Shown here: positions 1-59,702 of the stretch, in pieces
How positions within the stretch are numbered: the first letter of the stretch is position 1
How the letters are laid out: the number at the start of each line of letters is the position of its first letter
Source: an uncultured Alphaproteobacteria bacterium
GTDB lineage: Bacteria; Pseudomonadota; Alphaproteobacteria; JAJFIK01
Assembly: GCA_964531285.1 (NCBI GenBank)
Contig: CAZHDI010000010.1
Span: 1-59,702 of the forward strand
Length of the DNA: 59,702 nucleotides
Direction of reading: 5' to 3'
Program-made: the position numbers and the translations under genes
Notes under the pieces: model-generated
Databases searched by the model: none
Seen by the model: only the letters and a program-made list of their open reading frames with translations
What the model was told of the DNA's origin: nothing

Positions 1-19
1 TGGCCCGACGGAGCGTTTC

Positions 20-535
20 ATGATTATCGACGACCTGAGTGCCCCTCATCCAATGGCCCGTTGTGGGGCCGCGTGGCGATTATCGACCGACCAGGTCATG
101 GGCGGTGTATCGTCAGGCACGCTCACCCGAGAAACCGTGGCCGGTCGGACCGCGCTGCGGATGCGGGGCACGGTGCGCCTGGAAAATAATGGCGGCTTCG
201 TGCAGGCCGGGATCGATCTGCAGGCGGATGGCCGTTCGATCGATGTGAGCGGGTTCACGGGCTTGACGCTGGATGTGTACGGCAACGGTGAAACCTATGG
301 GATTCATGTGCGGACCGATGACACCGTGCGCCCCTGGCAGTCGTACCGGCAGAGCTTCATGGCTCTGCCGGCGTGGCGGACGATCCGCCTCCCCTTCACA
401 GGCTTCACGCCTCACCGGGTGGATGCCGCCTTAGACCTCACCCGGATACGCCGGATCGGGTTGGCCGCAATCGGGTCAGCCTTCGAGGCCGATGTGGCCC
501 TGGGGCGGCTGGTGCTCGACACGGCGCCGTCCTAG
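20..535 (+). CDS. CIA30-family (complex I intermediate-associated protein 30-like) domain protein
   Basis: 171-aa ORF with DQVMGGVSSG and ENNGGFVQ motifs typical of bacterial CIA30-family proteins. Overlapping antisense ORFs are Arg/Pro-rich artefacts. Confidence 0.65.
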   Translation: MIIDDLSAPHPMARCGAAWRLSTDQVMGGVSSGTLTRETVAGRTALRMRGTVRLENNGGFVQAGIDLQADGRSIDVSGFTGLTLDVYGNGETYGIHVRTDDTVRPWQSYRQSFMALPAWRTIRLPFTGFTPHRVDAALDLTRIRRIGLAAIGSAFEADVALGRLVLDTAPS

Positions 536-562
536 CGCCTCTGGAAAGCCCCGCAACCTGTC

Positions 563-1174
563 TTACTTGGTGGACATGGCCTTCTGGAACGCAGGGCGTG
601 CCGCGACACGGCCAACATAGGCCTTGAGATCGGCCATCTCGTCCGGCACGCAACCCAGCATATTGCTCATGAAGCTTGCATGGCCGAGCATGATGTCGGC
701 GCCGGAGAAATTGCCGATAAGATAGTCCTTGCCCGCCAGGGTCTCGTTGACCGGCTCGAGCGCCTTGGTCAAGAGCCGCTTAGCCTGTCCGAGGACGGTC
801 TCATCGCGCCGTTCCGGCGGCAGGAGAATCGTCTGTACAACGATGGTATTGACGGGCGGCATCACCATGCCTTCGCAATAGTGGAACCATTGCAAGTAAG
901 CCGGGAACTCGGGTGCCGATACGGCGGGCTTGAGGCCGCCGTTCTTGTGGCGCTCAAGGATGTAGTCAACGATTGCCCCGGATTCGTAGAGGATGACGTC
1001 TCCGTCCTCCAAGACCGGCACGCGGCCCAGCGGATGGCGTGCACGGTGCGCATCCGATTTCAGATCCTTGGGATGAAACGCCATCGTGTTGAGTTCATAG
1101 GGCAGTCCGAGTTCCTCGAGCAGCCAGACGATCCGGCCCGCACGGGAATTCGGTGCAAAGTGAAGCTTGAGCAT
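563..1174 (-). CDS. glutathione S-transferase family protein
   Basis: 203 aa. N-terminal thioredoxin-like GST fold (RVPVLEDGDVILYESGAIVDYI) and a helical C-terminal domain. Confidence 0.9.
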   Translation of the reverse strand: MLKLHFAPNSRAGRIVWLLEELGLPYELNTMAFHPKDLKSDAHRARHPLGRVPVLEDGDVILYESGAIVDYILERHKNGGLKPAVSAPEFPAYLQWFHYCEGMVMPPVNTIVVQTILLPPERRDETVLGQAKRLLTKALEPVNETLAGKDYLIGNFSGADIMLGHASFMSNMLGCVPDEMADLKAYVGRVAARPAFQKAMSTK

Positions 1175-1215
1175 GGGATGGGTCCTCTCTCACGGTTGCA
1201 ATACGGCCGGCCGGC

Positions 1216-1617
1216 TTAGTCTCTTTCGTCCGGCGTAATTTGGCCGTCGTCGTTCTGATCGGCATTGTCGAACGCGCGCGGCGGGATGGCATCCCATTCC
1301 TCCGGCGAAAGACTGTCATCGCCATCGGCATCGACCCGATTGAACACACGCCGGGCAATGAAGGCGCTACTGATCGCACCCGACATGGCGTCGACAAATT
1401 CATCGTCTGACAAGCCGCCGCTGTTATCCGCGTCGAACCGGGGGAAAAACGTCGCCCGCGCGGCGATGAATTCCTCACGCGTGACGATGCCGTCTTCGTT
1501 CGCGTCCGACAATGCCAGCATACCTGCAAAATCGGGCATCGCGGTTTCCGGCGTATCGGAGGCGTGAGCGAGGACCGGCAGGAGCAGGGCCGTGGCCAGG
1601 GTCAGGATCGATCTCAT
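1216..1617 (-). CDS. secreted EF-hand calcium-binding protein
   Basis: Signal peptide (LLLPVLAHA) followed by four D-x-[DN]-x-[DG] loops: DANEDGIVTREEF, DADNSGGLSDDEF, DADGDDSLSPEEW, DQNDDGQITPDE. Confidence 0.8.
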   Translation of the reverse strand: MRSILTLATALLLPVLAHASDTPETAMPDFAGMLALSDANEDGIVTREEFIAARATFFPRFDADNSGGLSDDEFVDAMSGAISSAFIARRVFNRVDADGDDSLSPEEWDAIPPRAFDNADQNDDGQITPDERD

Positions 1618-1671
1618 AAGGGGGTCTCCGTGGTTGGGTGCAGACAGGTGCCCGGCGCCGCCGCCGTGGGA

Positions 1672-2739
1672 TCAGCGCGTGGCACGAATGAAATCCAGAA
1701 TCACTTGGGCGACCTGATCGGGGGCGTTTTCCTGTACGAAATGGCCGCCGCCTTTGATTGTGGTGTGGGGGTGTCCCCTGGCGCCGGGAACCCGCTCGAT
1801 AAAGGCTTGATCGCCGCCTTTGGTCACGGGGTCATCATCGGCGAAGGCGCAAAGAAACGGCTTCTCGAACGTTTCATAGAAAGCCCAGGCGCGCCGTTGC
1901 GCATCGAGTGCCGGATCGGTGGGCAAGGTCGGCACGCGGCTCGGCATGGCGCGCGGCCCCATTTTGTAAGCCGGCGACGGGAAGGGGGCGTCATAGGCCT
2001 TGGCCAGCGGGGTCGCCATGAGCGTGCCAAGCCCGATCTTGTAAGCCAGAAACGTCAATGCCTGTTGGGGGCGGCTCATGGGATCCAGCGACATGGACAT
2101 CATGAGTCCGACGGGCAGATCCTCCGTTTCCCAACAGAATTTCTGCCAATAGGCGAATTTGAGGGCCGGTTCCTCGCTGGACATTTTGGAAAGAGCGTTC
2201 GCCATTTGAGGAAGGGTCGGTGTCCTGGCTTCGGCGCGGAAGGCCTCAACCGCTCGGACTGTGTCTTCACCGATGTCGGGATTATACGGAAGACCCGTGT
2301 TCGATATGACCACCCGATCAAAACGGTCGGGATGGTCAGCGATCATCCGTAGGCCGATCAGTCCACCCCAGTCCTGACCGAAAAATGTGATGTTCCGAAA
2401 GTCATTCGCTGTCAACCAGGCGCCCATCCAGTCCACCTGTCGCTGATAGGTGAAATCCTCTCGGGCCGCTGGCTTGTCGGACTTGCCATAGCCGGGCAGA
2501 TCCGGCGCGATCACGCGGCATCCTTCGGCCGTGAGCGGCGGGATCATCTTGCGATAGAGATAGCTCCAAACCGGCTGGCCGTGCATGCACAAAACCAGGG
2601 GGCCATCGCGCGGGCCCTCATCCAGATGATGAATGCGCAGATCGGTACCGTCATCGGTTCGAATGGTGGTGTAGTGCGGGGCGAAGGGATAATCGGCGAG
2701 GCCCGCGAAGCGTTCGTCCGGCGTGCGCACGAGTTTCAT
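1672..2739 (-). CDS. haloalkane dehalogenase-like alpha/beta hydrolase (DhlA/HLD-I type)
   Basis: HGQPVWSYLYRKMIPPL and FFGQDWGGLIGL (nucleophile elbow) closely resemble Xanthobacter DhlA. Start moved to the internal ATG at 2739, which is preceded by GGAGGGG. The track ORF extends to 2790. Confidence 0.85.
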   Translation of the reverse strand: MKLVRTPDERFAGLADYPFAPHYTTIRTDDGTDLRIHHLDEGPRDGPLVLCMHGQPVWSYLYRKMIPPLTAEGCRVIAPDLPGYGKSDKPAAREDFTYQRQVDWMGAWLTANDFRNITFFGQDWGGLIGLRMIADHPDRFDRVVISNTGLPYNPDIGEDTVRAVEAFRAEARTPTLPQMANALSKMSSEEPALKFAYWQKFCWETEDLPVGLMMSMSLDPMSRPQQALTFLAYKIGLGTLMATPLAKAYDAPFPSPAYKMGPRAMPSRVPTLPTDPALDAQRRAWAFYETFEKPFLCAFADDDPVTKGGDQAFIERVPGARGHPHTTIKGGGHFVQENAPDQVAQVILDFIRATR

Positions 2740-3069
2740 AGACCCCTCCATCTTGCGGGCCGTCTGCGCGGCACCCCAATATATTGTCATGGTGACTGAC
2801 AGTATTCAATCCACCCTCAAGCGGCATGTCAATGTCGGTGGCGTCACCCGAGTGGCCATTCGAAGTTGCGGCGGTGACATCCGTCGTGAGACCGGCGGGC
2901 GATTTTCATTTGGCGTTCATTTTTTGACACAACGAGTGTTACGATCATGCCAAGAAGAGCATTCCTTGGCGGTACCGAGCGGTTTGCGCGTGGTGCCGGG
3001 GGGATCGTTGTTCGCATGCTGGGGCAAAGCGCGGGACAACCGGGCCGATGAGAGCGGGAGGCAAGTGAG

Positions 3070-4755
3070 ATGATACGGAAGATCGCATTGGGGTTTGTGG
3101 CGGTGATCCTCATCAGCGCAGCGGTTGTGTGGTTCAACCGTGAAGCGATCGTCATGTTTGTGGTGGCCAATACCGGCAAAGAGGATGTGGCCGAGAACCG
3201 CGCGGTCGAATGGGAGCAGGGCCCCTCAACGCCCGCTACGCTCTCCGGCGAACGGCCACCCAATATCGTTTTCATCCTCGCGGACGATCTCGGCATCAAC
3301 GATATCTCGACCTTCGGTGGCGGTGTGGCCGGCGGCGCCGTCCCGACACCGAATATCGACCGTCTTGCGGCCGAGGGTGCCATCTTCAGCCAAGCCTATT
3401 CGGGCACCGGTACGTGCGCGCCGTCGCGCGCCATGCTCATGACGGGGCGTTATCCGACACGGACCGGATTTGAGTTCACGCCGACACCGCCGGGTATGGG
3501 ACCCATCATGGAGATGCTCGGCAATGCCATGCGGGAAGACTCCGGCCTGCCCGGCGTTGTCTTCAATGAAGAGGCTGCGGACAGTCAGCCAGCGTTCGAG
3601 GACATGGGACTGCCTGCGGACGAAGTGACCATTGCGGAACTTCTGAAGGAGGCGGGCTACCACACGGTTCATATCGGCAAATGGCATCTGGGACGCAACA
3701 CGCCGTTCCGCGCCGTTTCGCAGGGCTTCGACGAAAGCCTGCTGATGGCCAGCGGTCTGTTTCTGCCCGAAGATGATCCGAATGTGGTCAATGCAAAGCT
3801 GCCCTTCGATCCGATCGACCGATTCCTTTGGGCGCGTATGCAGTTTGCCGCCGATTTCGACCATGCCGGTGAGGAGCCCGTCGAGGAGTGGTTCGAGCCG
3901 GGCGGTTATCTGACCGATTATTGGACCGATGAGGCGTTGAAGGTCATCGAGGCCAATAAGAACCGGCCGTTCTTCCTTTATCTCGCCCATTGGGCCACCC
4001 ACACACCGCTTCAGGCAACGCGGGACGACTATGAGGCGGTTGGCGAACTGGAACCGCATCGCCTGCAGGTCTATGCCGCCATGATCCGCGCGCTCGACCG
4101 GAGCGTTGGACGTGTGATGGACAAGCTCGAGGCCGAAGGTCTCGCCGACAATACGATCATCGTGTTTTCATCGGACAACGGAGGGCCTGGCTATATCGGT
4201 CTGCCGGAGGTCAATGCGCCCTATCGGGGCTGGAAGATCACGCTGTTCGAGGGCGGTATTCGTGTCCCGATGTTTGTCAAATGGCCGGGCCGTATCGCCC
4301 CCGGCACGGTGATCGATACACCGGTCGCTCATATCGATGTCATGCCGACTTTGGCCGCGGCCGGCGATGCACCGCTGCCGCAAGGCGTCGAGATCGATGG
4401 CCGCAATATGCTGCCCGCGGCCTTCGGCACGGGGGACATCGATCGGCCGAATGACGCGATTTTCTGGTCCAGCGGCTTTTACAAGGTCGTTCGCGCGGGG
4501 GATTGGAAACTTCAGGTCAATGAGCGCCAGGATAAAGTCTGGCTGTACAATCTAGCGCAAGATCCATCGGAGCAGACCAACCTGGCCGATAGCCGTCCCG
4601 ATAAACGGGCCGAACTGGAGGCCCTGATCGAAGCGCATTGGGCCGATGCCCGCCCGCCGCTTTATCAGCACACGCTGGAAAGCCCTATTCGGCTCGATAA
4701 AACAAATGCCGATCCGGTCAGAGACGACGATGCTTATATCATCTGGCCGAATTGA
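3070..4755 (+). CDS. membrane-anchored sulfatase (arylsulfatase family)
   Basis: N-terminal TM helix. PNIVFILADDLG and the formylglycine motif C-A-P-S-R (TGTCAPSRAMLMTGRYP). Confidence 0.9.
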   Translation: MIRKIALGFVAVILISAAVVWFNREAIVMFVVANTGKEDVAENRAVEWEQGPSTPATLSGERPPNIVFILADDLGINDISTFGGGVAGGAVPTPNIDRLAAEGAIFSQAYSGTGTCAPSRAMLMTGRYPTRTGFEFTPTPPGMGPIMEMLGNAMREDSGLPGVVFNEEAADSQPAFEDMGLPADEVTIAELLKEAGYHTVHIGKWHLGRNTPFRAVSQGFDESLLMASGLFLPEDDPNVVNAKLPFDPIDRFLWARMQFAADFDHAGEEPVEEWFEPGGYLTDYWTDEALKVIEANKNRPFFLYLAHWATHTPLQATRDDYEAVGELEPHRLQVYAAMIRALDRSVGRVMDKLEAEGLADNTIIVFSSDNGGPGYIGLPEVNAPYRGWKITLFEGGIRVPMFVKWPGRIAPGTVIDTPVAHIDVMPTLAAAGDAPLPQGVEIDGRNMLPAAFGTGDIDRPNDAIFWSSGFYKVVRAGDWKLQVNERQDKVWLYNLAQDPSEQTNLADSRPDKRAELEALIEAHWADARPPLYQHTLESPIRLDKTNADPVRDDDAYIIWPN

Positions 4756-4850
4756 CCTGAGCCGCATAGATTGGACCGGTGCGGGCCGCCGCCTTGGCCC
4801 GTGCCATAATGAATGAAGATCCAATTGCCGCTGACAGAGGAGCGCACGCC

Positions 4851-6020
4851 ATGACTCCGAATGCCGAGTTCGATGTGGTCATTTATGGGGCCACCGGCTT
4901 CACGGGTAAGCTTGTCGTGGAGTATATGGCGGCGCACTATCCGCCGGGTTCCGGTGTCACCTGGGCGATGGCGGGGCGGTCCGAGGACAAACTGAAGACC
5001 GTCCGCAGCGAATGGGGCGCGTCGTCGGATACGCCGCTGATCGTGGCCGATGCGTCGGATCCCGGCTCAATCGACGCTATGGTTCGGCGCGCGAAATGCG
5101 TTTTGACGACGGTCGGTCCGTATACGCATTACGGTGAGCCGGTGGTCGCGGCCTGTGCCCGGGCGGGAACCGACTATGTCGATCTGTCGGGCGAGGTCCT
5201 CTGGATGAAGGACATGATCGACCAGTATTCGGATGCGGCACAGACGTCCGGCGCGCGGATCGTCCATTCCTGCGGTTTCGATTCCATTCCCTTCGATCTG
5301 GGCGTTCAGTTTCTCCAGGAAGAAGCCATCAAGCGGTTCGGCGGACCGTGTCCACGGGTGCGCGGCCGGATGCGGGCCATGCAGGGGACGTTTTCAGGCG
5401 GCACCGCGGCATCGGGCGCGGCGACCTTTGCGGCCGTCCAGAAAGATCCCTCCTTGTTCAATATTCTGGTTGACCCGTTCTCCCTGGCCGGCGGATTTCA
5501 AGGACCGGAGCAACCCGCGGGCAACAAGCCCATGGAAGAAGACGGCGTCTGGCTGGCGCCATTCATCATGGCACCGATCAATACTAAGAATATTCATCGC
5601 TCCAATATGCTGTCAGGCCATCCCTATGGAGAAGATTTCGTCTATGACGAGATGATGGTGGCCGGCACCGGCGATCAGGGCAAAGCGGTGGCCGAGGCTA
5701 TCGCGGGGATGCAGATGGGTGGCGATGATGGGCCCAAGCCCGGCGAAGGCCCTTCAAAACAGGAGCGCGACGCGGGCCACTACGACTATCTGGCGATTGG
5801 AACCGCTGCCGATGGCCGCGAGATTCGCATCGCCGTCACCGGGGATAAGGATCCCGGCTATGGCTCGACCTCCAAGATCATCTCCGAGGCTGCGATCTGC
5901 CTTGTGAAGGATTGCGCGGGTCTGCCGGGCGGCATTTATACGCCGGCGCCGGCTATGGGCGCCAAGCTGCGGGAGCGCCTCGTCGCCAAGGCTGGATTGA
6001 CCTTCACCGTTGAGGCGTGA
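4851..6020 (+). CDS. saccharopine dehydrogenase-like NAD(P)-binding protein
   Basis: FDVVIYGATGFTGKLV Rossmann motif at the N-terminus. ATG at 4851 is preceded by GAGGAG. The track ORF starts at 4779. Confidence 0.8.
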   Translation: MTPNAEFDVVIYGATGFTGKLVVEYMAAHYPPGSGVTWAMAGRSEDKLKTVRSEWGASSDTPLIVADASDPGSIDAMVRRAKCVLTTVGPYTHYGEPVVAACARAGTDYVDLSGEVLWMKDMIDQYSDAAQTSGARIVHSCGFDSIPFDLGVQFLQEEAIKRFGGPCPRVRGRMRAMQGTFSGGTAASGAATFAAVQKDPSLFNILVDPFSLAGGFQGPEQPAGNKPMEEDGVWLAPFIMAPINTKNIHRSNMLSGHPYGEDFVYDEMMVAGTGDQGKAVAEAIAGMQMGGDDGPKPGEGPSKQERDAGHYDYLAIGTAADGREIRIAVTGDKDPGYGSTSKIISEAAICLVKDCAGLPGGIYTPAPAMGAKLRERLVAKAGLTFTVEA

Positions 6021-6030
6021 TTGAGGCGTT

Positions 6031-7356
6031 TCAGTCGGCCTGGAACGCCCGGCGCATGCTGTTCGACAGCGGCGACATCAGATATTGCAGCGGGCTCATG
6101 CGCTCGTCATTGATAAAGACCTCGACCGGCATGCCGGCAACAAGCCGGATCGGATGATCAAGTCGGGTCCGGACGATGTCGATCGCTACGTCGCTCAATG
6201 TCAGGCGGGCCCGGTAGTAAGGTTCGCCGGATACTGGATCCACGCTGAGGTCTGTCGCGATGCTCTCAAGCAAGGCGGATAGCTCAGGTAGATTGCGCTG
6301 GGGCAATGCCGACAGAACGATCTTCGACGTCATGCCTGCCGTCACCGCATCAATGTCCTTCGGCCGCACCCGAGCCTCAATGACAAGCTCTTCCTGGTGC
6401 GGAACGACCTGGAGCAGAATCTGGCCGGGCGCGGCAACGCCGCCAACGGTGTTCACTGCTAGGTCGATGACCTGACCAGCCACCGGTGCACGGACGATGG
6501 CTGCAGCGAGGTCGCGGTCGACACGGGCCAGTTGACGGGATGTGTCGGCGATTTGCCGCGACAGCGCGGCGATGCGCTCCAGCCGGTCGATATCATCCTC
6601 TATGTCGATTTCCACGGTTTGGCGCTCAAGTTGCTCGATCTCATTCGCGGTACGGTGAATATCAGCGGCGAATTCCTCCAACTCGCCCAGAATGGCCGCT
6701 TCCTGCATGGCGAGTTCGTCGATTTCTCCGGACGCGGCGATGCCCCGGTCGGCGAGGGATCGGCGCCGATTAATCACAGTACGGAGAATGCGAAGCTGTT
6801 CGCCCTTGGCATCGCGGGCTTTCGTATAGGCCTTATGTTGAGCCGACAGAGTGCGATGGCTCCGGTCGATCTGGTCAAGAATGGCTGTACGCCGCTCCGA
6901 GCGCCGTCCTATCTGAGCCGCACGGCGGTCCAGAATGTCTTCAAGACGCGCCGCCCTCGCCTGGTCCATCAATCGGTTCGAGAATGCCGGAGGGGCCGTT
7001 CCGGCGGGATCCATCAGAAGTCCTTCCTTCTCCGCCTGGAGAACGATCAAGGAGGTGATCAAGGCATTATATTCCGCTCTTAGGACCGTGGTGTCGAAAG
7101 ATACTAAGGCGTCTCCTGCCGAGACTTCAGAGCCTTCCGTCACATGGATGGTGTCGATCCGGCCGCCTGTCTCATGCTGGATCGTCCGTGTCTCGCCGCG
7201 CGGCATCAATGTGCCCGAGGCAACGACGGGTCGTGGCAAAGAGACCATACTTGCAAATATGCCGGCAAGGACAAGGAAGATCGTTGCCGATATCAAGCCG
7301 ACACGGATAATTGAGGCAGCGAATGTTTGAAATGTCTCTGGAAATGGAGAGGTCAT
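6031..7356 (-). CDS. HlyD-family type I secretion periplasmic adaptor (MFP)
   Basis: N-terminal TM anchor, a long coiled-coil middle and a C-terminal beta-barrel region. The start overlaps the ABC stop (ATGA at 7353-7356). Confidence 0.9.
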   Translation of the reverse strand: MTSPFPETFQTFAASIIRVGLISATIFLVLAGIFASMVSLPRPVVASGTLMPRGETRTIQHETGGRIDTIHVTEGSEVSAGDALVSFDTTVLRAEYNALITSLIVLQAEKEGLLMDPAGTAPPAFSNRLMDQARAARLEDILDRRAAQIGRRSERRTAILDQIDRSHRTLSAQHKAYTKARDAKGEQLRILRTVINRRRSLADRGIAASGEIDELAMQEAAILGELEEFAADIHRTANEIEQLERQTVEIDIEDDIDRLERIAALSRQIADTSRQLARVDRDLAAAIVRAPVAGQVIDLAVNTVGGVAAPGQILLQVVPHQEELVIEARVRPKDIDAVTAGMTSKIVLSALPQRNLPELSALLESIATDLSVDPVSGEPYYRARLTLSDVAIDIVRTRLDHPIRLVAGMPVEVFINDERMSPLQYLMSPLSNSMRRAFQAD

Positions 7357-9506
7357 CCGTTTGCTGCCAGTTTTTGTAAGGTGGTGACGGTCATACGTTC
7401 GAGCAGCAGTTTGGCCTCAAGGGACAGGCGTCCGTCCTTCAGCGTTTGATGAATTTCGTCAACAGCCGATGCGGCCACGGCCAAGCCGAGCTCGGCTGAG
7501 GTCATGCGGCTGGTGTCTTGCGGCATGGAATCGACCAACGCTTGCACGCTGCAGGGCTCAGGGAAGAGATGGTGATCGTACTCGGTGGTTACGACCCAGC
7601 GGATATGTGTTTGCGCAACCTTCAGATGGATCGCGATGGGAGCATCCGTGGGCGACTCCGGTTGGACGTCCGCAATCAGCAGTTTGAAGACCTCTACAAG
7701 GAACAATTCGGAGCGTGCACAGAATTCTTCATCATCGAGATGATTGAGTTGAACTTCCACCCATCGGATGAGCCGTGGCACTTCTCCCAATGTTGGTTGA
7801 AGGTCGATTTGGCTCCGCTTCAAGCTCAAGCGGGCGAGGACTTGCCCCCGGTCCCCAAAGTCCCTCAGCCGCCCGTTGTCGAGCATCATGAGTTTGTCGG
7901 CAACGGCGAGCAACCCGGCCCGCTGAGCGATCAGGACAACGGCGGTACCCTCGCGTTTCAGCGTACCGATCGCCCGGATCAACGCCTGTTCCCCATCTCC
8001 ATCGAGATCTGACGCCGGTTCGTCGAGAACGACGAGACGTGGGCGGCCGAAAAGAGCGCGGGCGAGGGCAAGGCGTCGCAATTGTCCGCTCGAAAGCGGT
8101 GCACCGCTCGCATCGACCGGGGTTGCGAAGCCCTGTGCTGTGTCTCGGATCAATGGCTCCGTCTCGGATCGGATCACAGCATCGAGAATGTCGGCCGGAT
8201 CGGGTGCCGCTGCGAAGCTGGCGATATTCTTGCCGATATCACCTGGAAAAAACACCGGCTGTTGAGGGGCATAGCCGACCATAGCGGCGACTTGGCGCCG
8301 CGAAAGCTGCGTATACGGGACACCGTCGATGGCCATCGATCCCATAGGCGGTGGGCGTATCCCAGCAATTATCTCAGCAAGAATAGATTTCCCGGCACCG
8401 CTGGGCCCTCCAATCGCGAGGCACTCCCCGGGCGCCAAATCGAAGCTGATTCGATCCAACAGGGGTGGCATACCGGGACTGCTCGGTACGGAGATCATCC
8501 GGCCCTGAATATATCCCTTGATCACACCTTTTGCGATCTGGTCCGGACGATCGTCAATAAGCGTGGTGCTGAAGAAGGCCGCGATGCGGCGCCAAGCGTC
8601 GAGCGATGACGACAGGCCGGCCCATGATGCGGCAATCTGTTCACTGGGCGCGAGGGCCTTACCCAGAATGATCGACGCGGCAATCATCGCGCCGCTGCTC
8701 AATTCTCCTCGCAAGACTAGATAGGCGCCGAGCGCCAACACTATGATCTGCACAGATTGCCGCAGAAACCGGGCGAACTGAGATGTTAACGTCTGGCGCG
8801 CAACCGCCTGATAACTCGTACGTAAGCTGGTGTCGGTATCGCGGGCAAAGGTGGACGCCAGATTGCGTTCCAAACCCATTGCTGTGGCGACTGGGCCGGC
8901 TTTCGTCAGGGCATCGACGATTCCCAGAGCTTCCTTTTTTGCAACGATCGCATCGCTTGTCAGCTGTTTCGCTGAATACCATCCCACAACGGACAGCCCG
9001 ACCAGGCTCGCTGAGGCGACCAAGGCGATCACGAGAAAGAGAGGGTGGATTGCCCAGAGTACAATCATGAAAATGATCGACCAGGGTGCATCAATAACGA
9101 TAACGGCGCTTTGCCGGATAAAGGCCGAAACAGTACCAATGTCCTGGAGCGCGATCTTCGTTTGTATCGGATCGCTGGCCATGCGGTCATAGGCATCCCT
9201 GGAGAGGTTCTGCTCGAGCCACATGGCCATCCGGGTCATGAGCATCTGGCGAGTTCCCTCCATCCAGCTCATAATCAGAAAGGCAAGACAGGCAAAGACC
9301 AGAAGTACACCAAGTGTGTCGATATCCTGACTCGGAATGATCCGATCCATGATCTGCATCAGGAAGAGCGGGTTGGTGAGAGCAAGAATATTGACGATTC
9401 CGCCCAAAATCATTGCAACTGCGAATGCCAGCCGTGTGCCTGTCAGGTGATCCCCATACCAACGGCCATGGGGCGGAGTTCGCTGGGGCATGCAACTACC
9501 GATCAA
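7353..9506 (-). CDS. type I secretion system permease/ATPase with atypical C-terminal extension
   Basis: Six-TM ABC exporter domain. Walker A GPSGAGKS, signature LSSGQ, Walker B LVVLDEP. About 157 extra residues follow the NBD. The H-loop reads LIAQR. Confidence 0.9.
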   Translation of the reverse strand: MIGSCMPQRTPPHGRWYGDHLTGTRLAFAVAMILGGIVNILALTNPLFLMQIMDRIIPSQDIDTLGVLLVFACLAFLIMSWMEGTRQMLMTRMAMWLEQNLSRDAYDRMASDPIQTKIALQDIGTVSAFIRQSAVIVIDAPWSIIFMIVLWAIHPLFLVIALVASASLVGLSVVGWYSAKQLTSDAIVAKKEALGIVDALTKAGPVATAMGLERNLASTFARDTDTSLRTSYQAVARQTLTSQFARFLRQSVQIIVLALGAYLVLRGELSSGAMIAASIILGKALAPSEQIAASWAGLSSSLDAWRRIAAFFSTTLIDDRPDQIAKGVIKGYIQGRMISVPSSPGMPPLLDRISFDLAPGECLAIGGPSGAGKSILAEIIAGIRPPPMGSMAIDGVPYTQLSRRQVAAMVGYAPQQPVFFPGDIGKNIASFAAAPDPADILDAVIRSETEPLIRDTAQGFATPVDASGAPLSSGQLRRLALARALFGRPRLVVLDEPASDLDGDGEQALIRAIGTLKREGTAVVLIAQRAGLLAVADKLMMLDNGRLRDFGDRGQVLARLSLKRSQIDLQPTLGEVPRLIRWVEVQLNHLDDEEFCARSELFLVEVFKLLIADVQPESPTDAPIAIHLKVAQTHIRWVVTTEYDHHLFPEPCSVQALVDSMPQDTSRMTSAELGLAVAASAVDEIHQTLKDGRLSLEAKLLLERMTVTTLQKLAANG

Positions 9507-9583
9507 AGGAGACTAGGGCGTGGAGCAGGCGTGGGCACTCCTGGACCATACGATCCAGGAGCCATAAATATGGCGGCCGTTGA

Positions 9584-11476
9584 TTAGCTGCCGAGATTAA
9601 AACTCTCGTCACTCAGGTCGTCCTTCGCGACGTTTGCCAGAACAATTCTGTCGCCGCTCTGGCCACCAAGGGTCGACAGGTCGATCATGGTCGCCCATCC
9701 CTGATCCTGCATGCTGGCTTGAACGTCCTCCCAGCTGACGTTGTACACAGACAGATCGATGACGTCGCGGCCGACCTCGAAGTCGTGGATCATGTCCTCG
9801 CCCGAACCCGGCTTGAAGACATAAAGGTCGGTTTCGCCGTCGGCAGACCAGTTGCCGCCCCACATGTGATCGTTTCCGGCGCCGCTCTCAATACGATCCG
9901 CGCCGGCGCCGCCGACCAGCTTGTCCGTACCGGCTCCGCCTTTGATTGTATCCGCGCCGCTGCCCGCAATGATTACATCGTTCCCGGCATCGCCGCTCAA
10001 TGTATCCTTGCCAAGACCGCCTTCGATATGATCGTTACCGCTGCCTCCACTGATCGTGTCGTCGCCATCCGCGCCGAATGCCTTGTCATCACCGGAACCG
10101 CCGGTCATGGTGTCGCGGCCGGCGCCACCGAAGAGTTCATCCGTACCGGCATCACCGGCGAGTGTGTCGTCACCGTCGCCGCCGCGCAGGCTGTCCGCAC
10201 CGTCACCGCCGGAGGCGGTATCATTGCCGGCTCCAGCATTGATAATATCATCGCCTGTCCCGCCGAAGCCCGTATCATTTCCGTGTTCGAGGTTGATGAC
10301 GTCGTTGCCATCGTCTCCATACGCGGTATCGTCATCGCGCCCAGCGTTTAGCCTATCTTCTCCGCCGCCGCCTCGTAGCACGTCGTTTCCGGCGTCACCC
10401 AGAAGGACATCCTTCCCCGATCCGCCTTCGATCGTGTCGGCCGCCTTGTCCTGGAGGGCCGGCCCCGCATTCGGATCGACACCCTTGAAGACCCACTCGC
10501 CGTTTTCAAAGGCCCATTCCTTGCCGACCCCGCCGCCGGCCAGCAGGTCGTTACCCTGCATTCCATAGATTGTATCCTCACCCCCCTGGCCTTGAATTTT
10601 ATCGGCGGTTTCCGCCACATCCATCTTGGAGTGAGGGTTCCGGACCTCAAGCGCTTCGGTTTCGGACACGAGATTTTGCTGGAAGTGTGCATTGAGCACT
10701 GTTGCAGTCGACTCGCCGACGTCGACTGTGAAGACGGCGTCATCGTAATCCTTGTCACCCCCGCGGTAGAGGTCTTCAAAGCCGAGCTGAATTGTACCCT
10801 CGTCGGTCTGTGCATAGCCGACAGTATGCGGAATACCGTCCGAGTTCAGTTTGGCTCGGTCACCATAGGCCGCCGTATGATAGGTTGGGTTGTTGAGACG
10901 CGTCTGCGTGCCGTCGTCGCCGACGAAATAGAGGCGCGGGCCGGCATCATCAACGGTGGCCGGTTCGCCTGCATGATTGCGGAACTCGAACTGCCCGTCT
11001 TCAAACTTAGAAAAGTCGTTGGCACTGAATCCGTTGCCGATGATGAAAAAGCCGAGTTGATCCCCGGCTTCGGCTTCGATCGTTGTGCTGCTGACTCCGC
11101 CGATCAAATCACCGCCGCTTCCTTTCAGAGAGGCGTTCTCCCACAAGATTCCAACGTCGTAGATCTCGCCGGTTTCGGCGTCGACCTTGTAGTAGCCCAG
11201 CGTATTGCGATAGCCGGCTTCTTCATAGTCGAAGGTCACCGTGACATCGCGGGCTTCCTGCATCACAATGAGATCTGCAACCGAGATCGTCGCATCCTCG
11301 CTGTCGCCGACAAGCACATCCGCGCCGCGCCCGCCGTCTATGATGTCATTGCCAATGCCGCCTTGGAGTGTATCTTCGCCATCTTGGCCACTCAGATAAT
11401 CGTTTCCGCGGCCAGCAGTATGCTGATCGTCATCATCCGTTCCCACGAAAACCGTGTTCTGATTGCTCGATGCCAT
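9584..11476 (-). CDS. RTX (hemolysin-type calcium-binding repeat) protein with central DUF4114-like domain; probable T1SS substrate
   Basis: Many GGxGxDxUx nonapeptides (GGSGNDHIEGGLGKDTLSGDAGNDVI and others). The central GFFIIGNGFS ... GFEDLYRGGDKDYDDAVF block is DUF4114-like. Acidic C-terminus with no N-terminal signal peptide. Confidence 0.9.
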   Translation of the reverse strand: MASSNQNTVFVGTDDDDQHTAGRGNDYLSGQDGEDTLQGGIGNDIIDGGRGADVLVGDSEDATISVADLIVMQEARDVTVTFDYEEAGYRNTLGYYKVDAETGEIYDVGILWENASLKGSGGDLIGGVSSTTIEAEAGDQLGFFIIGNGFSANDFSKFEDGQFEFRNHAGEPATVDDAGPRLYFVGDDGTQTRLNNPTYHTAAYGDRAKLNSDGIPHTVGYAQTDEGTIQLGFEDLYRGGDKDYDDAVFTVDVGESTATVLNAHFQQNLVSETEALEVRNPHSKMDVAETADKIQGQGGEDTIYGMQGNDLLAGGGVGKEWAFENGEWVFKGVDPNAGPALQDKAADTIEGGSGKDVLLGDAGNDVLRGGGGEDRLNAGRDDDTAYGDDGNDVINLEHGNDTGFGGTGDDIINAGAGNDTASGGDGADSLRGGDGDDTLAGDAGTDELFGGAGRDTMTGGSGDDKAFGADGDDTISGGSGNDHIEGGLGKDTLSGDAGNDVIIAGSGADTIKGGAGTDKLVGGAGADRIESGAGNDHMWGGNWSADGETDLYVFKPGSGEDMIHDFEVGRDVIDLSVYNVSWEDVQASMQDQGWATMIDLSTLGGQSGDRIVLANVAKDDLSDESFNLGS

Positions 11477-11632
11477 TGCATCCTCCTACGATCAGACTTG
11501 AGACCTGATCATGTCATCATATGACTGATTAACATCGCCTCTCGCGTGCCGGTACAAATTTCGAGACTTCTGCCAAATTAACCGATGGGAAAGCGTAATC
11601 CGGCAAGGTGGGCCGTGCCGATAGGAGGGCAG

Positions 11633-13114
11633 ATGAAAGTTCTGTTTGCTGCATCCGAGCTTTACCCGGTGGCGAAGACGGGCGGACTTGGCGATGTCGC
11701 CCATGCGTTACCGTGCGGGCTTCATCGTCTCGGTAAGGATATCCGGCTTGTTCTTCCGGGTTATCCCCAGGTGCTGGACAGCCTGCGAAACTGGCAGGCC
11801 GAAGAGACGGTTTATTTGAGCGCGGGGTTGACTTATCAACCGCTCCTGGGGCGGATCGATGACATTCCTTTTCCTGTTTGGGTCGTTCGCGCTGATCGTA
11901 TCTACCGGACGACTTCTGATCTTTACCCCGCCGATCCGTTGAACCGCTTTCACCGGTTCCTGACCCTGTCCCATGCCTCGGCTCATCTGGCGGCAGGTGG
12001 ATCGCGCACCGGTTGGCGCCCCGACGTTCTTCATGCCAACGACTGGCATACCGGGATGGCCTTCAATATGCTCGACGCCCTAAGCTGTGACGATGTCGCG
12101 CGTGTCTTCTCGCTTCACAATATCGCGTTTGCCGGGGATTTTCCGCTATCTTACGCGGCGCTCTTTTTATCCGAGACGGGTCCGCTGCGCGGCACGCTTT
12201 ATCGCAAATGGGACAAAGTGTCGTTCCTCGAGGAAGCTTTCATCGCTGCTGACAAGATCGTTACGGTCAGTCCGCGGTATGCGGAGGAAATAACCGGCCC
12301 GGAGTTCGGTTTTGGTTTCGAAACACTGTTGCGTCGGCGGCGCCGCGATCTGTCCGGCATATTGAACGGTGTGGATTATGGTGTCTGGCACCCTGAACAG
12401 GACCCGGCGCTCCCGTTTCCGGGTGCCTCGTTTGGCGGGGACGACAAGCGTGCCGCGAAGCGGCTCATTCAGCAGCGCTTTGGGTTGCCGCTGCGGCCCG
12501 ATTCCGTTCTATGCAGTTTCACCAATCGCCTTACGCATCAGAAGATGATCGATGTGGTGATGGCCGCGGCCGAGCGTCTGGCCGGTACGAGATTTCAATT
12601 TGTCTTCCACGGTATGGGTGAGCCTCAGTATCAGGATCACCTCAAGGCGCTGTCCGGCCGGTATCCGGAGGCAATCGCCTATGTGCCAGGGTTCAATGAA
12701 ACACTTGAGCATATGATGCTTGCGGGGGCTGATCTTTGTTTGTCACCGTCCCGATTCGAGCCATGCGGGCTGAATGCTCTTTATGCGATGCGTTATGGCG
12801 CGGTGCCGGTCGTTTGTCCGGTCGGGGGATTTCGCGATACGATCCGGAATGAGTTTTCCGTCAAGCAGAAGGCCACCGGCAATGGGTTCTATATGGACGG
12901 TGAAACCGGGGCGGATCTTGCGGACGTTCTGATCCGGATCGAACGCCTGATGGACGACGGGCCGTACTGGTCTCAGCTTGTTGATACCGTCAAACGGCAG
13001 CACTTTTCGTGGCGCCATGCGGCGCAGCGTTATGTTGCTCTGTACACCGCGGCGATCGAGGCGAGACGGCTGCGTGCGCCGGAGGCCGCCAACCGCCTTG
13101 CCCAGGCCGTGTGA
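11633..13114 (+). CDS. glgA: glycogen/starch synthase (GT5)
   Basis: MKVLFAASELYPVAKTGGLGDV (KTGGL motif) and RFEPCGL. ATG at 11633 is preceded by GGAGGG. The track ORF starts at 11585. Confidence 0.85.
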   Translation: MKVLFAASELYPVAKTGGLGDVAHALPCGLHRLGKDIRLVLPGYPQVLDSLRNWQAEETVYLSAGLTYQPLLGRIDDIPFPVWVVRADRIYRTTSDLYPADPLNRFHRFLTLSHASAHLAAGGSRTGWRPDVLHANDWHTGMAFNMLDALSCDDVARVFSLHNIAFAGDFPLSYAALFLSETGPLRGTLYRKWDKVSFLEEAFIAADKIVTVSPRYAEEITGPEFGFGFETLLRRRRRDLSGILNGVDYGVWHPEQDPALPFPGASFGGDDKRAAKRLIQQRFGLPLRPDSVLCSFTNRLTHQKMIDVVMAAAERLAGTRFQFVFHGMGEPQYQDHLKALSGRYPEAIAYVPGFNETLEHMMLAGADLCLSPSRFEPCGLNALYAMRYGAVPVVCPVGGFRDTIRNEFSVKQKATGNGFYMDGETGADLADVLIRIERLMDDGPYWSQLVDTVKRQHFSWRHAAQRYVALYTAAIEARRLRAPEAANRLAQAV

Positions 13115-13141
13115 TCCCGCCGGCGGGGAGCCCGTCCGGCC

Positions 13142-13180
13142 GTACGTCAGGTTAACACCTGTTTAGGTGTTCTGACGTAC
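13142..13180 (+). terminator. imperfect hairpin between glgA and glgP (possible attenuator/terminator)
   Basis: GTACGTCAG(gtt)AACACCT-gttt-AGGTGTTCTGACGTAC, 16 paired bases with a 3-nt bulge. Only a weak T-run follows. Confidence 0.35.
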
Positions 13181-13220
13181 TTCTGATCCTCGAGCCGTTC
13201 TCTCAAACTCGGGGTCGTTC

Positions 13221-15704
13221 ATGTCGGGACCTGCACTTTCGCACCAGCCCATGCCGTCAATGATGCCCGGCGATCTCGCCGGACAAATCGCATATACACT
13301 GAAATATGTTCTGTGTATCAATGACGCTGAGATCAGCTTAGGCGACCTCTATGTCGCCTTGGCGCTGAGTGTCCGGAATACCCTTGTTGACGGCCTTGCC
13401 CAGAGCCGGTTGCGCGACCGCAGTCAGGGATGCAAGAAAGTCCATTATCTGTCGATGGAGTTCTTGGTCGGCAAGTGTACGGAGAATAATCTACTCAATC
13501 TGGGTCTCTACGGTGAAGCGGAAACGGCCATCGGTTCTTATGGCTATGCCCTTCCCGATGTCTTGCACATGGAGCATGATCCGGCGCTAGGGAATGGCGG
13601 TCTCGGGCGCCTGGCGGCCTGCTTCCTCGACTCGATGGCGACGCTGGATATCGCCGGGTTTGGTTATGGAATCAACTATGACTATGGCCTGTTCCGGCAG
13701 TCCATATCGAACGGGTATCAGAAGGAGTCGCCGGATGCTTGGCGATCCGATGGGGCGCCCTGGCTTATTGAGCAGCACCACAAGACCAAGATCGTGCCGA
13801 TTTTTGGGAATGTTCTGTCTACGACAGACGGGAATGGTGCCTATAATCCGAGTTGGATGAACTGGCAGACGATTTTGGGTGTGCCATATGATATGCCAAT
13901 CGTCAGCGGAAACGGCACACGGACGAATTTTCTTCGGCTATACTCGGCAAAGGCTTCGGACGAATTCGACATCAAAGTCTTCAATGACGGCGATTATTTC
14001 AAGGCCATAGAGAATAAGATTGACTCGGAGCGGATCTCCAAAATTCTCTATCCTGAGGATAGTCGGGAGGAGGGCAAGGAGCTGCGCCTTCTTCAGGAAT
14101 ACTTCTTTGTTGCATGCGCCATTCGCGACATTGTGGACGACCATCGCCAGCAGGATGGCACGCTGGAGACATTCGCACGTTATAACGCCATTCAGCTCAA
14201 CGACACCCATCCCGCCTTGGCCATTGCAGAGCTCATGCGGCTTATGGTTGACGAACATCGTCTGCCCTGGGAACTCGCCTGGGAGCAAACCCAAGCGGCT
14301 TGTTCCTACACAAACCATACGCTGCTTCCTGAAGCCCTTGAACGGTGGTCCGAACCGCTTCTTGCGCGGGTTCTGCCGCGCCATAATCAGATCATTCGGG
14401 AGATCGACCGGCGCTTTGTTGACGCCATGCTGGCCCGAGGCATCGACCGGGCGGCTATCGATAAAATGTGCATCATCAAAGATAGTAACGATGGCAGCAC
14501 GTCCGAGATCCATATGGCGAATCTGTCGATTATCGGCAGCCATGCGACCAATGGCGTTGCAGCGCTCCATACGGATCTCATCAAGTCGGACCTCGTGCCT
14601 GAGTTCTATCGCGTCTGGCCGGAGCGATTTCAGAACAAGACCAATGGCGTGACGCCGCGCCGCTGGTTGAAGCAAGCCAACCCGCGCCTGGCGGCGCTTA
14701 TCACCGACGCGATTGGGCCCGGATGGATGGACGACCTTTCGGCGCTCCGCGGGCTCGAAGTATTTGCTACGGACAGTCCGTTTCAGGAGAAGTTTCGTGT
14801 CGTGAAGGATAGCGCGAAGCGGGACTTGGCGGCGCTGATCTATACGACAACCCGGATTCGCGTCGATCCCGACACCATCTTCGATATTCAGGTGAAGCGC
14901 ATCCATGAGTATAAGCGGCAGCTGCTCAATGTGCTCCAGATCATCGATACCTATCTTGAGATCAGCGACGGGGGAGCCGTACCGCGAACGCCGGCAACCT
15001 ATGTCTTCTCGGGTAAGGCGGCGCCGGGCTACTTTATGGCCAAGCGCATTATCAAGCTGATCAACGCTGTCGCGACCGTGGTCAATCAAGATCCGACAGT
15101 TTCGCAGCATTTGAAGGTGGCCTATGTGCCCGACTATCGGGTTTCGGTTGCTGAGCGGATCTTTCCGGCGGCAAATCTCAGTGAGCAGATCTCCACCGCC
15201 GGTTTCGAAGCGTCGGGGACCGGCAACATGAAGTTCATGATGAACGGTGCTCTTACGATCGGTACGATGGATGGCGCAAATGTGGAGATTTGCGAAGAGG
15301 CGGGTTCGGAGAATATCTACATCTTCGGTAAATCTGTAGATGAGATCGCCGCCCTCAAAACCGGCGGCTACAATCCGTGGGACTTCTATCATAACAATCC
15401 GCGGATCCAGCGTGTTCTCGATGCCCTCAATAGCGATTTGTTTGCACCGGGAGAGCCGGGTCTGTTCGAGCCGATCTACTATAGCCTGTTGAGCGGCGGC
15501 GATTACTTCTGTTTGCTGGCCGATTTTCAGGATTACGTGGATTGCAAGACCCGCGTCTTGGAGGATTTCCAGGATCAGCAGGACTGGACACGAAAGGCGA
15601 TCCTGAACATCGCCCGATCGGGGAAGTTTTCCTCCGATCGGACGATTGCGGAATATGCGCGGGACATCTGGGGGATTGATCCTTCCAATGCCGGGGCGGC
15701 TTAG
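13221..15704 (+). CDS. glgP: glycogen/maltodextrin phosphorylase (GT35)
   Basis: 827 aa. EASGTGNMKFMMNGALTIGTMDGANVE pyridoxal-phosphate lysine motif, with phosphorylase-like sequence over the full length. Confidence 0.95.
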   Translation: MSGPALSHQPMPSMMPGDLAGQIAYTLKYVLCINDAEISLGDLYVALALSVRNTLVDGLAQSRLRDRSQGCKKVHYLSMEFLVGKCTENNLLNLGLYGEAETAIGSYGYALPDVLHMEHDPALGNGGLGRLAACFLDSMATLDIAGFGYGINYDYGLFRQSISNGYQKESPDAWRSDGAPWLIEQHHKTKIVPIFGNVLSTTDGNGAYNPSWMNWQTILGVPYDMPIVSGNGTRTNFLRLYSAKASDEFDIKVFNDGDYFKAIENKIDSERISKILYPEDSREEGKELRLLQEYFFVACAIRDIVDDHRQQDGTLETFARYNAIQLNDTHPALAIAELMRLMVDEHRLPWELAWEQTQAACSYTNHTLLPEALERWSEPLLARVLPRHNQIIREIDRRFVDAMLARGIDRAAIDKMCIIKDSNDGSTSEIHMANLSIIGSHATNGVAALHTDLIKSDLVPEFYRVWPERFQNKTNGVTPRRWLKQANPRLAALITDAIGPGWMDDLSALRGLEVFATDSPFQEKFRVVKDSAKRDLAALIYTTTRIRVDPDTIFDIQVKRIHEYKRQLLNVLQIIDTYLEISDGGAVPRTPATYVFSGKAAPGYFMAKRIIKLINAVATVVNQDPTVSQHLKVAYVPDYRVSVAERIFPAANLSEQISTAGFEASGTGNMKFMMNGALTIGTMDGANVEICEEAGSENIYIFGKSVDEIAALKTGGYNPWDFYHNNPRIQRVLDALNSDLFAPGEPGLFEPIYYSLLSGGDYFCLLADFQDYVDCKTRVLEDFQDQQDWTRKAILNIARSGKFSSDRTIAEYARDIWGIDPSNAGAA

Positions 15705-15721
15705 CCCGCATACGGGGTGTC

Positions 15722-16684
15722 ATGCGGTTCAAGGCTTTCGATAGGCGGTGCGGAGGGCGAGGCCTTTCGCATGCCGCCATTGGTGTGATCGCCATTGCGT
15801 GTACCGCGTGTGCGTCGCCCCGTCATGACGGCGAGTCGTCTCTGGTCGCCCAGGGGATCCTGTCATCATTCGATGTTCCGCTTAAAGATTTGAGAGAGCG
15901 GCCCGAAGGAGGTGTTATGCGGCGCCTTCTGCACGGCTTTAGTGGCAGTTTGTCTGCCGGCATGCCGCTGGATCTGTCACAGGCAGAAACCACAGAAGGT
16001 GAGGGGCAGCGGGCGCGTGTCGGTAACACGCCGACCCTCAAGGCGACGGTGAAGTACAACCCTGTGAGTGCGTGGTTCGCGACGGGTACGGCCTATATCT
16101 ATCTTGATCGTGATCTTCAGGAGGAGTGGAATCCCGACTTCTCTTATGTCTTCGGGTATGACGATTGGCGCCCTTATACGTTCAGCTTGGTTTATTCGAA
16201 CTATGGCGGCAATCGCTTCAGCCCTGATCGGGCTCAAGGGGCGGAGGTGACCGAGTTCGATGAGGGTACGGTTTCACTGGGATGGAAGTTTCCCATTCCG
16301 GACCGGCTGGCAAAGCCCTTCGTTGTGGCATCAGATGGCGGTATCGGTTGCATCATCGGTTATAACGTCAGTCCACGGTATTTTGACTTGAGATCGTCGG
16401 AGAACCGGTCGTGGAAACAGGCTGCCTCGCTCGGCTGCAAATACATCATCACGGGGAATTGGTATCTCAACTGGACGGCGTTCTATTATCCCAAAGAGTA
16501 TCAACAACAGCCCTGGGACCCGGATTATACCTACGGATTTGGCTACTTCGACTGGCGGCCGGGAACGATTAGTCTTCAGTATAACAATTATTCGGGTAAC
16601 CGTTTTCCAGGGCGGCAGCGCGGTGACGAGACTGGGCGGTTCATCGATGGTGAATTGTCAGTTTCTTGGAGCTGGAGTTTCTGA
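15722..16684 (+). CDS. hypothetical outer-membrane beta-barrel protein with internal duplication
   Basis: Signal or possible lipobox (AIACTAC). Alternating aromatic/Gly-rich strands. Two homologous ~55-aa blocks (W[ND]PD[FY][ST]Y.FGY.DWRP...S[LV].Y[SN]NY[GS]GNRF). C-terminal Phe. The stop lies 2 nt before the next gene. Confidence 0.6.
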   Translation: MRFKAFDRRCGGRGLSHAAIGVIAIACTACASPRHDGESSLVAQGILSSFDVPLKDLRERPEGGVMRRLLHGFSGSLSAGMPLDLSQAETTEGEGQRARVGNTPTLKATVKYNPVSAWFATGTAYIYLDRDLQEEWNPDFSYVFGYDDWRPYTFSLVYSNYGGNRFSPDRAQGAEVTEFDEGTVSLGWKFPIPDRLAKPFVVASDGGIGCIIGYNVSPRYFDLRSSENRSWKQAASLGCKYIITGNWYLNWTAFYYPKEYQQQPWDPDYTYGFGYFDWRPGTISLQYNNYSGNRFPGRQRGDETGRFIDGELSVSWSWSF

Positions 16685-16686
16685 TC

Positions 16687-17934
16687 ATGACGACCGCATT
16701 CTCCTCCATGCTCATCGGACGGCGGAAAAACCTCCTGATCGTTGATGATAGCCAAAGCTTCCGCTTTGTTTTGAAAAAACTGCTGTCCCGCCTCGGTTTC
16801 ACGGTGTTTGAGGCCGGCGACGGCCAGGCCGCGCTTGATATTCTTGCATCCGAGGACATCCCTGTCGTGATCTGCGATTGGGAAATGCCGGGCATGGATG
16901 GTATCGAATTCTGCAGAACGGTGCGGCGTGCCTATCCGGATGACTATAAATATATCCTGATGCTGACGTCCCATGATGAAAGTACGGCCATTGAAGTCCT
17001 TTTCGATGCCGGAGCAGACGATTATATCACCAAGCCACCGGCGATGACGGCTCTGCGTGCCCGTCTTCTGGGCGCCCTGAGGATCGTTTCGCGCTATGAC
17101 GATCTGCGATGGTTCAATAGGGAGCTTCAGGAAAAGAAGGACGCCATCGATAAGTCCTTCGCCAGTATCCGGGACGATCTGCTGGTCGCTGAAACGATCC
17201 AACGTCAATATCTGCCGAATGACTTCGACCCTATTGGTGCGGTTCGCTTCGCCGGGGAATTTTTGCCCGCGTTCCATACGTCAGGCGATATCTTCAATTA
17301 CGTCCCGATCAACGAGACGCAGATTTGTCTGTTTTCGGCCGATGTATCCGGGCATGGCGTGGCGTCGGCCCTCCTTGCCATCACAATCGGTCAAACACTG
17401 TGCTTCGATGGAGATGCGTCGGATGCCACCTTTGTGGTGGATCGGGCCGGCAAGCGCAGAGCGCGTGATCCGGCAGAGGTCGTTGATTGGCTCAATCAAC
17501 GTTTCGCCAATGGCCAGACGGATCATTATTTTACGATAACCTATTGTGTTTTGGACTTGGAAACCTCTGCCCTGCGATATTGTCAGGCAGGGCATTGCCC
17601 GATCATTCGGGTGAATGCGGCCGGTGAGGCATCATTGATCGGGGCCGGGGGGCTGCCGGTTGGAATGCTACCAACCGCCCGATATGAGACCTGTACGATC
17701 GATCTTGAACCTGGTGACCGGATCTATCTCTACTCGGATGGTATCTCGGAAGCCGAGAACGAAACAGATGATATGTACGGACCTGAGTCTATGATGGCAT
17801 CCTTGTCCCAATCGCGGACGGCGTCGCTTGAAGGATCGATCGAACGGCTCTTGCAAGCGGTACAGAGCTGGCAGGCCGCACAGTCTTTCCTTGATGACGT
17901 GTCGATCATCAGTTTCGAATACCAGGCCGCATGA
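16687..17934 (+). CDS. response-regulator receiver fused to PP2C/SpoIIE phosphatase (RsbU-like)
   Basis: REC: LLIVDDSQSF ... VVICDWEMPGMDG ... DDYITKP. PP2C: SGDIFNY ... FSADVSGHGVASAL ... LYSDGISEA. Confidence 0.9.
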   Translation: MTTAFSSMLIGRRKNLLIVDDSQSFRFVLKKLLSRLGFTVFEAGDGQAALDILASEDIPVVICDWEMPGMDGIEFCRTVRRAYPDDYKYILMLTSHDESTAIEVLFDAGADDYITKPPAMTALRARLLGALRIVSRYDDLRWFNRELQEKKDAIDKSFASIRDDLLVAETIQRQYLPNDFDPIGAVRFAGEFLPAFHTSGDIFNYVPINETQICLFSADVSGHGVASALLAITIGQTLCFDGDASDATFVVDRAGKRRARDPAEVVDWLNQRFANGQTDHYFTITYCVLDLETSALRYCQAGHCPIIRVNAAGEASLIGAGGLPVGMLPTARYETCTIDLEPGDRIYLYSDGISEAENETDDMYGPESMMASLSQSRTASLEGSIERLLQAVQSWQAAQSFLDDVSIISFEYQAA

Positions 17935-17960
17935 GCCTGGAAAATGAGGAGATTTGACGA

Positions 17961-18293
17961 ATGCTTATGACCAAGCGGCAGGAAGGCCAGCGTTTGATCC
18001 TGGCTTTGCATGAAAAACGTCTTGATGCGGCCGTTGCGGTCGATTTCAAGGAGCAGGTTGTTCAAGACGTCGACAGCATTGGGACTGATGTCGTCATCGA
18101 TCTTACGGATGTCGAATTCATCGACAGCTCAGGGCTGGGTGCTCTCGTTGCCGTGCTGAAACATGTGAGCGGGAAGGGCCGACTCGTTCTGACGGGGTTG
18201 CGCACGAAGACCGAGCAGATCTTCAAACTGACCCGCATGGACACGGTCTTCGAAATTTATCCGTCCATTGACGAAGCGCTTGAGGCGGCTTGA
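17961..18293 (+). CDS. STAS-domain anti-sigma-factor antagonist (RsbV/SpoIIAA-like)
   Basis: 110 aa. FIDSSGLGALV contains the canonical phosphorylatable Ser. Confidence 0.9.
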   Translation: MLMTKRQEGQRLILALHEKRLDAAVAVDFKEQVVQDVDSIGTDVVIDLTDVEFIDSSGLGALVAVLKHVSGKGRLVLTGLRTKTEQIFKLTRMDTVFEIYPSIDEALEAA

Positions 18294-18314
18294 TCCTTCA
18301 GCAGAGAGAGTGTC

Positions 18315-19505
18315 ATGAAAGCCATGATCCTGTGCGCCGGTCAAGGAACGCGGTTGCGCCCCCTGACTTATGCGGTGCCCAAGCCGATGGTACCCCTCGT
18401 CGACCGGCCCGTGCTGCAGTACATCGTAGAGCACTTGCGCGATCAAGGTGTCGACGATCTCGCGATAAATCTGAGTTATCTGCCGGAGGCGATTCAAAAC
18501 TACTTCCGGGATGGGTCGGCTTATGGCGTGGACGTGACATACTCCTATGAGGGACGGCTCGTCGATGGCGAGTTTAAGGGCGCGGCCATCGGGTCGGCCG
18601 GAGGGCTGCGAAAGGTTCAGGACGAGCTTGATTTCTTTGATGACACGTTTCTGGTGCTCTGCGGCGATGCGGTTATCGATCTCGATATTCGCGCGGCTGT
18701 CCGGCAACACAAAGAGCGCCGGGCCTTAGCGACGATCGTGCTCGCGGATGTGCCGCAGCATGCCGTCTCGAAATACGGGATTGTCGATATGGCCAGTGAC
18801 GGCCGTATATCGGCGTTTCAGGAGAAGCCGGAGATTGCCGAGGCCGTCAGTACGCTGGCAAATACCGGTATTTACATCTTCGAGCCGGAAATCTTCGACC
18901 ATATCCCGACCGGACAAACCATGGACTTGGGCGGGGATCTGTTTCCAAAGCTTACCGAGGGCGGACATGCGATCTATGGCGGGGTCGCCCCCCTTACTTG
19001 GCTCGATATCGGAACCCTTCAAGACTACGCCGCCGCTTCTTTTCGTCTGTTGACTGACCGGTCGGCCGGTATTGATATTCCGGGGCGTGTCGTCGATGAT
19101 CGTTTGCGCACGGGGCCACATGTCACCATGGATCGGAAGGCGGTTACGCTTGAGGGACCGATCTATTTAGGCGGTGGGACGGTTATCGAGGCCGGGGCCC
19201 GCATTATCGGACCGGCGGTCATCGGGCAGAATTGCCGCATCAGCGCGAATGCCGTCGTGCACCAGTCGGTCTTGGGCGATCATGTTCATGCCCGGTCCGG
19301 TGCGATGATCTCGAATGCGGTCATTTCCGGTGGATACTTCATCAATGAAGCCGGTGAATTCATTCATCTGCGCAAATCGGGACCTGTCGGCGACGTGCGT
19401 GAGCCGGCCGGTTCCGGCGCCGATGATATGGCTAGTGACGTTGTCGGCTCTGCGGACGGCGACAGCGCCGTCATCCGTCGGCCGCGACAAGCAAGCGGCC
19501 ATTAG
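18315..19505 (+). CDS. NDP-sugar pyrophosphorylase (sugar-1-phosphate nucleotidyltransferase with C-terminal left-handed beta-helix)
   Basis: MILCAGQGTRLRPLTYAVPKPMVP nucleotidyltransferase signature. C-terminal hexapeptide-like repeats (IGPAVIGQNCRISANAVV). Confidence 0.85.
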   Translation: MKAMILCAGQGTRLRPLTYAVPKPMVPLVDRPVLQYIVEHLRDQGVDDLAINLSYLPEAIQNYFRDGSAYGVDVTYSYEGRLVDGEFKGAAIGSAGGLRKVQDELDFFDDTFLVLCGDAVIDLDIRAAVRQHKERRALATIVLADVPQHAVSKYGIVDMASDGRISAFQEKPEIAEAVSTLANTGIYIFEPEIFDHIPTGQTMDLGGDLFPKLTEGGHAIYGGVAPLTWLDIGTLQDYAAASFRLLTDRSAGIDIPGRVVDDRLRTGPHVTMDRKAVTLEGPIYLGGGTVIEAGARIIGPAVIGQNCRISANAVVHQSVLGDHVHARSGAMISNAVISGGYFINEAGEFIHLRKSGPVGDVREPAGSGADDMASDVVGSADGDSAVIRRPRQASGH

Positions 19506-19506
19506 G

Positions 19507-19974
19507 ATGATGCCGGCCGGGCCGATCGCACAATACCGGATCGCCAGCACATTTCATGCTGTTCGCACCTTGCTCACTGATCTGGGTGACCGTCTTTCCG
19601 GGCAGGTCGATGAAGCAACACTTGCGCGGCTTGAACTATGCTTGGCCGAAGCGCTGAACAACATAGTCGAGCACGGATATCAGGAAAATCCGAATGGCGA
19701 GATCCTGGTGGATACGGACTGGGACGGCGAGGCGGTGCGGACCCGTATCACGGATTTTGGCCGATCCAGTCAAGACGCAAACGGAGCATATCCGGAACCG
19801 GTCCAGGGGCAGCCGGACGATTTGAAAGAGGGTGGGTATGGACTGTCCCTCATTCATACGATTGCCTCGCGCATTGACTATAACTCCGAGGGCGGCCGGA
19901 ATACAACGACGATCTGGCAATCCATAGGGGCAGTGTACCCCGATACGCAGACGGAACGCTTCCCGCAAGCTTAG
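19507..19974 (+). CDS. GHKL anti-sigma-type serine kinase (RsbW/SpoIIAB-like)
   Basis: N-box EALNNIVEHG and G-box GGYGLSLI. ATG at 19507 lies 1 nt after the upstream TAG. The track ORF (19315) overlaps the previous gene out of frame. Confidence 0.85.
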   Translation: MMPAGPIAQYRIASTFHAVRTLLTDLGDRLSGQVDEATLARLELCLAEALNNIVEHGYQENPNGEILVDTDWDGEAVRTRITDFGRSSQDANGAYPEPVQGQPDDLKEGGYGLSLIHTIASRIDYNSEGGRNTTTIWQSIGAVYPDTQTERFPQA

Positions 19975-20064
19975 CGTTTCAAGCTGTGGGTGTTTGTATC
20001 AAGCCGGCGGTCCGGCATGCCGTTTCGTATATCCCCCAACCGGTTTATGCGTCCGGCTGAACCC

Positions 20065-20408
20065 GATGAACTCTTTCCGCTAATACGCGGCCGGATTGCA
20101 AAGACCCATTTGCGGGACGGCGGCGGCGTCGATGCGGTCAGTACGTGACGGTGACGTCATCGGGACGTCGTGCTGACGGACTGGTCCATGCCGGCTATGG
20201 GCGGTTTTAGGGCAACTGTCCGGATACGCCAATATAAAGCCGAGCACGACTACAGGCCGGCGAAAATCCTTGATCTGAGTGCCAATGCCATAACCGAGTA
20301 ACGGGAAGAAGGTCTTGCGGTTGGAATGGACCGGTATCTGAGCAAGCCTATTGTGAAGGGGGATCTGCTCGCCGCGTCTACGCCGCCCAACATCCATCGT
20401 TCGCTTAA
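20065..20408 (+). pseudogene. decayed response-regulator receiver domain (three in-frame stops)
   Basis: One frame reads ...GVDAVST*R*RHRDVVLTDWSMPAMGGFRATVRIRQY...ILDLSANAITE*REEGLAVGMDRYLSKPIVKGDLL. The REC hallmarks (acceptor D, S/T, K) are kept. The frame is broken by TGA at 20146, TGA at 20152 and TAA at 20299, and the N-terminal DD strand is missing. Confidence 0.6.
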
Positions 20409-20471
20409 CCCTCTATTCTCCGCTGGCGTCTTATCCTTTGAGGGCAGGACATTATCGACCGGCGGGCGAGG

Positions 20472-22313
20472 GTGCGCGTGACGCAGTTTTACTTTGAGGC
20501 CTATGAGGACCGGGTGCCGGACCCACCGGTGCCCTACTCGATGATACGCGAGATGCTTTGGCAGTTTCTCGCGACCCTGAGTCTTGCAGTCGGAGGATGG
20601 TACATCCTGTGGCGGTGGACCGAGTCGCTCAATATGGACGCACTTTGGTTTGCCATTCCGCTCGCGACTGCCGAGACTTGCGCATTTATCGGTCTCATCC
20701 TGTTCTATATCAATCTGTGGTCGACAAGAGATCCGGAGCGTCAGCCTGCGCCCTATCTGAAAAGCGAATGCGGTATCGCCAACAGTGCGCCGGATGAGCC
20801 GATCTCGGTCGATATCTTTTTTACGAGCTATGATGAGGATCCCGAACTTGTTCGGTTGAGCCTTCGGGACGCGAAGCGCGTCTATTATCCGCATCCCATC
20901 GATATTCGCATTCATGTCCTGGACGATGGTCGCCGTGAGGCCATGCGGACGGTTGCCGAGGAAGAGCAGGTCGGCTACATCACCCGATCGAACAATGTTG
21001 GGTTCAAGGCTGGAAATCTGCGTAATGGCCTTGAGAAAACATCGGGTGATTTCATCGTGATCTGCGACGCGGACACCCGCCCGTTTCCCACGCTTCTTGA
21101 TCACACCCTGGGGTATTTCAGAGATCCAAATGTCGCTTGGGTTCAAACCCCGCAATGGTTTTTCGACCTTCCTGCAGGCCGTACCCTTGACCGAATCTGG
21201 GAGGATTATGCCGGTCCGCTCGGCCGGGTCGCGGGAAAAGGTATTCAGTCGATCTTTGGGCAGATCACTTTGGGCAAGGATCCTTTCGATAACGATCCCA
21301 AGATGTTTTATGATGTGATCCAGCGCCGCAGGAATGCGCATAACGCCTCATTCTGTTGCGGGGCAGGGTCGATCCATCGCCGGGAAGCCGTGATGGATGC
21401 CGCTTTGAAGGCCTATGCTAACCAAATCGGCCGGTCGGTCGACACGGTGGCCCAAACGGTGGACGATCCGGACCTGCGCCGGGCTCTGCGCAGCGAAATG
21501 GTTCGGGCTCATGTTCGCGACACGGAGTTTACCCCCTACAAGTTTCACGTTTCCGAGGATATCTACACGTCAATTGTGCTCCACGGTGACAAGGATCGGC
21601 GCTGGAAGTCCGTTTTTCATCCAGATGTCGAAACCAAGATGCTCTCGCCGCAGGACCTGCAAGCCTGGACCGTACAGCGCTTCAAATATGCCGGCGGCTC
21701 CCTCGACATCGCTCTTCATGACAACCCGATCCTGACATCCGATATGACGGTCGGCCAGAAACTCATGTATGCCGCGACGTTCTGGTCTTATCTGTCGGGG
21801 CTTTGGAACATCGTGTTTTTATCCGCACCGATCATTTATTTGTTTACCGGTATCGCTCCGGTGGAGGCCTATTCCCACGACTTTTTTGTCCGCATTATTG
21901 CCTTTCTGATTCTGAATGAACTGGCCATGATGGTCGGCACTTGGGGCGTGGAAAACTATCGCGGCAAAGCATATTATCTGGCGTTCTTCCCCCTCAACCT
22001 TCGCGCGCTCTGGACCGTTCTGCGCAGCCAAAAGATCAAGTTCCCGACGACGCCTAAGGAGCGTCAGGACGGGACCTTCCTTTTTCTTGTCCGCCCCCAG
22101 CTGGCTGTCATGATCCTGACGGCCATTGCGATCGTCTACGGCTTCTTCTCATGGCTACAATCGGGGTCCTATAGCGATCTGAGCGCCTATATCGCGAATG
22201 TATTCTGGGGACTGAACAACATTCTTTCATTGGGCGTGATCGTGACAGCCGCACTTTGGAAGCCGCCGACTGAGAAGCCCGAGTTCGCGCCTCTGGCGCT
22301 GAAAGAGGTTTGA
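20472..22313 (+). CDS. processive family-2 glycosyltransferase, cellulose-synthase (BcsA)-like, no PilZ domain
   Basis: TM helices flank a GT-A domain: FFTSYDEDP, VLDDG, ICDADT, QTPQWF, FCCGAGSIHRR, SEDIYTS (the TED equivalent), QRFKYAGG (the QxxRW equivalent), FPTTPKE. GTG start. Ends right after the last TM helix. Confidence 0.9.
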   Translation: MRVTQFYFEAYEDRVPDPPVPYSMIREMLWQFLATLSLAVGGWYILWRWTESLNMDALWFAIPLATAETCAFIGLILFYINLWSTRDPERQPAPYLKSECGIANSAPDEPISVDIFFTSYDEDPELVRLSLRDAKRVYYPHPIDIRIHVLDDGRREAMRTVAEEEQVGYITRSNNVGFKAGNLRNGLEKTSGDFIVICDADTRPFPTLLDHTLGYFRDPNVAWVQTPQWFFDLPAGRTLDRIWEDYAGPLGRVAGKGIQSIFGQITLGKDPFDNDPKMFYDVIQRRRNAHNASFCCGAGSIHRREAVMDAALKAYANQIGRSVDTVAQTVDDPDLRRALRSEMVRAHVRDTEFTPYKFHVSEDIYTSIVLHGDKDRRWKSVFHPDVETKMLSPQDLQAWTVQRFKYAGGSLDIALHDNPILTSDMTVGQKLMYAATFWSYLSGLWNIVFLSAPIIYLFTGIAPVEAYSHDFFVRIIAFLILNELAMMVGTWGVENYRGKAYYLAFFPLNLRALWTVLRSQKIKFPTTPKERQDGTFLFLVRPQLAVMILTAIAIVYGFFSWLQSGSYSDLSAYIANVFWGLNNILSLGVIVTAALWKPPTEKPEFAPLALKEV

Positions 22314-22315
22314 CA

Positions 22316-23644
22316 ATGACATTCACCAAAGGCGTTATGCGTGCCCGCAGTCACATCGTCTTTCTGGTCGGTCTGTGTGCGGCCTTCACACTGATTGTCC
22401 ATCTCGATGCTCTTGGTGCCCGGCAGCGTCCGATCTCGATTGATGTCTTCGAGATTGCTACATCGGAGCAGTCGGCTCCGGCGAAGCCGGTCGGTGCACT
22501 GACCGCTCAGGAAGAAGCGGCTGCGCAAACAGCATGGGTTTACTTCGAGAATAACCTCCAACCGGAGACAGGATTGGTAAACTCCGTTGACGGATATCCG
22601 TCGACGACCATGTGGGACCAGGCCTCCTACATGCTCGCGCTGATTTCGGCGTATCGGCTTGATGTCATCGACTCGAGCATGTTCGACCGGCGAATGACGA
22701 GCCTTTTGACGGCCCTTGCGGCGCTTCCCTTGTTCGACGGCGCGCTCCCGAACAAGGCGTACTCAACCACGTCACTCGCCATGACCGATTATGAAGGTCA
22801 AGTCAGTGAACGGGGCATTGGCTGGTCGGCGCTGGATATCGGACGGATCATGGTGCCGCTCAATATTGTGGTCTGGAATTATCCGCGCTATGCCGGCCTC
22901 GTCAAAGACGTCGTCCAGCACTGGCAGATCGACGCTATGCTGGATGATGGATTTATGATTGGAACACGGACCGATGCGAGTGACAGAACGGAGCGCGTTC
23001 AGGAGGGTCGGATCGGATACGAGGAGTATGCCGCCGCGTCTCTGGGGCTTCTGGGCTATGACGCGAAGCGAGCCGGCAGCTACACGGACTTTCTCCAATT
23101 CGAGCCGATTTACGGTGTCGATGTACCGGTCGATGTGCGCGACGTCAGGAGCTATGGGGCTCATAACTATGTGGTGAGTGAGCCCTACATTCTGGCCGCA
23201 CTGGAATATGGGTGGACATCGGATATGCAGGAATTTGCCTATCGCGTTTATGCGGCGCAGGAACAGCGCTTCCGCCGGACAGGACAACTCACTGCGGTCA
23301 GTGAGGACAATGTCGATCGGCCGCCGTATTTTGTCTACAACACGGTTTTTGCGAATGGGCGGCGCTGGAACACGATCTCCGAGGACGGAGAAGATGTGAG
23401 CGACTTACGCTCTGTTAGCACTAAGGCAGCATTCGGTTGGTACGTTCTTTATCCTAATGACTATACCACCCGGCTCGTCGAAAAGGTCATTGCGCTGTCC
23501 GATCCGGAGAAGGGCTTCTATTCCGGGTGGTATGAAGTGCTCGATGAACCGAACACGGCCATCACGGCCAACACCAATGGAATCATTCTGCAAAGCTTGC
23601 ACTTCAAGAAGTTCGGCAAGCTCGTTCAGCTTTATACGGACTAA
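22316..23644 (+). CDS. periplasmic (alpha/alpha)6-glycosidase-like / DUF3131-like protein, paralogue 1
   Basis: Signal anchor. AWVYFENN...TGLVNSVDGYPSTTMWDQASY ... LPNKAY ... QEGRIGYEEYAA ... AHNYVVSEPY ... PPYFVYNTVF. ATG lies 2 nt after the GT2 stop, with RBS GAAAGAGG. Confidence 0.75.
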   Translation: MTFTKGVMRARSHIVFLVGLCAAFTLIVHLDALGARQRPISIDVFEIATSEQSAPAKPVGALTAQEEAAAQTAWVYFENNLQPETGLVNSVDGYPSTTMWDQASYMLALISAYRLDVIDSSMFDRRMTSLLTALAALPLFDGALPNKAYSTTSLAMTDYEGQVSERGIGWSALDIGRIMVPLNIVVWNYPRYAGLVKDVVQHWQIDAMLDDGFMIGTRTDASDRTERVQEGRIGYEEYAAASLGLLGYDAKRAGSYTDFLQFEPIYGVDVPVDVRDVRSYGAHNYVVSEPYILAALEYGWTSDMQEFAYRVYAAQEQRFRRTGQLTAVSEDNVDRPPYFVYNTVFANGRRWNTISEDGEDVSDLRSVSTKAAFGWYVLYPNDYTTRLVEKVIALSDPEKGFYSGWYEVLDEPNTAITANTNGIILQSLHFKKFGKLVQLYTD

Positions 23645-23656
23645 AGGATAGCGCGG

Positions 23657-25153
23657 ATGCGGGGCAGTCTGAAACAGGCGGCGAACGCTTTGTCTTGTAC
23701 ACGCCGCATTGGTGCGCTTGGTGCGCTCGCTCTGCTCATTGCCTGTACCGGACCCGATGCGTGGTTACTTGACGAAAGTGATGACCTCATACCGCACGCG
23801 GCTGACCTGAGACGGGATGGCTTCGGTCCGCGACGGTCTTATCCAACGCGGCGGGGGCCGTTGACCGAGCGCGAGATGGACATGGCTCGGATCGCCTGGA
23901 CCTATTTCGAGAATAACATGCAGGAGGCAACGGGCCTCGTAAACGCCGTGAATGATTATCCGTCTACAACTCTTTGGGATACAGCATCCTATCTTGGCGG
24001 CATGGTGGCGGCCTACGAATTGGGCATCATCGATCGAAACGAGTTTTCACGGCGTCTTGTGAAGATACTCGGTACACTGAACAGTATGGACTTCTTCCGA
24101 GGGGAGCTTCCCAATAAGGTCTACAATACCCAAACGGCCGAGAAGGTGAATTACGCCAATCAACCGGGCGAGATCGGGTTCTCGGCGCTCGATCTTGGCC
24201 GGCTGCTGATTTGGCTCGAGATCATCAAGAACCGCTATCCGGAACGGGCCAATGCGATCGATACCTTTGTCCTGCGCTGGAATTTCTGTAACGTCGTCGA
24301 TAATCGCGGCATGATGTACGGCGCCATCGTCGGCCCTGATAATGAGACACAGTATGTCCAGGAAGGCCGGCTCGGTTATGAAGAGTATGCGGCGAAGGGA
24401 TTTCAGCTTTGGGACATCGATACCGATCTTGCCTCCCGTCCGGAACCCTACAGCATTCTGACGACGTATGGCGTCAAAGTCCCCTATGATTCGCGGGATC
24501 CACGCACGTTGGATGCGCATAACTATGTGGTGTCGGAAAGTTATGTGCTGGACGGTATTGAGCTGAACTGGGATCACGCAGACGACACGACGTCCAGCGA
24601 CCGGCATCACAGCGATCGTATCGCCGAGAAGTTCGGCAATCTCATCTATGAAGCCCAGGTTGCCAGATACCGGGCGACAGGCATCTTAACGGCGCGTACC
24701 GAGCATCAACTCGCCGAGCCGCCCTACTTCGTTTATGATACGATCTATACGGACGGCTATGCGTGGAACACTATCACCGAAGACGGAAAGCATGTCCCGC
24801 AATTCGCTGCGATAGCGCTAAAGGGGGCCCTTGGGATGTGGGCGGTTTGGGAGACGGAGTACACGGACCTCCTGTTCGATACGATTGCCGATCTTTATCA
24901 TCCTGAGAAGGGATTCTACGAGGGCATCTTTGAAAATGGCAGTGGGGTGATCGAGACATATACGTCCAATAATAACGGTATCATGCTCGAGGCGCTTCTT
25001 TATAAGGCGCAGGGGAAGCTTTTACGTCCGTCAACGGAGAAGACAATCTGGGATCAGACGATGCGGGACAACTTCCTGTGGGACCGGCACAATGGTAAAG
25101 CCAAGTGCTATCCGCGCAAGAGGTTGGAGGGCACGAATGAGCCGGAGAATTAA
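23657..25153 (+). CDS. DUF3131-like lipoprotein, paralogue 2
   Basis: Lipobox LLIAC. AWTYFENN...TGLVNAVNDYPSTTLWDTASY ... QEGRLGYEEYAA ... AHNYVVSESY ... PPYFVYDTIY. Confidence 0.75.
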   Translation: MRGSLKQAANALSCTRRIGALGALALLIACTGPDAWLLDESDDLIPHAADLRRDGFGPRRSYPTRRGPLTEREMDMARIAWTYFENNMQEATGLVNAVNDYPSTTLWDTASYLGGMVAAYELGIIDRNEFSRRLVKILGTLNSMDFFRGELPNKVYNTQTAEKVNYANQPGEIGFSALDLGRLLIWLEIIKNRYPERANAIDTFVLRWNFCNVVDNRGMMYGAIVGPDNETQYVQEGRLGYEEYAAKGFQLWDIDTDLASRPEPYSILTTYGVKVPYDSRDPRTLDAHNYVVSESYVLDGIELNWDHADDTTSSDRHHSDRIAEKFGNLIYEAQVARYRATGILTARTEHQLAEPPYFVYDTIYTDGYAWNTITEDGKHVPQFAAIALKGALGMWAVWETEYTDLLFDTIADLYHPEKGFYEGIFENGSGVIETYTSNNNGIMLEALLYKAQGKLLRPSTEKTIWDQTMRDNFLWDRHNGKAKCYPRKRLEGTNEPEN

Positions 25154-26546
25154 AGTACTCTGGCTGGTTGTTGTCCTGTCAATGGGTGTGTCGTTGACCG
25201 GATGCGGTGTTGCCTATCGCGGACTGGAGACAGCAGCCACGAGCCTTGCGCAGTCGTCGCTCTGGTATGTTGGCCGCCGAGGACCGCTGTCGGAGAAGGA
25301 ACTGTCCTGGGCTCGAACGGCCTGGACATATTTCGAGAACAATTACCATCCGCAAACCGGGCTCGTCAATGGCGCCGACCGCTACCCGGTCGTCAGTATG
25401 TGGCATGTCGGCGATTATCTCGCCGCGCTCCATAGCGCCCGCCAACTTGGTATCATTGAAGAGCGGATATACGATCAGCGTTTGAGTGCTGTCCTGGCCC
25501 GTCTCTCCGGACTGCCGCTGGCCTTCGGCGAATTGCCGAACACGCTCTACAATGCGCAAAGCGGAGTGATGGTGAACTATGCCAATCAACCGGAGGAAAT
25601 CGGTTGGGCGATTATCGATATTGGCAGGGTCCTCATATGGCTGAGTATCGTGAAAGCGGATGTTCCTCATTTCGCGGAGTATATCGACAGGATTGTCTTG
25701 CGATGGTCGTTCTGCAAGGCCCTTGACGATGAGGGGCGTCTTCAAAGCGCCGTAAAGATCAATGACCGCCTACAGACGATCCCTGAGACAACCATCGGAT
25801 ATACCGATTACGCACAAACGGGCTTCAGGCTCTGGGGACTTTCGACGGTGCCCCGCTTGATGTCAGACCCGGATAACCGCGTCGATATTTTTGGTATCTC
25901 CTTTCCGCTCGACAGTGATTGGGCCCGCCAGTCCGGTACCTACGGGGCGCTGGTATCGGCGCCGTTTCTTTATGCGGGCCTTGAGACACATTGGGATTTT
26001 CCGGTGGCGTTGGGAGCGGCCGATGCTCAGAGTGCCTTCTTTCGTGATCTTGCCAACCGGGTCTATGATGTTCAGGAAAGCAGGTTCGAGCTTGAAGGTA
26101 TCTCAACAGCACGAACCGACCATCAACTCAGCCGTCCGCCATTCTATGTGCAGGATTCCATTTTCGGGGCCGGTTATCCGTGGTCGACATTATCCGATAA
26201 CGGGGAGAACAGACCAGACCTCGCCCTTGTGTCGACACGGGCCGTATTCGGCATGTGGGCACTGTGGAATACATCCTATACCGATCATCTCATGCGGCTG
26301 ATTGAGCCGCTTTTCGATCCGCAACGCGGTTGGTTCGAGGGTCGATACGAGAACAGCGCGGGGTATGAACCCATGATCACCTTATCGACCAATACAATGG
26401 TGCTCCAGGCGCTTGCCTTTAAACAGAACGGTCGCCTGTTTCAGCCGGTTCGCAAGAAGAGCCTCATCGGTCATGTCCTATCCGATGCATTCCGGGTTAC
26501 CGGACAGTGTCTTGCGAATCGTCGGGAGGATGACGACGATGCGTAA
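25137..26546 (+). CDS. DUF3131-like lipoprotein, paralogue 3 (most divergent)
   Basis: Lipobox SLTGC. AWTYFENN...TGLVNGADRYPVVSMWHVGDY. Conserved acidic blocks are altered (PETTIGYTDYAQ, LVSAPF). The start overlaps the paralogue 2 stop by 17 nt. Confidence 0.75.
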   Translation: MSRRIKVLWLVVVLSMGVSLTGCGVAYRGLETAATSLAQSSLWYVGRRGPLSEKELSWARTAWTYFENNYHPQTGLVNGADRYPVVSMWHVGDYLAALHSARQLGIIEERIYDQRLSAVLARLSGLPLAFGELPNTLYNAQSGVMVNYANQPEEIGWAIIDIGRVLIWLSIVKADVPHFAEYIDRIVLRWSFCKALDDEGRLQSAVKINDRLQTIPETTIGYTDYAQTGFRLWGLSTVPRLMSDPDNRVDIFGISFPLDSDWARQSGTYGALVSAPFLYAGLETHWDFPVALGAADAQSAFFRDLANRVYDVQESRFELEGISTARTDHQLSRPPFYVQDSIFGAGYPWSTLSDNGENRPDLALVSTRAVFGMWALWNTSYTDHLMRLIEPLFDPQRGWFEGRYENSAGYEPMITLSTNTMVLQALAFKQNGRLFQPVRKKSLIGHVLSDAFRVTGQCLANRREDDDDA

Positions 26547-28578
26547 TGGCGTACTGATTGTCCTGACCTGGCTTTTCGTTTCGATGCCATGGTCCGGTTC
26601 GCTGTCTTGGGCGCGGACGGACGCTTATCTCGATGTCTTGCGTCAGGGGGTGGTGCTGTCACAAGTCGGCCGGTGGGAGCAGGCCGCTGATCATTGGGCA
26701 AAGGGCCGGACCGCGCTCGATGCGACGGAAGGAATGTCGGATCAGGATCTGGCGCTGCTTGGCATTCTCCAGGCAATGGCTCTTGAGAAGACAGGCAATG
26801 CTCAGGCCTACGAGGTCTGGACGGATGCCCTGGCGGCCTTTCTGAAAGCGGGAACGCGATGGGAGGATTTTCGCGCCACGCTGGCAGGTCACTTGCGCGG
26901 AATGCAAATTTCGCGCGGATCCACCTTCTCGACTGAGGGCGTCATTACCGCCGATCAGAAGCCCGGTGACTTAATCCTTTCAAGCTTGGATTCCCTTCTT
27001 CAGTTCACGACTTATGACGGGCCAGCCCCGGGGCTTCAGCCGGTTCAACATCGCGTGGAAGAGCCTCTGACGGTTGCCCGATCGTATTTTCCGAGACCAC
27101 CCGCTATCTTGGCTGAGGACAATTCCACGGGCCCCAGGGGGCGGACCATCAGCGCTCCACAGGCTGGCGAGGGCGAGCGGTCGTCATCGAGAGTGATGCG
27201 CGGCGTACCCGAGATAGGGCCGGATGAGCTGAGTTCTGATCCAACGCAAAATCAATCGAAAACGGACGAATTTTCAGCAGGGTCGGGGGCACTCAATGGC
27301 GAGAGCGCCTTCAGTATGCGTTTCCCACCGGCGAGAAGCGGGGCCGAGGGTCCATCCGGGATGCTTTCGGGACCGACGCTAAGCCGTCGCCTCGATCGTC
27401 GTTCAGCCGGTGCTTTGAGCGAGGCTGATCGGGACGCCGCACGCCGGGCCTGGCGGTATATCGTAATGAACCGTCAGTCGAACACGGGGCTCGTGAACTC
27501 GGTTCAGACGTATCCCTATACGACCATGTGGGATCTGGGCAGCAGCATTGCGGCGATCGTCAGTGCTTTCCGGATTGGGATCATTGATGAGTGGGTGGTC
27601 GAAGACTATCTCGATAGAATGCTCCGCACATTAAGCGACATACCGCTTTATGACGGTGTCCTTCCGAACAGGGAATACGATACGCGTTCGGCGATGATGA
27701 CCGACCTGCGCAATCGGCAATCGTCCGTCGGCAGCGGGTATTCGTCCATCGATGTGGCGAGGCTATTGGTCTGGCTGGCTGTCATCAAGGAGCATTTTGA
27801 CACTTTTGCCGAACGGGTTGAGTCCATCGTGAGCCGATGGGATCTGACGCGCGTACATGACGGCGACGAATTTTACCGGGAGCTTCTCACGGCGGAAGGC
27901 ATCGACCGCAAGCAGGAAGGCCGGATGGGATATGAGCAGTATACGGCTCTTGCGTTTGCCCATTGGGGGATCGTTGTCCCTGGTGCGCATGACACTATGG
28001 AGTCGCGAACCGTGCGCCTCCACGATATTCCGATTCTCAAGGATACCCGGACGCCGAACCACCTCAATCTGGAACCGTTCCTGCTGGCCTTGATGGAGTT
28101 CGAAACACGGATGCCCGTGGTCGAAACACAGGCGGCGCGTCTGCTTGCGGCGCATGTAAAGCGGTACGAAGATACCGGCATTCTGTCCCTGTATACGGAG
28201 GATTCCATCGATCAAGCGCCGTGGTTTCTGTACAACACGGTCCTCGCAGATGCAGGGCCCTGGCGCTGCTTGACCTCCGCCGGGAAAGAGGCCGACCGGT
28301 GTCAAAGGCTGTCGACAAAGGCGGCGTTTGCGGCAGAGGCAGTCTTCGATTTGGACTACACGCGCATCGCCCGGCAACAGGTCATCGAGGGTGTGGATAT
28401 GCGCCGGGGCTATTATGCGGGCATCTATGAAGACGGAACGATGAACCGTGTTTTGACGGTCAATACCAATGCCATCATTCTCGAAGCGCTCGCTTTCAAA
28501 GCAGGTGGATCGAGGGCGTTCCTCGCCAATGCGTATGCGGATCCTGGCACAGCGACGGGCAGCCGTGCAGCGCGCTGA
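26539..28578 (+). CDS. DUF3131-like protein, paralogue 4, with N-terminal helical (TPR-like) region and low-complexity linker
   Basis: Signal peptide (SGSLSWA), ~130 aa helical region, ~150 aa Pro/Ser/Gly-rich linker. Then AWRYIVMN...TGLVNSVQTYPYTTMWDLGSS ... QEGRMGYEQYTA ... APWFLYNTVL. ATG overlaps the previous stop (ATGCGTAA). Confidence 0.75.
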   Translation: MRNGVLIVLTWLFVSMPWSGSLSWARTDAYLDVLRQGVVLSQVGRWEQAADHWAKGRTALDATEGMSDQDLALLGILQAMALEKTGNAQAYEVWTDALAAFLKAGTRWEDFRATLAGHLRGMQISRGSTFSTEGVITADQKPGDLILSSLDSLLQFTTYDGPAPGLQPVQHRVEEPLTVARSYFPRPPAILAEDNSTGPRGRTISAPQAGEGERSSSRVMRGVPEIGPDELSSDPTQNQSKTDEFSAGSGALNGESAFSMRFPPARSGAEGPSGMLSGPTLSRRLDRRSAGALSEADRDAARRAWRYIVMNRQSNTGLVNSVQTYPYTTMWDLGSSIAAIVSAFRIGIIDEWVVEDYLDRMLRTLSDIPLYDGVLPNREYDTRSAMMTDLRNRQSSVGSGYSSIDVARLLVWLAVIKEHFDTFAERVESIVSRWDLTRVHDGDEFYRELLTAEGIDRKQEGRMGYEQYTALAFAHWGIVVPGAHDTMESRTVRLHDIPILKDTRTPNHLNLEPFLLALMEFETRMPVVETQAARLLAAHVKRYEDTGILSLYTEDSIDQAPWFLYNTVLADAGPWRCLTSAGKEADRCQRLSTKAAFAAEAVFDLDYTRIARQQVIEGVDMRRGYYAGIYEDGTMNRVLTVNTNAIILEALAFKAGGSRAFLANAYADPGTATGSRAAR

Positions 28579-29143
28579 TTCAGCGGCCGAGTACTGCCTT
28601 GTGTTCGGCGGTCAGTCGCTTGATATGAGAGGTCGGAGACCATCATCGGATATCGAAGAACTGATTGGCAAAAGAGTATGTACGGCATACGGATAATAAT
28701 GCGCCGCTGCCATCGCGGCTTGCTGTCAGATCGAGGCTTTCGTCGGCCGACATGACCCTGATACTGCGCAGGGCGGATCCGGCACGAGTATATGGTCCGC
28801 CTATGGTCGATCAGATCCCCCGGGTCAAGCCTCCCAGGTCGAGACCCGCGGGCCATGGCTTCGAGCGATGATCCAGCGGCTGTCATCAGCACCGGGCGAA
28901 CCGGCATTGTGCCAAGAACCGTTCGGGCGCCGCAACGAGCGATATGACGGGCAAGGGACGAAACACAATCCCCGATGGCGCGATTGGTTAGCAATTAATT
29001 CCATCATGAGGGCTTCAAGGCGTTCAATCGCGACTGCGCGCGGTTGGCCCGCTGGCGGATTTCTGCAATTCTCCCGGTTAGAGGCGATGGGGGCATGTTG
29101 AGGCATGGTCGCCGCGCCAGACAAACAGCGAAGGGGAGTGGCT

Positions 29144-31219
29144 ATGCTCACGACATTCTCACGCCGGGTGCATGGGGTGTGCGCCGCCGCGCTTGGTGCC
29201 GCGATGCTCTGTGCCGTGCCGGCGATGGCGGATCCAATGACCATTGAGGACCTGGCCAAAATCCGGAGCGTGACCGGCGCGGTTGTATCGCCGGACGGGC
29301 AGCGCGTGGCGTACACGCTGGCCACACCGCGCGATGTGCTGAAGGGCGAGGAGGATGGACCGGCCCATCGGCATCTTTATATCGCGGGCGATGAGCCGGG
29401 CGATGGCCGGGCTTTCGTGACGGCGAAGAGTGGTGTCGGCGGGGTCCAATGGACACCGGATGGCACGATGATCACGTTCCGCGCCAAACGCGATGGCGAC
29501 ACGCATGGCGCGGTATACGGCATTCCGGTCGATGGCGGCGAGGCGACCCGGCTCTTCGCGCACAGTGCCGGGATCGGAGATTATCTGTGGGCGGATGACG
29601 GCGACCGGCTGTTTTTCGTCGCCACGGATAAGGCCGATCCGGTGGAAAAGCAACTGAAAGAGAAGGGCTTCAAAGCCCGTATCTATGAAGAAGATATTCC
29701 CTTCGGTCAGGTCTGGTCGGTCGATCTCACGGCCGATGAGCCGGCGGCGGAGCCGCTGCCACTGGAGGGACATGCGTCGTCGATCGAACTCTCGCCCGAC
29801 GGTGAAATGCTTGCGGTCGTGCTCGCGCCGACGCCGCTGGTCGATGACTCTCTGATGAGCCAGCGTATTCATCTGGTCTCGGTCGATGACCCCACCCAGA
29901 CCACGGTGATCGACACGCCCGGGAAGATTGGGCCCTACCGGTTTTCTCCGGATGGTGAGCATCTCGCCTTTCTGGCGGCCATCGACCGGGCCGACCCGAC
30001 TGCGGGCACGCTGATGATCGCCGATATCGGCACCGGCGCCTATGAGGCCCTTGACGCCGAGGCGCAAGCCCATGTGATGGATCTCGAATGGCTCGATAAC
30101 ACGACGGTTCTGGGCCTTCAGCATCGGGGCGTTCAAAGCGCGTTGATGGCCTATGGTCTTGATGGGTCGGTCACGGAGCGTGTCGTCCATGAGGATATGG
30201 TGGCGTTTTCCTTGGATTTGGCCACGCCCGACGGTATTCTGGCCATGACGGCCAGCGCACCGGATCATCCGTTTGCCCTCTATCTTGCGCAAAGCGATTT
30301 AGAGGCCCGGAAGTGGACGGCATATAATACGTGGCTGGAAGAGCGTGATCTGGCCGCTCAGACGGTCGTACGGTATGAAGCGCGCGATGGCGTTGAGATC
30401 GAAGGTCTTCTGATCACACCGAATGGGCGCAAGCCCCGGCGCGGTTGGCCGTTGATCATGGTGGTCCATGGCGGCCCGGAAGCCCATTATTCCAATAGCT
30501 GGCTGACCGGGTACAGCTCAGGCGGTCAAATCGCGGCGGGCGAAGGCTTTGCGCTCTTCTACCCGAACTATCGCGGGTCCACCGGGCGGGGCACGGCCTT
30601 TGCCAAGCTTGACCATCTCGATCCGCCTGCGGCGGAATTCAACGATGTCGTCGATGCCATCGGCGTGCTGGCCGAAGACGGACTGATCGACGAAACCAAG
30701 GTCGGTATCACCGGCGGGTCCTATGGCGGCTATGCCTCGGCATGGGGCGCAACAGCGTTGTCGGAGCATTTCGCGGCCAGCGTCGCGTTCGTTGCTCTGA
30801 CGGATCTGGTGTCGTTCGGCGGTACCACCGATATTCCCGTCGAAATGGTCGATGTTCATTTCATGGAATATCCGTGGGAAGATTGGCAACGAACCCTGGA
30901 GTCGAGCCCGATCTACCACGCGGGCAACTCCAAGACGCCCACGTTGATTCTGCACGGCGAAGCCGATCCCCGGGTGCATCCGGCCCAATCGCTGGAACTC
31001 TATCGGTATCTCAAGCTGCGGTCCGCAGCGCCGGTTCGGCTGGTGACCTATCCGGGCGAAGGACACGGCAACCGGATGGCTGCCGCGCGGATCGATTATG
31101 CCAAGCGGTTGATGCGGTGGATGACCCATTATCTGAAGGGACCGGGCGGGGAACCGCCGGCGGCGGATTTGGGTCTGGCCGAAACGCTGGGGCTCGAAAC
31201 CGGCGAAGGTGAAGACTGA
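29144..31219 (+). CDS. S9-family serine peptidase (prolyl oligopeptidase / dipeptidyl aminopeptidase type)
   Basis: Signal peptide, N-terminal beta-propeller region, C-terminal hydrolase with GGSYGGYAS nucleophile elbow and an HG...D...H pattern. Confidence 0.9.
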   Translation: MLTTFSRRVHGVCAAALGAAMLCAVPAMADPMTIEDLAKIRSVTGAVVSPDGQRVAYTLATPRDVLKGEEDGPAHRHLYIAGDEPGDGRAFVTAKSGVGGVQWTPDGTMITFRAKRDGDTHGAVYGIPVDGGEATRLFAHSAGIGDYLWADDGDRLFFVATDKADPVEKQLKEKGFKARIYEEDIPFGQVWSVDLTADEPAAEPLPLEGHASSIELSPDGEMLAVVLAPTPLVDDSLMSQRIHLVSVDDPTQTTVIDTPGKIGPYRFSPDGEHLAFLAAIDRADPTAGTLMIADIGTGAYEALDAEAQAHVMDLEWLDNTTVLGLQHRGVQSALMAYGLDGSVTERVVHEDMVAFSLDLATPDGILAMTASAPDHPFALYLAQSDLEARKWTAYNTWLEERDLAAQTVVRYEARDGVEIEGLLITPNGRKPRRGWPLIMVVHGGPEAHYSNSWLTGYSSGGQIAAGEGFALFYPNYRGSTGRGTAFAKLDHLDPPAAEFNDVVDAIGVLAEDGLIDETKVGITGGSYGGYASAWGATALSEHFAASVAFVALTDLVSFGGTTDIPVEMVDVHFMEYPWEDWQRTLESSPIYHAGNSKTPTLILHGEADPRVHPAQSLELYRYLKLRSAAPVRLVTYPGEGHGNRMAAARIDYAKRLMRWMTHYLKGPGGEPPAADLGLAETLGLETGEGED

Positions 31220-31241
31220 CCAGCCTCAGGATATCCTGCGG

Positions 31242-31268
31242 GGGCGCGGCCATGGTGCCGCGCCCTTT
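31242..31268 (+). terminator. Rho-independent terminator after the S9 peptidase gene
   Basis: GGGCGCGGC-catggt-GCCGCGCCC followed by TTT. Confidence 0.6.
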
Positions 31269-31326
31269 GCTATCCGGGCCGGCACATGCACCGCATGCGG
31301 TATAACATCGTTCAAAGAGGTGCGGC

Positions 31327-33027
31327 GTGACGGCCATCGAAACCCTAATCACGCTGGGCACCTGTGCCGTGTTCATGGCGCTGGTCGCGTGGTATTCCTA
31401 TCTCAAAACCCGGGGTGAGGTTCAAACCAAGGAAGGCTACTTCCTGGCCGGTCACGGGCTGAGCGCCACCTTCATCGCAGGGTCGCTGTTGCTGACCAAT
31501 CTGTCGGCGGAGCATATGGTCGGCCTGAACGGGTCGGCTTACAGCGCCAATATGAGCAGCATGGCCTGGGAGGTCACCGCGGCGGTGGCCACCATCCTGA
31601 TGGCGATGTTCTTTTTGCCGCGCTATCTCGCCGGCGCCTTCACAACGCTACCCGAATTTCTCGACACGCGCTTTGATGCCGATGTGCGGCGCATGACGGT
31701 CGTCCTGTTCATGGCCGGATACGGACTGATCACAATCCCATCGGTTCTGTATGCCGGATCAGTCGCGATTCTACAGATCTTTGACGTTGAAGCGTTGACG
31801 GGCTTGGCTTATTTCCCGGCGCTGGCATTGACCATTGCGGCCATTGCCGCGGTCGGCGCGCTCTATGCGATCTTTGGCGGCCTGCGGGCCGTGGCAATCT
31901 CGGATACGCTCAACGGCGTTGGCCTCCTGATCATCGGCGTGATCACGCCGGTTATGGGCCTCCTCGCCCTTGGCGGCGGCGATATCGGCGCTGGGCTGAC
32001 GATCCTGACAACGGCGTATCCGGAGAAGCTCGATGCCATTGGCAAGGCGTCCGATCCCATTCCGTTTGGGACCATTTTCACCGGTATGCTATTCGCCAAT
32101 CTCTTTTATTGGTGTACCAATCAGTATGTGATCCAGCGGACGTTGGGTGCGGCTTCCCTCAAAGAGGGCCAGAAAGGCGTTCTCGTGGCGGGCTATTTCA
32201 AGGTGCTCGTGCCGTTCATGCTGATGGTCCCGGGGGTGATCGCCTTTCATCTTTATGGGCCGGGCCTGTCATCCGTCGATCAGGCCTATCCCCGGCTGAT
32301 CCGCGACACGATGCCGGTTTATTTGACCGGGTTCTTCCTGGCTGTCTTTCTGGGCGCGGTGTTCAGTTCCTTCAATTCACTGCTCAACAGTGCGGCAACA
32401 CTGTTCACGCTCGACATCTATGCACCGATGAAGAAGACGACTTTGAGCGATGCCGACCTTATTCGCGTCGCCAAGCGGGTCAGCATCGTGATCGCCATAT
32501 TCTCGATCATGGCCGCGCCGATGCTCCATTTCGCCGAAGAAGGGCTGTGGCAGGTCGTCCGCGTCTTCACGGGGTTTTACAATATTCCGATCATCGCGAT
32601 TGTGCTGACCGGCCTTCTGACCCGTCATGTGCCGGCCATCGGCGCCAAGATCGCGATCATGTTTCATGTGGTCGCTTATGGTCTGCTGCGTTTTGTCTTT
32701 GAGGATACGATAACGCTCCATTTCCTCCATCAGTATGCGATCCTATTTGCGATCGAAGTCGGGATCATGCTTGTGGCCGGCCATTTGCGTCCGCGGACGG
32801 ATGTCCGGGAGACCAAACCGGCACGGGTGGTCGATCTGACGCCGTGGCGCTTTGCCATGCCGTGCTCGGTGACCCTCATGTCCTGCGTCTTCGCGCTGTA
32901 TCTGCTGTTGTCGGACTTCGGCGTCGCTTCGGGCCAGGGCTTATCGGTGGAATTCGGTGCAGCGATCGCCGGTCTGGCCGTGGTCAATGGGATGATCTGG
33001 CTGCGGACGGCCCGGCGCGTCATTTGA
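31327..33027 (+). CDS. sodium:solute symporter (SSF/SGLT family)
   Basis: 566 aa polytopic protein. YFLAGHGLSATFIAGSLLLTNLSAEHMVGLNGSAY is an SSF signature region. GTG start. Confidence 0.85.
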   Translation: MTAIETLITLGTCAVFMALVAWYSYLKTRGEVQTKEGYFLAGHGLSATFIAGSLLLTNLSAEHMVGLNGSAYSANMSSMAWEVTAAVATILMAMFFLPRYLAGAFTTLPEFLDTRFDADVRRMTVVLFMAGYGLITIPSVLYAGSVAILQIFDVEALTGLAYFPALALTIAAIAAVGALYAIFGGLRAVAISDTLNGVGLLIIGVITPVMGLLALGGGDIGAGLTILTTAYPEKLDAIGKASDPIPFGTIFTGMLFANLFYWCTNQYVIQRTLGAASLKEGQKGVLVAGYFKVLVPFMLMVPGVIAFHLYGPGLSSVDQAYPRLIRDTMPVYLTGFFLAVFLGAVFSSFNSLLNSAATLFTLDIYAPMKKTTLSDADLIRVAKRVSIVIAIFSIMAAPMLHFAEEGLWQVVRVFTGFYNIPIIAIVLTGLLTRHVPAIGAKIAIMFHVVAYGLLRFVFEDTITLHFLHQYAILFAIEVGIMLVAGHLRPRTDVRETKPARVVDLTPWRFAMPCSVTLMSCVFALYLLLSDFGVASGQGLSVEFGAAIAGLAVVNGMIWLRTARRVI

Positions 33028-33985
33028 TCAGCGAGGCCAGGACCCGCCGCTTGCCCTCGAACGGTCTGCGTCCGTGCATGACGAGGAAATTATCGATCAA
33101 CGCGACATCGCCCGTCTGCCACTCAAGGTCCCAGCTGAGGCGGTCGGACAGATCGATGGCGGTGGCCATATCCTCGGCCTGTAGCGGTGTGCCATCGCCG
33201 AAGGTAATGGCTTTGGAAGGATCGTTGCGTCCGTCCGCCCAGCCCCGATAGGCTGCAATCAACTGATTGAAGAAGACGCGGCGGCCATCGGGAAGGGTCC
33301 GCACGGCCGACAGAACCGGGGACGTGACACGCAGCGTATCACCCGATTGCCATGTCCAATCATAGCCGAGAGCCGAAAGGCGGGCCTCGGCGGCCGCTTT
33401 GGTTTCGGCGCCGAGTGTGCTTTTCCAACTGCGCCCCTGGCCGGATTGGGCGTCATTCTCCGCAGGCATCGTATTGCTGTAGCGCACGCCGAGGCGCTCG
33501 AAACGCGCCATGAGGTCCGGCGCCTGGGTCCACAAGTCGTCCAGAAGGATGTCCGAGCGGCACAGGGGCGTTGCACCGCCCTGGCCCGGGGCCTGTTCGC
33601 AGTAGAAAAACAGCTTGCTTGGATAGACCGGTGTCTGCGCCATTTCATGGTGCAGATAAATGCTCGTGGTGGGCGGGGCTTCATTGGCAGTGAAAACGCG
33701 CGGGGTGACATTGACCCTGACAGCGTTCGATAACGACTCCGCATAAGGAAAATTCTCGGCGCCATAGGCGAGAACCGCCTGATCGAAGGCTGTAGATTCC
33801 GGGACATCGAACCCGCGAAACAGGACCGCGCCCGTTGCGGCCAGCGCCGTGTCGATCCGCGCGCGCTCAGTCTCGATGAATTCCGGCAATACCCCGCCTC
33901 GTCCGGCCGAAAAAATCTCCGGGAAGGCATGTCCCTTCCAGGTCTGCTGCTGCGGTGCGCTTGGCGATGCGGCGGTCTCGGCCAT
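33020..33985 (-). CDS. Fe(II)/2-oxoglutarate dioxygenase, TauD/TfdA superfamily (H-x-E type)
   Basis: 321 aa. LHHEMAQ (the facial triad appears as H-x-E) and C-terminal NFLVMHGR. Confidence 0.8.
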   Translation of the reverse strand: MAETAASPSAPQQQTWKGHAFPEIFSAGRGGVLPEFIETERARIDTALAATGAVLFRGFDVPESTAFDQAVLAYGAENFPYAESLSNAVRVNVTPRVFTANEAPPTTSIYLHHEMAQTPVYPSKLFFYCEQAPGQGGATPLCRSDILLDDLWTQAPDLMARFERLGVRYSNTMPAENDAQSGQGRSWKSTLGAETKAAAEARLSALGYDWTWQSGDTLRVTSPVLSAVRTLPDGRRVFFNQLIAAYRGWADGRNDPSKAITFGDGTPLQAEDMATAIDLSDRLSWDLEWQTGDVALIDNFLVMHGRRPFEGKRRVLASLIK

Positions 33986-33995
33986 GGAGGACCCC

Positions 33996-34952
33996 TCAGT
34001 CGTAAATGGTACAAAAGGTGTTGAAGGCAGCTTCGCAGAACACGCCGGGATCGTTGAAACGTCGGTTTTTGTTCAGTCCCGAGATGGCTGCCATGTCCTG
34101 GTCCGATAGCGTGAAGTCCTGTATGTCGAGATTCTCACGCATCCTGGCGGGTTTGCTGGTCTTGGGAATCACGCCGAGCCCGCGTTGGATATTCCAACGC
34201 AAGACGATCTGCGCGGGGGTCTTGCCATGCGCCTGCGCGGCCGCGCGCACGGGTGCGGCGTTCAGCGCCGTTTCGCTCTCCTTGGCCATGTCGAGTTCAA
34301 CATAAGACAGGGCGCCCAGGGGCGAGAAGGCCGTGACGTTGAGGCCGAAAGTCTGGGCAAGGCGGACGAGTTTGTCCTGGGTGAGAAAGGGGTGCGCTTC
34401 AATCTGAAGAGTCGACGGGGCGGTACGCGCATAATTCATCAGATCGGTCAGGAGCGCCGCGTTGTAGTTGCACACGCCGATCTGCCGGACAAGCCCCTCG
34501 TCGACCAGTGCCTCCATGGCGGCCCAGGTTTCGTGAAGGGGCACTTTGGCGAACTGCATATTCGGTTTCTGTACGGATGGATCGGCGATCCATTCGGGCG
34601 GATAGCGCTCCTCGAAGGGAACATAGGCGAGGGCGATGGGAAAGTGGATCAAATAGAGATCGAGATAGTCGAGCCCCAGATCGCTCAGTGTGCGCATGAG
34701 AGCGGGCCGGACATGATCGGGGTGATGATAGGTGTTCCACAGCTTCGATGTGATCCACAAGTCGTCCCGCGTGCTCAAGCCGTCCGCCATGACGGCGGCA
34801 AGCCCTTCGCCGACCTCTCGTTCGTTGCCGTAATCTGCCGCACTGTCGAAATGCCGGTAGCCGGCGGCGGCGGCTTCTGTCACGAGGCGCGCGCAATCCG
34901 GTTTGGGCACCTTCCAAAGGCCAAAGCCGACGGGGGGGATGGTCGCGGGCAC
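33996..34952 (-). CDS. aldo/keto reductase (xylose/aldose-reductase-like)
   Basis: GFGLWKV ... AGYRHFDSAADYGNE ... IPKTSKPARMRENL. GTG start at 34952 is preceded by AGGAGG. The track ORF N-terminal extension (to 35408) is non-protein-like. Confidence 0.85.
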   Translation of the reverse strand: MPATIPPVGFGLWKVPKPDCARLVTEAAAAGYRHFDSAADYGNEREVGEGLAAVMADGLSTRDDLWITSKLWNTYHHPDHVRPALMRTLSDLGLDYLDLYLIHFPIALAYVPFEERYPPEWIADPSVQKPNMQFAKVPLHETWAAMEALVDEGLVRQIGVCNYNAALLTDLMNYARTAPSTLQIEAHPFLTQDKLVRLAQTFGLNVTAFSPLGALSYVELDMAKESETALNAAPVRAAAQAHGKTPAQIVLRWNIQRGLGVIPKTSKPARMRENLDIQDFTLSDQDMAAISGLNKNRRFNDPGVFCEAAFNTFCTIYD

Positions 34953-34974
34953 AAGGCGCCTCCTGCTGGCTGGA

Positions 34975-36045
34975 TTAGGGACGGAGAAAGTCGAGGGCAA
35001 CGGGTTGTCCGGTTTCGATGGAATGCTGTGCGGCAAGGCCCATCTGCACCGAGCGCAGACCATCAAGCGCGGAGACATCCGGGTCAAGACCCTGGTCAAG
35101 CGCCCGGTCAAAACGGCGGAGTTGATAATAGGTGGCACCGTGGTGACTACCGGCGGCGAGGGCCTCGGCGGGGACGGCGACATGCTCCAGTGTGGTGCCT
35201 TGCCGGTCGCGGGGATGCCAACCCAGCATGCCGGACGGTATCTTGACTTCCCATTTGCCGTGAGGGCCGACGGCGTAGATCTCCTCTTGTTCGGGCGATC
35301 CCTCCGCAAACATGCATAGATCGAGTACTGCTCTGGCCCCGCCCGCAAAATCGACGATGACATAGGCATTGTCCAGAATATCAGGCGCCCTACCGTCATA
35401 GCGTTCATGGAGATGATTCACATCCTGACCGCCGCTCGCGTAAACGCGGACGGGTTCATCGCGCAGAATGTGGCGCATCAGATCGAAAAAGTGACAGCAT
35501 TTTTCAACCAGCGTGCCGCCGGTGTTCGCGTTGAAGCGGTTCCAGTCACCGACTTTCGGCAGGAACGGGAAACGGTGTTCACGGATCGTCAGCATTTTGA
35601 CCGGTCCGGCCGGGCCGGTGTGGACCCGCTCGATGAACGCGGTCACCGGCGGCATGAAGCGGTATTCCAGCCCGACCCAGAACAGACCGGAATAGGTGTC
35701 TGCCTCCCGGCAGAGCGCCACAGCGTCCGGTTCCGTCGTGCACATCGGTTTTTCCAGCAGGATCGCCTTGCCGGTGCGCATCAGCATGCGCGCGATTGTG
35801 TAATGGGTATGGTTGGGCGCGGCAACAATGAAGGCGTCGATGTCCTGACGATCGAGCAGCGCCGCGATATGCTGCACCGCATCGACGGGACCGATCAGGC
35901 GCTCGGCGAGGGTCCGGGCCGTGTCGAGCGATCCGCGGTCGGGATCGGCCAATGCAACGACCTGAACATCTGGCAGGAGCGCGGCATTACACAAATGTTC
36001 GCATCCCATCATGCCGGTCCCGATAATGGCATATCTGCGCGGCAT
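34975..36045 (-). CDS. Gfo/Idh/MocA-family NAD(P)-dependent oxidoreductase
   Basis: MPRRYAIIGTGMMGCEHL Rossmann N-terminus. ATG at 36045 is preceded by AAGGAG. Confidence 0.85.
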   Translation of the reverse strand: MPRRYAIIGTGMMGCEHLCNAALLPDVQVVALADPDRGSLDTARTLAERLIGPVDAVQHIAALLDRQDIDAFIVAAPNHTHYTIARMLMRTGKAILLEKPMCTTEPDAVALCREADTYSGLFWVGLEYRFMPPVTAFIERVHTGPAGPVKMLTIREHRFPFLPKVGDWNRFNANTGGTLVEKCCHFFDLMRHILRDEPVRVYASGGQDVNHLHERYDGRAPDILDNAYVIVDFAGGARAVLDLCMFAEGSPEQEEIYAVGPHGKWEVKIPSGMLGWHPRDRQGTTLEHVAVPAEALAAGSHHGATYYQLRRFDRALDQGLDPDVSALDGLRSVQMGLAAQHSIETGQPVALDFLRP

Positions 36046-36209
36046 ATCCTGCTCCTTGATGCGCGTGTGCACAGGTGCAGGCCTTATAGCAGATGGGCGA
36101 TCCCGAGGGCGGCACGATCTTGCGAGCGACGCGATCCGACGTAAGCGGTGTCCGGGCGGGCACGGACGCTGAGGGGGTAGAACAGTTTGATGGATATGGC
36201 GCCGGTGGC

Positions 36210-37700
36210 TTAATGCATTATGTTTGCGTCCGGCCACATGTTGGCAATCAGGACGGCAAGGTCCTGCACCACGTCGCCGTAGCTTGGATCTTCGGCCAGA
36301 TTATGGTGCTCGCCAGGGTCGGCGGCGAGATCGTACAACTCGCGGTCGACGGTCCCGGCGCCATGCCATTCCGTGTACCGATAAGGGCCTGACCGGACAC
36401 TGCGGCCATGAATCGATCCGTTGACGATTTCGCTGAAAGCAGCGGTCTCACCAGGCGCATCCGGGTCAGCAATCTGGCCGGCGAAGCTCGTGCCCTCCAA
36501 ATGCGCCGGTGCTGGCAAACCGGCCAGGTCAAGCAAAGTGGGATAAAGATCGACCAGTTCCACGAACGCGTCTGAGACCGCGCCATGCGGGCCATCGGGC
36601 AGCGCCACGATCAAGGGAACGCGGGTGGCTTCCTCGAACAGCATATGTTTGGACCACAGCCCGCCATGCTCGCCGAGCAGGAAGCCGTGATCGCTGAAGA
36701 ACACGACAATCGTGTTATCCGCCAATCCGGACGTCTCCAGAGCATTCAGAACCAGTCCCACCTGGGTATCGACGAGGCTCACGGTCGCATGATAGGCGGC
36801 GCGGGCCTGGCGGACCTGCTCCGGCGTGTGAGCGAGATAATCCGGTACCAGCCGATAGGCGGCGCGCGGCATGTCGGCGCGATCGTTTTCGACCGTCACG
36901 GGCAGGCCGACAGTGTCGAGCGGATGCTGATCGAAATAGGTCCGCGGTGCAACCCAGGGCAGGTGCGGCTTGTGAAACCCGGCGGCGATGAAGAACGGCT
37001 CGCCGGTGCCGCTCTCGCCATGGGCCGTCAGAAGATCGGCGACCCGGCGCGCGGTGCCGCCATCGGGCGTTTGTGCATCGGTCTGATCGGTGGCGCGCCA
37101 CACAAGGGGCAGTCCGGCCCGGCGGCCGAGCCGCCGAAGCATCTGATCCCGGGTCAATCCGTCCTCTGCGCCATCGACCCAGGTGTTGTCGCGCACCTGT
37201 GAACGATCCGTTCCCGGCATGTCATAAGGATTGACCGGTGTATTCTCGGAGATGTCCCAAGAGACCGAGTCGTTGAAACGGTCATGGGACACTTTGCCGA
37301 TGCGGGCCGTGCGGTAGCCGTGATCAGCGAAATGCTCCGGCAGCATACGGATGGCGCCAACAGCCTCGCGCGGCGGTGTGCCGCCCGTGTAGACCCGTGT
37401 GGTACCCGGCCGCGTGCCACTCAGAAAGGACGCGCGGGAGGGATTGCATAACGGGTACTGAACATAGGCCCGTTCGAAGCGGACGCCGCGCGCGGCCAGC
37501 GCATCCATATGGGGAGTGACGGCGGTGGGATGGCCATAACTGCCGAGCGCCGTGTTGAGATCGTCGACGATGATCATCAGGACATTGGGACGCGTCTCGG
37601 CCGCCGACGCGGACGGCTGCATGCCAAGCATCAGCGACATCGACAGGACCGCCAGACAGGCGCGGCGCGGGATCGCGGCGGTTGGACCGTGACAGGGCAT
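36210..37700 (-). CDS. secreted sulfatase (iduronate/choline-sulfatase-like)
   Basis: Signal peptide (possibly Tat, with RR). PNVLMIIVDDLN and C-N-P-S-R (PLCNPSRASFLSGTRPG). ATG at 37700 is preceded by AGGGAG. Confidence 0.9.
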   Translation of the reverse strand: MPCHGPTAAIPRRACLAVLSMSLMLGMQPSASAAETRPNVLMIIVDDLNTALGSYGHPTAVTPHMDALAARGVRFERAYVQYPLCNPSRASFLSGTRPGTTRVYTGGTPPREAVGAIRMLPEHFADHGYRTARIGKVSHDRFNDSVSWDISENTPVNPYDMPGTDRSQVRDNTWVDGAEDGLTRDQMLRRLGRRAGLPLVWRATDQTDAQTPDGGTARRVADLLTAHGESGTGEPFFIAAGFHKPHLPWVAPRTYFDQHPLDTVGLPVTVENDRADMPRAAYRLVPDYLAHTPEQVRQARAAYHATVSLVDTQVGLVLNALETSGLADNTIVVFFSDHGFLLGEHGGLWSKHMLFEEATRVPLIVALPDGPHGAVSDAFVELVDLYPTLLDLAGLPAPAHLEGTSFAGQIADPDAPGETAAFSEIVNGSIHGRSVRSGPYRYTEWHGAGTVDRELYDLAADPGEHHNLAEDPSYGDVVQDLAVLIANMWPDANIMH

Positions 37701-37876
37701 GGCGTTCTCCCTGAGCTGCGGCTCGATGGCCGGCACTCGTTTGCTTGTTTATGCCTGTCAGCTTAGCGGCGATGGAGCGCGCCGGTCCACACGTCCGTCG
37801 GACGGGTCGTCTTTGGCCCGCCGTGGTGCGCATGATACGGTCCCGCCGCGCGAGCGCACAGGCGGGGCTCTGATCC

Positions 37877-38743
37877 ATGACACGACAGTTTCATTTCATC
37901 TCAGGTTTGCCGCGATCCGGCTCGACATTGCTTGCAGCCCTGCTGCGCCAGAACCCGCGCTTTTACGCCGGCATGTCGGGGCCGGTCGCGAGCCTGTTCG
38001 AGGGTGTGGTCGGGCAGGTGTCGGCCGGGTCGGAACTGTCCAGCATGGTCAATGACGAGCAGCGCGCGCGCATCCTGAAGGGGCTGTTCGACAGTTATTA
38101 TGCCGACCGCCGGGAACCGGTAATTTTCGACACCAACCGCGCCTGGACTGCCAAGATGCCGGCGCTCATGTCGCTGTTTCCCCAGGCCAAGCTGATCTGC
38201 TGCGTGCGGGATATCGCCTGGATCATGGATTCAATGGAGCGCCAGTTCCGGGGCAATGCGTTCGAGAATACCCGGCTCTTCAACAATCCCGGGGAGCGGG
38301 CAACCGTTTACACCAGGGTTGAGGCGCTTGCGCATGCGAACCGGCTGGTCGGTTTTCCGTATCATGCCTTGCGGGAGGCCTGCTGGGGCGAGTTCGCCGA
38401 GCAACTGGTGATCGTCGATTACGATCTCTTGGTGGCGCGGCCTCGGGACGTACTGAGTCTCATCTACCAATTCCTCGGCGAAGAGCCGTTCGAGCATGAC
38501 TTTGACGCGGTCGATTATGATGCACCGGAATTCGACACCCAACTCGGCGTGTCGGGTCTGCATAAGGTCCATCCCAAGGTTGGGCCGCGGCCGCGCCAAA
38601 CCATTCTCCCGCCCGATCTCTTCGAGCGTTACGCGAATATGGCATTCTGGCGGGACCTGAAAAACTGTAAGGCCTACCGCATCGTCAGCCAGCCCTCCCC
38701 GGCGGCGGGGGAACCGCTCGCGCCGTCCCCATCCGTCCTGTAG
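37877..38743 (+). CDS. sulfotransferase family protein
   Basis: N-terminal PAPS-binding loop SGLPRSGSTLL. 288 aa. Divergent from the sulfatase operon. Confidence 0.8.
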   Translation: MTRQFHFISGLPRSGSTLLAALLRQNPRFYAGMSGPVASLFEGVVGQVSAGSELSSMVNDEQRARILKGLFDSYYADRREPVIFDTNRAWTAKMPALMSLFPQAKLICCVRDIAWIMDSMERQFRGNAFENTRLFNNPGERATVYTRVEALAHANRLVGFPYHALREACWGEFAEQLVIVDYDLLVARPRDVLSLIYQFLGEEPFEHDFDAVDYDAPEFDTQLGVSGLHKVHPKVGPRPRQTILPPDLFERYANMAFWRDLKNCKAYRIVSQPSPAAGEPLAPSPSVL

Positions 38744-39051
38744 GTGACCGGCTGTCAGCGCGTCCCCCGTGCGTGAAGGCCCTCTAAACAATTGCCAGTC
38801 GTTTAACAGTTTGGTGATTTCCAAGCTGGGGTCTCCCGGTTTGCGTGCACACGCGCCGGGACGGGTCGGCACGCCGTTCGTCCGCACAGCAAAGCCCAGA
38901 TGACCGCGTCCGGGCCGGGGGTCATCCACGCGGCCTCTCGGCTGTGCTCAGGACGATGGCCATGTGCGTCGCGGCCCTCCGAAATTCGCTCCTAAGCCTG
39001 CCATGGGCCGGTCGTGTCCCAAGCATCGGGGCGGAACATCCAACGAGGGGG

Positions 39052-39969
39052 ATGGAGAGTATGACTGCACTATCGAAACATTTGCTGGGCACCGTGGCGG
39101 GGGCGATCGCCCTCGGTGCGGCGGCGTCCTTGTCGGCGGCGGATGCCCGGCCGATGGATTATGACGCCTCCGGCAGTGGGTTCTTCGTCAATACCGACGG
39201 CGACGTGGTGACCAATCATCATGTGATCGACGGCTGTACGCGGGTGCGTCTGGCGGTCGGCACTCAGATCACGGGCGGGCGCGTGCTGGCGTCCTCTCCG
39301 GTCAACGATCTGGCCGTGGTGCGCGCCGACAATCCGTCCGCTCTGGTAAGCGCGAGCCGGACCCCAGAGACCCCGGCTCCAACTGCGGCACGGGTCCAGT
39401 CCGCGCCGCGTCCGTCCGGCGGTATGGTCGCGATTACGGGCGACAACGATTATCAGTATGGCAACAGTTATCGGGACGAGCGCCCGGGCGGGTCCTACGG
39501 GTCCGGCAGTACCGGAGCGGCTGCCGCTTCCGGCGGTTTGAAGCCTTATGCGGTCTTTCGGGCCGGTCGGCTCACCCAGGGTGAACCGGCGATTGCGCTT
39601 GGTTATCCGTATGCGCCGGCTTTATCGGACCAAGTGAAGATCACCTCCGGGCTGGTCTCAAGCACCGCTGGCTTGCTTAACGACACGACGCGGTTTCAGG
39701 TGTCGACCCCCATCAATCCGGGAAACAGCGGCGGTCCGATCTACGGCAAGGACGGTCTGGTGATCGGGGCATCGGTCTCGGGGCTGAACAACGAAGTCTT
39801 CTCGGCCACCCAGAACAATAATTTCGGGATCAAGACGACCACGATCCTCCAATTCCTGGGCGATCACGGCATCCGGTATCACACCGCAAATGGCGGCACG
39901 GACGTTTCGACCGAAGATCTGTTGAAAACGGCCGGACCGACCACGGTGCATATTTTGTGCAACCAGTGA
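39052..39969 (+). CDS. secreted trypsin-like (S1/S1C) serine protease with low-complexity insert
   Basis: Signal peptide. His in VVTNHHVIDG, Asp in NDLAVVRAD, Ser in NPGNSGGPIY. An alternative ATG exists at 39061. Confidence 0.8.
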   Translation: MESMTALSKHLLGTVAGAIALGAAASLSAADARPMDYDASGSGFFVNTDGDVVTNHHVIDGCTRVRLAVGTQITGGRVLASSPVNDLAVVRADNPSALVSASRTPETPAPTAARVQSAPRPSGGMVAITGDNDYQYGNSYRDERPGGSYGSGSTGAAAASGGLKPYAVFRAGRLTQGEPAIALGYPYAPALSDQVKITSGLVSSTAGLLNDTTRFQVSTPINPGNSGGPIYGKDGLVIGASVSGLNNEVFSATQNNNFGIKTTTILQFLGDHGIRYHTANGGTDVSTEDLLKTAGPTTVHILCNQ

Positions 39970-39998
39970 CCGGCCGGAGTGTGTGGGGAGATCGGGCC

Positions 39999-41396
39999 AT
40001 GATCATCCGGATCGTGATGAGTATCCTGCTCATGCTTGGCGGCGTGGCCGGCGCGGGAACCGCCTGGGCCGCCGACGGGCACGACCGGGCGGAGACGCTC
40101 GTGGTGTGGGGCCATTGGGGATATCTCAAGCGCGATGCCCAGGCCAGCCTGGCGGCCATCCTTGATGCTGGACGCGGCACGGCGCTTGGACGGGAACGCG
40201 ATGCGCTTGCTTCGTTTTCCGATGATTTGGTGAGCCGGCCAGCGGTCGGTCAGGTGCTGAACCAGTGGTCGAGCCATCCTCTGGTGCGCGGCGAGTCCGA
40301 TGTGGCCGCCGCTTATCAGCGGGCTCACGGGCGCCCCGCGCAACCGAAGCATCTGGAGAATCCGGAACGGTATTTCGACCGGGCCTATGCGCTCATTCTG
40401 ATTGGCGGGTTCGAGGATCACTCGCCACTCAAGACCTCGGTTGATATCCGCGGGCAGGTGGTCGATCTGCACCATGATTATTTCACCGCGACCGTGACCG
40501 CCGTTCTCTTCGACCTGAAATCCGATGAGATCGTCCTGTCGGCCACGGCAACGACCGTGCGGCCCGTCAAGGAGCAGGACCGGCCCGTCACCGGTCCGGT
40601 GCGGATTGCCGGATTCTTCCGGGAGGCCTATCAGGGCGCGGCCGACAAAGCGCTCACGCGTCTGACCCGGATTATGGGCCAGACCGCGCCGGATACCGTG
40701 GCGGACCGGTTCGACACCTATATGGTGACCAGCGTGGATATGGCGCCAGCGACGGGGCGCGAAGGCCTTATCAATCCGCGTGCGGTGTTCCAGTTCGATG
40801 GTTACAATGCGCAGGACGATGACTTTTGCCCGCGCCAGGCCCTGTGCCGGAACCGGGATCCAGCTTGCAAATCCTTCGTCAGCATGATGGCCAACGGTGT
40901 CACCAGCGCCTTGTCCCAGGCCGGTCATTTGACCATGCCGCCCTGGGGCGTTTCGGACTGGCGGGCGCGGAGCAATCACAAGATTTCCGTCTCGCTGGCC
41001 TTGCCGCAATTCGATTCGCCGATGGCCAAGCGGGCGCTTGAGTTCACCATCGATCCGCGAAAGGCCCGCTACAAGGTGCGCGCCCGCCTTGACGGCATCA
41101 CCCTGCGCCAGCCCGACAGCGGGTCGCGCTATGTCACCCACAACCGCTATTTTGCGCTTGTCAGCCATACGGCCACCAAGACGCGGATGTCGGCGGACGG
41201 CGCGGCCTGTATTCCGCGCGGTGACCCGGTGGAGGCCGCCGGCGCGGATTTCGTTGGTGTTTATGCGGACAATCCGCCGAGCCATCTGCCGCCGGTCACC
41301 GGCAAAATGGAACGGATGTTCTATTTTGCCGCCATCAACTGTTCCCTGCGCAAGCACGGCGATCCCAATGAGGTGTGCGATGCCCGGCAAAACTGA
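39999..41396 (+). CDS. secreted hypothetical protein
   Basis: Signal peptide (GAGTAWA), protein-like composition, RBS GGGGAG. The long antisense ORF is Arg-rich. Confidence 0.6.
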   Translation: MIIRIVMSILLMLGGVAGAGTAWAADGHDRAETLVVWGHWGYLKRDAQASLAAILDAGRGTALGRERDALASFSDDLVSRPAVGQVLNQWSSHPLVRGESDVAAAYQRAHGRPAQPKHLENPERYFDRAYALILIGGFEDHSPLKTSVDIRGQVVDLHHDYFTATVTAVLFDLKSDEIVLSATATTVRPVKEQDRPVTGPVRIAGFFREAYQGAADKALTRLTRIMGQTAPDTVADRFDTYMVTSVDMAPATGREGLINPRAVFQFDGYNAQDDDFCPRQALCRNRDPACKSFVSMMANGVTSALSQAGHLTMPPWGVSDWRARSNHKISVSLALPQFDSPMAKRALEFTIDPRKARYKVRARLDGITLRQPDSGSRYVTHNRYFALVSHTATKTRMSADGAACIPRGDPVEAAGADFVGVYADNPPSHLPPVTGKMERMFYFAAINCSLRKHGDPNEVCDARQN

Positions 41397-42327
41397 CCGT
41401 TTTATATCCCGTCTTGTCATCGGCGCGGGGCTTTTGATCGGTGCCCTGGTACCGGCGAGCGCTTTGGCGCACAAACATGAGATCATGGTGACGCTGCCGC
41501 CTTCGGGTGATGCTGCGGCTTGTGAGCGCGCCGCGGAGAAAGCGGCGGGGCGCGATGCGGTGGCACAGTCCGTCGCCTGGATCGACGATGCGTACACGAA
41601 CACTGCCAAGATGCAGGCCATGGCCGGGCGGTTCGTCGAGCGGACCATTGTCGAGACGGTCGATGCCTCGGCGGGCGCCTGCTCGGCAACCGTCCTGGTG
41701 CAGATCGACGGCGCGGAATTGGAAGATGCGATGGTCGATGCGGTCGATGTTGGCGGCCGCGACATCGGCATTCTGGTGCACTTTTCGCGGGACGGGGAAC
41801 CGGTGAGCCTGGGCGCCAGCGATGTCTATCTCCCGACCGTGGCGTTCCAGGATGCGCTGGCCCAGACGGGGTTCGAGACCATTCCTTTGGGCGAGATGCA
41901 CAAGGGCTTTCAGTCCATGCAGGATGCCAAGCGCTGTGCTGTCACCGGCGGTGACTTCAAGTTCTGCTACGAGGATCAGGGCCTTGTGGACAGCGTGCTC
42001 GATCTGTTGGACGGGCTGCGGCAGGCCTATCGGGATGCCGGCAACCCGAACATGACCTTCGATACCGCGCCGAAATTCATTCGGCTTTGGAAGGGCAATC
42101 TCGTGGCCGTCGGTACGCTGAGCACCGTCTTGTCGCCGGACGGTTATGCAATGACCGGCACCGCGGCGATCGAGTTTTACTCGGTCAAGGATTCCGGCGC
42201 GGCCGCCGCTCCCTTCGAAAAGCAGTTCAAGATCAATGTTCACGGCGCGCGCGCGGATGCCGAGCGGGCGGTGATCAACAAGCTTGGCGATGCGCTGGCC
42301 CGGCATGCCGCCCAAAATCTGCCCTGA
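41380..42327 (+). CDS. secreted hypothetical protein (two alpha/beta modules)
   Basis: Signal peptide (VPASALA). The start overlaps the previous gene by 17 nt. The track ORF (41038) N-terminus is out of phase with the upstream gene. Confidence 0.6.
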   Translation: MPGKTDRFISRLVIGAGLLIGALVPASALAHKHEIMVTLPPSGDAAACERAAEKAAGRDAVAQSVAWIDDAYTNTAKMQAMAGRFVERTIVETVDASAGACSATVLVQIDGAELEDAMVDAVDVGGRDIGILVHFSRDGEPVSLGASDVYLPTVAFQDALAQTGFETIPLGEMHKGFQSMQDAKRCAVTGGDFKFCYEDQGLVDSVLDLLDGLRQAYRDAGNPNMTFDTAPKFIRLWKGNLVAVGTLSTVLSPDGYAMTGTAAIEFYSVKDSGAAAAPFEKQFKINVHGARADAERAVINKLGDALARHAAQNLP

Positions 42328-42396
42328 TCCGGCAATGGGGCGAAAAGAAGGTCACGGATCTTCGATTTCTTTCACATCCAATCAACGGGGGATGAG

Positions 42397-43338
42397 ATGA
42401 CACAGTTCCGCACCACGACACTCGCCGGGCTCGCGACCGCTGCCGTCCTGGCGTTCGGCACGCTGACCGCCGCACCGGCGCCGGCCCAGGCCAACATGTT
42501 CGGCAAGCTGTTCGCCGGCATGGCCGATGGCATGGAAGAACACGGACCGTGCCTGGCGTTCGGCGACAAACAGATGGATTTTGGGAATTCCCATCAGCGT
42601 GATGACGCCATGGGTCTGCTCAAGGGCTTCGGCGAGCAGTTGGCCGAGGGGGTTGTGAATGACGTCATTCGCGGCTTGGCCGGCAAGTCGCCCTATTGCC
42701 GGACGCAGGACCCGGTCGAAAAGATGATGCTGATGGGCGTCGCGATGGACAATGCGACGTTCCATATCGGCCAGGGTCTGGTCGATGCCGAGTCGGCGCT
42801 GGGGCTGAAAAGCGATCTCCACCGCCAGGTCGCCTCGTTCGACCGGGCGCGTAATGGTGCGACGCTGGCCGAGCAGTTGGGGACGTCGCGGCAGCAGATC
42901 ACCAGTTCCCTGTCCGATGGTGCGGCCAAGGTGTCGCTGGAAATCAAGCGTCTCCAGGCAAGCGGGGGGCTGACCCCGGAAATCCTGACGCGCCTGGATG
43001 CGGCCGACGCCAAGATGCAACGCGGGATTTACTACTACATGATGGCCGGCGCCGGGGCCTATGTGTTCCAGGATCAGCTCAAGAACAATCAGCGGGAGCT
43101 GACCAATGCGCTGCGCAGCTCCGGCCAGTCGGATCTGACACAGGATTTCCTGGTCAGCGTGCCCCGCCGGGCCCTGGCCATCTTCGGCAATCTCGATGGC
43201 GTGGGCGATGTGTCCGGCTCCATCCGGGAAGGCCGGTCGAAAAAAGAATTGAAGAAGCTCAAAAAGGCGACCAAGGCCCAGCACAAGGTGAGCCGCAAGG
43301 AGGCTCAGGAGATCGCTGAACTGTTCGGTCAGGTCTGA
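42397..43338 (+). CDS. secreted hypothetical helical protein with Lys-rich C-terminus
   Basis: Signal peptide (APAPAQA). Helical composition. KKELKKLKKATKAQHK tail. Confidence 0.6.
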   Translation: MTQFRTTTLAGLATAAVLAFGTLTAAPAPAQANMFGKLFAGMADGMEEHGPCLAFGDKQMDFGNSHQRDDAMGLLKGFGEQLAEGVVNDVIRGLAGKSPYCRTQDPVEKMMLMGVAMDNATFHIGQGLVDAESALGLKSDLHRQVASFDRARNGATLAEQLGTSRQQITSSLSDGAAKVSLEIKRLQASGGLTPEILTRLDAADAKMQRGIYYYMMAGAGAYVFQDQLKNNQRELTNALRSSGQSDLTQDFLVSVPRRALAIFGNLDGVGDVSGSIREGRSKKELKKLKKATKAQHKVSRKEAQEIAELFGQV

Positions 43339-43398
43339 TGGACGGCGGGCGGGGCGCGCTCAGCGGTCCGCTCAATCCGTCCCGCTAACCGGCATCGC

Positions 43399-43443
43399 GC
43401 CGAAAAAATATCGAAAAAACAAGGCTTTGCAGATTTTTTCGGC
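43399..43443. promoter_or_regulatory. A/T-rich 11-bp perfect inverted repeat in an intergenic region
   Basis: GCCGAAAAAAT (43399-43409) and ATTTTTTCGGC (43433-43443) separated by 23 nt, about 100 nt upstream of the 43549 gene. Confidence 0.3.
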
Positions 43444-43548
43444 CGCGACGGGAAAAAAGATCCCTGATCTGTCCATAAGCCAGCATGCGAGTTCCAAAGC
43501 TGGTTTTCCGATCCCCGAGGGGGGACGCACTGAAGAAAGGGCGTAGCT

Positions 43549-44514
43549 ATGAAATCTCTTCTGACTGCGGCGGGTATCGCCGTTTCGGCCCTGGCCTGGG
43601 CCTTCACTGCCGCTCCGGCGGCTGCCTATAACGGCGAAGGCCTGTCGCTCGTCGTTCTCGCTGAAGATGCCGACCGTAATTCGGTGCGGGCCGACAGCGA
43701 TATCTTCCGCCGAGTCACCTCGGAGCTGCAACAGCAGTTCGCCGACTACGACTTCAATGTGATCGACGAGGAATTGTGGCTGGCGCGGATGCGCTGGACC
43801 CGCGACACCCGTCTGTCCAAGGGCGATCTGGCCGGACGCATCATGAATGCCTGTAATCAGGGCGACGACATCACCTGCCCGCGGGCGATGGCGGCCATCA
43901 AGATCCGGGCGTATGCGGAGGATCTGGGGTATGGCAGCCGGGCCCAGGTCCGGGTGATGGGCGATGTGCTCGATGCCGAGACCGGACAGTTCCTGGGCAG
44001 CTGGGAGCATCCGCTGATGGAATTCCCGGCGCCGCGCGGGTGCGACGGTGTGTGTATCGAGGAAATCATCGGCAAGAACGCCCGCGATATCGCGACTGTG
44101 CTGGGCGACACGCTCCGAGTGAAGCTTGCGGTCCTGGAGCGCGGCGAAGCGCGGCCGACGCATTCGGGCTACACCTCGGACGATGCTGGCCTCATCAACC
44201 GCTATCTCTTGACCTTCAAGAACTTCAGCCTGCGGGAATATCTGGCGATCGTCGATATGATGTCGTCGGACTTCCCCAAGGGGGTCGGGTTCGGCAAGCA
44301 GACCGGTGCGGTGCCGCTCATCAAGGTGAACTACAACACCCGGGCGAGCAATGAAGAGATCAACCGCTGGCTGAACATTCTCCTCCTGGAGATGGATTAC
44401 CCCGAGACCCACTTTAAGGTTCTCACCCAGCGCAATGGCCGTGAGATCCTGGTGGAAAAGGTCGTGGCCAACGCGCAAGGCCGGCGCAGCAACCCTAGCG
44501 ATCTGTATCACTGA
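43549..44514 (+). CDS. secreted hypothetical protein
   Basis: Signal peptide (TAAPAAA). Protein-like composition. Confidence 0.6.
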   Translation: MKSLLTAAGIAVSALAWAFTAAPAAAYNGEGLSLVVLAEDADRNSVRADSDIFRRVTSELQQQFADYDFNVIDEELWLARMRWTRDTRLSKGDLAGRIMNACNQGDDITCPRAMAAIKIRAYAEDLGYGSRAQVRVMGDVLDAETGQFLGSWEHPLMEFPAPRGCDGVCIEEIIGKNARDIATVLGDTLRVKLAVLERGEARPTHSGYTSDDAGLINRYLLTFKNFSLREYLAIVDMMSSDFPKGVGFGKQTGAVPLIKVNYNTRASNEEINRWLNILLLEMDYPETHFKVLTQRNGREILVEKVVANAQGRRSNPSDLYH

Positions 44515-44623
44515 GGTCTGCAGGGGAGGGGCCCGCCCGGCACCTCCCCCCACCGTCTTTATCGCTTCTGTCAGGTCTGCGTCAGGGCCGCCCGGTGCGG
44601 CTCAACAGGGAAGGAGTGCCCCC

Positions 44624-44953
44624 ATGGCTCCCATCATCAGACTGCTCCTCGTTGGTTTTGCCGCCGTTTCCATCTCGGCTTGCGCCACCGCTCACGGCGA
44701 CGTCCCCAGCGACATCAGCCAATACGATCAGCCGCTGGGCGATGGTTACGGGGAGACCCGCTTTGTGGTCTCGCGTGATTTCAAACTGCGGACCTCGCCG
44801 AATGTGAATGCCCGCGTGATGGACCGGATCCCGGAATCGACCCGGCTGACCGCACGGGTCACACAGGTGGACGATGTCTGGTACCACATCGACATCACCG
44901 GCGGTCCCGATGGCTATATGTTCGGCTTGCCGCTTCAACACGATCCGTATTGA
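44624..44953 (+). CDS. small lipoprotein with bacterial SH3-like domain
   Basis: Lipobox ISAC. C-terminal LRTSPNVNARVMDRIPESTRLTARVTQVDDVWYHI resembles SH3b. ATG at 44624 is preceded by AAGGAG. Confidence 0.65.
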   Translation: MAPIIRLLLVGFAAVSISACATAHGDVPSDISQYDQPLGDGYGETRFVVSRDFKLRTSPNVNARVMDRIPESTRLTARVTQVDDVWYHIDITGGPDGYMFGLPLQHDPY

Positions 44954-45036
44954 TGCGCAAGGCCGGATCTTAGGGCGTTGACAAACCGAGCGTTTTAGCA
45001 AGATAGCCGAAGAAGCACGAAAACCCATCAGTACCC

Positions 45037-45146
45037 GTCATGCCCGCGGACGCGGGCATCCAGCACCGCACGGCACTCACTCCAAGCGGAGACCTGAAAC
45101 CGTCGCCCCTGGATGCCGGATCTGCGCTGCGCTTGTCCGGCATGAC
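45037..45146. repeat. MITE/REP-like intergenic element made of two hairpin modules
   Basis: GTCATGCCCGCG-ga-CGCGGGCATCCAG (45037-45063) and CTGGATGCCGGA...TCCGGCATGAC (45109-45146). The ends are mutually inverted. Resembles the widespread GTCAT[TG]CCCGCG...GGGA/CATCCAG alphaproteobacterial repeat family. Confidence 0.6.
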
Positions 45147-45181
45147 GACCTCTGGAGAAAATGACGTTCTCATCAGTCTGA

Positions 45182-45207
45182 GACCCGGCCCAGCCGGGTC
45201 TTTTTTT
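45182..45207 (+). terminator. Rho-independent terminator
   Basis: GACCCGGC-cca-GCCGGGTC followed by TTTTTTT. Confidence 0.8.
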
Positions 45208-45291
45208 ATGGCGTTTGAGCCGTACCGGGAAAATTTGGGCCTGATCCGTCCATACGCCGTTACAGCGGATCCATTTGAAGGGAACAGGGCG

Positions 45292-46257
45292 ATGATGAAC
45301 GGGATTTGGGTGCGGTGCGGCGTTTTCGCCGTTGGCTTTGCCGGCCTGACACTGCTGGCGATGGCGACGGCCATGGCGTCGCACGGGCCGCGCGTCGAAG
45401 TGCAATACAAGAAAACGGATATCAAGGAGATGGTCCGGGCCGAGGCGATGCGTCAGGGCACCGTTCCGATCGCGCTCGCGCTCGGCGTGGCCCGGGTGGA
45501 ATCCAATTTCAATGCCAACGCGCTGAGCTCAGCCGGCGCCCGCGGGGTGATGCAGATCATGCCGCGGACCGCGCGCACCGAATTCGGGGTCGATCCGGAC
45601 GATCTTTGGGACCCGGCGTTGAATATCCGCCTGGGGATCAGATTTCTGTCCCGCCTCTATGCCATCTACGGCAACCGGTGGGACGCGGCCCTGTCGCATT
45701 ACAATGGCGGAACCCTGGACGGCGATCCCTTGACCGCGCCGCCCCATGGCTACACCCGGGGGTATGTCGCGTCCGTGCTCAAATGGGCCGACCGCTATGA
45801 GGCCGAAACCGGCGTCGCGCTCGCGGGCGGTGAGCGCTACAGCGATCCGGCGCCCGTGACCGCCACGTCCGATGCCGCGCTTGCCGCGCGGTTCCGGGCC
45901 CGGCTTGATGCGCAAAACGGCAGCGCGCCGCAGCCCGTGTCCGAAACACAGGCGCCGGAGCCCCACGTAATCGACGTCGGCTCCGCGGTGACCGCTGCCG
46001 GTGTTGCGCCGGTCTGGGCATACCGGTCGACTGAACCGCGGATGACCCTCAATGCGGGCCCGGCGGCGGCGCAGCCCGCCTATCGGACGGCGCAAGTGGC
46101 GCCGCAGAACGCACAGGATTGGCGCGCGGCGCAGCCGGTCTCTGCCGCCGCCGTCTATCCCAATGACCCGGGGTCGTCCTTCGATCGGGTCGTGCGCCGC
46201 GACATGGGTGAATTGCGCGCCCGTTTCCGGGGCGCTATTCGTAGGGATCGCAACTGA
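45292..46257 (+). CDS. lytic transglycosylase (SLT domain) with Ala/Pro-rich C-terminal tail
   Basis: Signal anchor. ALGVARVESNFNANALSSAGARGVMQIMPRTA with the catalytic Glu. The track ORF N-terminus (45040-45291) is a translation of the repeat element. Confidence 0.85.
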   Translation: MMNGIWVRCGVFAVGFAGLTLLAMATAMASHGPRVEVQYKKTDIKEMVRAEAMRQGTVPIALALGVARVESNFNANALSSAGARGVMQIMPRTARTEFGVDPDDLWDPALNIRLGIRFLSRLYAIYGNRWDAALSHYNGGTLDGDPLTAPPHGYTRGYVASVLKWADRYEAETGVALAGGERYSDPAPVTATSDAALAARFRARLDAQNGSAPQPVSETQAPEPHVIDVGSAVTAAGVAPVWAYRSTEPRMTLNAGPAAAQPAYRTAQVAPQNAQDWRAAQPVSAAAVYPNDPGSSFDRVVRRDMGELRARFRGAIRRDRN

Positions 46258-46305
46258 GTGGAGACGGCGCGGCGGCGCTTTGGGCTGCGCGGGGGGCAGC
46301 AGGAC

Positions 46306-48000
46306 ATGGCGGACACGAGACCCGGAGTGCGCAAGCTTGTCGTGCTGTCCTTTCCGAAGGGCGAATTGCTCGATGCCCTGAAGCATCTGGAGATCGCCAG
46401 GACCCATCCCGGCGATGCGCCGCTGGTCTTCAAGCCCAAGACCATCCTGCGGATCACCCAGTTGCTGGTCGGCGGACCGGTGGATTTCGGGGTCTTGCGT
46501 CTGTGCCACTTTCTTGTGGCGGTGGCGGCCACCGATGAGGATCTGGGCAGCTTCCCCATGATGTTCCGGGGATCGCCGCGCGATGCGCGGGCGATCTTCA
46601 CCCGCGAGGCCCTGCAGCCCGTGATGGGTGCCCGCGTCAGTGCCTCCAAAGCGGGCATTGAACTGTCTTATCCAGACGGCGATTTTACCATCGATTACAG
46701 CGCCGTGCCGGAACTGCTGGCTCTGGCCGAGGTGCTGGCCAACGGCCTCGGCTATCACACGATCGGCGGGCTGATCGACGCGGTGCATGAGAGCCCGGTG
46801 TCGATGCAGCGGGTGAAAGACATCGCTCAATCGGTGATGCCGGAGTTCCGCACCTGGATCGAGCGCAATATGGCGGTGTCGCGCCAGAGCCGTCAAAAGT
46901 TCAAGAAGATGATCGATTTTCTGGAACGGTTCCGAGGTGCCGATTTCAGTACGGACGATATCGACGATGAAGCCGTTCTTGAGCTGTGGAAAGAGCATGC
47001 CGGCTCGGACGACGATTTCAAATTGTTCGGTACCGCGCTCGACAGTCTTCTGTTTCTCATCCGGCAGGCCCATGAGGGCCAGCGGCGCCTTGAGGAAGAT
47101 CGAATGGGCGGCCTCGATTTCGCTTACGAGGATGGCCGCTACACGATTGATCCGGGCTATGATCCTGAAGCCGACGATTTCGATACGTTCGCATCGTGGT
47201 TTGTCTTTATCAACGGGTCCGATGACGACGATGCGGATTTCGTCGCGCCGTTGAAAGATGCTGGCAATATTCTGTTCGCCAAGCAATGGGCCTGGCTGGA
47301 CCCTTATTGGCCCGCGCCGGACGGTCCGCATCTGATGCGCTCTCGCCTGCGGGCCGACGCCTTCGGAGCGCTTCAGCGGCGAATCGTTCAGGCACTGCGC
47401 CGCAATGCCAGCCGTACAGAGATCTGCGGGCTGATCGGCGTGGCGCCGGAGGAAACATATGATGTGATCGCCGGCCGGGCGGAAAAGGCGCATTCGGATA
47501 TTTGGACCGCGGCCCACGCGATCCTCCATGTCCTGATCGCGAGCGAACATGAAAATGCGCTGCATCTTCTGTACACGCTGCGTCAGCGGGATGTCGATCT
47601 GCGCAGTTTTGTCCAGACACTCGTTCTCGAAGATCTGGTCGACACCGAGGCCCTGGCCCGGGACGGGCTCGACGCGCTGGCCGATGCCTTTTTCGAGGCC
47701 CTGCGGCGCGGAGATATCACGCCCGATGACGTAGCGACGGTCGTGCGTCAGTCGGAGGGCTTCTGGCGTAAGCTTAAAGATCGGGCTGGTTTCAAGCCCG
47801 CCGAGATTGAAGACCCCGTCCGTGTGGAAAGCTTTGCCGAGGTGACGGGCGATTTGACGAAGGCCGTGACCCGGATCGGATCCGTGCGCACCATGATCGA
47901 TCGCGCGTGCCCGGCGGGGGAGCGGGAAAATCTGTTCAAATCCGACTATCAGAGTTTTGCGGGGCTGTTCCTGCGTCTCTATGTGGACGGTATTGAGTAG
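46306..48000 (+). CDS. hypothetical cytoplasmic protein (~565 aa, acidic, no recognisable motifs)
   Basis: Protein-like composition versus an Arg-rich 678-aa antisense ORF. An alternative GTG start at 46258 abuts the SLT stop. No Walker A motif seen. Confidence 0.65.
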   Translation: MADTRPGVRKLVVLSFPKGELLDALKHLEIARTHPGDAPLVFKPKTILRITQLLVGGPVDFGVLRLCHFLVAVAATDEDLGSFPMMFRGSPRDARAIFTREALQPVMGARVSASKAGIELSYPDGDFTIDYSAVPELLALAEVLANGLGYHTIGGLIDAVHESPVSMQRVKDIAQSVMPEFRTWIERNMAVSRQSRQKFKKMIDFLERFRGADFSTDDIDDEAVLELWKEHAGSDDDFKLFGTALDSLLFLIRQAHEGQRRLEEDRMGGLDFAYEDGRYTIDPGYDPEADDFDTFASWFVFINGSDDDDADFVAPLKDAGNILFAKQWAWLDPYWPAPDGPHLMRSRLRADAFGALQRRIVQALRRNASRTEICGLIGVAPEETYDVIAGRAEKAHSDIWTAAHAILHVLIASEHENALHLLYTLRQRDVDLRSFVQTLVLEDLVDTEALARDGLDALADAFFEALRRGDITPDDVATVVRQSEGFWRKLKDRAGFKPAEIEDPVRVESFAEVTGDLTKAVTRIGSVRTMIDRACPAGERENLFKSDYQSFAGLFLRLYVDGIE

Positions 48001-48015
48001 ACTGGAGGCATTGAC

Positions 48016-48576
48016 ATGGCGGTTACGTGGAGCAAGTTGCCCCCCCGCACGAGAACCGAGATCGAACAGGCATTCGGTGTTATGGACACCGCGAAGACCC
48101 TACTGGACGAGGTGAGCGCGATGGATGCGCCGTCGCGTCCGGGTATTCGCGATCTCTATCACTTTATGCTCCGCCCGCAGAGCGATGTGTCGGGCCGGGT
48201 CCAGCGTGCGCTGCGCGACGATCCGCGGGTGCAGCGGGATTTCGACAGCCTTCTGGAGCGCAATGGCGCCTTTGCGTTTCCGCAAGCCGCGGCGGCCAGT
48301 TCGACCCAGATCGAGGAACGCACCGACGTGGAAGGGTTGGCGCGGCTTCGGCTCCTGCCGTCGGATTCTCTGCCCGACGAGGCCTATCTGCTGATCGACC
48401 TCGATCCGTCGAACGGGCTGGAGCCGAAATGCCTCTATGTGAGCGGGACCGATGTCGGCTACATTGCGATACCGCTTGCGCCGCCGGAAAATGATACGAT
48501 CAGCATGATCCTGTCGTCGTCCAGCGACGAGGCGCGCGCGCTGTGGGACCCCAAGGCGAAGGTCCATCTGAAATAG
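48016..48576 (+). CDS. hypothetical protein (186 aa)
   Basis: RBS GGAGG. 15 nt after the upstream stop. Protein-like composition. Confidence 0.6.
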   Translation: MAVTWSKLPPRTRTEIEQAFGVMDTAKTLLDEVSAMDAPSRPGIRDLYHFMLRPQSDVSGRVQRALRDDPRVQRDFDSLLERNGAFAFPQAAAASSTQIEERTDVEGLARLRLLPSDSLPDEAYLLIDLDPSNGLEPKCLYVSGTDVGYIAIPLAPPENDTISMILSSSSDEARALWDPKAKVHLK

Positions 48577-48588
48577 ACGGTCGAGGCC

Positions 48589-49977
48589 ATGACGGATATT
48601 GCGGTCTATATTCCGACAACGAACGGGGCGAGCCAGGTCTTGAGTCTGACCAAGATCGGGCTCGATGGGTCGGACCGTGATTATCCGTCAATGATCGGCG
48701 TCAATCACACGACCCGGTCGATTTCCGGTTTACGGATTCGCTATGACGAGTTCGTCCGCGAGCCGACGGGCGTTATCGAGCGGCATACCGATCACCGGTC
48801 GTACCGGGTCGATGTGTCGGGCGATATCAGCCATGGCGACAGCTGGCAGCTCGGCTTGTTCATTGCTCATGCCCTGGCCGAAAGCGGTGCGGTCGGTCTT
48901 CAAGGCGATCGCGGGGAAAGTCTGACTCTCAAAGGCGGTCTTCACACCCGGTCCCAGAAGGCATCGGAAACCGCGCAGCAGGGCGAGGCCGGGATCGTCG
49001 TCTGGGCGACCGGGATCGTAACCTCCGGCCTTCATGTGCGCAGCGTCGGAGAAATCCTCTGTAAACTCGATCAGTCAGCGGATTTGTTTGAGGTAGCGCG
49101 TAAAGCAGGCGCCCGTGTTGTGTTTGCTCTGCCGGCGGAAAATCGTACGCCGGAGCTAGAAGCTTATTTCAAGACCCTGTCCGGTCATTTCTCAGAGTGC
49201 GATGTGGTTTTTGTCGATGACGTTGTTTTTGGCGAGCCTGCCGGTGGTGCGCAAACCGCGGTGACGGCGATGCCGTCCGCGGCATCTCCGGGCGCGCGCC
49301 CCGCCGCTGGTACGTCAGGTTTACCGATCAAAGCTGGCGCCATGGTGGCTGCAGGCGTTGCCGGGGCCGCGGTTCTGGCTTATGCGCTTTCGGGGCCGGA
49401 TGAAACAACGATGCCGGCCGCTGACGATCAGGCGGCGGCGGCATTCACGTCATCTGACCCTGTGCCGGAGCCCGCCGGCGGTTGGTCCCCGGCTCAAGCC
49501 GGCCGTTTGATCACCCATGTGGATGTGGATTTGCGGTTTCGCGATGATGTCTCCTTAAGCCTGCCGTGGGCCGGGGCGCCGTCGGCCGTCCTGCCGAGGG
49601 ATGCCGGGCGGATCGTGACCCATCGGGCGGGTGTCGATGTTGTGCTGGAAAATCCGAGTACGGAGCGCCTGGATGTTGCCTATGCGATCATTGACCAGCA
49701 ATCGGGGCTTTTGGCGTCCGGCCATGGTCAAGTTCAGCCGGTTGGCCGCTGGTCCGTGCCTTTGGAGGGCGACATAGGCGATCTTGAGGAGCGGGCTGTT
49801 TGGCTCTTTGCGGCGCCTCACCTGGCCGTGGATTTTTCCGAGGTCTTGGGAGGCGGTCTGTCGGACGGGACGGTTCGCGATATCCGGCAGTGGGCGGAGG
49901 ATCGCAATGTGGCGAGCTTCCGACTCGGCCGCAACACGCTGGCTGGCGATGTTCCGGCGACATCGTATACACCTTGA
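48589..49977 (+). CDS. bitopic membrane protein with N-terminal Lon-protease-like (S16-like) domain
   Basis: VDVSGDISHGDSWQLGLFIAHALA and VVWATGIVTSGLHVRSVGEILCKL...ARKAGARVVFALPAEN parallel the Lon GPSAG...MTGEI..G.V..IGG..EK...A...G...V.IP..N pattern. One TM helix (AGAMVAAGVAGAAVLAYAL). Confidence 0.55.
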   Translation: MTDIAVYIPTTNGASQVLSLTKIGLDGSDRDYPSMIGVNHTTRSISGLRIRYDEFVREPTGVIERHTDHRSYRVDVSGDISHGDSWQLGLFIAHALAESGAVGLQGDRGESLTLKGGLHTRSQKASETAQQGEAGIVVWATGIVTSGLHVRSVGEILCKLDQSADLFEVARKAGARVVFALPAENRTPELEAYFKTLSGHFSECDVVFVDDVVFGEPAGGAQTAVTAMPSAASPGARPAAGTSGLPIKAGAMVAAGVAGAAVLAYALSGPDETTMPAADDQAAAAFTSSDPVPEPAGGWSPAQAGRLITHVDVDLRFRDDVSLSLPWAGAPSAVLPRDAGRIVTHRAGVDVVLENPSTERLDVAYAIIDQQSGLLASGHGQVQPVGRWSVPLEGDIGDLEERAVWLFAAPHLAVDFSEVLGGGLSDGTVRDIRQWAEDRNVASFRLGRNTLAGDVPATSYTP

Positions 49978-49992
49978 CGGGGAGGACATGAG

Positions 49993-50535
49993 ATGAGCCT
50001 GCATCGGATCACATTACGCGCTAGGGGCGGCACTCTTGCCGCGGCCGTCGCGGTGCTGGTTGTTGCCGCGCCGGCGGGTGCAACAACAAGCGAGCGCTAT
50101 GACCGGGAGGGTTACATCTCGGCGTTGACGCCCATTACCGGCGACGAGACGCCGGCGAAGGTCGATCTCTATCTGACCTTCGCGTTCGGGTCTGCCGCAC
50201 TCACCGGCGACGCCCGGAACCAGCTTGACGTGCTGGCCGAGGCGATCCTGTCGGACGGCTTGCAGAGGGCGCGCTTCGGTCTCTACGGGCATACCGATGC
50301 CGTCGGTTCGGCGGCTTATAACGAGGATCTCTCAGCCCGCCGCGCCCGCGCCGTGCGGGATTATCTTGTTGGCCAAGGGGTCACGCCAGACCGGCTCGAT
50401 AGCCGTGGTTTCGGGGAAACCCGGCCGAAAAATCTGCTGGACCCTGAAGCCGCCGAGAACCGCCGGGTCGAGGTTGTCAATCTGACACCGCCGCCGGCGC
50501 CCGCCGGGTCTATGACGCCCATTACCGGCGATTGA
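49993..50535 (+). CDS. OmpA/MotB-family peptidoglycan-binding protein
   Basis: Signal peptide. FAFGSAALT ... GHTDAVGSAAYNEDLSARRARAV ... NRRVEV. Confidence 0.9.
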   Translation: MSLHRITLRARGGTLAAAVAVLVVAAPAGATTSERYDREGYISALTPITGDETPAKVDLYLTFAFGSAALTGDARNQLDVLAEAILSDGLQRARFGLYGHTDAVGSAAYNEDLSARRARAVRDYLVGQGVTPDRLDSRGFGETRPKNLLDPEAAENRRVEVVNLTPPPAPAGSMTPITGD

Positions 50536-50716
50536 ACGAAGCCCCTCGGGCCCCCGTTCATCGGCCCGCCTCCTCCCGCTGTCCCCCGATAGTGCGCGAC
50601 CCATTCTCATTCGCGACAGGTTTCAAGTGTGATGAGCCGATAGTTGAGTGGCGCCGGAACCCGGCGTAGCATCACGCGGAGAGATATCACCGACGATCCC
50701 TTGAGGAGGGGCTGGA

Positions 50717-51169
50717 ATGACCAAGCTGAATGTCAATGGCCAGGCCATGGAGGTCGAGGCTGACGAAAACACGCCGTTGCTCTGGGTCCTCAGGGAACAG
50801 TTGGGCCTCACCGGAACGAAATATGGCTGCGGCATCGCACAATGCGGTGCCTGTACCGTTCATGTCGACGGAATGGCCGTCCGCGCCTGTGTTTATCCGC
50901 TGGCCGCGGTCGCCGAGGGCAGCCAAATCACGACTATCGAAGGATTGTCCGAAGACGGCAGCCATCCGGTACAGGAAGCGTGGGCGGAACTCGACATTCC
51001 ACAATGCGGCTATTGCCAGCCCGGTATGATCATGGCGGTGTCCGCTCTGCTTGCGGAAAATCCGAATGCGACCGATGACGATATCGACGCGCAGATTACC
51101 AATATCTGCCGCTGCGGGACCCTGGCTCGGGTCCGCAAGGGCATCCATTTGGCAAAAACCAAGATTTGA
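50717..51169 (+). CDS. (2Fe-2S)-binding small subunit of a xanthine-oxidase-family molybdo-hydroxylase (IorA-like)
   Basis: [16 protein letters not shown] and CGYCQPG cluster motifs. 150 aa. Confidence 0.9.
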
Positions 51170-51183
51170 GGCGGAGAGAACCT

Positions 51184-53400
51184 ATGGTCGATACACAGTC
51201 GATTTCCCGGCGCCGCTTCATGATCAGTGCCGGTGCGGCAGGCGCGGGCCTGACGATCACCCTTATGGGCGGATGCTCCGAAGCGCAGGACGGACCGGTT
51301 GAGACGGCCTCAGCACCGGAAGTGCCCGCGGGCCCGGCGCCGGAAGTCAATGCCTGGGTCCATATCGGAACGGACGATACGGTCACGATACGGATCGCCC
51401 GTTCGGAGATGGGGCAGGGCACGCTGACCGGTCTGGCCCAACTCGTCGCCGAAGAGCTTCAGTGCGATTGGGACAAGGTGGTCACCGAATATCCGACGCC
51501 GGGGCAAAATCTCGCTCGGGAGCGCGTGTGGGGCAGTTTCTCCACCGGCGGGAGCCGCGGCATCCGCGACAGCCATCAATATGTCCGCGAAGGCGGTGCT
51601 GCCGCGCGCATGATGCTGATCGAAGCAGCAGCGGCTGAATGGGATGTTCCGGCAACGGAGTGCTCAGCCAAGGACAGCATCATCACCCATGGGCCGTCCG
51701 GCCGCACAACGACCTATGGTGCGGTGGCCACGGCGGCGGCCTCCCTGGCTCCGCCGATTGAAATCACGCTCAAGGATCCGTCGGAATGGACCATCGCCGG
51801 TCAGCCGAAGGCGCGTCTCGACACGGCGGATAAGCTCACCGGCAAGCAGATCTATGGCGCGGATTTGACCCTACCGGGCATGCTGAATGCCAGCATCCGG
51901 CAGGCGCCAATGATCGGCGGCACCCTGGCGTCCTATGACGAAGCCGCCGTCCTGTCGATGCCGGGTGTCAAGAAAGTCGTTCCGGTCGGCGATAACGCGG
52001 TGGCCGTCGTGGCCGACACCTGGTGGCAGGCCAACACGGCACTCGATGCGCTGCCGATGGACTGGACGCCGGGCGAAGGATCGGATTATTCGAGTGCGGC
52101 CTTCGATGCTGAACTGGATGATGGTCTGACCGCTGACGAAACTTTCGTCGGCAACGCGATCGGTGATGTAAAGGCGGCCCTTGAAGGGTCGGCGCAGGTC
52201 GTTGAAGCGACCTATAATATGGCTCATCAGAACCACGCCTGCATGGAGCCGATGAATGCCACTGCGGTGTGGACGGAAGACAAGTGTGAGGTCTGGTGCC
52301 CCACGCAGAACGGTGAGGGGGCACTGGCGGCTGTCGCCGATGCGGCCGGTCTCGATATCCAGAACTGCGATGTGCACAAGATTCACCTGGGCGGCGGTTT
52401 CGGACGCCGGGGCATGAACGATTACGTCGCTCAGGCGGTGGAGATTGCCAAAGCCATGCCCGGCACGCCGGTCAAGCTTCTGTGGACCCGTGAAGAAGAC
52501 ATGGTGCACGGATTTGTGCACCCGACCACCAAGGCGCGCATGACCGGCGGTCTTGATGCGGAGGGTAATCCCACCGGGCTGCATCTTCGGATCTCGGGAC
52601 AATCCATCCTCGCCGCGTTGATGCCGCAGGCGCTGAACGATGGTATGGACTTCGCCACCTTTCAGGGCCTTCTGCCGTCCGGTGTCGATCCGCGGGTGGA
52701 AGATCAGACTCTGAAGCATACGTTCCCGACACTGCTGGTCGATCACGCCATGCGCAATCCTCCGGTTCGGCCGGGGTTCTGGCGCGGCGTCAATGCCAAT
52801 CAGAATGCCATCTATCTGGAATGTTTCGTCGATGAAATGGCCCATGCGGCGGGACGGGACCCGCTGGAGTTCCGGCTGTCGTTGATGGGCGATGCGCCGC
52901 AACTGGCCGCAGTGTTGCAGGCGGTCGCGGACAAGTCCGGTTGGGGCGCGGATGATGGCAAGGCGCGGGGTCTGTGTGCGTTCTATTCCTTCGGGGCTTA
53001 CACCGCCGCCTGTGCGGAAGTGACGGTCGATGACAATGGCCACTTGAAGATGGACCGCATCGTCGCGGCTACGGACCCGGGGATGGCCGTCAACCCGCAA
53101 CAGATCGAGGCGCAGGTCGAAGGGTCCTTCGTGTACGGATTGTCGGCGATGCTGTTCGGCGAGATCACGGTTGAGAATGGTGAGGTTCAGCAGCGCAATT
53201 TCGACACGTTCGACTCGCTGCGTCTGGCGGACATGCCGGAAGTCGAGACCATCGTCATGCCGTCGGGCGGCTTCTGGGGCGGGGTTGGTGAGCCGACCAT
53301 CGCCGTGGCGGCACCGGCCGTGCTCAATGCGATCTTTGCCGCGACCGGCAAGCGCATCCGGCAATTGCCGATCAAGGATCAGGATTTGCGACCGGCATGA
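51184..53400 (+). CDS. molybdopterin-binding large subunit (IorB / membrane-bound aldehyde dehydrogenase-like), Tat-exported
   Basis: Twin-arginine signal SRRRFMISAGAAGAGL. Sequence resembles xanthine dehydrogenase family MoCo subunits. ATG at 51184 is preceded by GGAGAG. Confidence 0.85.
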   Translation: MVDTQSISRRRFMISAGAAGAGLTITLMGGCSEAQDGPVETASAPEVPAGPAPEVNAWVHIGTDDTVTIRIARSEMGQGTLTGLAQLVAEELQCDWDKVVTEYPTPGQNLARERVWGSFSTGGSRGIRDSHQYVREGGAAARMMLIEAAAAEWDVPATECSAKDSIITHGPSGRTTTYGAVATAAASLAPPIEITLKDPSEWTIAGQPKARLDTADKLTGKQIYGADLTLPGMLNASIRQAPMIGGTLASYDEAAVLSMPGVKKVVPVGDNAVAVVADTWWQANTALDALPMDWTPGEGSDYSSAAFDAELDDGLTADETFVGNAIGDVKAALEGSAQVVEATYNMAHQNHACMEPMNATAVWTEDKCEVWCPTQNGEGALAAVADAAGLDIQNCDVHKIHLGGGFGRRGMNDYVAQAVEIAKAMPGTPVKLLWTREEDMVHGFVHPTTKARMTGGLDAEGNPTGLHLRISGQSILAALMPQALNDGMDFATFQGLLPSGVDPRVEDQTLKHTFPTLLVDHAMRNPPVRPGFWRGVNANQNAIYLECFVDEMAHAAGRDPLEFRLSLMGDAPQLAAVLQAVADKSGWGADDGKARGLCAFYSFGAYTAACAEVTVDDNGHLKMDRIVAATDPGMAVNPQQIEAQVEGSFVYGLSAMLFGEITVENGEVQQRNFDTFDSLRLADMPEVETIVMPSGGFWGGVGEPTIAVAAPAVLNAIFAATGKRIRQLPIKDQDLRPA

Positions 53401-53747
53401 CCTCACACCGTATCCGACCGGTTTCGGGATGGGCGCTGGCAGCCGTTCTGGTTGCCGGCGTTGCCGTTTCGGGATGCCGGTCGGATGCGGCGGACACAAC
53501 GGATGCCAGTGGTCCGGGGCTCGGCTCGCCGGCCCTCCTGGCGGCGTCCTGTTCGGGGTGTCACGGGACGGACGGAGCTGCCATTCCGGTTCTGGATGAT
53601 CTGACGGCGGACATGATTGCCGCCTCCTTAAAGACCTATCGGGACGACGCTGCTGGTAGCACGGTCATGCACCGCCTGACGCGTGGCTACAGCGATGCCG
53701 AGATCGATGCCATTGCCGCGTATCTCGCGGCGGAAGGCGGTGGCTGA
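53397..53747 (+). CDS. monohaem c-type cytochrome (flavocytochrome c cytochrome subunit-like, FccA/SoxE type)
   Basis: Single CSGCH haem motif and a signal or possible lipobox (VSGC). The start overlaps the Mo-subunit stop (ATGA). Confidence 0.75.
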   Translation: MTSHRIRPVSGWALAAVLVAGVAVSGCRSDAADTTDASGPGLGSPALLAASCSGCHGTDGAAIPVLDDLTADMIAASLKTYRDDAAGSTVMHRLTRGYSDAEIDAIAAYLAAEGGG

Positions 53748-53748
53748 C

Positions 53749-55020
53749 ATGACCTTCGTCACGCGGCGGGCACTGATGGCTGGACTGTCGGCGGCCGGCT
53801 TGACCGTCGCCGCGCCGGCTATCGTGCGGGGTGCGACCAGTGCGCGCGTCGCCGTGATCGGCGGCGGGTTCGGCGGGGCGATCGCAGCGCGCATGGTCAA
53901 GCGTCTGATGCCGTCGGCGAGCGTGACTCTGATCGAGCCGAACCGGACTTATACGGCCTGTCCGTTTTCCAATCTTGTCATCGGCGGTTTGCGCGATCTG
54001 GCGGATCAAGCGTTTTCCTACGCGGCTTTGGCCGACGAGGGGATCGCGCTCATTGCACAAGCCGCTCGCGATGTGGACCCGGCGGCCCATACGATCACCT
54101 TGGCCGATGGCGCCGCTCTTGGCTATGACCGCCTCATCCTGTCGCCGGGTATCGATATTCGCTGGGGAGCCTTGGCGGGATATGATCCGTCGGCGGCCGA
54201 TGTAATGCCTCATGCCTGGAAGGCCGGCCCGCAGACCCAGTTGCTGCGCCGTCAGCTTGAAGCCATGGATGACGGCGGGCTCGTGGTGATGACTGCGCCG
54301 GCGGCGCCCTTTCGCTGCCCGCCGGGGCCGTATGAGCGCGCGAGTTTGATTGCTCACTATCTGAAGACGTACAAGCCGCGCGCCAAGCTCCTTGTTCTGG
54401 ATGCCAAGGACCAATTCTCTAAACAACCCCTGTTTCTTGAGGCGTGGGCTGCTCATTATCCGGATCATTTGGAATGGCGCGGTGCGTCCGATGACGGGCG
54501 GGTCTCCCGTGTCGATGGCGGTGCGATGACCGTTGACACCGATTTCGAAACGATCCAGGGCGATGTGATCAACGTCATTCCGCCGCAGCGCGCCGCGCTC
54601 ATCGCGGACCGGGCCGGTGTTGCGGATGCCACCGGATGGTGCCCTGTCGATGCTGTTGCATTTGAGTCGACCCTTCAGCCGCATGTTCACGTGATTGGAG
54701 ACGCCTCCATCGCCGCGCCCATGCCGAAATCCGCCTTCTCGGCCAATCTGCAAGGCAAGCTGTGTGCCATCCATGTCGTCCGTTTGCTGACGGGGCGTGA
54801 GCCCGAGCCGACGGTGCTTGCCAACACTTGTTACTCCTATATCACGCCCGAGGAAGCCGTATCGATTACCGGGGTTTACAGCAATGAAGGCGGGCGGTTT
54901 GCCAATGTGCGCGGCGCGGGCGGTCTGAGTCCCCTTGGGGCCGGTGCTGACCTCCGGGCCGCAGAAGCGGGGCAGGCGGACGATTGGTTCCGCACCATCA
55001 CACGCGAGACATTCGGATGA
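53749..55020 (+). CDS. flavocytochrome c sulfide dehydrogenase flavoprotein subunit (FccB/SoxF-like)
   Basis: Tat signal TRRALMAG. FAD fold VAVIGGGFGGAIAA. ATG lies 1 nt after the upstream TGA. Confidence 0.85.
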   Translation: MTFVTRRALMAGLSAAGLTVAAPAIVRGATSARVAVIGGGFGGAIAARMVKRLMPSASVTLIEPNRTYTACPFSNLVIGGLRDLADQAFSYAALADEGIALIAQAARDVDPAAHTITLADGAALGYDRLILSPGIDIRWGALAGYDPSAADVMPHAWKAGPQTQLLRRQLEAMDDGGLVVMTAPAAPFRCPPGPYERASLIAHYLKTYKPRAKLLVLDAKDQFSKQPLFLEAWAAHYPDHLEWRGASDDGRVSRVDGGAMTVDTDFETIQGDVINVIPPQRAALIADRAGVADATGWCPVDAVAFESTLQPHVHVIGDASIAAPMPKSAFSANLQGKLCAIHVVRLLTGREPEPTVLANTCYSYITPEEAVSITGVYSNEGGRFANVRGAGGLSPLGAGADLRAAEAGQADDWFRTITRETFG

Positions 55021-55466
55021 TGGTCCGGGGGGCAGCCGGGCTACTTATGGTCGGGCTGATAGCGGCCTGCACCGATGCCGCACCGCTTGTTGATCCGGCT
55101 CAGATCGACGGCGATGCCATCCCAGCCGCGCTGAGCGGCGTCTCGGGAGATGCGGCCATCGGCAAAGCCGTCTTCGTTGAGCGTGAGCAAGGGCACTGTG
55201 TCCTATGCCATCAAATCGACGGCCTGGAGGCGCCCTTTCAAGGGAATGTCGGTCCTGCTTTGACAGGACTTGGCAGCCGGTTAAACAAGGGGCAGATCCG
55301 CCTGCGGATTGTCAATGCTTCTGTGCTTAATCCGTCGACGATTATGCCGCCCTACTATCGTATCCGCGGCCTGAACCAAGTGGCCGATGAGCATCGGGGC
55401 GCGCCAGTTCTGACGGCGGATCAGATCGAACACTTGGTTGCGTATCTGTCATCATTGAAAGGGTAG
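55017..55466 (+). CDS. soxX: sulfur-oxidation c-type cytochrome SoxX-like
   Basis: Single CVLCH haem motif and a lipoprotein-like signal (IAAC). ATGA overlap with the upstream gene. Confidence 0.75.
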   Translation: MMVRGAAGLLMVGLIAACTDAAPLVDPAQIDGDAIPAALSGVSGDAAIGKAVFVEREQGHCVLCHQIDGLEAPFQGNVGPALTGLGSRLNKGQIRLRIVNASVLNPSTIMPPYYRIRGLNQVADEHRGAPVLTADQIEHLVAYLSSLKG

Positions 55467-55470
55467 GTTC

Positions 55471-55941
55471 ATGCCGGATCGGATCCATCCGATGCTGACG
55501 CGGCGCACGGTTTGCGCTGGCCTTGCCGTCGCTGCCATTGCCGCGCCGATTGCACGGGCCCGAGCGATCGAGATGCCGGAAAAGACGCGCGCCGCGATTC
55601 TTGAGTTATTCGGTGACCGGCCCCTTGAGGAGGCACGCGTCACGATCACCATGCCGCCGATTGCCGAGAACGGATTTTCCGTACCCGTTGCGGTCGATGT
55701 GGACAGTCCCATGAGTGAAGCGGACCATGTGCGCCGAATTGCGCTGGTCGCCGAACGCAATCCCATTGCGACGCTGTTTCAGTGTCACCTTGGGCCTCGA
55801 GCCGGTCGGGCCAGTGTCGCGACAAGGGTGCGCCTTGCAGGAACACAGACGATCCGCGCGATTGCTGAAACCAACGATGGGCGGCTTTGGGTTGCCGGCA
55901 CGGAAGTTGTCGTGACGCTTGCCGCCTGTGTGGTGTTGTAG
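55471..55941 (+). CDS. SoxY-related carrier protein with non-canonical C-terminal arm (…LAACVVL)
   Basis: Tat signal TRRTVCAGLA. PPIAENGFSVPVAV SoxY core. The C-terminus lacks GGCGG and ends in AACVVL. Confidence 0.75.
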   Translation: MPDRIHPMLTRRTVCAGLAVAAIAAPIARARAIEMPEKTRAAILELFGDRPLEEARVTITMPPIAENGFSVPVAVDVDSPMSEADHVRRIALVAERNPIATLFQCHLGPRAGRASVATRVRLAGTQTIRAIAETNDGRLWVAGTEVVVTLAACVVL

Positions 55942-55950
55942 GGGACGGTC

Positions 55951-56274
55951 ATGGCCAATACCATTCGTATCCTGGTACCCGAAACCGCCGCGGCGGGCGA
56001 GGTTATCGAACTCAAGGCGTTGATCCGCCATCCGATGGAAAGCGGATTTCGGCGCGGCTCGCGTGGTGAGGTGATCCCGCGCGACATCATCACGGACTTT
56101 GTGTGCCTTTATGATGGTGAAGAAATCTTCCGCGCGGACTTCTTCCCGGCCGTTGCGGCCAATCCCTTTCTGACCTTCTATACTGTCGCCATGAACAGCG
56201 GCACGCTGGAGTTTCGCTGGACCGATCAAAATGGTGAGACCTGGTCGCAGACGGCGGAGTTGATCGTTACATGA
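55951..56274 (+). CDS. soxZ: SoxZ-like carrier complex subunit
   Basis: 107 aa. GEVIELKALIRHPMESGFRR is typical of SoxZ. Confidence 0.8.
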   Translation: MANTIRILVPETAAAGEVIELKALIRHPMESGFRRGSRGEVIPRDIITDFVCLYDGEEIFRADFFPAVAANPFLTFYTVAMNSGTLEFRWTDQNGETWSQTAELIVT

Positions 56275-57062
56275 TCCGGAAGGCGGTCATGGGGATGCTG
56301 TTTGGCTTCCTGGCGGCGTGCAGCCCGCAATCGGATCCGGTTGAGCCCGCTTCTCTCGATGCGGATGAAAAGCGATCCGGCTACAGCTTTTTGACGCCCG
56401 ACACCCAGGCTTTGCAAGACGACGATTTTGCCAATCCTGGTTATCTCTGGGTGGATCGCGGTGAGGCTTTGTTCCATGAAGCATCGGCAGGCGGGCCGTC
56501 TTGCGGGTCCTGCCATGAAGGGGAGACTGGCCATCTGAAGGGTGTCGCGGCGCGCTATCCGGCCATGGATAGGCAGAGCGATACATTGGTCAATCTTGAA
56601 GGCCGGATCAATTTGTGCCGGACACGGCATCAGAATGCGCCGGCGCTGGACTATGAGAGCGATGGGCTTCTCGCACTCACCGCCTATGTGGCATCCTTAT
56701 CACGCGGGATGCCGCTTTCGGTTTCCGTCAGTGAGCAGACCAGATCGTTCTACACTCAAGGCGAGGTGTATTTCTTCACGCGGCGCGGCCAGCTCAATCT
56801 CGCATGCAGTCAGTGTCACAACGAAAATTGGGGTAAGCGACTGCGCGGCGACACAATCAGCCAAGGGCATGGAACGGGCTTTCCGGCCTACCGGCTGGAA
56901 TGGCAAACCCTAGGGTCCCTGCACCGCCGGCTTTACGATTGCGATGCCGGGGTTCGGGCGGAACCAAAGGACCTGGGGTCGCCCGTTTATACGGCCCTGG
57001 AATATTACCTTGCCGTCCGGGCATCGGGCCTCACGGTCGAGGCGCCCGGTGTGCGGCGGTAG
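56271..57062 (+). CDS. soxA: dihaem sulfur-oxidation cytochrome SoxA-like
   Basis: Two haem motifs (CGSCH, CSQCH) and an RRLYDCDAGVRAEP block carrying the conserved Cys. ATGA overlap with soxZ. Confidence 0.8.
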   Translation: MIRKAVMGMLFGFLAACSPQSDPVEPASLDADEKRSGYSFLTPDTQALQDDDFANPGYLWVDRGEALFHEASAGGPSCGSCHEGETGHLKGVAARYPAMDRQSDTLVNLEGRINLCRTRHQNAPALDYESDGLLALTAYVASLSRGMPLSVSVSEQTRSFYTQGEVYFFTRRGQLNLACSQCHNENWGKRLRGDTISQGHGTGFPAYRLEWQTLGSLHRRLYDCDAGVRAEPKDLGSPVYTALEYYLAVRASGLTVEAPGVRR

Positions 57063-57081
57063 CTTCTCTGCCTTCAGCGCA

Positions 57082-58554
57082 TTATTCCCAGGGATTGATC
57101 GGCGGCAGAATGGTCGGCAATGGCTGCTCGAGGCTATCCGTCTGGCGCGCGGGTCTGAAAGCCGCCAGCGGTTCCTCGGTTCGTTGCTGCTCCAGCCAAA
57201 AGACCCCGTCAAAGGGTTCGCTGTTCCCCCGTGTACCGATGAAATCCAAATCGCCGTCCCGATCGAGATCGCGGGCAATGAATTTGTCGAACATGCCGCG
57301 CGTGCGGCGGCTGATGTCATGGCGCACCCAGGGTTGGCCCGGTTCGCCGGTATTCTGGAACCAGCCCAGGCGGCCAAGCGCATCATTCCGGCCGATATCC
57401 GCGCCGTCGCGATCACGGGGACCGCGGCTGTAACTCCCGGCAAAGACATCGCCGTCGCCATCGCCATCGATGTCGGCGGCAATCAGTCCAACGACCATAT
57501 CGGGAAAAAACGTGCCGATTGGGTGTGCCGTCCATGTCTCGCCGAGATTCGCCGGTTGCTCCAACCAGGCAATACCGCCCGTGGTGGCCGCAACAATATC
57601 CAGCCGGCCGTCACCATTGAGATCGTCGTAAGCCAGATTGAAGCCGCCCGCCTTGACACGGTCAATCGTTATCGGGTGCTCCGTAAAGGCAAGTGCATTC
57701 GGCGTACTGACATTCTCAAAAAGGACGATCCGATTATCGACCCGAAGACCTCCAATGACATCGAGATCGCCATCGCCATCAAGGTCCACCGGTTCGGCAT
57801 TCTGCGGGATTCGATACCGGCCGAGTACGTGCTCCGACCAGCTTGCCTGCGCCAGGGGATCACCAGTGATCTTGAAAACGGAAATGGCAGTCGGCTTTGC
57901 CGTCGCCCGGTCCGGGTTTTGCTTTCCCTTGTTCGCCGCCGACACCTCAGGGCGGCCGTCCCCGTCAAAATCGGCGAAAAATACGCGGATCCAGGATCCG
58001 CGATCCTGCGTGATCGCTGGGATGATGTGGTCCCAAGGACGTGTGCGACTATCCGCTCCCGGATTCTGAAAGTAGGCCAGATGCGCCAACTCCGACGCGA
58101 TGATGATATCCGGCCAGCCATCGCCATTCAGATCCGCAATCGACGCGTCCTCTGGTGCGGCGGCGAGCGGGCCGTCCGCAAGCGTCACATTCACCCACTT
58201 GGTAGGGTCATCAGTCGCGAAGGCAATCCGGACATGGCCGTTCGGGACCCCATCATAGACGGTGTCCGACTCATGGACCGAGACGATATCCTCTCGGCCG
58301 TCGCCGTCGAGATCGGCCATAACAAGGCCATCACTGCCGCTAATGGCCTCCCCGCTCAAGGCCACATCGTCGATTACGTGCTCCTGCCAGGAGATGAAAT
58401 GGCCATCGTCTGCTATTGCGGACGTCGGCGTATCGGCGACCGTGGGAGCGTGATCCTCGGTGGCCATGAGCGGGAATATCCAAGCACTGCCAACAAAAAT
58501 GGCCAGGAACCCAGCGATCAGAGGCATTCTGTTGCGCCAAAACCGTCCGGTCAT
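57082..58554 (-). CDS. FG-GAP/VCBS-repeat beta-propeller protein (secreted or membrane-anchored)
   Basis: N-terminal TM/signal. Seven D-x-[DN]-x-D-G-x-x-D blocks (DLDGDGREDIV, DLNGDGWPDII, DFDGDGRPEV, DLDGDGDLDVI, DLNGDGRLDIV, DIDGDGDGDVF, DLDRDGDLDFI). Confidence 0.85.
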   Translation of the reverse strand: MTGRFWRNRMPLIAGFLAIFVGSAWIFPLMATEDHAPTVADTPTSAIADDGHFISWQEHVIDDVALSGEAISGSDGLVMADLDGDGREDIVSVHESDTVYDGVPNGHVRIAFATDDPTKWVNVTLADGPLAAAPEDASIADLNGDGWPDIIIASELAHLAYFQNPGADSRTRPWDHIIPAITQDRGSWIRVFFADFDGDGRPEVSAANKGKQNPDRATAKPTAISVFKITGDPLAQASWSEHVLGRYRIPQNAEPVDLDGDGDLDVIGGLRVDNRIVLFENVSTPNALAFTEHPITIDRVKAGGFNLAYDDLNGDGRLDIVAATTGGIAWLEQPANLGETWTAHPIGTFFPDMVVGLIAADIDGDGDGDVFAGSYSRGPRDRDGADIGRNDALGRLGWFQNTGEPGQPWVRHDISRRTRGMFDKFIARDLDRDGDLDFIGTRGNSEPFDGVFWLEQQRTEEPLAAFRPARQTDSLEQPLPTILPPINPWE

Positions 58555-58760
58555 TGATGGTCCTCCCTCGGTTTATACGCTGTTCCGCTTTAGTCTCAAG
58601 CATAGTCGAGTGCGGCCATGAGCAGAAGGGGGCCGTGACAGGGCATGGGGTGCGTTCTTACCATCCGCTGCATGGGATCATGCTATACTCATGCTACAAG
58701 CTCAGTCGATGAGATCAGAAGGTCTATGGCCGCGAGGCTGGTGGAAGCGCGAGGGTACCG

Positions 58761-59702
58761 GTGACAGCAAAACGCATCCTTCTCTTGGGCGCGACGGGCA
58801 CCATAGGGCGTGCCGCGGCGGCGGCCTTGGCCGGGCGTGGCCATGACCTGACGTGCATTATCCGTCCGTCTCAGGACCGACAGCATGGGGATGATCTCGC
58901 CGGTTTCGAGGGCATCAAGAACGGTGCAACTATACGGCTTGCGGATGTGACCGATCCGATGGATCTGCGCCGAAATGGTATCTGCGGTGACCCATTCGAC
59001 GTTTTGGTGTCCTGTCTTGCATCCCGCACGGGTGCGCCGAAGGATGCCTGGGCCATCGATTATCAAGCCCACATGGATGCTTTGGAGGCCGCCCGTGAAG
59101 CGGGCGTATCCCAAATGGTTTTGTTGTCGGCCTTGTGCGTTCAAAAGCCCCGGCTCGCGTTCCAGCAAGCTAAACTGGCGTTTGAACGGCAGTTGATGGA
59201 CTCCGGCATCACCTATTCGATTGTCCGGCCGACCGCCTTCTTCAAGTCATTGTCCGGCCAGATCGAACGGGTCCGGCGCGGCAAGCCTTTCCTGATTTTC
59301 GGAGATGGAAACCGGACGGCCTGCAAACCGATCAGCGACGCCGATCTGGCGACCTATATGTCGGATTGTCTGAATAAGGAGGATCGGTGGAACCGCATCT
59401 TGCCCATTGGCGGGCCTGGACCGGCGATCACGCCGCGCGATCAGGGGGAGGCCCTGTTCCGGCTGTTGGGACGGGACGCTCGCTTCCAAAGCGTCCCGGT
59501 GGCCTTGTTTCGCGGGCTTGCCGGCGTGCTTGGCTTGGCGGGCCGGGCCATCCCGCCGCTCGCCGAGAAAGCAGAACTCGCGCGCATTGCTCACTATTAT
59601 GCGACTGAGTCCATGTTGGTGCTGGATCCTGTCACAGGCCGGTACGACGCTGATGCCACGCCGTCTTTTGGAACGCAGACCTTGATCGATCATTATGATC
59701 GG
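58761..59702 (+). CDS. NAD(P)-binding SDR/NmrA-like protein (divinyl-reductase BciA-like family), 3' end outside the window
   Basis: Not in the ORF track because there is no stop in the window. My translation from GTG 58761 gives VTAKRILLLGATGTIGRAAAAAL... IVRPTAFFKSL ... with no stop to 59702. The two antisense track ORFs here are artefacts. Confidence 0.7.
   Translation, partial: MTAKRILLLGATGTIGRAAAAALAGRGHDLTCIIRPSQDRQHGDDLAGFEGIKNGATIRLADVTDPMDLRRNGICGDPFDVLVSCLASRTGAPKDAWAIDYQAHMDALEAAREAGVSQMVLLSALCVQKPRLAFQQAKLAFERQLMDSGITYSIVRPTAFFKSLSGQIERVRRGKPFLIFGDGNRTACKPISDADLATYMSDCLNKEDRWNRILPIGGPGPAITPRDQGEALFRLLGRDARFQSVPVALFRGLAGVLGLAGRAIPPLAEKAELARIAHYYATESMLVLDPVTGRYDADATPSFGTQTLIDHYDR

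Follow-up and report, generated by a model that had tools for sequence, protein, structure and literature searches.

We found a PrtD-type type I secretion ABC exporter ORF on the minus strand at 7353..9506 of the window, which is the whole stretch of 59,702 nucleotides that was analysed. Its start codon is uncertain (TTG at 9506, ATG at 9491, or the NCBI call at Met32), and the sequence P0001 is 686 aa long. The transmembrane domain (TMD; 8520..9506, minus strand) is matched by Pfam ABC_membrane at residues 30-277 and by the NCBIfam model TIGR01842 at residues 23-560, and the nucleotide-binding domain (NBD; about residues 330-560; 7827..8519, minus strand) by Pfam ABC_tran at residues 350-498. 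The NBD has a Walker A motif (GPSGAGKS, from residue 367), a signature motif (LSSGQ, from 471) and a Walker B motif (VVLDEP, from 492). TIGR01842, which describes the PrtD type, aligns over model positions 3-544 of 544 with an E-value of 6.3e-128; at 427.7 bits, the match falls short of the cut-off of 510.15. The closest PDB fold matches are PrtD (5l22; 38% identity) and the LipB NBD, and they cover the NBD only. Pfam and NCBIfam detected no N-terminal C39 or CLD domain, nor any other domain on the N-terminal side of the TMD. The HlyD-family type I secretion adaptor is encoded at 6031..7356 (minus strand; TIGR01843, 253.6 bits, above the cut-off of 208.65). The presumed cargo, a 630-aa RTX protein with DUF4114, is encoded directly upstream of the exporter at 9584..11476 (minus strand; Pfam HemolysinCabind 1.7e-75, DUF4114 7.4e-12). 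The exporter matches the PrtD, LipB and HasD exporters (TIGR01842; PDB 5L22, 5X7K) over the full length of TMD and NBD, and the operon has the features of PrtD-type systems, namely an HlyD-family adaptor, an RTX substrate and no N-terminal accessory domain.

TIGR01842 ends at residue 560, and the ORF continues for another 157 residues (561-717 and the stop codon; 7353..7826, minus strand), exactly where the preliminary description had placed a C-terminal extension. No part of the extension in the window is matched by Pfam or NCBIfam. T1SS ABC proteins had been said to end normally soon after the NBD. In an alignment of 123 PrtD-type sequences, the tail that follows the counterpart of residue 560 has a median length of 21 aa. 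Long tails are otherwise confined to P0009 (121 aa), P0113 (295 aa), and P0064 and P0110 (about 65 aa); none gave a domain match, and that of P0113, the sole one inspected over its whole length, is a run rich in Pro, Gly and Ala. This survey of PrtD-type tails revealed no comparable folded C-terminal domain outside the tailed clade. The 157-aa domain, which is predicted to be folded, thus distinguishes the window exporter from PrtD, LipB and HasD and is absent from all other sampled relatives. Alignments with the matched ABC structures stop at about 240 columns, and none of these structures has such a tail.

The extension is found in at least 16 relatives, which form one clade with two subclades (A and B); its identity among them is 15-31%. 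The tailed architecture recurs in independent assemblies from NCBI, ENA, JGI and Logan, and complete genomes with the tail are those of Cognatishimia activa and of a Parvularculaceae bacterium (OZ253666.1). The tailed member WP_265019890.1 is recorded from C. activa on a 3.2-Mb contig. The tailed exporter is rare. Between two of the loci (L010 and L011), dN/dS is 0.068 for the extension and 0.100 for the rest of the gene, so purifying selection on the extension is as strong as on the pump core. The stop codon of the exporter overlaps the start codon of the adaptor gene as ATGA, an arrangement by which the extension is predicted to be translationally coupled to the adaptor gene. A sequencing or assembly artefact, a frameshift or an accidental read-through into a downstream gene is scarcely conceivable, since independent assemblies agree, the tail is under purifying selection and the ATGA junction with the adaptor gene is in place; we found no evidence in favour of such an origin. 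The frameshift or fusion artefact, which the preliminary description had named as a possible flaw, is ruled out by the conservation of the tail in relatives and the dN/dS of 0.068. These data support the view that the extension is a genuine domain, fused to the exporter C-terminus and maintained by selection.

A divergent ABC paralogue in locus L005 (2217-4193, minus strand) also seems to have a similar tail, and it has no RTX gene adjacent to it.

An AlphaFold2 (AF2) model of the extension, built from a 12-sequence alignment, reached a pLDDT of 83.3 and a pTM of 0.79. Its core (residues 564-701; 7404..7817, minus strand) is predicted to adopt an RsbW/SpoIIAB-type GHKL (Bergerat) fold, with the elements b1 (566-569), a1 (573-586), a2 (593-612), b2 (624-630), b3 (634-641), a lid helix (654-660), a3 (670-680), b4 (684-690) and b5 (693-701). 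When the prediction was rerun with the NBD attached, the secondary structure of the extension did not change. The linker between NBD and tail had a pLDDT below 50 and the two-domain pTM was 0.58, suggesting that the tail is a tethered module and not a rigid part of the NBD. In a Foldseek search against the PDB, the best 18 matches are all RsbW, SpoIIAB, UsfX or Rv1364c (E 2.9e-5 to 1.2e-3; rmsd 2.7-4.7 Å; target-normalised TM 0.68-0.82 for the single-domain chains), headed by 6m37_C (E 2.9e-5, TM 0.80). Histidine-kinase CA domains follow with weaker scores, and almost all of the 50 matches listed are GHKL-type domains. Neither these 50 matches nor the Pfam search included a TOBE, NIL or ACT-like fold. 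The likeness to an RsbW-type GHKL domain that had been noticed by eye therefore holds as a prediction.

The window also encodes a bona fide RsbW-type serine kinase (19507..19974, plus strand) with intact N-box (EALNNIVEH), G1 (DFG) and G2 (GGYG) motifs. A sequence search of the PDB with this kinase returned RsbW 6m36 at 6e-7 and SpoIIAB at 7e-6, and the same kind of search with the extension returned no match. The extension had been described as collinear with the kinase, and hhalign bears this out over 116 columns, or over 107 columns when the tail profile is compared with an RsbW profile (probability 59.8%, E 8.8e-5). The Pfam model HATPase_c_2 (PF13581) matches two subclade B tails over nearly its whole length with E-values of 0.011 and 0.024; the best tail scores 16.1 bits, which is below the gathering score of 27.4. 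Taken alone, this sequence-level support for the fold (16 bits in Pfam, 60% in hhalign) is weak. With just 12 sequences behind the AF2 model, sub-threshold Pfam matches and empty PDB sequence searches, the tail might be some other alpha/beta domain whose RsbW likeness is an artefact of a shallow alignment. We consider this improbable, because three independent lines (the best 18 Foldseek matches, hhalign, and HMMER against Pfam for two members) point to one family and the order of the elements agrees over the whole length.

The ATP site of this predicted fold is degenerate. Glu605 (7692..7694, minus strand) is invariant in the family and occupies the place of the Glu in the RsbW N-box (Glu49 in B. 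subtilis) in the alignments. Four residues further on, where the N-box Asn is expected, the codon encodes Leu609 (7680-7682, minus strand), and this position is hydrophobic or Gln across all tail family members. In the 12-member alignment, the columns at RsbW N52, D83xG85 and G110xG112 show no conserved Asn, Asp or Gly, and a DxGxG (G1) or GxGxG (G2) motif is absent from every tail member. The alignments thus confirm the earlier observation that the N-box Asn and the G-box glycines are missing, and the suggestion of a pseudo-kinase or protein-binding module fits this loss. Without the Mg-binding Asn and both glycine-rich boxes, canonical ATP binding should be impossible and the extension would be a pseudokinase. 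It very probably combines an RsbW/SpoIIAB-type GHKL fold with pseudokinase status, as judged from the model and the sequence motifs. The invariant N-box Glu might be taken as a sign that the tail, however divergent its motifs, is still an active serine kinase or ATPase and phosphorylates either a STAS protein or the cargo. This is highly improbable, given that the Mg-ligand position is hydrophobic or Gln and that no member has either glycine motif.

The family invariants are I567 and L569 in b1, L579 and W582 in a1, and E605 and F607 in a2, and b1 and a1 are the best-conserved parts of the extension. RsbW-type proteins are obligate dimers, and an exporter of this type is a homodimer. In the RsbW family, the dimer is formed by b1 and a1, the contact surface for RsbV is made by a1-a3, and Glu49 of RsbW touches Ser56 of the STAS protein in the RsbV-RsbW crystal structure (PMC7340262). 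The tail invariants map to the same dimer elements and to the same RsbV contact surface. The conserved residues of b1, a1 and a2 could also be merely the hydrophobic core. Since RsbW-type dimers form through b1 and a1 and the exporter is homodimeric, the tails of the two subunits most likely pair. They would do so beneath the two ATPase domains and would form a regulatory docking platform, the a1-a3 faces of which would take a protein partner. Docking of the partner would then influence NBD closure, and hence the secretion of the neighbouring RTX (DUF4114/DUF6923) protein. We consider it reasonably likely that the tail is a partner-binding regulatory module, and the best overall explanation is probably that of a maintained pseudokinase domain serving as a dimeric docking platform that regulates the exporter.

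The pairing of the tails might in itself be sufficient. As a passive clamp, they would pair like RsbW and hold the ATPase domains together without any ligand, much as the MlaF handshake or the C-terminal zipper helices of other exporters. The conservation of b1 and a1, the dimer interface of RsbW (PMC7340262), would suit such a clamp, and artificial dimerisation can replace the C-terminal extension of MlaF (PMC7367683). The H-loop is also relevant here. Its position is occupied by Gln528 (7923-7925) and not by His in the window exporter, and Gln is found in all members of subclade A, while subclade B keeps the His; in the alignment survey, 111 of the 123 PrtD-type relatives have His. This change at a catalytic residue hints at a modified ATPase cycle in subclade A, which might need extra tethering of the NBDs. 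On the other hand, subclade B has the tail and yet retains the His. A clamp also leaves the invariant Glu at the former active site and the conservation of a2 unexplained, and it would hardly call for 140 folded residues kept by strong purifying selection. We regard both the clamp and its likeness to the handshake or zipper helices as rather unlikely.

The gene neighbourhood allows another role for the tail. An RTX gene with DUF4114 and/or DUF6923 lies directly upstream of the tailed exporter in all loci for which this upstream region could be read, and every tailed locus has the adaptor gene. The nearest untailed relatives (P0008 and P0010) have different cargo genes alongside, and the exporter has no N-terminal accessory domain. 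In the cytoplasm, the tail might accordingly bind the RTX (DUF4114/DUF6923) substrate in its unfolded state, or the C-terminal signal of that substrate, and so do at the C-terminus what the C39-like domain (CLD) does at the N-terminus of HlyB. However, such co-occurrence is expected of any feature inherited with an operon, and the seemingly tailed L005 paralogue has no adjacent RTX gene. To our knowledge, no RsbW-type domain binds unfolded beta-roll proteins. Cargo docking, like the analogy with the CLD, is therefore a doubtful explanation compared with the regulatory docking platform.

A candidate partner for such a platform is encoded in the window. A fusion of a response-regulator receiver and a PP2C (SpoIIE-type) phosphatase (REC-PP2C; 16666..17934, plus strand), identified from its translation, could provide the input of a partner-switching module. 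It is followed by a 110-aa protein of the STAS anti-sigma-antagonist type with the canonical DSSGLG phospho-acceptor motif (17961..18293, plus strand; from the translation) and by the RsbW-type kinase described above. The orthologues in loci L001 and L003 are annotated with Response_reg and SpoIIE (49% identity), with Pfam STAS (60% identity) and with Pfam HATPase_c_2, respectively. The set of REC-PP2C, STAS, NTP-transferase and RsbW genes adjoins the operon in three of the 13 distinct loci (the window, L001 and L003), despite differing in position and orientation relative to the operon, and these loci fall in two non-sister branches of subclade A. In the other ten, which comprise all subclade B loci and five subclade A loci, no STAS, PP2C or RsbW gene is found in the available flanks (10 kb on either side at most, and less where the contig is short). 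A STAS partner, if real, would thus usually be encoded elsewhere, and the adjacency in just three of 13 loci makes STAS gating a candidate and not a finding. We noted no sigma factor gene in the module cluster on reading the ORFs and annotations.

The linkage between module and exporter is hypothetical, and the unphosphorylated STAS protein may tentatively be named as the leading candidate partner of the tail in the genome of the window. There is a precedent in MlaB, a STAS protein that binds to an ABC ATPase and controls it (PMC7367683). The tail would then receive the output of a partner-switching pathway without a sigma factor that gates type I secretion post-translationally, an idea that we hold to be more doubtful still. 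In such a pathway, the STAS protein would be dephosphorylated by the REC-PP2C phosphatase and would dock on the RsbW-like tails of the exporter in competition with the free RsbW kinase, so that RTX/DUF4114 secretion would be switched on or off at the post-translational level. The affinity of SpoIIAB for its STAS partner is highest in the nucleotide-bound state, and the apparent loss of nucleotide binding in the tail counts against STAS as the partner.

The transporter of type I secretion is usually regarded as unregulated, and the accessory domains known on its ABC component are limited to the C39 peptidase and the CLD, both N-terminal. A conserved domain at the C-terminus that descends from an anti-sigma kinase would be a third accessory class of T1SS ABC proteins, and it suggests direct post-translational control of secretion. 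A kinase-like add-on of this kind on a secretion pump appears to be so far unreported. If our reading is true, the extension is a natural example of a GHKL pseudokinase retained purely for protein binding. RsbW-type modules, and possibly STAS partner switching, would then reach beyond transcription. Control by the STAS protein would, in addition, be the first case in which partner switching targets a secretion ATPase directly, by way of an anti-sigma-factor-like domain built into it. The C. activa member makes the idea testable if the strain is cultured and genetically tractable.

HlyB-type exporters are likewise type I secretion ABC proteins with an additional domain in the cytoplasm. The CLD of HlyB no longer has the catalytic residues of the enzyme family from which it stems and serves protein binding; the HlyB-type domain is N-terminal with a papain-like fold, whereas that of the window exporter is C-terminal with a predicted GHKL fold. 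With RsbW, SpoIIAB and UsfX (HATPase_c_2; PDB 6M36/6M37, 1TH8/1TID/1TIL, 1L0O, 8IH8), the tail shares the predicted fold and order of elements, a size of about 140 residues, the N-box Glu and the conserved b1 and a1. It differs from them in lacking the N-box Asn, G1 and G2, in scoring below the Pfam threshold and in being fused to a membrane ABC exporter, and any sigma factor or STAS partner of the tail would be putative. The C-terminal handshake extension of MlaF can promote NBD dimerisation (PMC7367683), but it is a roughly 25-aa unfolded arm and not a kinase-like domain. MlaB makes direct contact with the NBD, at its helical subdomain (PMC7367683), and Mla is a lipid transporter and not a type I secretion system. 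In MalK, MetN and ModC, folded C-terminal domains come together under the NBD dimer and exert control over the ATPase (PMC7367683); their folds differ from that of the tail, their ligands are small molecules or EIIA, and the transporters are importers, not exporters. Finally, Rv1364c of M. tuberculosis, a fused RsbU-RsbW-RsbV protein (PDB 3KE6), is matched by the extension in Foldseek at E 1.2e-3 and likewise holds an RsbW-type domain inside a larger multidomain protein. There, the RsbW domain shares one chain with the phosphatase and STAS domains that are its own partners, and the protein is a soluble regulator without any link to a transporter.

The PrtD-type exporter ORF (7353..9506, minus strand) encodes 717 residues, with Pfam ABC_membrane and ABC_tran matches at residues 30-277 and 350-498. 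Residues 23-560 correspond to positions 3-544 of the 544 positions in TIGR01842, the NCBIfam model for PrtD-type type I secretion, and are followed by 157 residues, whose codons together with the stop codon span exactly 7353-7826. This tail (residues 561-717) has no match in Pfam or NCBIfam. Across 123 aligned PrtD-type sequences, the part beyond the NBD has a median length of 21 aa, and the few other long tails have no domain match. Thus, the 157-aa C-terminal extension of the preliminary description is correctly observed and placed, and our survey of such extensions indicates that it is unusual. The accessory domains known from type I secretion ABC proteins, C39 peptidase and CLD, are both N-terminal with a papain-like fold. 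In full-text literature searches, we found no description of a C-terminal RsbW-like domain on a type I secretion ABC protein. C-terminal regulatory domains are known in ABC importers (PMC7367683). Next to the exporter gene are an RTX/DUF4114 gene (9584-11476) on one side and a HlyD-family adaptor gene (6031-7356) on the other; the exporter TGA and the adaptor ATG overlap as ATGA. The exporter is a divergent PrtD-type protein, scoring below the NCBIfam cut-off and having Gln at the H-loop. Its start codon is uncertain (9413-9506): the ORF starts with TTG at 9506, followed by ATG at 9491, and in the NCBI protein of this exporter (P0001, 686 aa) Met32 is taken as the start, a choice that would remove part of a region aligning with homologues.

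We then investigated the relatives of this exporter. A full-length search found proteins of 669-713 aa whose alignments extend through the tail, with overall identities to the window exporter of 42-44% (P0002-P0007) or 28% (P0017, P0033 and P0054). In a neighbour-joining tree, the tailed exporters form one clade consisting of two subclades (A and B), and the window exporter is the first branch inside subclade A. An HMMER search run exhaustively over 1.84 billion representatives added two family members (P0122 and P0123) and, apart from these, returned only two spurious repeat proteins. A profile search for the tail domain in other protein contexts retrieved only P0125 and P0126, which are fragments of the same family. 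In a first scan of metagenomes, the subclade A pattern had no match, and the plasmid collection contained no match either. Among species-representative genomes, tailed exporters are encoded on a MAG chromosome of the Parvularculaceae and in two MAGs of uncultured Caulobacterales. Three tailed members (L012-L014) come from JGI metagenomes, and WP_265019890.1 of the Rhodobacteraceae species Cognatishimia activa falls within a 90% cluster of the family. Both C. activa and Parvularculaceae OZ253666.1 are represented by complete genomes. The tailed architecture is rare: of its roughly 20 sequences, most belong to uncultured Caulobacterales/Parvularculaceae-type MAGs and to metagenomes, several of them Tara Oceans assemblies.

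Between two of these loci (L010 and L011), dN/dS is 0.068 in the tail (151 codons) and 0.100 in the rest of the gene, and L001 and L003 are 68% identical in amino acids over the tail and 70% over the core, indicating that the tail is constrained as much as the transporter. A frameshift or fusion artefact, which the preliminary description had considered, is rejected by this purifying selection and by the recurrence of the architecture in relatives from independent assemblies. A low-complexity or disordered tail is also rejected for this family, because AlphaFold2 predicts a compact domain. Such a tail apparently exists in P0009 and is found in P0113, an 848-aa PrtD-type exporter from outside the window with a low-complexity, Pro/Gly/Ala-rich C-terminal tail of 295 aa and no domain; the P0113 tail is unrelated to that of the window exporter.

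The AlphaFold2 model of the tail, based on a 12-sequence alignment, has a mean pLDDT of 83.3 and a pTM of 0.79, with the element order b1, a1, a2, b2, b3, a short lid helix, a3, b4, b5 and a weakly predicted terminal helix. In a Foldseek search against the PDB, the 18 best matches are all anti-sigma serine kinases, namely Bacillus subtilis RsbW (6M36/6M37), SpoIIAB (1TH8, 1THN, 1TID, 1TIL and 1L0O), mycobacterial UsfX (8IH8 and 8JZT) and the RsbW domain of Rv1364c (3KE6). These matches have E-values from 2.9e-5, a probability of 1.0, rmsd of 2.7-4.7 Å and, for the single-domain chains, target-normalised TM-scores of 0.68-0.82. Histidine-kinase catalytic domains rank behind them with weaker scores. 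Attempts to identify the tail directly from sequence (Pfam, NCBIfam, a word-index search and a PDB profile search) gave no identification, but profile comparisons point weakly in the same direction as the structure. In hhalign, the tail profile matches the RsbW-like kinase of the window over 116 collinear columns (probability 19%), in line with the collinearity first seen by eye, and a five-member RsbW/SpoIIAB profile with 59.8% probability (E 8.8e-5). Two subclade B tails match nearly the whole of Pfam HATPase_c_2 below the gathering score (E 0.011 and 0.024).

In the alignments, the N-box Glu (E605) is invariant in the tail family. On the other hand, the position of the Mg-binding Asn is Leu609 in the window and never Asn across the family, and the G1 (DxGxG) and G2 (GxGxG) boxes are absent. 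The earlier proposal of a degenerate RsbW-type GHKL fold lacking the N-box Asn and the G-box glycines is thus supported by both the predicted structure and the alignments, and "pseudokinase" is the right name. Overall, the C-terminal kinase-like tail on this PrtD-type exporter is confirmed as real and its structural interpretation is supported; we are highly confident that it has an RsbW-like fold and is a pseudokinase. Compared with the RsbW/SpoIIAB kinases, the tail fails three defining sequence features (Asn, G1 and G2) as well as the Pfam threshold, and is properly described as RsbW-like in fold, but not an RsbW. Its origin by recent duplication of the neighbouring RsbW gene is not supported, because the subclade B tails, having no RsbW neighbour, resemble HATPase_c_2 at least equally well, and because the tail family is monophyletic and older than the subclade split. 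Our literature searches on RsbW pseudokinases, DUF6923 and DUF3131 found no relevant report.

A second AlphaFold2 run with the NBD and tail reproduced both folds with a pTM of only 0.58 and gave no confident inter-domain arrangement, so that it does not inform docking. Linker residues 558-561 have a pLDDT below 50, and the tail is thus predicted to be a module that is tethered but not fixed in orientation. Foldseek searches with this model found PrtD (5L22), the LipB NBD and many exporters, only over about 230-240 NBD columns, and none of the solved ABC structures matched has the two-domain arrangement. [quoted passage not shown] The invariant residues of the tail family are I567 and L569 in b1, L579 and W582 in a1, D592 in the a1-a2 loop, and E605 and F607 in a2. 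R578 is an invariant Arg in subclade A, one position off the column of RsbW Arg23, where subclade B has Asp. The C-termini of exporter NBDs are located near the two-fold axis, as shown by the C-terminal zipper helices of TM287/288. The exporter is a homodimer. In the most economical model, its two tails would associate beneath the NBDs in the manner of an RsbW dimer, leaving two faces exposed for partner binding, and partner occupancy of these faces would modulate NBD closure. A regulatory partner-binding module is the role we favour for the tail, with some reservation. The tail might instead be a pure clamp, serving as a passive dimerisation element, which we regard as unlikely.

The H-loop "switch" His is replaced by Gln528 (7923-7925) in the motif LIAQRAG, and this holds for every tailed exporter of subclade A; the His is retained in subclade B and in 111 of the 123 PrtD-type relatives. 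In HlyB, hydrolysis depends critically on this His, and the degenerate site of TAP1 has a natural Gln at this position. Gln528 may reflect a slowed or otherwise changed ATPase cycle.

We then compared the available flanks of the 13 distinct loci. An RTX gene with DUF4114 and/or DUF6923 precedes the tailed exporter wherever upstream sequence is available, the adaptor gene follows it in every locus, and the closest tail-less relatives have different cargo genes. Docking of the cargo by the tail is also conceivable, but improbable in our judgement. A gene set encoding REC-PP2C, STAS, NTP-transferase and RsbW adjoins the operon only in the window, L001 and L003; tblastn and local HMMs found no STAS, PP2C or RsbW genes in the available flanks of the other 10 loci, including all of subclade B. 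STAS linkage is thus an exception in the tailed family. In the window, the partner-switching module (REC-PP2C, STAS and RsbW kinase; 16666-19974) has the NTP-transferase gene (18315-19505) between its STAS and kinase genes, no sigma factor was noted near it, and its gene order is kept in L001 and L003. The STAS protein (17961-18293) has a canonical DSSGLG motif and, given this adjacent module with no sigma factor noted, is the leading candidate partner in the window genome, although we consider the pairing itself doubtful. The set is embedded in alpha-glucan genes, namely a GT5 synthase (11585-13114) and a phosphorylase (13221-15704), with an amylase and a GH77 enzyme in addition in L001 and L003. 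The secretion operon in the window differs in position and orientation from those in L001 and L003, and the window exporter is not sister to theirs in the tree. The true output of the module may be glucan metabolism rather than secretion. Partner switching with non-sigma outputs exists, as in Bordetella BtrU/V/W acting on type III secretion and Vibrio fischeri SypE/SypA, but we know of none that works via an anti-sigma-like domain forming part of a transporter. The nearest functional precedent for STAS on an ABC ATPase is MlaB-MlaF, where STAS binds the NBD directly (PMC7367683). STAS gating of type I secretion is a plausible but unproven idea that does not extend to the family as a whole.

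Several other features were found around these operons. A 320-aa protein with repeated YxNYxGNRF-type motifs and no Pfam match (15722-16684) is 66-68% identical in L001 and L003, always located between the phosphorylase and REC-PP2C genes. Immediately after the RsbW kinase gene (19507-19974), the region 20472-28578 contains a GT2 glycosyltransferase gene and then a tandem row of four DUF3131 paralogues. In L005 (subclade B), L010 and L011, the tailed operon is likewise flanked by DUF3131 genes, an association that covers both subclades, unlike that of the STAS module. A hybrid histidine kinase gene (840-847 aa, HisKA-HATPase_c-REC) adjoins the operon in L009 (11876-14419), L010 (4082-6604) and L011 (3998-6520), which belong to subclade A and lack the STAS module, and may be an alternative regulatory input. 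The C-terminal ~200 residues of the RTX cargo (9584-10200) are 50-60% identical with those of L002, L005, L009, L012 and L013 from both subclades, exceeding the exporter (32-44%) and adaptor (22-40%) identities; the RTX repeats inflate the cargo figure. L005 encodes a second, very divergent ABC protein (2217-4193, minus strand; 658 aa) with no ABC_membrane match, beside a HlyD-like gene (1004-2152). Its C-terminal 130 residues match positions 10-144 of the tail profile (12.4 bits, E 0.014 over the ORFs searched), and in tblastn its match to subclade B exporters spans the NBD-tail junction, suggesting that a broader range of ABC proteins may carry the kinase-like tail.

What the first reader, a model, noticed from the sequence alone, without database searches (positions are those of the whole stretch)
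15722..28578. Sigma-less partner-switching module wired to a PilZ-less BcsA-like synthase and four tandem glycosidase-like paralogues: candidate undescribed envelope-glycan system
This is one uninterrupted same-strand string with very short or overlapping junctions. It runs beta-barrel OMP, REC-PP2C phosphatase (2 nt gap), STAS, NDP-sugar pyrophosphorylase, GHKL kinase (1 nt gap), decayed REC relic, GT2 processive synthase, then four paralogous exported proteins (2 nt gap, 12 nt gap, 17 nt overlap, 8 nt overlap). There is no sigma-factor gene anywhere in the block, so the RsbU/V/W-type switch has no classical output. The GT2 lacks the C-terminal PilZ domain that controls BcsA-type synthases through c-di-GMP. 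My inference is that a phosphorylation-dependent STAS/kinase switch, fed by a two-component signal through the REC-PP2C, controls synthesis of a periplasmic or exported glucan. The dedicated pyrophosphorylase would supply the sugar donor, the four glycosidase-like proteins would process the polymer, and the OMP might export it. I do not recognise this gene combination as a characterised locus. It does not match bcs, opgGH, ndvB/cgs, crdASC or bgsBA layouts.
Basis: partly seen in the sequence, partly recalled or inferred. Interest (0 to 1): 0.85.

Follow-up and report, generated by a model that had tools for sequence, protein, structure and literature searches.

The report
Partner-switch-controlled envelope glucan synthase locus
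This is a conserved but unstudied gene cluster, present in hundreds of bacterial species, that appears to make and trim a glucose polymer in the cell envelope and to be switched by protein phosphorylation rather than by the c-di-GMP signal that controls cellulose synthase.

Summary
One + strand string encodes:
- an outer-membrane beta-barrel;
- a REC-PP2C phosphatase, a STAS protein and an RsbW-like kinase;
- a UDP-glucose pyrophosphorylase of the non-GalU type;
- a decayed REC remnant;
- a BcsA-like GT2 synthase with no PilZ domain;
- four DUF3131 (PF11329) proteins.

1. All four paralogues match PF11329 (E 1e-102 to 1e-146).
2. The AlphaFold model of paralogue 1 is an (alpha/alpha)6 barrel. 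Its 19 best PDB neighbours are all beta-1,2-glucan enzymes.
3. The synteny is conserved. At least 574 species genomes carry the synthase. In 48 loci with full flanks, STAS is present in 48, PP2C in 46 and DUF3131 in 43.

Gene fusions link kinase to synthase and DUF3131 to the barrel.

Corrections:
- The REC relic is the stump of a deleted hybrid sensor kinase.
- The string starts upstream, with an alpha-glucan phosphorylase.
- The paralogues are four ancient orthogroups in fixed order, with distinct envelope addresses.

I found no paper that characterises the system. One Klebsiella paper lists the gene set in passing.

The glucan linkage is unresolved (beta-1,2 or beta-1,4). The switch's direct target is inferred, not shown.

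The parts
11585..13114 (+). GT5 glycogen/starch-synthase-like gene. First gene of the same-strand string; membership in the system is uncertain.
   Evidence: PF08323 E 2e-49. It lies 106 nt upstream of the phosphorylase. It was not found in related loci; the closest relative has a GH77 gene at this position instead.
13221..15704 (+). Alpha-glucan (glycogen/maltodextrin) phosphorylase. Probable source of glucose-1-phosphate.
   Evidence: PF00343 (1023 bits) and TIGR02093 (1096 bits). It ends 17 nt before the barrel gene. A phosphorylase is linked to the locus in 10 of 48 full-flank loci, including Desulfoluna, where it abuts the STAS gene.
15722..16684 (+). Exported outer-membrane beta-barrel, about 12 strands, from a small dedicated family with no Pfam model.
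   Evidence: No Pfam or NCBIfam hit. It has a signal peptide and ends in ...SWSF. AlphaFold pLDDT 85 with 12 strands. The Foldseek matches are outer-membrane barrels such as OmpM1, OmpG, NanC and FapF, at TM-scores of only 0.33-0.40. The family has only 320 clusters among 1.84 billion representatives. It is present in 33 of 48 loci. It is fused to DUF3131 in P0387 and P0418.
16687..17934 (+). Response-regulator receiver fused to a PP2C/SpoIIE serine phosphatase (RsbU/HenR-like).
   Evidence: PF00072 E 2e-26 and PF07228 E 1e-40. The receiver Asp and the metal-binding motifs (SGDIF, DVSGHG, SDG, DDVS) are intact by direct reading of the sequence. PP2C is present in 46 of 48 loci.
17961..18293 (+). 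Single-domain STAS protein (anti-sigma-antagonist type) with the phosphorylatable Ser in FIDSSGLG.
   Evidence: PF01740 E 5e-17 and TIGR00377 E 4e-18. Present in 48 of 48 full-flank loci.
18315..19505 (+). Non-GalU (CugP-like) UDP-glucose pyrophosphorylase.
   Evidence: PF00483 E 3e-52 plus LbH. It matches PDB 8x7s, 'UTP--glucose-1-phosphate uridylyltransferase', at E 1e-108 over residues 1-354. It sits between STAS and kinase in 22 of 48 loci.
19507..19974 (+). RsbW/SpoIIAB-like serine kinase (GHKL).
   Evidence: PF13581 E 2e-23. The N-box (EALNNIVEHG) and the G-boxes (DFG, GGYGL) are present by direct reading. Detected in 38 of 48 loci. Fused N-terminally to the synthase in P0101.
20080..20397 (+). 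Pseudogene remnant: the C-terminal receiver domain of a deleted hybrid sensor histidine kinase.
   Evidence: In-frame stops at 20146, 20152 and 20299. PF00072 E 6e-11 on the translation with stops removed. Its best matches are the REC domains of roughly 450-1200-residue ORFs next to the synthase in relatives; the three I scanned are PAS-HisKA-HATPase-REC-Hpt kinases.
20478..22313 (+). BcsA-like processive GT2 synthase with no PilZ domain. Its motifs are DDG, DAD, SED and QRFKY.
   Evidence: PF00535, PF13641 and PF13632. TIGR03030 scores 212 bits against a cut-off of 699. It aligns to BcsA structures at E 1e-33, including the TED and QxxRW region. The last transmembrane helix ends at residue 593 of 611. 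The family is about 60% identical across phyla.
22316..23644 (+). DUF3131 paralogue D1: an N-terminal membrane anchor plus a periplasmic (alpha/alpha)6 barrel. It always follows the synthase directly.
   Evidence: PF11329 E 3e-146. AlphaFold pLDDT 92, with helix 11-36 followed by the barrel. Foldseek top hits are GH144, GH192, GH194, Cgs, GH189 and GH162. The N-terminus MTFxxGxxRARSH is conserved. The D1 type is first after GT2 in nearly all loci.
23657..25153 (+). DUF3131 paralogue D2: predicted lipoprotein (lipobox LIAC).
   Evidence: PF11329 E 6e-124. The lipobox is conserved in L001 and L003. It forms an orthogroup in the second position. It has a weak sequence match to the GH189 domain in 8wy1, E 0.0017.
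25137..26546 (+). DUF3131 paralogue D3: predicted lipoprotein (lipobox LTGC).
   Evidence: PF11329 E 4e-102. The lipobox is conserved in relatives. It forms an orthogroup in the third position.
26539..28578 (+). DUF3131 paralogue D4: signal peptide, an N-terminal extension of about 300 residues (a conserved helical part followed by a low-complexity linker), then the barrel.
   Evidence: PF11329 E 9e-102 at residues 342-697 of the long ORF. Both the extension and the barrel are conserved as the fourth gene in at least 10 other species.

Best explanation
The block is a self-contained, synthase-dependent envelope beta-glucan system. Shown and inferred steps are marked.

1. **Supply.** The phosphorylase releases glucose-1-phosphate from stored alpha-glucan, and the CugP-like enzyme converts it to UDP-glucose. 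The enzyme families are shown; the coupling between them is inferred.
2. **Polymerisation.** The BcsA-like GT2 polymerises glucose and threads the chain across the inner membrane. The homology is shown. The linkage is unknown, and the acceptor motif is QRFKY instead of QxxRW.
3. **Processing.** The chain is handed to four (alpha/alpha)6 enzymes related to beta-1,2-glucanases and to the cyclising GH189 domain of cyclic glucan synthase. They sit at different depths of the envelope: D1 is anchored in the inner membrane next to the synthase, D2 and D3 are lipoproteins, and D4 is soluble with a helical extension. They cut or transglycosylate the chain. I lean towards a processed, oligomeric or cyclic, OPG-like product rather than a fibre. 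The fold and the localisation signals are shown; the activity is inferred.
4. **Release.** The 12-stranded barrel lets the product reach or cross the outer membrane. This is inferred.
5. **Control.** Control is post-translational and does not involve a sigma factor. A phosphorelay activates the REC-PP2C, which dephosphorylates the STAS protein. Unphosphorylated STAS then captures the RsbW-like kinase, or binds the synthase directly, and relieves inhibition of the GT2. The kinase re-phosphorylates STAS to switch the system off. The switch therefore does the job that PilZ and c-di-GMP do in BcsA. This is inferred from gene linkage and fusions.

In this genome the locus-encoded hybrid sensor kinase has been deleted, so any input must come from an unlinked kinase.
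For: - **Domains.** Pfam and NCBIfam assignments for all genes.
- **Synthase.** It aligns with BcsA through the transmembrane and catalytic regions, with SED in place of TED and QRFKY in place of QRxRW. It has no PilZ and only an 18-residue tail.
- **Sugar donor.** The pyrophosphorylase matches a solved UTP-glucose-1-phosphate uridylyltransferase at E 1e-108. The non-GalU UDP-glucose pyrophosphorylase type is known as CugP (PMC7133116).
- **D1 structure.** The model has pLDDT 92. Its 19 best PDB neighbours are all beta-1,2-glucan enzymes, E 3e-10 to 1e-5, TM 0.54-0.62.
- **Link to Cgs.** The DUF3131 profile matches the TiCGS GH189 domain at E 3e-4. RefSeq names Brucella Cgs (BMEI1837) a DUF3131 protein.
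- **Paralogues.** All four keep the same invariant acidic residues: D174, E230, E297 and E407 in D1 numbering.
- **Localisation signals** are conserved in three distant taxa.
- **Orthogroup order** GT2-D1-D2-D3-(D4) recurs in 25 or more species.
- **Linkage.** At least 574 species genomes carry the synthase. Among 48 loci with full flanks: STAS 48, PP2C 46, DUF3131 43, kinase 38, barrel 33.
- **Fusions.** Kinase + GT2 in P0101. DUF4301 + REC + PP2C in L007 and L034. DUF3131 + barrel in P0387 and P0418.
- **No sigma factor.** None in the block, and no hidden minus-strand gene.
- **Precedents** for a partner switch acting on glycan synthesis: SypE/SypA (PMC8256260) and HenR/All4160/Alr3423 (PMC13555669).
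- **Weak physiological hints.** DUF3131 genes group together under salt shock in Shewanella. OpgC is in the Klebsiella version of the locus.
Against: - Nothing here is experimental. No activity, product or protein interaction has been shown for any member of this locus type.
- **Linkage evidence is split.** The synthase is nearer to cellulose synthase than to OpgH. Many relatives also carry exported GH9 (17 of 48; E 1e-112 to an endoglucanase), GH10, or GH2 (23 of 48; nearest a beta-mannosidase) next to the synthase. These point to beta-1,4 linkages.
- **Fold similarity is modest.** TM-scores to beta-1,2-glucanases are about 0.6 and identity is 10-14%. One clan member, PgSGL4, has no beta-1,2-glucanase activity. 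I could not map the clan-defining Glu/Tyr/Phe residues.
- **Barrel model.** TM-scores are low (0.33-0.40).
- **Kinase coverage.** The kinase was not detected in 10 of 48 loci. Those loci must work with STAS and PP2C alone, or my search missed it.
- **Possible separate transcription.** The 503-nt gap with a weak terminator-like hairpin at 20005-20022 could split the regulatory and synthase genes into two transcripts.
- **Missing sensor.** Loss of the sensor kinase may mean the switch is not functioning normally here.
- **Fusions** come from metagenomic gene calls and could be errors.
Confidence: 0.55

Rival explanations
1. It is a cellulose-like (beta-1,4 or mixed-linkage) exopolysaccharide or biofilm-matrix system, that is, a divergent bcs-type machine. 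The GT2 would make a long beta-1,4 chain. D1 would play a BcsB-like chaperoning role. The other DUF3131 proteins would act like BcsZ-type trimming enzymes, or as scaffold, with a specificity other than beta-1,2. The barrel would export the polymer.
For: - BcsA structures are the only solved-structure matches of the synthase (all six hits, E 1e-33 to 2e-28). TIGR03030 is its best NCBIfam model.
- An exported GH9 endoglucanase (E 1e-112 to 3x17) lies directly upstream of the synthase in 17 of 48 loci. GH10 is present in Nitrospirillum and Azospirillaceae, and GH2 in 23 of 48.
- BcsZ (GH8) is also an (alpha/alpha)6 barrel and appears among the Foldseek hits, at E about 5e-4.
- The locus is common in the sheathed filamentous genera Thiothrix, Leucothrix and Sphaerotilus.
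Against: - There is no BcsB, BcsC or PilZ.
- The synthase scores far below the cellulose-synthase cut-offs: 212 against 699 bits, and 170 against 992 bits.
- The QxxRW acceptor motif is changed to QRFKY throughout the family.
- The DUF3131 model is about six orders of magnitude closer to beta-1,2-glucan enzymes than to GH8.
- A 12-stranded barrel is smaller than known polysaccharide exporters, which have 16-18 strands (my own knowledge of BcsC, PgaA and AlgE).
- GH9, GH10 and GH2 are absent from this window and from most loci.
Confidence: 0.28
2. The STAS/kinase/PP2C module is a conventional anti-sigma switch that acts on a sigma factor encoded elsewhere. It would control the locus, or something else, at the level of transcription. 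Its position next to the synthase would reflect co-regulation rather than direct protein control.
For: - The kinase and STAS match the RsbW/SpoIIAB and anti-sigma-antagonist models.
- The classical output of such modules is a sigma factor.
- The 503-nt gap may separate two transcription units.
Against: - No sigma factor lies in this block. I did not scan the related loci for one.
- STAS accompanies the synthase in 48 of 48 loci across phyla, which is tighter than expected for a general stress switch.
- A kinase-synthase fusion exists, and so does a REC-PP2C fusion to a DUF4301 protein of the locus.
- Documented sigma-less switches already act on glycan synthesis.
Confidence: 0.12
3. In this particular genome the locus is decaying and no longer functions as a regulated system. 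The sensor kinase has been lost, and a GH2 gene present in the closest relative is missing.
For: - The REC remnant carries three in-frame stops.
- Intact hybrid kinases occupy that position in relatives.
- The nearest relative, at 74% identity, has a GH2 gene there.
Against: - All eleven other genes are intact full-length ORFs with conserved catalytic motifs and tight or overlapping junctions.
- Many related loci lack a local sensor kinase.
Confidence: 0.08

Closest known systems
Bacterial cellulose synthase BcsA-BcsB-BcsZ-BcsC
   Same: It has a processive membrane GT2 with D, DxD, TED-like and QxxRW-like motifs that aligns with BcsA structures. A periplasmic partner gene is translationally coupled directly downstream. 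There are periplasmic (alpha/alpha)6 glycosidase-fold proteins and an outer-membrane barrel. UDP-glucose is the likely donor.
   Different: It has no PilZ or c-di-GMP module, no BcsB and no TPR-BcsC. The acceptor motif is QRFKY. The partner proteins are DUF3131. The barrel has about 12 strands and belongs to a family of its own. Control is by a STAS/kinase/PP2C module.
Osmoregulated periplasmic glucan system OpgH (GT2) + OpgG/OpgD (GH186)
   Same: The logic is the same: a membrane GT2 exports a glucan that periplasmic glucanases or transglycosylases remodel. The Klebsiella version of the locus carries opgC. DUF3131 genes group together under salt shock in Shewanella.
   Different: The synthase is not OpgH-like, since no OpgH model appears among its six NCBIfam hits. 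The processing enzymes are (alpha/alpha)6 DUF3131 proteins, not GH186. OpgGH has no partner switch.
[quoted passage not shown]
   Same: DUF3131 shares a Pfam family and a fold with the cyclising GH189 domain.
   Different: In Cgs everything is one cytoplasmic-face polypeptide with a GT84 domain. Here the synthase is a separate GT2, and the DUF3131 domains are exported, in four specialised copies.
SGL clan beta-1,2-glucanases GH144, GH162, GH192, GH193, GH194 (Nakajima et al. 2025, PMC12102758)
   Same: They are the best structural neighbours of D1, with the same single (alpha/alpha)6 barrel.
   Different: There is no sequence-level match to any of them at E below 0.01. The DUF3131 proteins do not match the paper's solved Group 1 and 3 representatives. 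Group 4's representative has a different multidomain architecture, and Group 2 has no solved structure to test against. Substrate is untested.
SypE/SypA of the Vibrio fischeri syp polysaccharide locus
   Same: A sigma-less STAS protein, encoded inside a polysaccharide locus, has its activity set by serine phosphorylation. The regulator contains a receiver domain.
   Different: SypE combines kinase, REC and PP2C in one protein. The syp locus is an 18-gene polysaccharide locus, not a BcsA-like synthase locus. SypA's target is still unknown.
HenR / All4160 / Alr3423 of Anabaena (Harada et al. 2026, PMC13555669)
   Same: A SpoIIE-like phosphatase and a serine kinase set the phosphorylation state of a STAS domain, which directly controls a glycosyltransferase needed for an envelope polysaccharide.
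   Different: There the STAS domain is fused to a glycosyltransferase that, unlike this one, is not a BcsA-type synthase (my own knowledge), and the genes are scattered. Here STAS is a separate protein, and all the parts are clustered with a BcsA-like synthase.

Membership tests
BcsA cellulose synthase (TIGR03030 / PRK11498) | Score above the curated family cut-off | tested here: not met
   TIGR03030 scores 211.7 bits against a cut-off of 699.1. PRK11498 scores 169.8 against 992.
BcsA cellulose synthase (TIGR03030 / PRK11498) | C-terminal PilZ domain that binds c-di-GMP | tested here: not met
   No PF07238 hit. The last transmembrane helix ends at residue 593 of 611. The BcsA alignment stops before the PilZ region.
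BcsA cellulose synthase (TIGR03030 / PRK11498) | Catalytic motifs D, DxD, TED and QxxRW | tested here: inconclusive
   DDG, DAD and SED are present. QxxRW is replaced by QRFKY, which is invariant in the family.
BcsA cellulose synthase (TIGR03030 / PRK11498) | BcsB partner, plus BcsC and BcsZ, in the operon | tested here: not met
   No gene of the block hits the BcsB, BcsC or GH8 families.
DUF3131 (PF11329) | Score above the Pfam gathering threshold over the full model | tested here: met
   The four paralogues score 487, 414, 342 and 341 bits against a cut-off of 20.3, covering model positions 2-367.
SGL clan (GH144/162/189/192/193/194) | Single (alpha/alpha)6 barrel that superimposes on clan members | tested here: met
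   The D1 model has pLDDT 92. The top 19 Foldseek hits are all clan members, E 3e-10 to 1e-5, TM 0.54-0.62.
SGL clan (GH144/162/189/192/193/194) | Conserved Glu (general acid), Tyr (subsite -3) and Phe equivalent to XcSGL E239, Y367 and F286 | tested here: inconclusive
   Invariant E230, E297, E407, D174 and several aromatic residues exist in all four paralogues. I could not make a residue-level superposition with the tools available.
SGL clan (GH144/162/189/192/193/194) | Activity on beta-1,2-glucan | not testable with these tools
   This needs enzyme assays. One clan member, PgSGL4, is inactive on beta-1,2-glucan.
GH189 (Cgs transglycosylation domain) | Sequence membership, including the nucleophile E1442 and acid/base E1356 of TiCGS | tested here: inconclusive
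   There is only a local match to the first ~90 residues of the domain (E 3e-4 with the profile). The catalytic region is not aligned.
RsbU/RsbV/RsbW-type partner-switching system | PP2C phosphatase, STAS with a phosphorylatable Ser, and a GHKL serine kinase | tested here: met
   PF07228, PF01740/TIGR00377 and PF13581. The FIDSSGLG serine and the kinase N- and G-boxes are present by direct reading.
RsbU/RsbV/RsbW-type partner-switching system | A cognate sigma factor as the output | tested here: not met
   There is no sigma-factor domain in any + strand gene, or in the ten long minus-strand ORFs tested, between 11.5 and 29.3 kb.
OpgGH periplasmic glucan system | OpgH-type GT2 and OpgG/OpgD (GH186, MdoG) | tested here: not met
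   No OpgH model appears among the NCBIfam hits of the GT2, and there is no MdoG family in the block.
CugP-type (non-GalU) UDP-glucose pyrophosphorylase | NTP_transferase + LbH architecture and close similarity to a characterised UDP-glucose pyrophosphorylase | tested here: met
   PF00483 plus LbH. E 1e-108 to 8x7s, named UTP--glucose-1-phosphate uridylyltransferase. That 8x7s is CugP itself is my assumption. Substrate is not assayed.

The most novel reading that the evidence does not exclude
This would be an undescribed, widespread class of envelope glucan machine. A BcsA-type synthase would be gated allosterically by a serine-phosphorylation partner switch (STAS/kinase/PP2C) in place of PilZ and c-di-GMP. 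Its product would be converted by four exported, GH189-like (alpha/alpha)6 transglycosylases, arranged from inner to outer membrane, into cyclic or otherwise processed beta-glucans. In effect this is a 'split' periplasmic counterpart of cyclic glucan synthase and an alternative route to osmoregulated or host-interaction glucans. Glycogen would be mobilised as the carbon source.
Probability: 0.3. Interest if true: 0.88.

Novelty: new variant of a known kind. Interest (0 to 1): 0.74.

Why it matters
- **A different control principle.** Synthase-dependent polysaccharide systems (cellulose, alginate, PNAG, Pel, mixed-linkage glucan) are the textbook case of c-di-GMP control. A large family of BcsA-like synthases permanently coupled to a phosphorylation switch would show another way to gate such a synthase. 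It would also give a concrete, testable target for 'orphan' sigma-less partner switches, whose outputs are mostly unknown.
- **A function for DUF3131.** It would assign a role to the large DUF3131 family and probably add a family to the beta-1,2-glucan enzyme clan.
- **A possible new glucan.** It could uncover an unknown envelope glucan in hundreds of species, including Pantoea stewartii, Aliivibrio fischeri, some Klebsiella pneumoniae and Salmonella plasmids.
- **Tractable hosts.** These organisms are genetically tractable, so the hypothesis can be tested directly.

Tried and rejected
- **Sequence search of each paralogue against PDB.** The only hit was a weak local match of D2 to the GH189 domain in 8wy1. 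The four-paralogue profile did no better. The fold search was needed.
- **Are the paralogues Nakajima's Groups 1-4?** Rejected for Groups 1, 3 and 4: PgSGL1 and PgSGL2 lack signal peptides, PgSGL4 has a beta-propeller architecture, and the solved structures do not match by sequence. Group 2 could not be tested, because its structure is only a prediction.
- **Hidden kinase-synthase fusions in loci where no kinase was detected.** The long N-terminal extensions there are out-of-frame read-through in high-GC DNA, not kinase domains.
- **Promoter and terminator scan.** Counts are no higher than in shuffled sequence, so it says nothing firm about operon structure.
- **Rfam.** No riboswitch or other RNA family in the whole window.
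- **Literature searches.** Queries for DUF3131, PF11329 and combinations of cellulose synthase, anti-sigma antagonist, SpoIIE and glucan found no characterisation. The SypA paper does not mention this locus.
- **E. coli complete genomes.** No DNA match to the Pantoea synthase gene.
- **Script error, corrected.** My first orthogroup script translated the D4 barrel query out of frame. I corrected it.
- **Defence system or mobile element.** Considered and rejected. Nothing supports it: the composition is only slightly AT-shifted and there are no mobility genes in the block.

Full report
**1. The observation**

The + strand between 11.6 and 28.6 kb carries an uninterrupted series of ORFs. In order they are +2, +26, +21, +1, +503, +2, +12, -17 and -8 nt.

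Domain searches confirm the genes as follows:
- REC + SpoIIE/PP2C (16687-17934).
- STAS (17961-18293).
- NTP_transferase + LbH (18315-19505).
- An HATPase_c_2 kinase (19507-19974).
- A GT2 (20478-22313).
- Four PF11329/DUF3131 proteins, E 3e-146 to 9e-102, 34-40% identical to each other.

The 503-nt gap holds a receiver-domain remnant at 20080-20397 with three in-frame stops. With the stops removed it scores PF00072 at E 6e-11.

No gene of the block has a sigma-factor domain. Ten long minus-strand ORFs hit nothing. The window has no Rfam match.

**2. Individual parts**

*Synthase.* It aligns with BcsA structures (E 1e-33) through the membrane and catalytic regions. It scores far below the cellulose-synthase cut-offs and has no PilZ. 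Only 18 residues follow its last transmembrane helix. Its TED motif reads SED and its QxxRW motif reads QRFKY. The latter is invariant in a family that stays about 60% identical across phyla.

*Pyrophosphorylase.* It matches a solved 401-residue UTP-glucose-1-phosphate uridylyltransferase at E 1e-108. This fits the non-GalU CugP type (PMC7133116), so the donor is most likely UDP-glucose.

*First gene of the finding.* It has no family. It has a signal peptide and a terminal aromatic residue. Its model has 12 strands at pLDDT 85. Its fold matches are outer-membrane barrels (apart from one designed barrel and an autotransporter), though at low TM-scores. The family is small, with 320 clusters in 1.84 billion representatives.

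**3. The DUF3131 paralogues**

Sequence searches against solved structures gave only a weak local match to the GH189 cyclisation domain of Thermoanaerobacter cyclic glucan synthase.

An AlphaFold model of D1, built from 33 sequences, has pLDDT 92. It shows an N-terminal membrane helix followed by an (alpha/alpha)6 barrel.

Its 19 best PDB neighbours are all beta-1,2-glucan enzymes: GH144, GH192, GH194, Agrobacterium Cgs, the GH189 domain and GH162. BcsZ-type GH8 enzymes appear far lower in the list.

RefSeq names Brucella Cgs (BMEI1837) a DUF3131 protein.

The paralogues do not match the solved representatives of the Group 1 and 3 families of Nakajima et al. 2025, and Group 4's representative has a different architecture. 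Group 2 could not be tested.

All four share invariant acidic residues, so all may be catalytic.

Their N-termini differ in a conserved way:
- D1 has a conserved N-in anchor (MTFxxGxxRARSH).
- D2 and D3 have lipoboxes.
- D4 has a cleavable signal and a 300-residue extension.

**4. Comparative genomics**

A scan of one genome per species found at least 574 genomes with the synthase. The nearest is a Parvularculaceae MAG at 74% identity.

I searched 80 fetched loci with the window's proteins. Among the 48 loci with at least 8 kb on both sides, the counts were:

| Component | Loci (of 48) |
|---|---|
| STAS | 48 |
| PP2C | 46 |
| DUF3131 | 43 |
| Kinase | 38 |
| Barrel | 33 |
| GH2 | 23 |
| Pyrophosphorylase | 22 |
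| DUF4301 (in the pyrophosphorylase slot) | 5 |
| GH9 | 17 |
| Alpha-glucan phosphorylase | 10 |

The DUF3131 genes form orthogroups in the fixed order GT2-D1-D2-D3-(D4) in 25 or more species. The four copies are therefore ancient and specialised, not a recent amplification.

Called-gene tables for a close relative, Nitrospirillum and Desulfoluna show the same parts. The locus also occurs in Pantoea stewartii DC283, on Salmonella plasmids and in Aliivibrio fischeri. In Pantoea stewartii DC283 the RefSeq annotation is entirely generic.

**5. Fusions**

- P0101 joins the kinase domain to the synthase.
- Two Acidobacteriota encode DUF4301-REC-PP2C in one ORF.
- P0387 and P0418 join one or two DUF3131 domains to the barrel.

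These support physical coupling between kinase and synthase, and between DUF3131 and the barrel.

**6. The relic**

Its best matches are the receiver domains of large ORFs that flank the synthase in relatives. In several alphaproteobacteria these lie between kinase and synthase. The three I scanned are PAS-HisKA-HATPase-REC-Hpt hybrid kinases.

The local sensor has therefore been deleted here. The closest relative has a GH2 gene at that spot.

**7. Boundaries**

Upstream lies a divergently oriented type I secretion/RTX cluster.

The same-strand string starts with a GT5 glycogen-synthase-like gene, followed by an alpha-glucan phosphorylase that ends 17 nt before the barrel gene. The phosphorylase recurs in distant loci. 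I therefore include it as the probable source of glucose-1-phosphate.

**8. Mechanism**

The best reading is a synthase-dependent envelope beta-glucan system. Its parts are precursor supply (phosphorylase, UDP-glucose pyrophosphorylase), a BcsA-like synthase, four exported SGL-clan-like enzymes placed from inner to outer membrane, and a small barrel. A sigma-less partner switch provides post-translational control.

The families, folds, localisation signals and linkage statistics are shown. The glucan's linkage, the enzymes' activities and the switch's direct target are inferred.

The linkage evidence conflicts. DUF3131 points to beta-1,2. The synthase's nearest relatives, and the GH9 and GH10 genes in other loci, point to beta-1,4.

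**9. Comparison with known systems and novelty**

Sigma-less partner switches that act on glycan synthesis are already known: SypE/SypA and HenR/All4160/Alr3423. The principle is therefore not new.

The locus fails the membership tests for bcs, opgGH and Cgs.

The only published mention I found of this gene combination is one sentence on a Klebsiella accessory block: cellulose synthase, three DUF3131, OpgC, hybrid kinase, anti-sigma factor and antagonist. There is also a network cluster in Shewanella. Searches for DUF3131, PF11329 and keyword combinations found no characterisation.

I rate it a new variant of a known kind. It is widespread, coherent and testable.

Noticed in passing
window 15722-16684: The public annotation of this contig calls the barrel gene as a 255-residue product that covers only 80% of the ORF. 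That call starts at an internal Met and loses the signal peptide. Homologues are 300-330 residues long and have signal peptides.
   Followed up: partly
L003 4331-6001; L007 12782-15916; L034 3284-5860: DUF4301 (PF14134), a cytoplasmic protein of unknown function, sits between the kinase gene and the GH2/GH9/GT2 genes, roughly where other loci carry the UDP-glucose pyrophosphorylase. In two Acidobacteriota it is fused to REC-PP2C. It may be an alternative precursor enzyme, or a target of the switch.
   Followed up: partly
L084 (Pantoea stewartii DC283 plasmid pDSJ10) 4672-23292: The Pantoea version of the locus adds a globin gene and an 890-residue 'response regulator' downstream of the DUF3131 genes. 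An IS66 element is inserted between the PP2C and kinase genes.
   Followed up: no
window 6031-11476, minus strand: A type I secretion set lies divergently upstream of the string: an RTX/HemolysinCabind protein with a DUF4114 domain, an ABC exporter and a HlyD-family protein. A similar ABC/AprE-type pair lies near the Aliivibrio fischeri locus.
   Followed up: no
window 3070-4755 and 36210-37736; 33020-33985: Two sulfatase genes and a TauD-family dioxygenase flank the region, with a sodium:solute symporter at 31327-33027. This suggests use of sulfated substrates and is unrelated to the finding.
   Followed up: no
window 28579-29104: A 526-nt stretch separates the last DUF3131 gene from an S9 peptidase gene. 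Its ORFs match no family. Its function was not examined.
   Followed up: no
L006, L008, L009, L015, L020-L026, L050, L054, L055 and others: The locus is strikingly common in the filamentous, sheath-forming genera Thiothrix, Leucothrix, Cocleimonas, Thiolinea and Sphaerotilus. A link to sheath polysaccharide is possible but untested.
   Followed up: no
window 16001-28000: G+C content across the block is 54-58%, against 60-64% in most of the rest of the window. This mild shift would fit horizontal acquisition of the locus.
   Followed up: no
L085 11139-15584: In Aliivibrio fischeri, a 1481-residue protein with no Pfam hit follows the barrel gene. A further DUF3131 gene lies about 9 kb away.
   Followed up: no

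What the first reader, a model, noticed from the sequence alone, without database searches (positions are those of the whole stretch)
16687..19974. Sugar-nucleotide pyrophosphorylase embedded inside the partner-switching gene set
The canonical rsbV-rsbW adjacency is split by a 396-aa nucleotidyltransferase/LbH gene. The kinase ATG (19507) starts 1 nt after the transferase TAG, so kinase translation is coupled to the metabolic enzyme and not to its STAS partner. The transferase has the same two-domain layout as GlgC-type enzymes, and no glgC is next to glgA/glgP upstream. This could couple precursor supply and regulatory stoichiometry. Alternatively the transferase itself could be a target of the switch.
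Basis: partly seen in the sequence, partly recalled or inferred. Interest (0 to 1): 0.5.

Follow-up and report, generated by a model that had tools for sequence, protein, structure and literature searches.

The report
Phospho-switch module with embedded UDP-glucose enzyme
A sugar-activating enzyme (a CugP-type UDP-glucose pyrophosphorylase) sits inside a phosphorylation-switch gene set next to a beta-glucan synthase; this pairing recurs across distant bacteria and in some the switch protein is fused to the enzyme, so the switch probably controls precursor supply for a polysaccharide.

Summary
The genes run REC-PP2C phosphatase (16687-17934), STAS (17961-18293), a 396-aa nucleotidyltransferase with an LbH domain (18315-19505), and an RsbW-like kinase (19507-19974) that starts one base after the transferase TAG. 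The transferase is not GlgC. It is a CugP-type (non-GalU) UDP-glucose pyrophosphorylase: it scores 367 bits against PDB 8x7s, 137 bits against GDP-mannose enzymes and about 53 bits against GlgC.

The arrangement is not strain-specific. All 8 non-cyanobacterial species representatives with a close homologue, several metagenome contigs and a cultured Vibrio keep the enzyme among switch genes, in at least six gene orders. About 40 cyanobacterial cugP loci do not.

The strongest evidence is a family of at least 24 natural STAS::transferase fusions. One lies directly upstream of the same GT2 + DUF3131 glucan genes. Every stand-alone STAS with a kinase nearby keeps the phospho-serine (D-S-S-G). The kinase-less and fused copies have lost it.

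Best reading: unphosphorylated STAS acts directly on the enzyme, gating UDP-glucose for a BcsA-like glucan synthase. Direct binding is inferred, not shown. One orthologous EPS cluster has the switch but no transferase, which argues against an obligate link. This is a new variant of enzyme-targeting partner switches.

The parts
11585..13114 (+). glgA-type glycogen/starch synthase (GT5)
   Evidence: Pfam Glyco_transf_5 1.9e-49 and Glycos_transf_1. It is conserved at the head of the cluster in L001, L002 and L006.
13221..15704 (+). glgP glycogen phosphorylase. It would release glucose-1-phosphate, the substrate of the transferase.
   Evidence: Pfam Phosphorylase, 1022.8 bits. It lies directly upstream of the module in L001/2/6, L010 and L166, and is in the L168 module.
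15722..16684 (+). 320-aa conserved protein of unknown family, probably an outer-membrane beta-barrel
   Evidence: No Pfam or NCBIfam hit. It has an internal duplication and a C-terminal ...WSF. Homologues accompany the module in L001/2/6, L166, L173 and L142. The outer-membrane role is inferred.
16687..17934 (+). Response-regulator receiver fused to a PP2C/SpoIIE serine phosphatase (RsbU-like input and phosphatase)
   Evidence: Pfam Response_reg 2.2e-26 and SpoIIE 1.3e-40. The acidic pocket DD, the phospho-acceptor D in VVICDWEMPGMDG, the T in LMLTS and the K in YITKP can be read in the sequence.
17961..18293 (+). Single-domain STAS protein (anti-sigma antagonist type), predicted phospho-serine S56 (codon 18126-18128)
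   Evidence: Pfam STAS 4.6e-17 and TIGR00377 65 bits, above cut-off. The motif FIDSSGLG aligns with YMDSAGLG of TM1442. The D-S-S-G motif is conserved in 21 of 21 kinase-associated relatives.
18315..19505 (+). CugP-type (non-GalU) UTP:glucose-1-phosphate uridylyltransferase, with an NTP_transferase domain plus a left-handed beta-helix
   Evidence: Pfam NTP_transferase 2.7e-52 and Hexapep. PDB 8x7s 'UTP--glucose-1-phosphate uridylyltransferase' scores 366.9 bits over residues 1-354; the next best is GDP-mannose pyrophosphorylase at 137 bits. It is 47-53% identical to cyanobacterial CugP-type proteins.
19507..19974 (+). RsbW/SpoIIAB-like serine kinase (HATPase_c_2)
   Evidence: Pfam HATPase_c_2 8e-24. 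PDB RsbW 6m36 6e-07 and SpoIIAB 1th8 7e-06. The N-box EALNNIVEH, G1 DFG and G2 GGYGLSL can be read in the sequence. The ATG lies 1 nt after the transferase stop.
19975..20471 (.). 497-nt non-coding gap between the switch operon and the synthase gene; relatives carry a GH2 gene here
   Evidence: No credible ORF. There is no GH2 remnant by tblastn. A weak terminator-like hairpin at 20005-20022 is at chance frequency.
20472..22313 (+). BcsA-like family-2 processive glycosyltransferase without a PilZ domain; presumed UDP-glucose-using beta-glucan synthase
   Evidence: Pfam Glycos_transf_2 and Glyco_tranf_2_3. TIGR03030 CelA scores 211.7 bits, below the 699 cut-off. PDB BcsA 7lby scores 120 bits. 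It follows the module in L001/2/6, L166, L173, L142 and L175.
22310..28578 (+). Four tandem DUF3131 paralogues (22310-23644, 23657-25153, 25092-26546, 26413-28578), predicted (alpha/alpha)6 glucan-processing enzymes
   Evidence: Pfam DUF3131 from 3e-146 to 9e-102. The AlphaFold2 model of the first paralogue (pLDDT 67.7) matches beta-1,2-glucanase clan structures 8xuj, 8rf0, 5gzh, 6imu and 8xuk, with Foldseek E from 5e-9 to 1e-4 and TM about 0.5-0.56.

Best explanation
The 396-aa gene encodes a CugP-type UDP-glucose pyrophosphorylase that is an integral part of a STAS-centred phospho-switch. The proposed pathway is as follows. GlgP releases glucose-1-phosphate. The enzyme converts it with UTP to UDP-glucose. 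The BcsA-like GT2 polymerises a beta-glucan, which the DUF3131 enzymes process and the 320-aa protein may export. The proposed control is as follows. The STAS protein in its unphosphorylated form binds and activates (or tethers) the pyrophosphorylase. The RsbW-like kinase phosphorylates STAS on S56 and switches it off. The receiver-PP2C phosphatase, driven by an unidentified phosphorelay, switches it back on. SHOWN: the domain identities, the intact catalytic and phospho-site motifs, the CugP affiliation, conservation of the interleaved genes across lineages, the existence of STAS::enzyme fusions, and the correlation between kinase presence and phospho-serine retention. INFERRED: physical STAS-enzyme binding, the direction of the effect, the UDP-glucose product, the polymer made, and translational coupling of the kinase to the enzyme.
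For: (1) Enzyme identity. PDB 8x7s (a UTP-glucose-1-P uridylyltransferase) scores 367 bits, against 137 for GDP-mannose PPases, 53 for GlgC and about 60 for GalU. The gene groups with cyanobacterial CugP-type proteins.
(2) Linkage. All 8 non-cyanobacterial GTDB species representatives with at least 45% identity carry PP2C, STAS or kinase genes next to the enzyme. About 40 cyanobacterial loci carry none. Further examples are L002-4, L089, L095, L102, L162, L114, L138, L166 and the cultured Vibrio sp. THAF190c (L173).
(3) Gene order is permuted (P-S-N-K, P-N-K-S, P-N-S-K, S-N-K, P::S-N-K, S-K-P..N), yet the enzyme stays inside or next to the switch genes. That argues for selection rather than shared descent of one operon.
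(4) Rosetta stone. At least 12 of the top 150 representative homologues, and 24 proteins in all, are STAS::NTP_transferase-LbH fusions of about 495 aa. Pfam finds STAS at 4e-10 to 5e-8. hhalign of their N-termini against the stand-alone STAS profile gives 99.1% probability and E 6e-19. The AlphaFold2 model of fusion P0404 has a confident STAS fold joined to the enzyme with no low-confidence linker (pTM 0.74).
(5) Fusion P0404 sits immediately upstream of the same GT2 + DUF3131 genes, with no kinase or phosphatase within 8 kb. L142 has a separate STAS followed by the enzyme, GT2 and DUF3131, again without a kinase.
(6) Phospho-site correlation. D-S-S-G is kept in 21 of 21 STAS proteins with a kinase nearby. 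It is replaced by Ala in L142 and by F/L/M/Y/A/D/E in 23 of 24 fusions. STAS plus enzyme therefore looks like the core pair, with phosphorylation as an added layer.
(7) No sigma-factor gene was found among the window ORFs scanned.
(8) Precedent. The Anabaena STAS-fused glycosyltransferase All4160 is inactivated by phosphorylation and reactivated by the PP2C HenR (PMC13555669).
Against: L171 is an orthologous EPS cluster to L034 (PP2C 58%, STAS 67%, Wzx 71% identical). It has the complete switch but no transferase. L172 likewise has a switch plus polysaccharide export genes and no transferase. In those lineages the switch must therefore have another or an additional target.
The wider REC-PP2C family (32-38% identity) is mostly not linked to the enzyme.
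The fusions form a separate transferase clade, only 32-38% identical to the window enzyme. The genomic context of only one fusion could be examined.
The PSS-linked enzymes show no obvious insertion or extra domain relative to cyanobacterial CugP.
No interaction, activity or phosphorylation data exist.
Confidence: 0.5

Rival explanations
1. Co-expression only. The transferase is ordinary pathway cargo that supplies UDP-glucose. It is transcribed with the switch because both are needed for polysaccharide production. The switch acts on something else: the synthase, the export machinery, a diguanylate cyclase, or a sigma factor encoded elsewhere, as with SypA, whose target is unknown.
For: L171 and L172 carry the same kind of switch at the head of EPS clusters without any transferase. 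In L114 the switch is followed by two sugar-nucleotide enzymes, ManC and the CugP-like one, as expected for plain precursor genes. The polysaccharide machinery next to the module differs between lineages: GT2/DUF3131 in some, Wzx/Wzy/Wza in others.
Against: This does not explain the recurrent STAS::transferase fusions. It also does not explain the kinase-less STAS + transferase pairs in front of the same GT2/DUF3131 genes, nor the loss of the phospho-serine exactly there. Nor does it explain why every close non-cyanobacterial homologue found is switch-linked.
Confidence: 0.28
2. Anti-sigma-like sequestration. The RsbW-like kinase binds and inhibits the transferase in place of a sigma factor, and unphosphorylated STAS frees the enzyme by capturing the kinase. 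This would explain why the kinase gene follows the transferase gene so closely.
For: The transferase-kinase adjacency holds in about 12 of 18 arrangements, with gaps of 8 nt or less in the window, L034, L039 and L046. The transferase occupies the place beside rsbW that sigB occupies in the classical operon.
Against: Fused and kinase-less variants (L175, L142) show that the STAS-transferase pairing persists with no kinase at all. In L070, L102 and L162 the STAS gene separates the transferase from the kinase.
Confidence: 0.08
3. GlgC replacement. The enzyme supplies the nucleotide-glucose for the adjacent GlgA, so the switch regulates glycogen synthesis in place of GlgC allostery. This could hold alone or together with feeding the beta-glucan synthase.
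For: No glgC lies in the window. glgA and glgP flank the module in the alphaproteobacterial loci, and in L010 the triplet lies between glgP and glgA.
Against: The enzyme is CugP-type, a family reported as UTP-specific (my recollection of Maeda et al. 2014; the paper is not held). Bacterial GlgA normally uses ADP-glucose. The Vibrio, Chromatiales and fusion loci have no glg genes. The rest of each genome could not be searched for glgC.
Confidence: 0.1

Closest known systems
CugP, the non-GalU UDP-glucose pyrophosphorylase of cyanobacteria (Synechocystis sll1558 type; PDB 8x7s)
   Same: Same two-domain layout (NTP_transferase plus a left-handed beta-helix). About 50% identity over 354 residues. 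The G-x-G-T-R loop and the C-terminal D-x-R motif are conserved.
   Different: Cyanobacterial cugP genes stand alone, with no STAS, kinase or PP2C within 10 kb in about 40 loci. Here and in other non-cyanobacteria the gene is embedded in a phospho-switch next to polysaccharide genes.
RsbU-RsbV-RsbW / SpoIIE-SpoIIAA-SpoIIAB partner-switching systems
   Same: A PP2C phosphatase, a STAS protein with the D-S-x-G phospho-site, and a HATPase_c_2 serine kinase.
   Different: There is no sigma-factor gene beside the kinase, and none was found among the window ORFs scanned. A metabolic enzyme occupies the operon position next to the kinase. Input comes through a receiver domain.
HenR / All4160 / Alr3423 of Anabaena PCC 7120 (PMC13555669)
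   Same: A PP2C and kinase pair toggles a STAS serine to control a polysaccharide-biosynthesis enzyme directly, and the unphosphorylated form is active. Relatives of the window enzyme are likewise fused to STAS.
   Different: The target there is a glycosyltransferase with a fused, phosphorylatable STAS. Here the candidate target is a sugar-nucleotide pyrophosphorylase and STAS is a separate protein. The fused relatives have lost the phospho-site.
SypE / SypA of Vibrio fischeri (syp polysaccharide locus)
   Same: A STAS protein phosphorylated on Ser56, encoded inside a polysaccharide locus. Unphosphorylated STAS promotes polysaccharide and biofilm production through an unknown non-sigma target (PMC8256260).
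   Different: In SypE the kinase and phosphatase are domains of one response regulator. To my knowledge the syp locus has no nucleotidyltransferase.
SiaABCD of Pseudomonas aeruginosa (PMC8457831)
   Same: A partner-switch-like protein directly activates an enzyme, the diguanylate cyclase SiaD (abstract seen). That SiaA is a PP2C and SiaB a kinase acting on SiaC is from my own knowledge.
   Different: The switch protein has a different fold family and the enzyme class differs. The output is a second messenger, not a biosynthetic precursor.
GlgC (ADP-glucose pyrophosphorylase)
   Same: Same overall NTP_transferase + LbH architecture. Both perform the precursor-committing step for a glucan.
   Different: TIGR02091 scores 122.9 bits against a 424.9 cut-off, and PDB GlgC scores about 53 bits against 367 for CugP. 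GlgC is regulated allosterically by metabolites, not by a STAS partner.

Membership tests
CugP-type (non-GalU) UDP-glucose pyrophosphorylase | N-terminal NTP_transferase fold with the G-x-G-T-R nucleotide loop | tested here: met
   PF00483 2.7e-52 over residues 2-243. The loop LCAGQGTRLRP is invariant in the alignment.
CugP-type (non-GalU) UDP-glucose pyrophosphorylase | C-terminal left-handed beta-helix domain, which GalU lacks | tested here: met
   Hexapep scores 28.4 bits (cut-off 27). LbH_EIF2B and Hexapep_GlmU hits cover residues 270-345.
CugP-type (non-GalU) UDP-glucose pyrophosphorylase | Closer to characterised or solved CugP than to any other sugar-1-P nucleotidyltransferase family | tested here: met
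   8x7s scores 366.9 bits, GDP-mannose PPase 137, GalU 66 or less, GlgC about 53, RmlA about 53. The gene falls in a clade with cyanobacterial CugP, but that clade has only 57% NJ bootstrap support.
CugP-type (non-GalU) UDP-glucose pyrophosphorylase | Specific UTP + glucose-1-phosphate activity | not testable with these tools
   This needs an enzyme assay with G1P or M1P and UTP, ATP, GTP or dTTP.
GlgC (ADP-glucose pyrophosphorylase) | Scores above the curated equivalog models | tested here: not met
   TIGR02091 scores 122.9 against 424.9. NF003670 scores 115.3 against 470.
Partner-switching system (RsbU/V/W type) | PP2C/SpoIIE-type serine phosphatase | tested here: met
   PF07228 1.3e-40 over residues 210-411.
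Partner-switching system (RsbU/V/W type) | STAS protein with the conserved phosphorylatable serine | tested here: met
   TIGR00377 scores 65.2 against a 53.45 cut-off. S56 in FIDSSGLG aligns to the D-S-A-G site of TM1442.
Partner-switching system (RsbU/V/W type) | HATPase_c_2 serine kinase / anti-sigma factor | tested here: met
   PF13581 8e-24. It matches RsbW and SpoIIAB structures.
Partner-switching system (RsbU/V/W type) | Cognate sigma factor as the third partner, usually encoded beside the kinase | tested here: not met
   No sigma-factor domain was found in any of the 38 window ORFs scanned with Pfam. A sigma factor encoded elsewhere in the genome cannot be excluded.
Partner-switching system (RsbU/V/W type) | Phosphorylation-dependent exchange of binding partners | not testable with these tools
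   This needs biochemistry: Phos-tag gels, pull-downs or two-hybrid assays.
Enzyme-targeting STAS switches (All4160/HenR-like) | STAS physically coupled to a polysaccharide-pathway enzyme | tested here: inconclusive
   It is not fused in the window. At least 24 homologous STAS::transferase fusions exist, one in the same GT2/DUF3131 context. Binding in trans is untested.
BcsA-type cellulose synthase (for the adjacent GT2) | GT2 catalytic core plus a C-terminal PilZ c-di-GMP receptor | tested here: not met
   The GT2 core matches BcsA (PDB 7lby, 120 bits). TIGR03030 scores 211.7 against 699.1, and there is no PilZ hit.

The most novel reading that the evidence does not exclude
STAS proteins are direct regulators of CugP-family UDP-glucose pyrophosphorylases. 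A phospho-switch, fed by a two-component relay, would gate the precursor-supply step of glucan or exopolysaccharide synthesis rather than transcription or the polymerase. STAS plus enzyme would be the ancient core pair: fused in one clade, kinase-regulated in others and lost in cyanobacteria. The module would feed an uncharacterised BcsA-like/DUF3131 beta-glucan pathway whose DUF3131 enzymes belong to the beta-1,2-glucanase structural clan.
Probability: 0.4. Interest if true: 0.72.

Novelty: new variant of a known kind. Interest (0 to 1): 0.62.

Why it matters
Partner switches are textbook regulators of sigma factors. Only a few are known to act on enzymes: the SiaC-SiaD diguanylate cyclase pair and the Anabaena STAS-glycosyltransferase reported in 2026. 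For polysaccharide-locus switches such as SypA the target is still unknown.

A conserved pairing of STAS with a sugar-nucleotide pyrophosphorylase, fused in some bacteria, would put a post-translational checkpoint at the precursor-supply step of glucan or biofilm-matrix synthesis. It also offers a concrete candidate class of STAS targets to test.

The result further shows that CugP, regarded as a cyanobacterial housekeeping enzyme, has non-cyanobacterial relatives that are nearly always under such a switch. It points to an undescribed beta-glucan gene set (PilZ-less BcsA-like GT2, four DUF3131 paralogues, an outer-membrane-like protein). The module is present in a cultured Vibrio (NZ_CP045339.1), so the hypothesis can be tested directly.

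Tried and rejected
- **GlgC, GDP-mannose, RmlA or GalU identity for the transferase.** Rejected on model cut-offs and PDB scores.
- **Sigma factor in the window.** None found among the ORFs scanned.
- **RNA elements.** No Rfam family and no tRNA in the window.
- **Promoter and terminator scan of 11-23 kb.** Counts are at shuffle level, so it is uninformative about operon ends.
- **GH2 pseudogene in the 497-nt gap.** No remnant.
- **Reciprocal test with the REC-PP2C protein.** Close relatives (49-56%) are all in the same cluster, but the wider family (32-38%) is mostly unlinked to the transferase. These include orphans with an Hpt gene in Rhodobacteraceae, a Desulfatibacillum orphan and a Planctomycetota STAS-only locus. 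The NJ tree of phosphatases does not resolve a single origin.
- **Features specific to switch-linked transferases.** No insertion or extra domain relative to cyanobacterial CugP.
- **Actinobacterial homologues.** No STAS neighbour was detected except on two Streptomyces plasmids.
- **PDB sequence searches for DUF3131 and DUF4301.** No hits.
- **Literature.** No paper holds 'anti-sigma factor antagonist' together with 'mannose-1-phosphate guanylyltransferase'. No relevant paper holds 'STAS domain' together with 'UDP-glucose'. The original CugP paper (Maeda 2014) is not held, and no paper was found for 8X7S.
- **Failed look-ups.** The context look-up of fusion P0402 (Pseudaestuariivita) failed. 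The first bootstrap script timed out.
- **Complex prediction.** STAS-enzyme or kinase-enzyme complex prediction was not possible with the structure tool, which accepts single chains only.

Full report
**1. Observation**

The six-frame ORF list and direct reading of the junctions confirm every coordinate in the finding.
- A receiver + PP2C protein runs from ATG 16687 to 17934.
- A 110-aa STAS protein runs 17961-18293.
- A 396-aa nucleotidyltransferase runs 18315-19505 and ends in TAG at 19503-19505.
- The HATPase_c_2 kinase is in frame from ATG 19507, after a single spacer base, to 19974.

Intergenic distances from glgP through the kinase are 17, 2, 26, 21 and 1 nt, so this looks like one operon. 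A 497-nt gap then precedes the next gene. A profile search of all window ORFs finds no second NTP_transferase, so there is no glgC in the window.

**2. Gene identities**

Pfam and NCBIfam give the following:
- PP2C protein: Response_reg 2.2e-26 and SpoIIE 1.3e-40.
- STAS: 4.6e-17, and above the TIGR00377 cut-off.
- Transferase: NTP_transferase 2.7e-52 plus hexapeptide/LbH.
- Kinase: HATPase_c_2 8e-24.

The receiver keeps its acidic pocket, phospho-acceptor Asp, Thr and Lys. The kinase keeps its N, G1 and G2 boxes (sequence). It matches RsbW and SpoIIAB structures. STAS Ser56 sits in FIDSSGLG, which aligns with the phospho-site of TM1442.

Upstream lie glgA, glgP and a conserved 320-aa protein with no family hit. 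Downstream lie a BcsA-like GT2 without PilZ (PDB 7lby, 120 bits) and four tandem DUF3131 genes. No sigma-factor gene was found among the 38 window ORFs scanned with Pfam.

**3. What the transferase is**

It is not GlgC. TIGR02091 scores 122.9 bits against a 424.9 cut-off. Against the PDB, the best hit by far is 8x7s, 'UTP--glucose-1-phosphate uridylyltransferase'. It scores 366.9 bits at about 50% identity over residues 1-354. GDP-mannose pyrophosphorylases score 137 bits, GalU 66 or less, and GlgC about 53.

In the large protein collection, the nearest neighbours are a small unnamed group at 54-58% identity. Next come hundreds of cyanobacterial proteins at 47-53%, named NDP-sugar synthase or UTP-glucose-1-phosphate uridylyltransferase. 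This is the CugP family, the non-GalU UDP-glucose pyrophosphorylase of cyanobacteria. My recollection of Maeda et al. 2014 is that the enzyme is specific for UTP and G1P; that paper is not held. A 2026 PNAS paper describes CugP in the same terms (PMC13506006). The alignment shows no insertion that sets the window enzyme apart from cyanobacterial CugP.

**4. Conservation**

Context look-ups for the 58%-identical homologues return the same cluster: glgA-(GH13-GH77)-glgP-306aa-REC/PP2C-STAS-transferase-kinase-(GH2)-GT2-4xDUF3131. One of these is a complete Parvularculaceae chromosome.

A scan of one genome per GTDB species returned 80 loci. Searches with the window proteins and with profiles built from them gave the following.
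- All eight non-cyanobacterial loci with at least 45% identity have switch genes touching the transferase. They come from Parvularculaceae, Caulobacterales, an alphaproteobacterial MAG, two Gammaproteobacteria, Chromatiales, Rhodothermales and one unclassified bacterium.
- About 40 cyanobacterial loci have none.
- More distant homologues below 42% identity have none.

A metagenome scan added L089, L095, L102, L162, L114, L138 and L142. A plasmid/chromid search found the module in a cultured strain, Vibrio sp. THAF190c. There the order is REC/PP2C-STAS-transferase-kinase-GT2-3xDUF3131, confirmed by Pfam.

Gene order varies. With P = phosphatase, S = STAS, N = transferase and K = kinase, the orders seen are:
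- P-S-N-K: window, L001, L002, L006, L095, L173
- S-N-K: L010
- P::S fusion-N-K: L166
- P-N-K-S: L012, L089, L034, L046
- P-N-K: L039
- P-N-S-K: L070
- N-S-K: L102, L162
- S-K-P-ManC-N: L114

Persistence through rearrangement is a classical sign of functional coupling.

**5. Fusions and the phospho-site**

An exhaustive search of 1.84 billion representative proteins showed at least 12 proteins of 488-500 aa among the top 150 in which the transferase match starts at residue about 120.
- Pfam finds a STAS domain in the N-terminal extension (P0265 4e-10, P0279 7.5e-9, P0289 5.3e-8).
- A follow-up search found more, 24 in all.
- Profile-profile alignment of their N-termini to the stand-alone STAS proteins of the switch-linked loci gives 99.1% probability, E 6e-19, over the full 109 columns.
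- An AlphaFold2 model of one fusion (P0404) has a confident STAS fold (pLDDT 84-93). It runs straight into the first strand of the transferase with no low-confidence linker (pTM 0.74).

P0404 lies between an OpgC-like acyltransferase and the same GT2 + DUF3131 genes as in the window, with no kinase or phosphatase within 8 kb. L142 has a separate STAS gene 20 nt upstream of the transferase, followed by GT2-DUF3131-DUF3131 and a homologue of the 320-aa protein, again without a kinase.

The phospho-site tracks the kinase.
- All 21 stand-alone STAS proteins with a kinase nearby keep D-S-S-G.
- L142 has D-A-S-G.
- The 24 fusions carry F, L, M, Y, A, H, I, D or E at that position, with one Thr.

The simplest reading is that STAS plus transferase is the core functional pair. 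The kinase and phosphatase are a regulatory layer added in some lineages. The mostly hydrophobic replacements suggest that the unphosphorylated state is the active one. This matches SypA (PMC8256260) and the Anabaena STAS-glycosyltransferase All4160 (PMC13555669).

**6. Pathway context**

The module always sits in polysaccharide loci.
- One type has the BcsA-like GT2, DUF3131 paralogues and the 320-aa protein. It is often preceded by glycogen genes (window, L001/2/6, L166, L173, L142, L175).
- The other type is Wzx/Wzy/Wza-dependent EPS. L034 has a Wza-like exporter, GH9, a divergent H-NOX + hybrid kinase, a flippase, an acetyltransferase and three GT4 genes. L012, L070 and L114 are similar.

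GlgP directly upstream would supply glucose-1-phosphate. A UDP-forming BcsA-like synthase downstream would consume UDP-glucose.

An AlphaFold2 model of the first DUF3131 protein (pLDDT 67.7, pTM 0.74) matches mostly beta-1,2-glucanase-clan structures. Among the top hits are EeSGL1 8xuj, the cyclic glucan synthase 8rf0, GH144 5gzh, GH162 6imu and PgSGL3 8xuk, with E from 5e-9 to 1e-4 and TM 0.5-0.56. These families are described in PMC12102758. The polymer is therefore probably a beta-glucan. Its linkage is unknown, because GH9, GH2 and GH16 neighbours in relatives point in different directions.

**7. Counter-evidence**

- L171 is orthologous to the L034 EPS cluster (PP2C 58%, kinase 52%, STAS 67%, Phosphodiest 75%, Wzx 71% identity). 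It lacks the transferase between phosphatase and kinase.
- L172 has a REC-PP2C-kinase fusion, STAS and a polysaccharide exporter without the transferase.
- The broader REC-PP2C family is mostly unlinked. A phosphatase tree does not prove a single origin of the linked modules.
- The fusion transferases form their own clade (93% NJ bootstrap), at only 32-38% identity to the window enzyme. The clade joining the window enzyme, the other switch-linked enzymes and cyanobacterial CugP has only 57% support.

So the switch can work without this enzyme in some bacteria, and direct control in the window organism remains an inference.

**8. Mechanism and rivals**

Best model (confidence about 0.5): a phosphorelay acts on the receiver-PP2C, which dephosphorylates STAS-S56. 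Unphosphorylated STAS binds the CugP-type enzyme and activates or localises it. UDP-glucose then flows to the GT2 synthase, and the kinase resets the switch.

Rivals:
- The enzyme is merely co-expressed cargo and the switch targets something else (about 0.28).
- The kinase sequesters the enzyme like an anti-sigma factor (about 0.08). The kinase-less STAS-enzyme pairs argue against this.
- The enzyme replaces GlgC for GlgA (about 0.1). This is not exclusive of the other models.

**9. Comparison and novelty**

The parts are ordinary members of known families: CugP, RsbU-like PP2C, RsbV-like STAS and RsbW-like kinase. The classical partner-switch definition fails on its output, because no sigma factor was found in the window.

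The nearest functional analogues are the enzyme-targeting switches:
- HenR/All4160/Alr3423, where the target is a glycosyltransferase with a fused STAS.
- SiaABCD, where the target is a diguanylate cyclase.
- SypE/SypA, where the target is unknown.

Full-text searches found no description of a STAS or partner-switch link to a sugar-nucleotide pyrophosphorylase. I therefore class this as a new variant of a known kind. It is moderately to clearly interesting, and it is testable because the module occurs in a cultured Vibrio.

**10. Limits**

- Trees are neighbour-joining only.
- Metagenome contigs carry no taxonomy.
- Only one fusion context could be read.
- Whole genomes could not be searched for glgC, galU or sigma factors.
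- No complex prediction was possible.

Noticed in passing
window 22310-28578: Four tandem DUF3131 paralogues (34-40% identical to the first). DUF3131 has no described function. An AlphaFold2 model of the first (pLDDT 67.7) matches beta-1,2-glucanase-clan (alpha/alpha)6 structures (GH192, GH189, GH144, GH162, GH194) with Foldseek E from 5e-9 to 1e-4. There is no sequence-level PDB hit. Together with the PilZ-less BcsA-like GT2, this looks like an undescribed beta-glucan synthesis and processing gene set.
   Followed up: partly
window 15722-16684: A 320-aa protein with no Pfam or NCBIfam hit. It has an internal duplication (…YSNYGGNRF… / …YNNYSGNRF…) and a C-terminal WSF, which suggests an outer-membrane beta-barrel. 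Homologues travel with the module in Parvularculaceae, Caulobacterales, L166, Vibrio (opposite strand) and L142.
   Followed up: partly
window 6031-11476; L173 534-6044: An RTX repeat protein (630 aa) with its ABC/HlyD type I secretion genes lies just upstream of glgA in the window. An 1836-aa RTX protein lies just upstream of the same module in Vibrio sp. THAF190c. This may be a shared biofilm-matrix island or a coincidence.
   Followed up: no
window about 8000-28000: G+C is 0.54-0.58 across the RTX/glycogen/switch/glucan block, against 0.60-0.64 in both flanks. Third-position GC of the cluster genes is below that of flanking genes. With the same cluster present in Alpha- and Gammaproteobacteria, this suggests horizontal acquisition.
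   Followed up: no
window 19975-20471 and 13115-13220: Relatives carry a GH2 gene between the kinase and GT2, and GH13 + GH77 genes between glgA and glgP. The window lacks all three, and no GH2 remnant is left in the 497-nt gap. A weak terminator-like hairpin lies at 20005-20022.
   Followed up: partly
window 20472-22313: The GT2 synthase reads VSEDIYTS and VQRFKYAGG where BcsA-type enzymes have TED and QxxRW (sequence; motif knowledge is from memory). It has no PilZ domain, so it cannot be gated by c-di-GMP in the BcsA manner.
   Followed up: no
L034 12031-13221; L039 5539-6699; L171 8462-9673: In the Wzx/Wzy-type clusters a 'Phosphodiest' (PF01663, nucleotide pyrophosphatase/phosphodiesterase superfamily) gene always follows the switch genes, with or without the transferase. 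In L034 an H-NOX gene and a hybrid histidine kinase sit divergently upstream, a candidate input for the receiver-PP2C.
   Followed up: no
L168 7001-15242 (Calditrichia MAG): The locus reads REC/PP2C - DUF4301 - STAS - kinase - inorganic pyrophosphatase - glgP - second STAS - polysaccharide exporter. A protein of unknown function occupies the place the transferase has elsewhere, next to a pyrophosphatase. DUF4301 has no PDB sequence hit.
   Followed up: no
L174 6624-9505 (Streptomyces sp. NBC_01022 plasmid; also NBC_00464): A STAS gene overlaps by 4 nt the start of an 834-aa transferase gene, probably a nucleotidyltransferase-LbH-phosphomannomutase fusion like the ~800-aa homologues P0264 and P0270. 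The STAS protein has Thr at the phospho-site position. No STAS neighbour was detected in other actinobacterial loci.
   Followed up: partly
L114 2896-12769: The locus reads Wzx - STAS - kinase - REC/PP2C - ManC (GDP-mannose pyrophosphorylase/isomerase) - CugP-like transferase - two GT4 genes. Here two sugar-nucleotide enzymes follow the switch.
   Followed up: partly
window 39957-50535: A run of + strand ORFs (479, 313, 321, 580, 186 and 462 aa) has no Pfam hit. They are interspersed with an SLT lytic transglycosylase (45040-46257) and an OmpA-domain protein (49993-50535). This may be an uncharacterised envelope or secretion apparatus.
   Followed up: no
NJ tree of transferases: Cyanobacterial CugP (100% bootstrap as a group) nests among switch-linked non-cyanobacterial enzymes, with an Acidiferrobacteraceae protein as sister (78%). 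If this holds in a proper phylogeny, cyanobacterial CugP would descend from a STAS-associated family, rather than the non-cyanobacterial copies being recent transfers out of cyanobacteria.
   Followed up: partly
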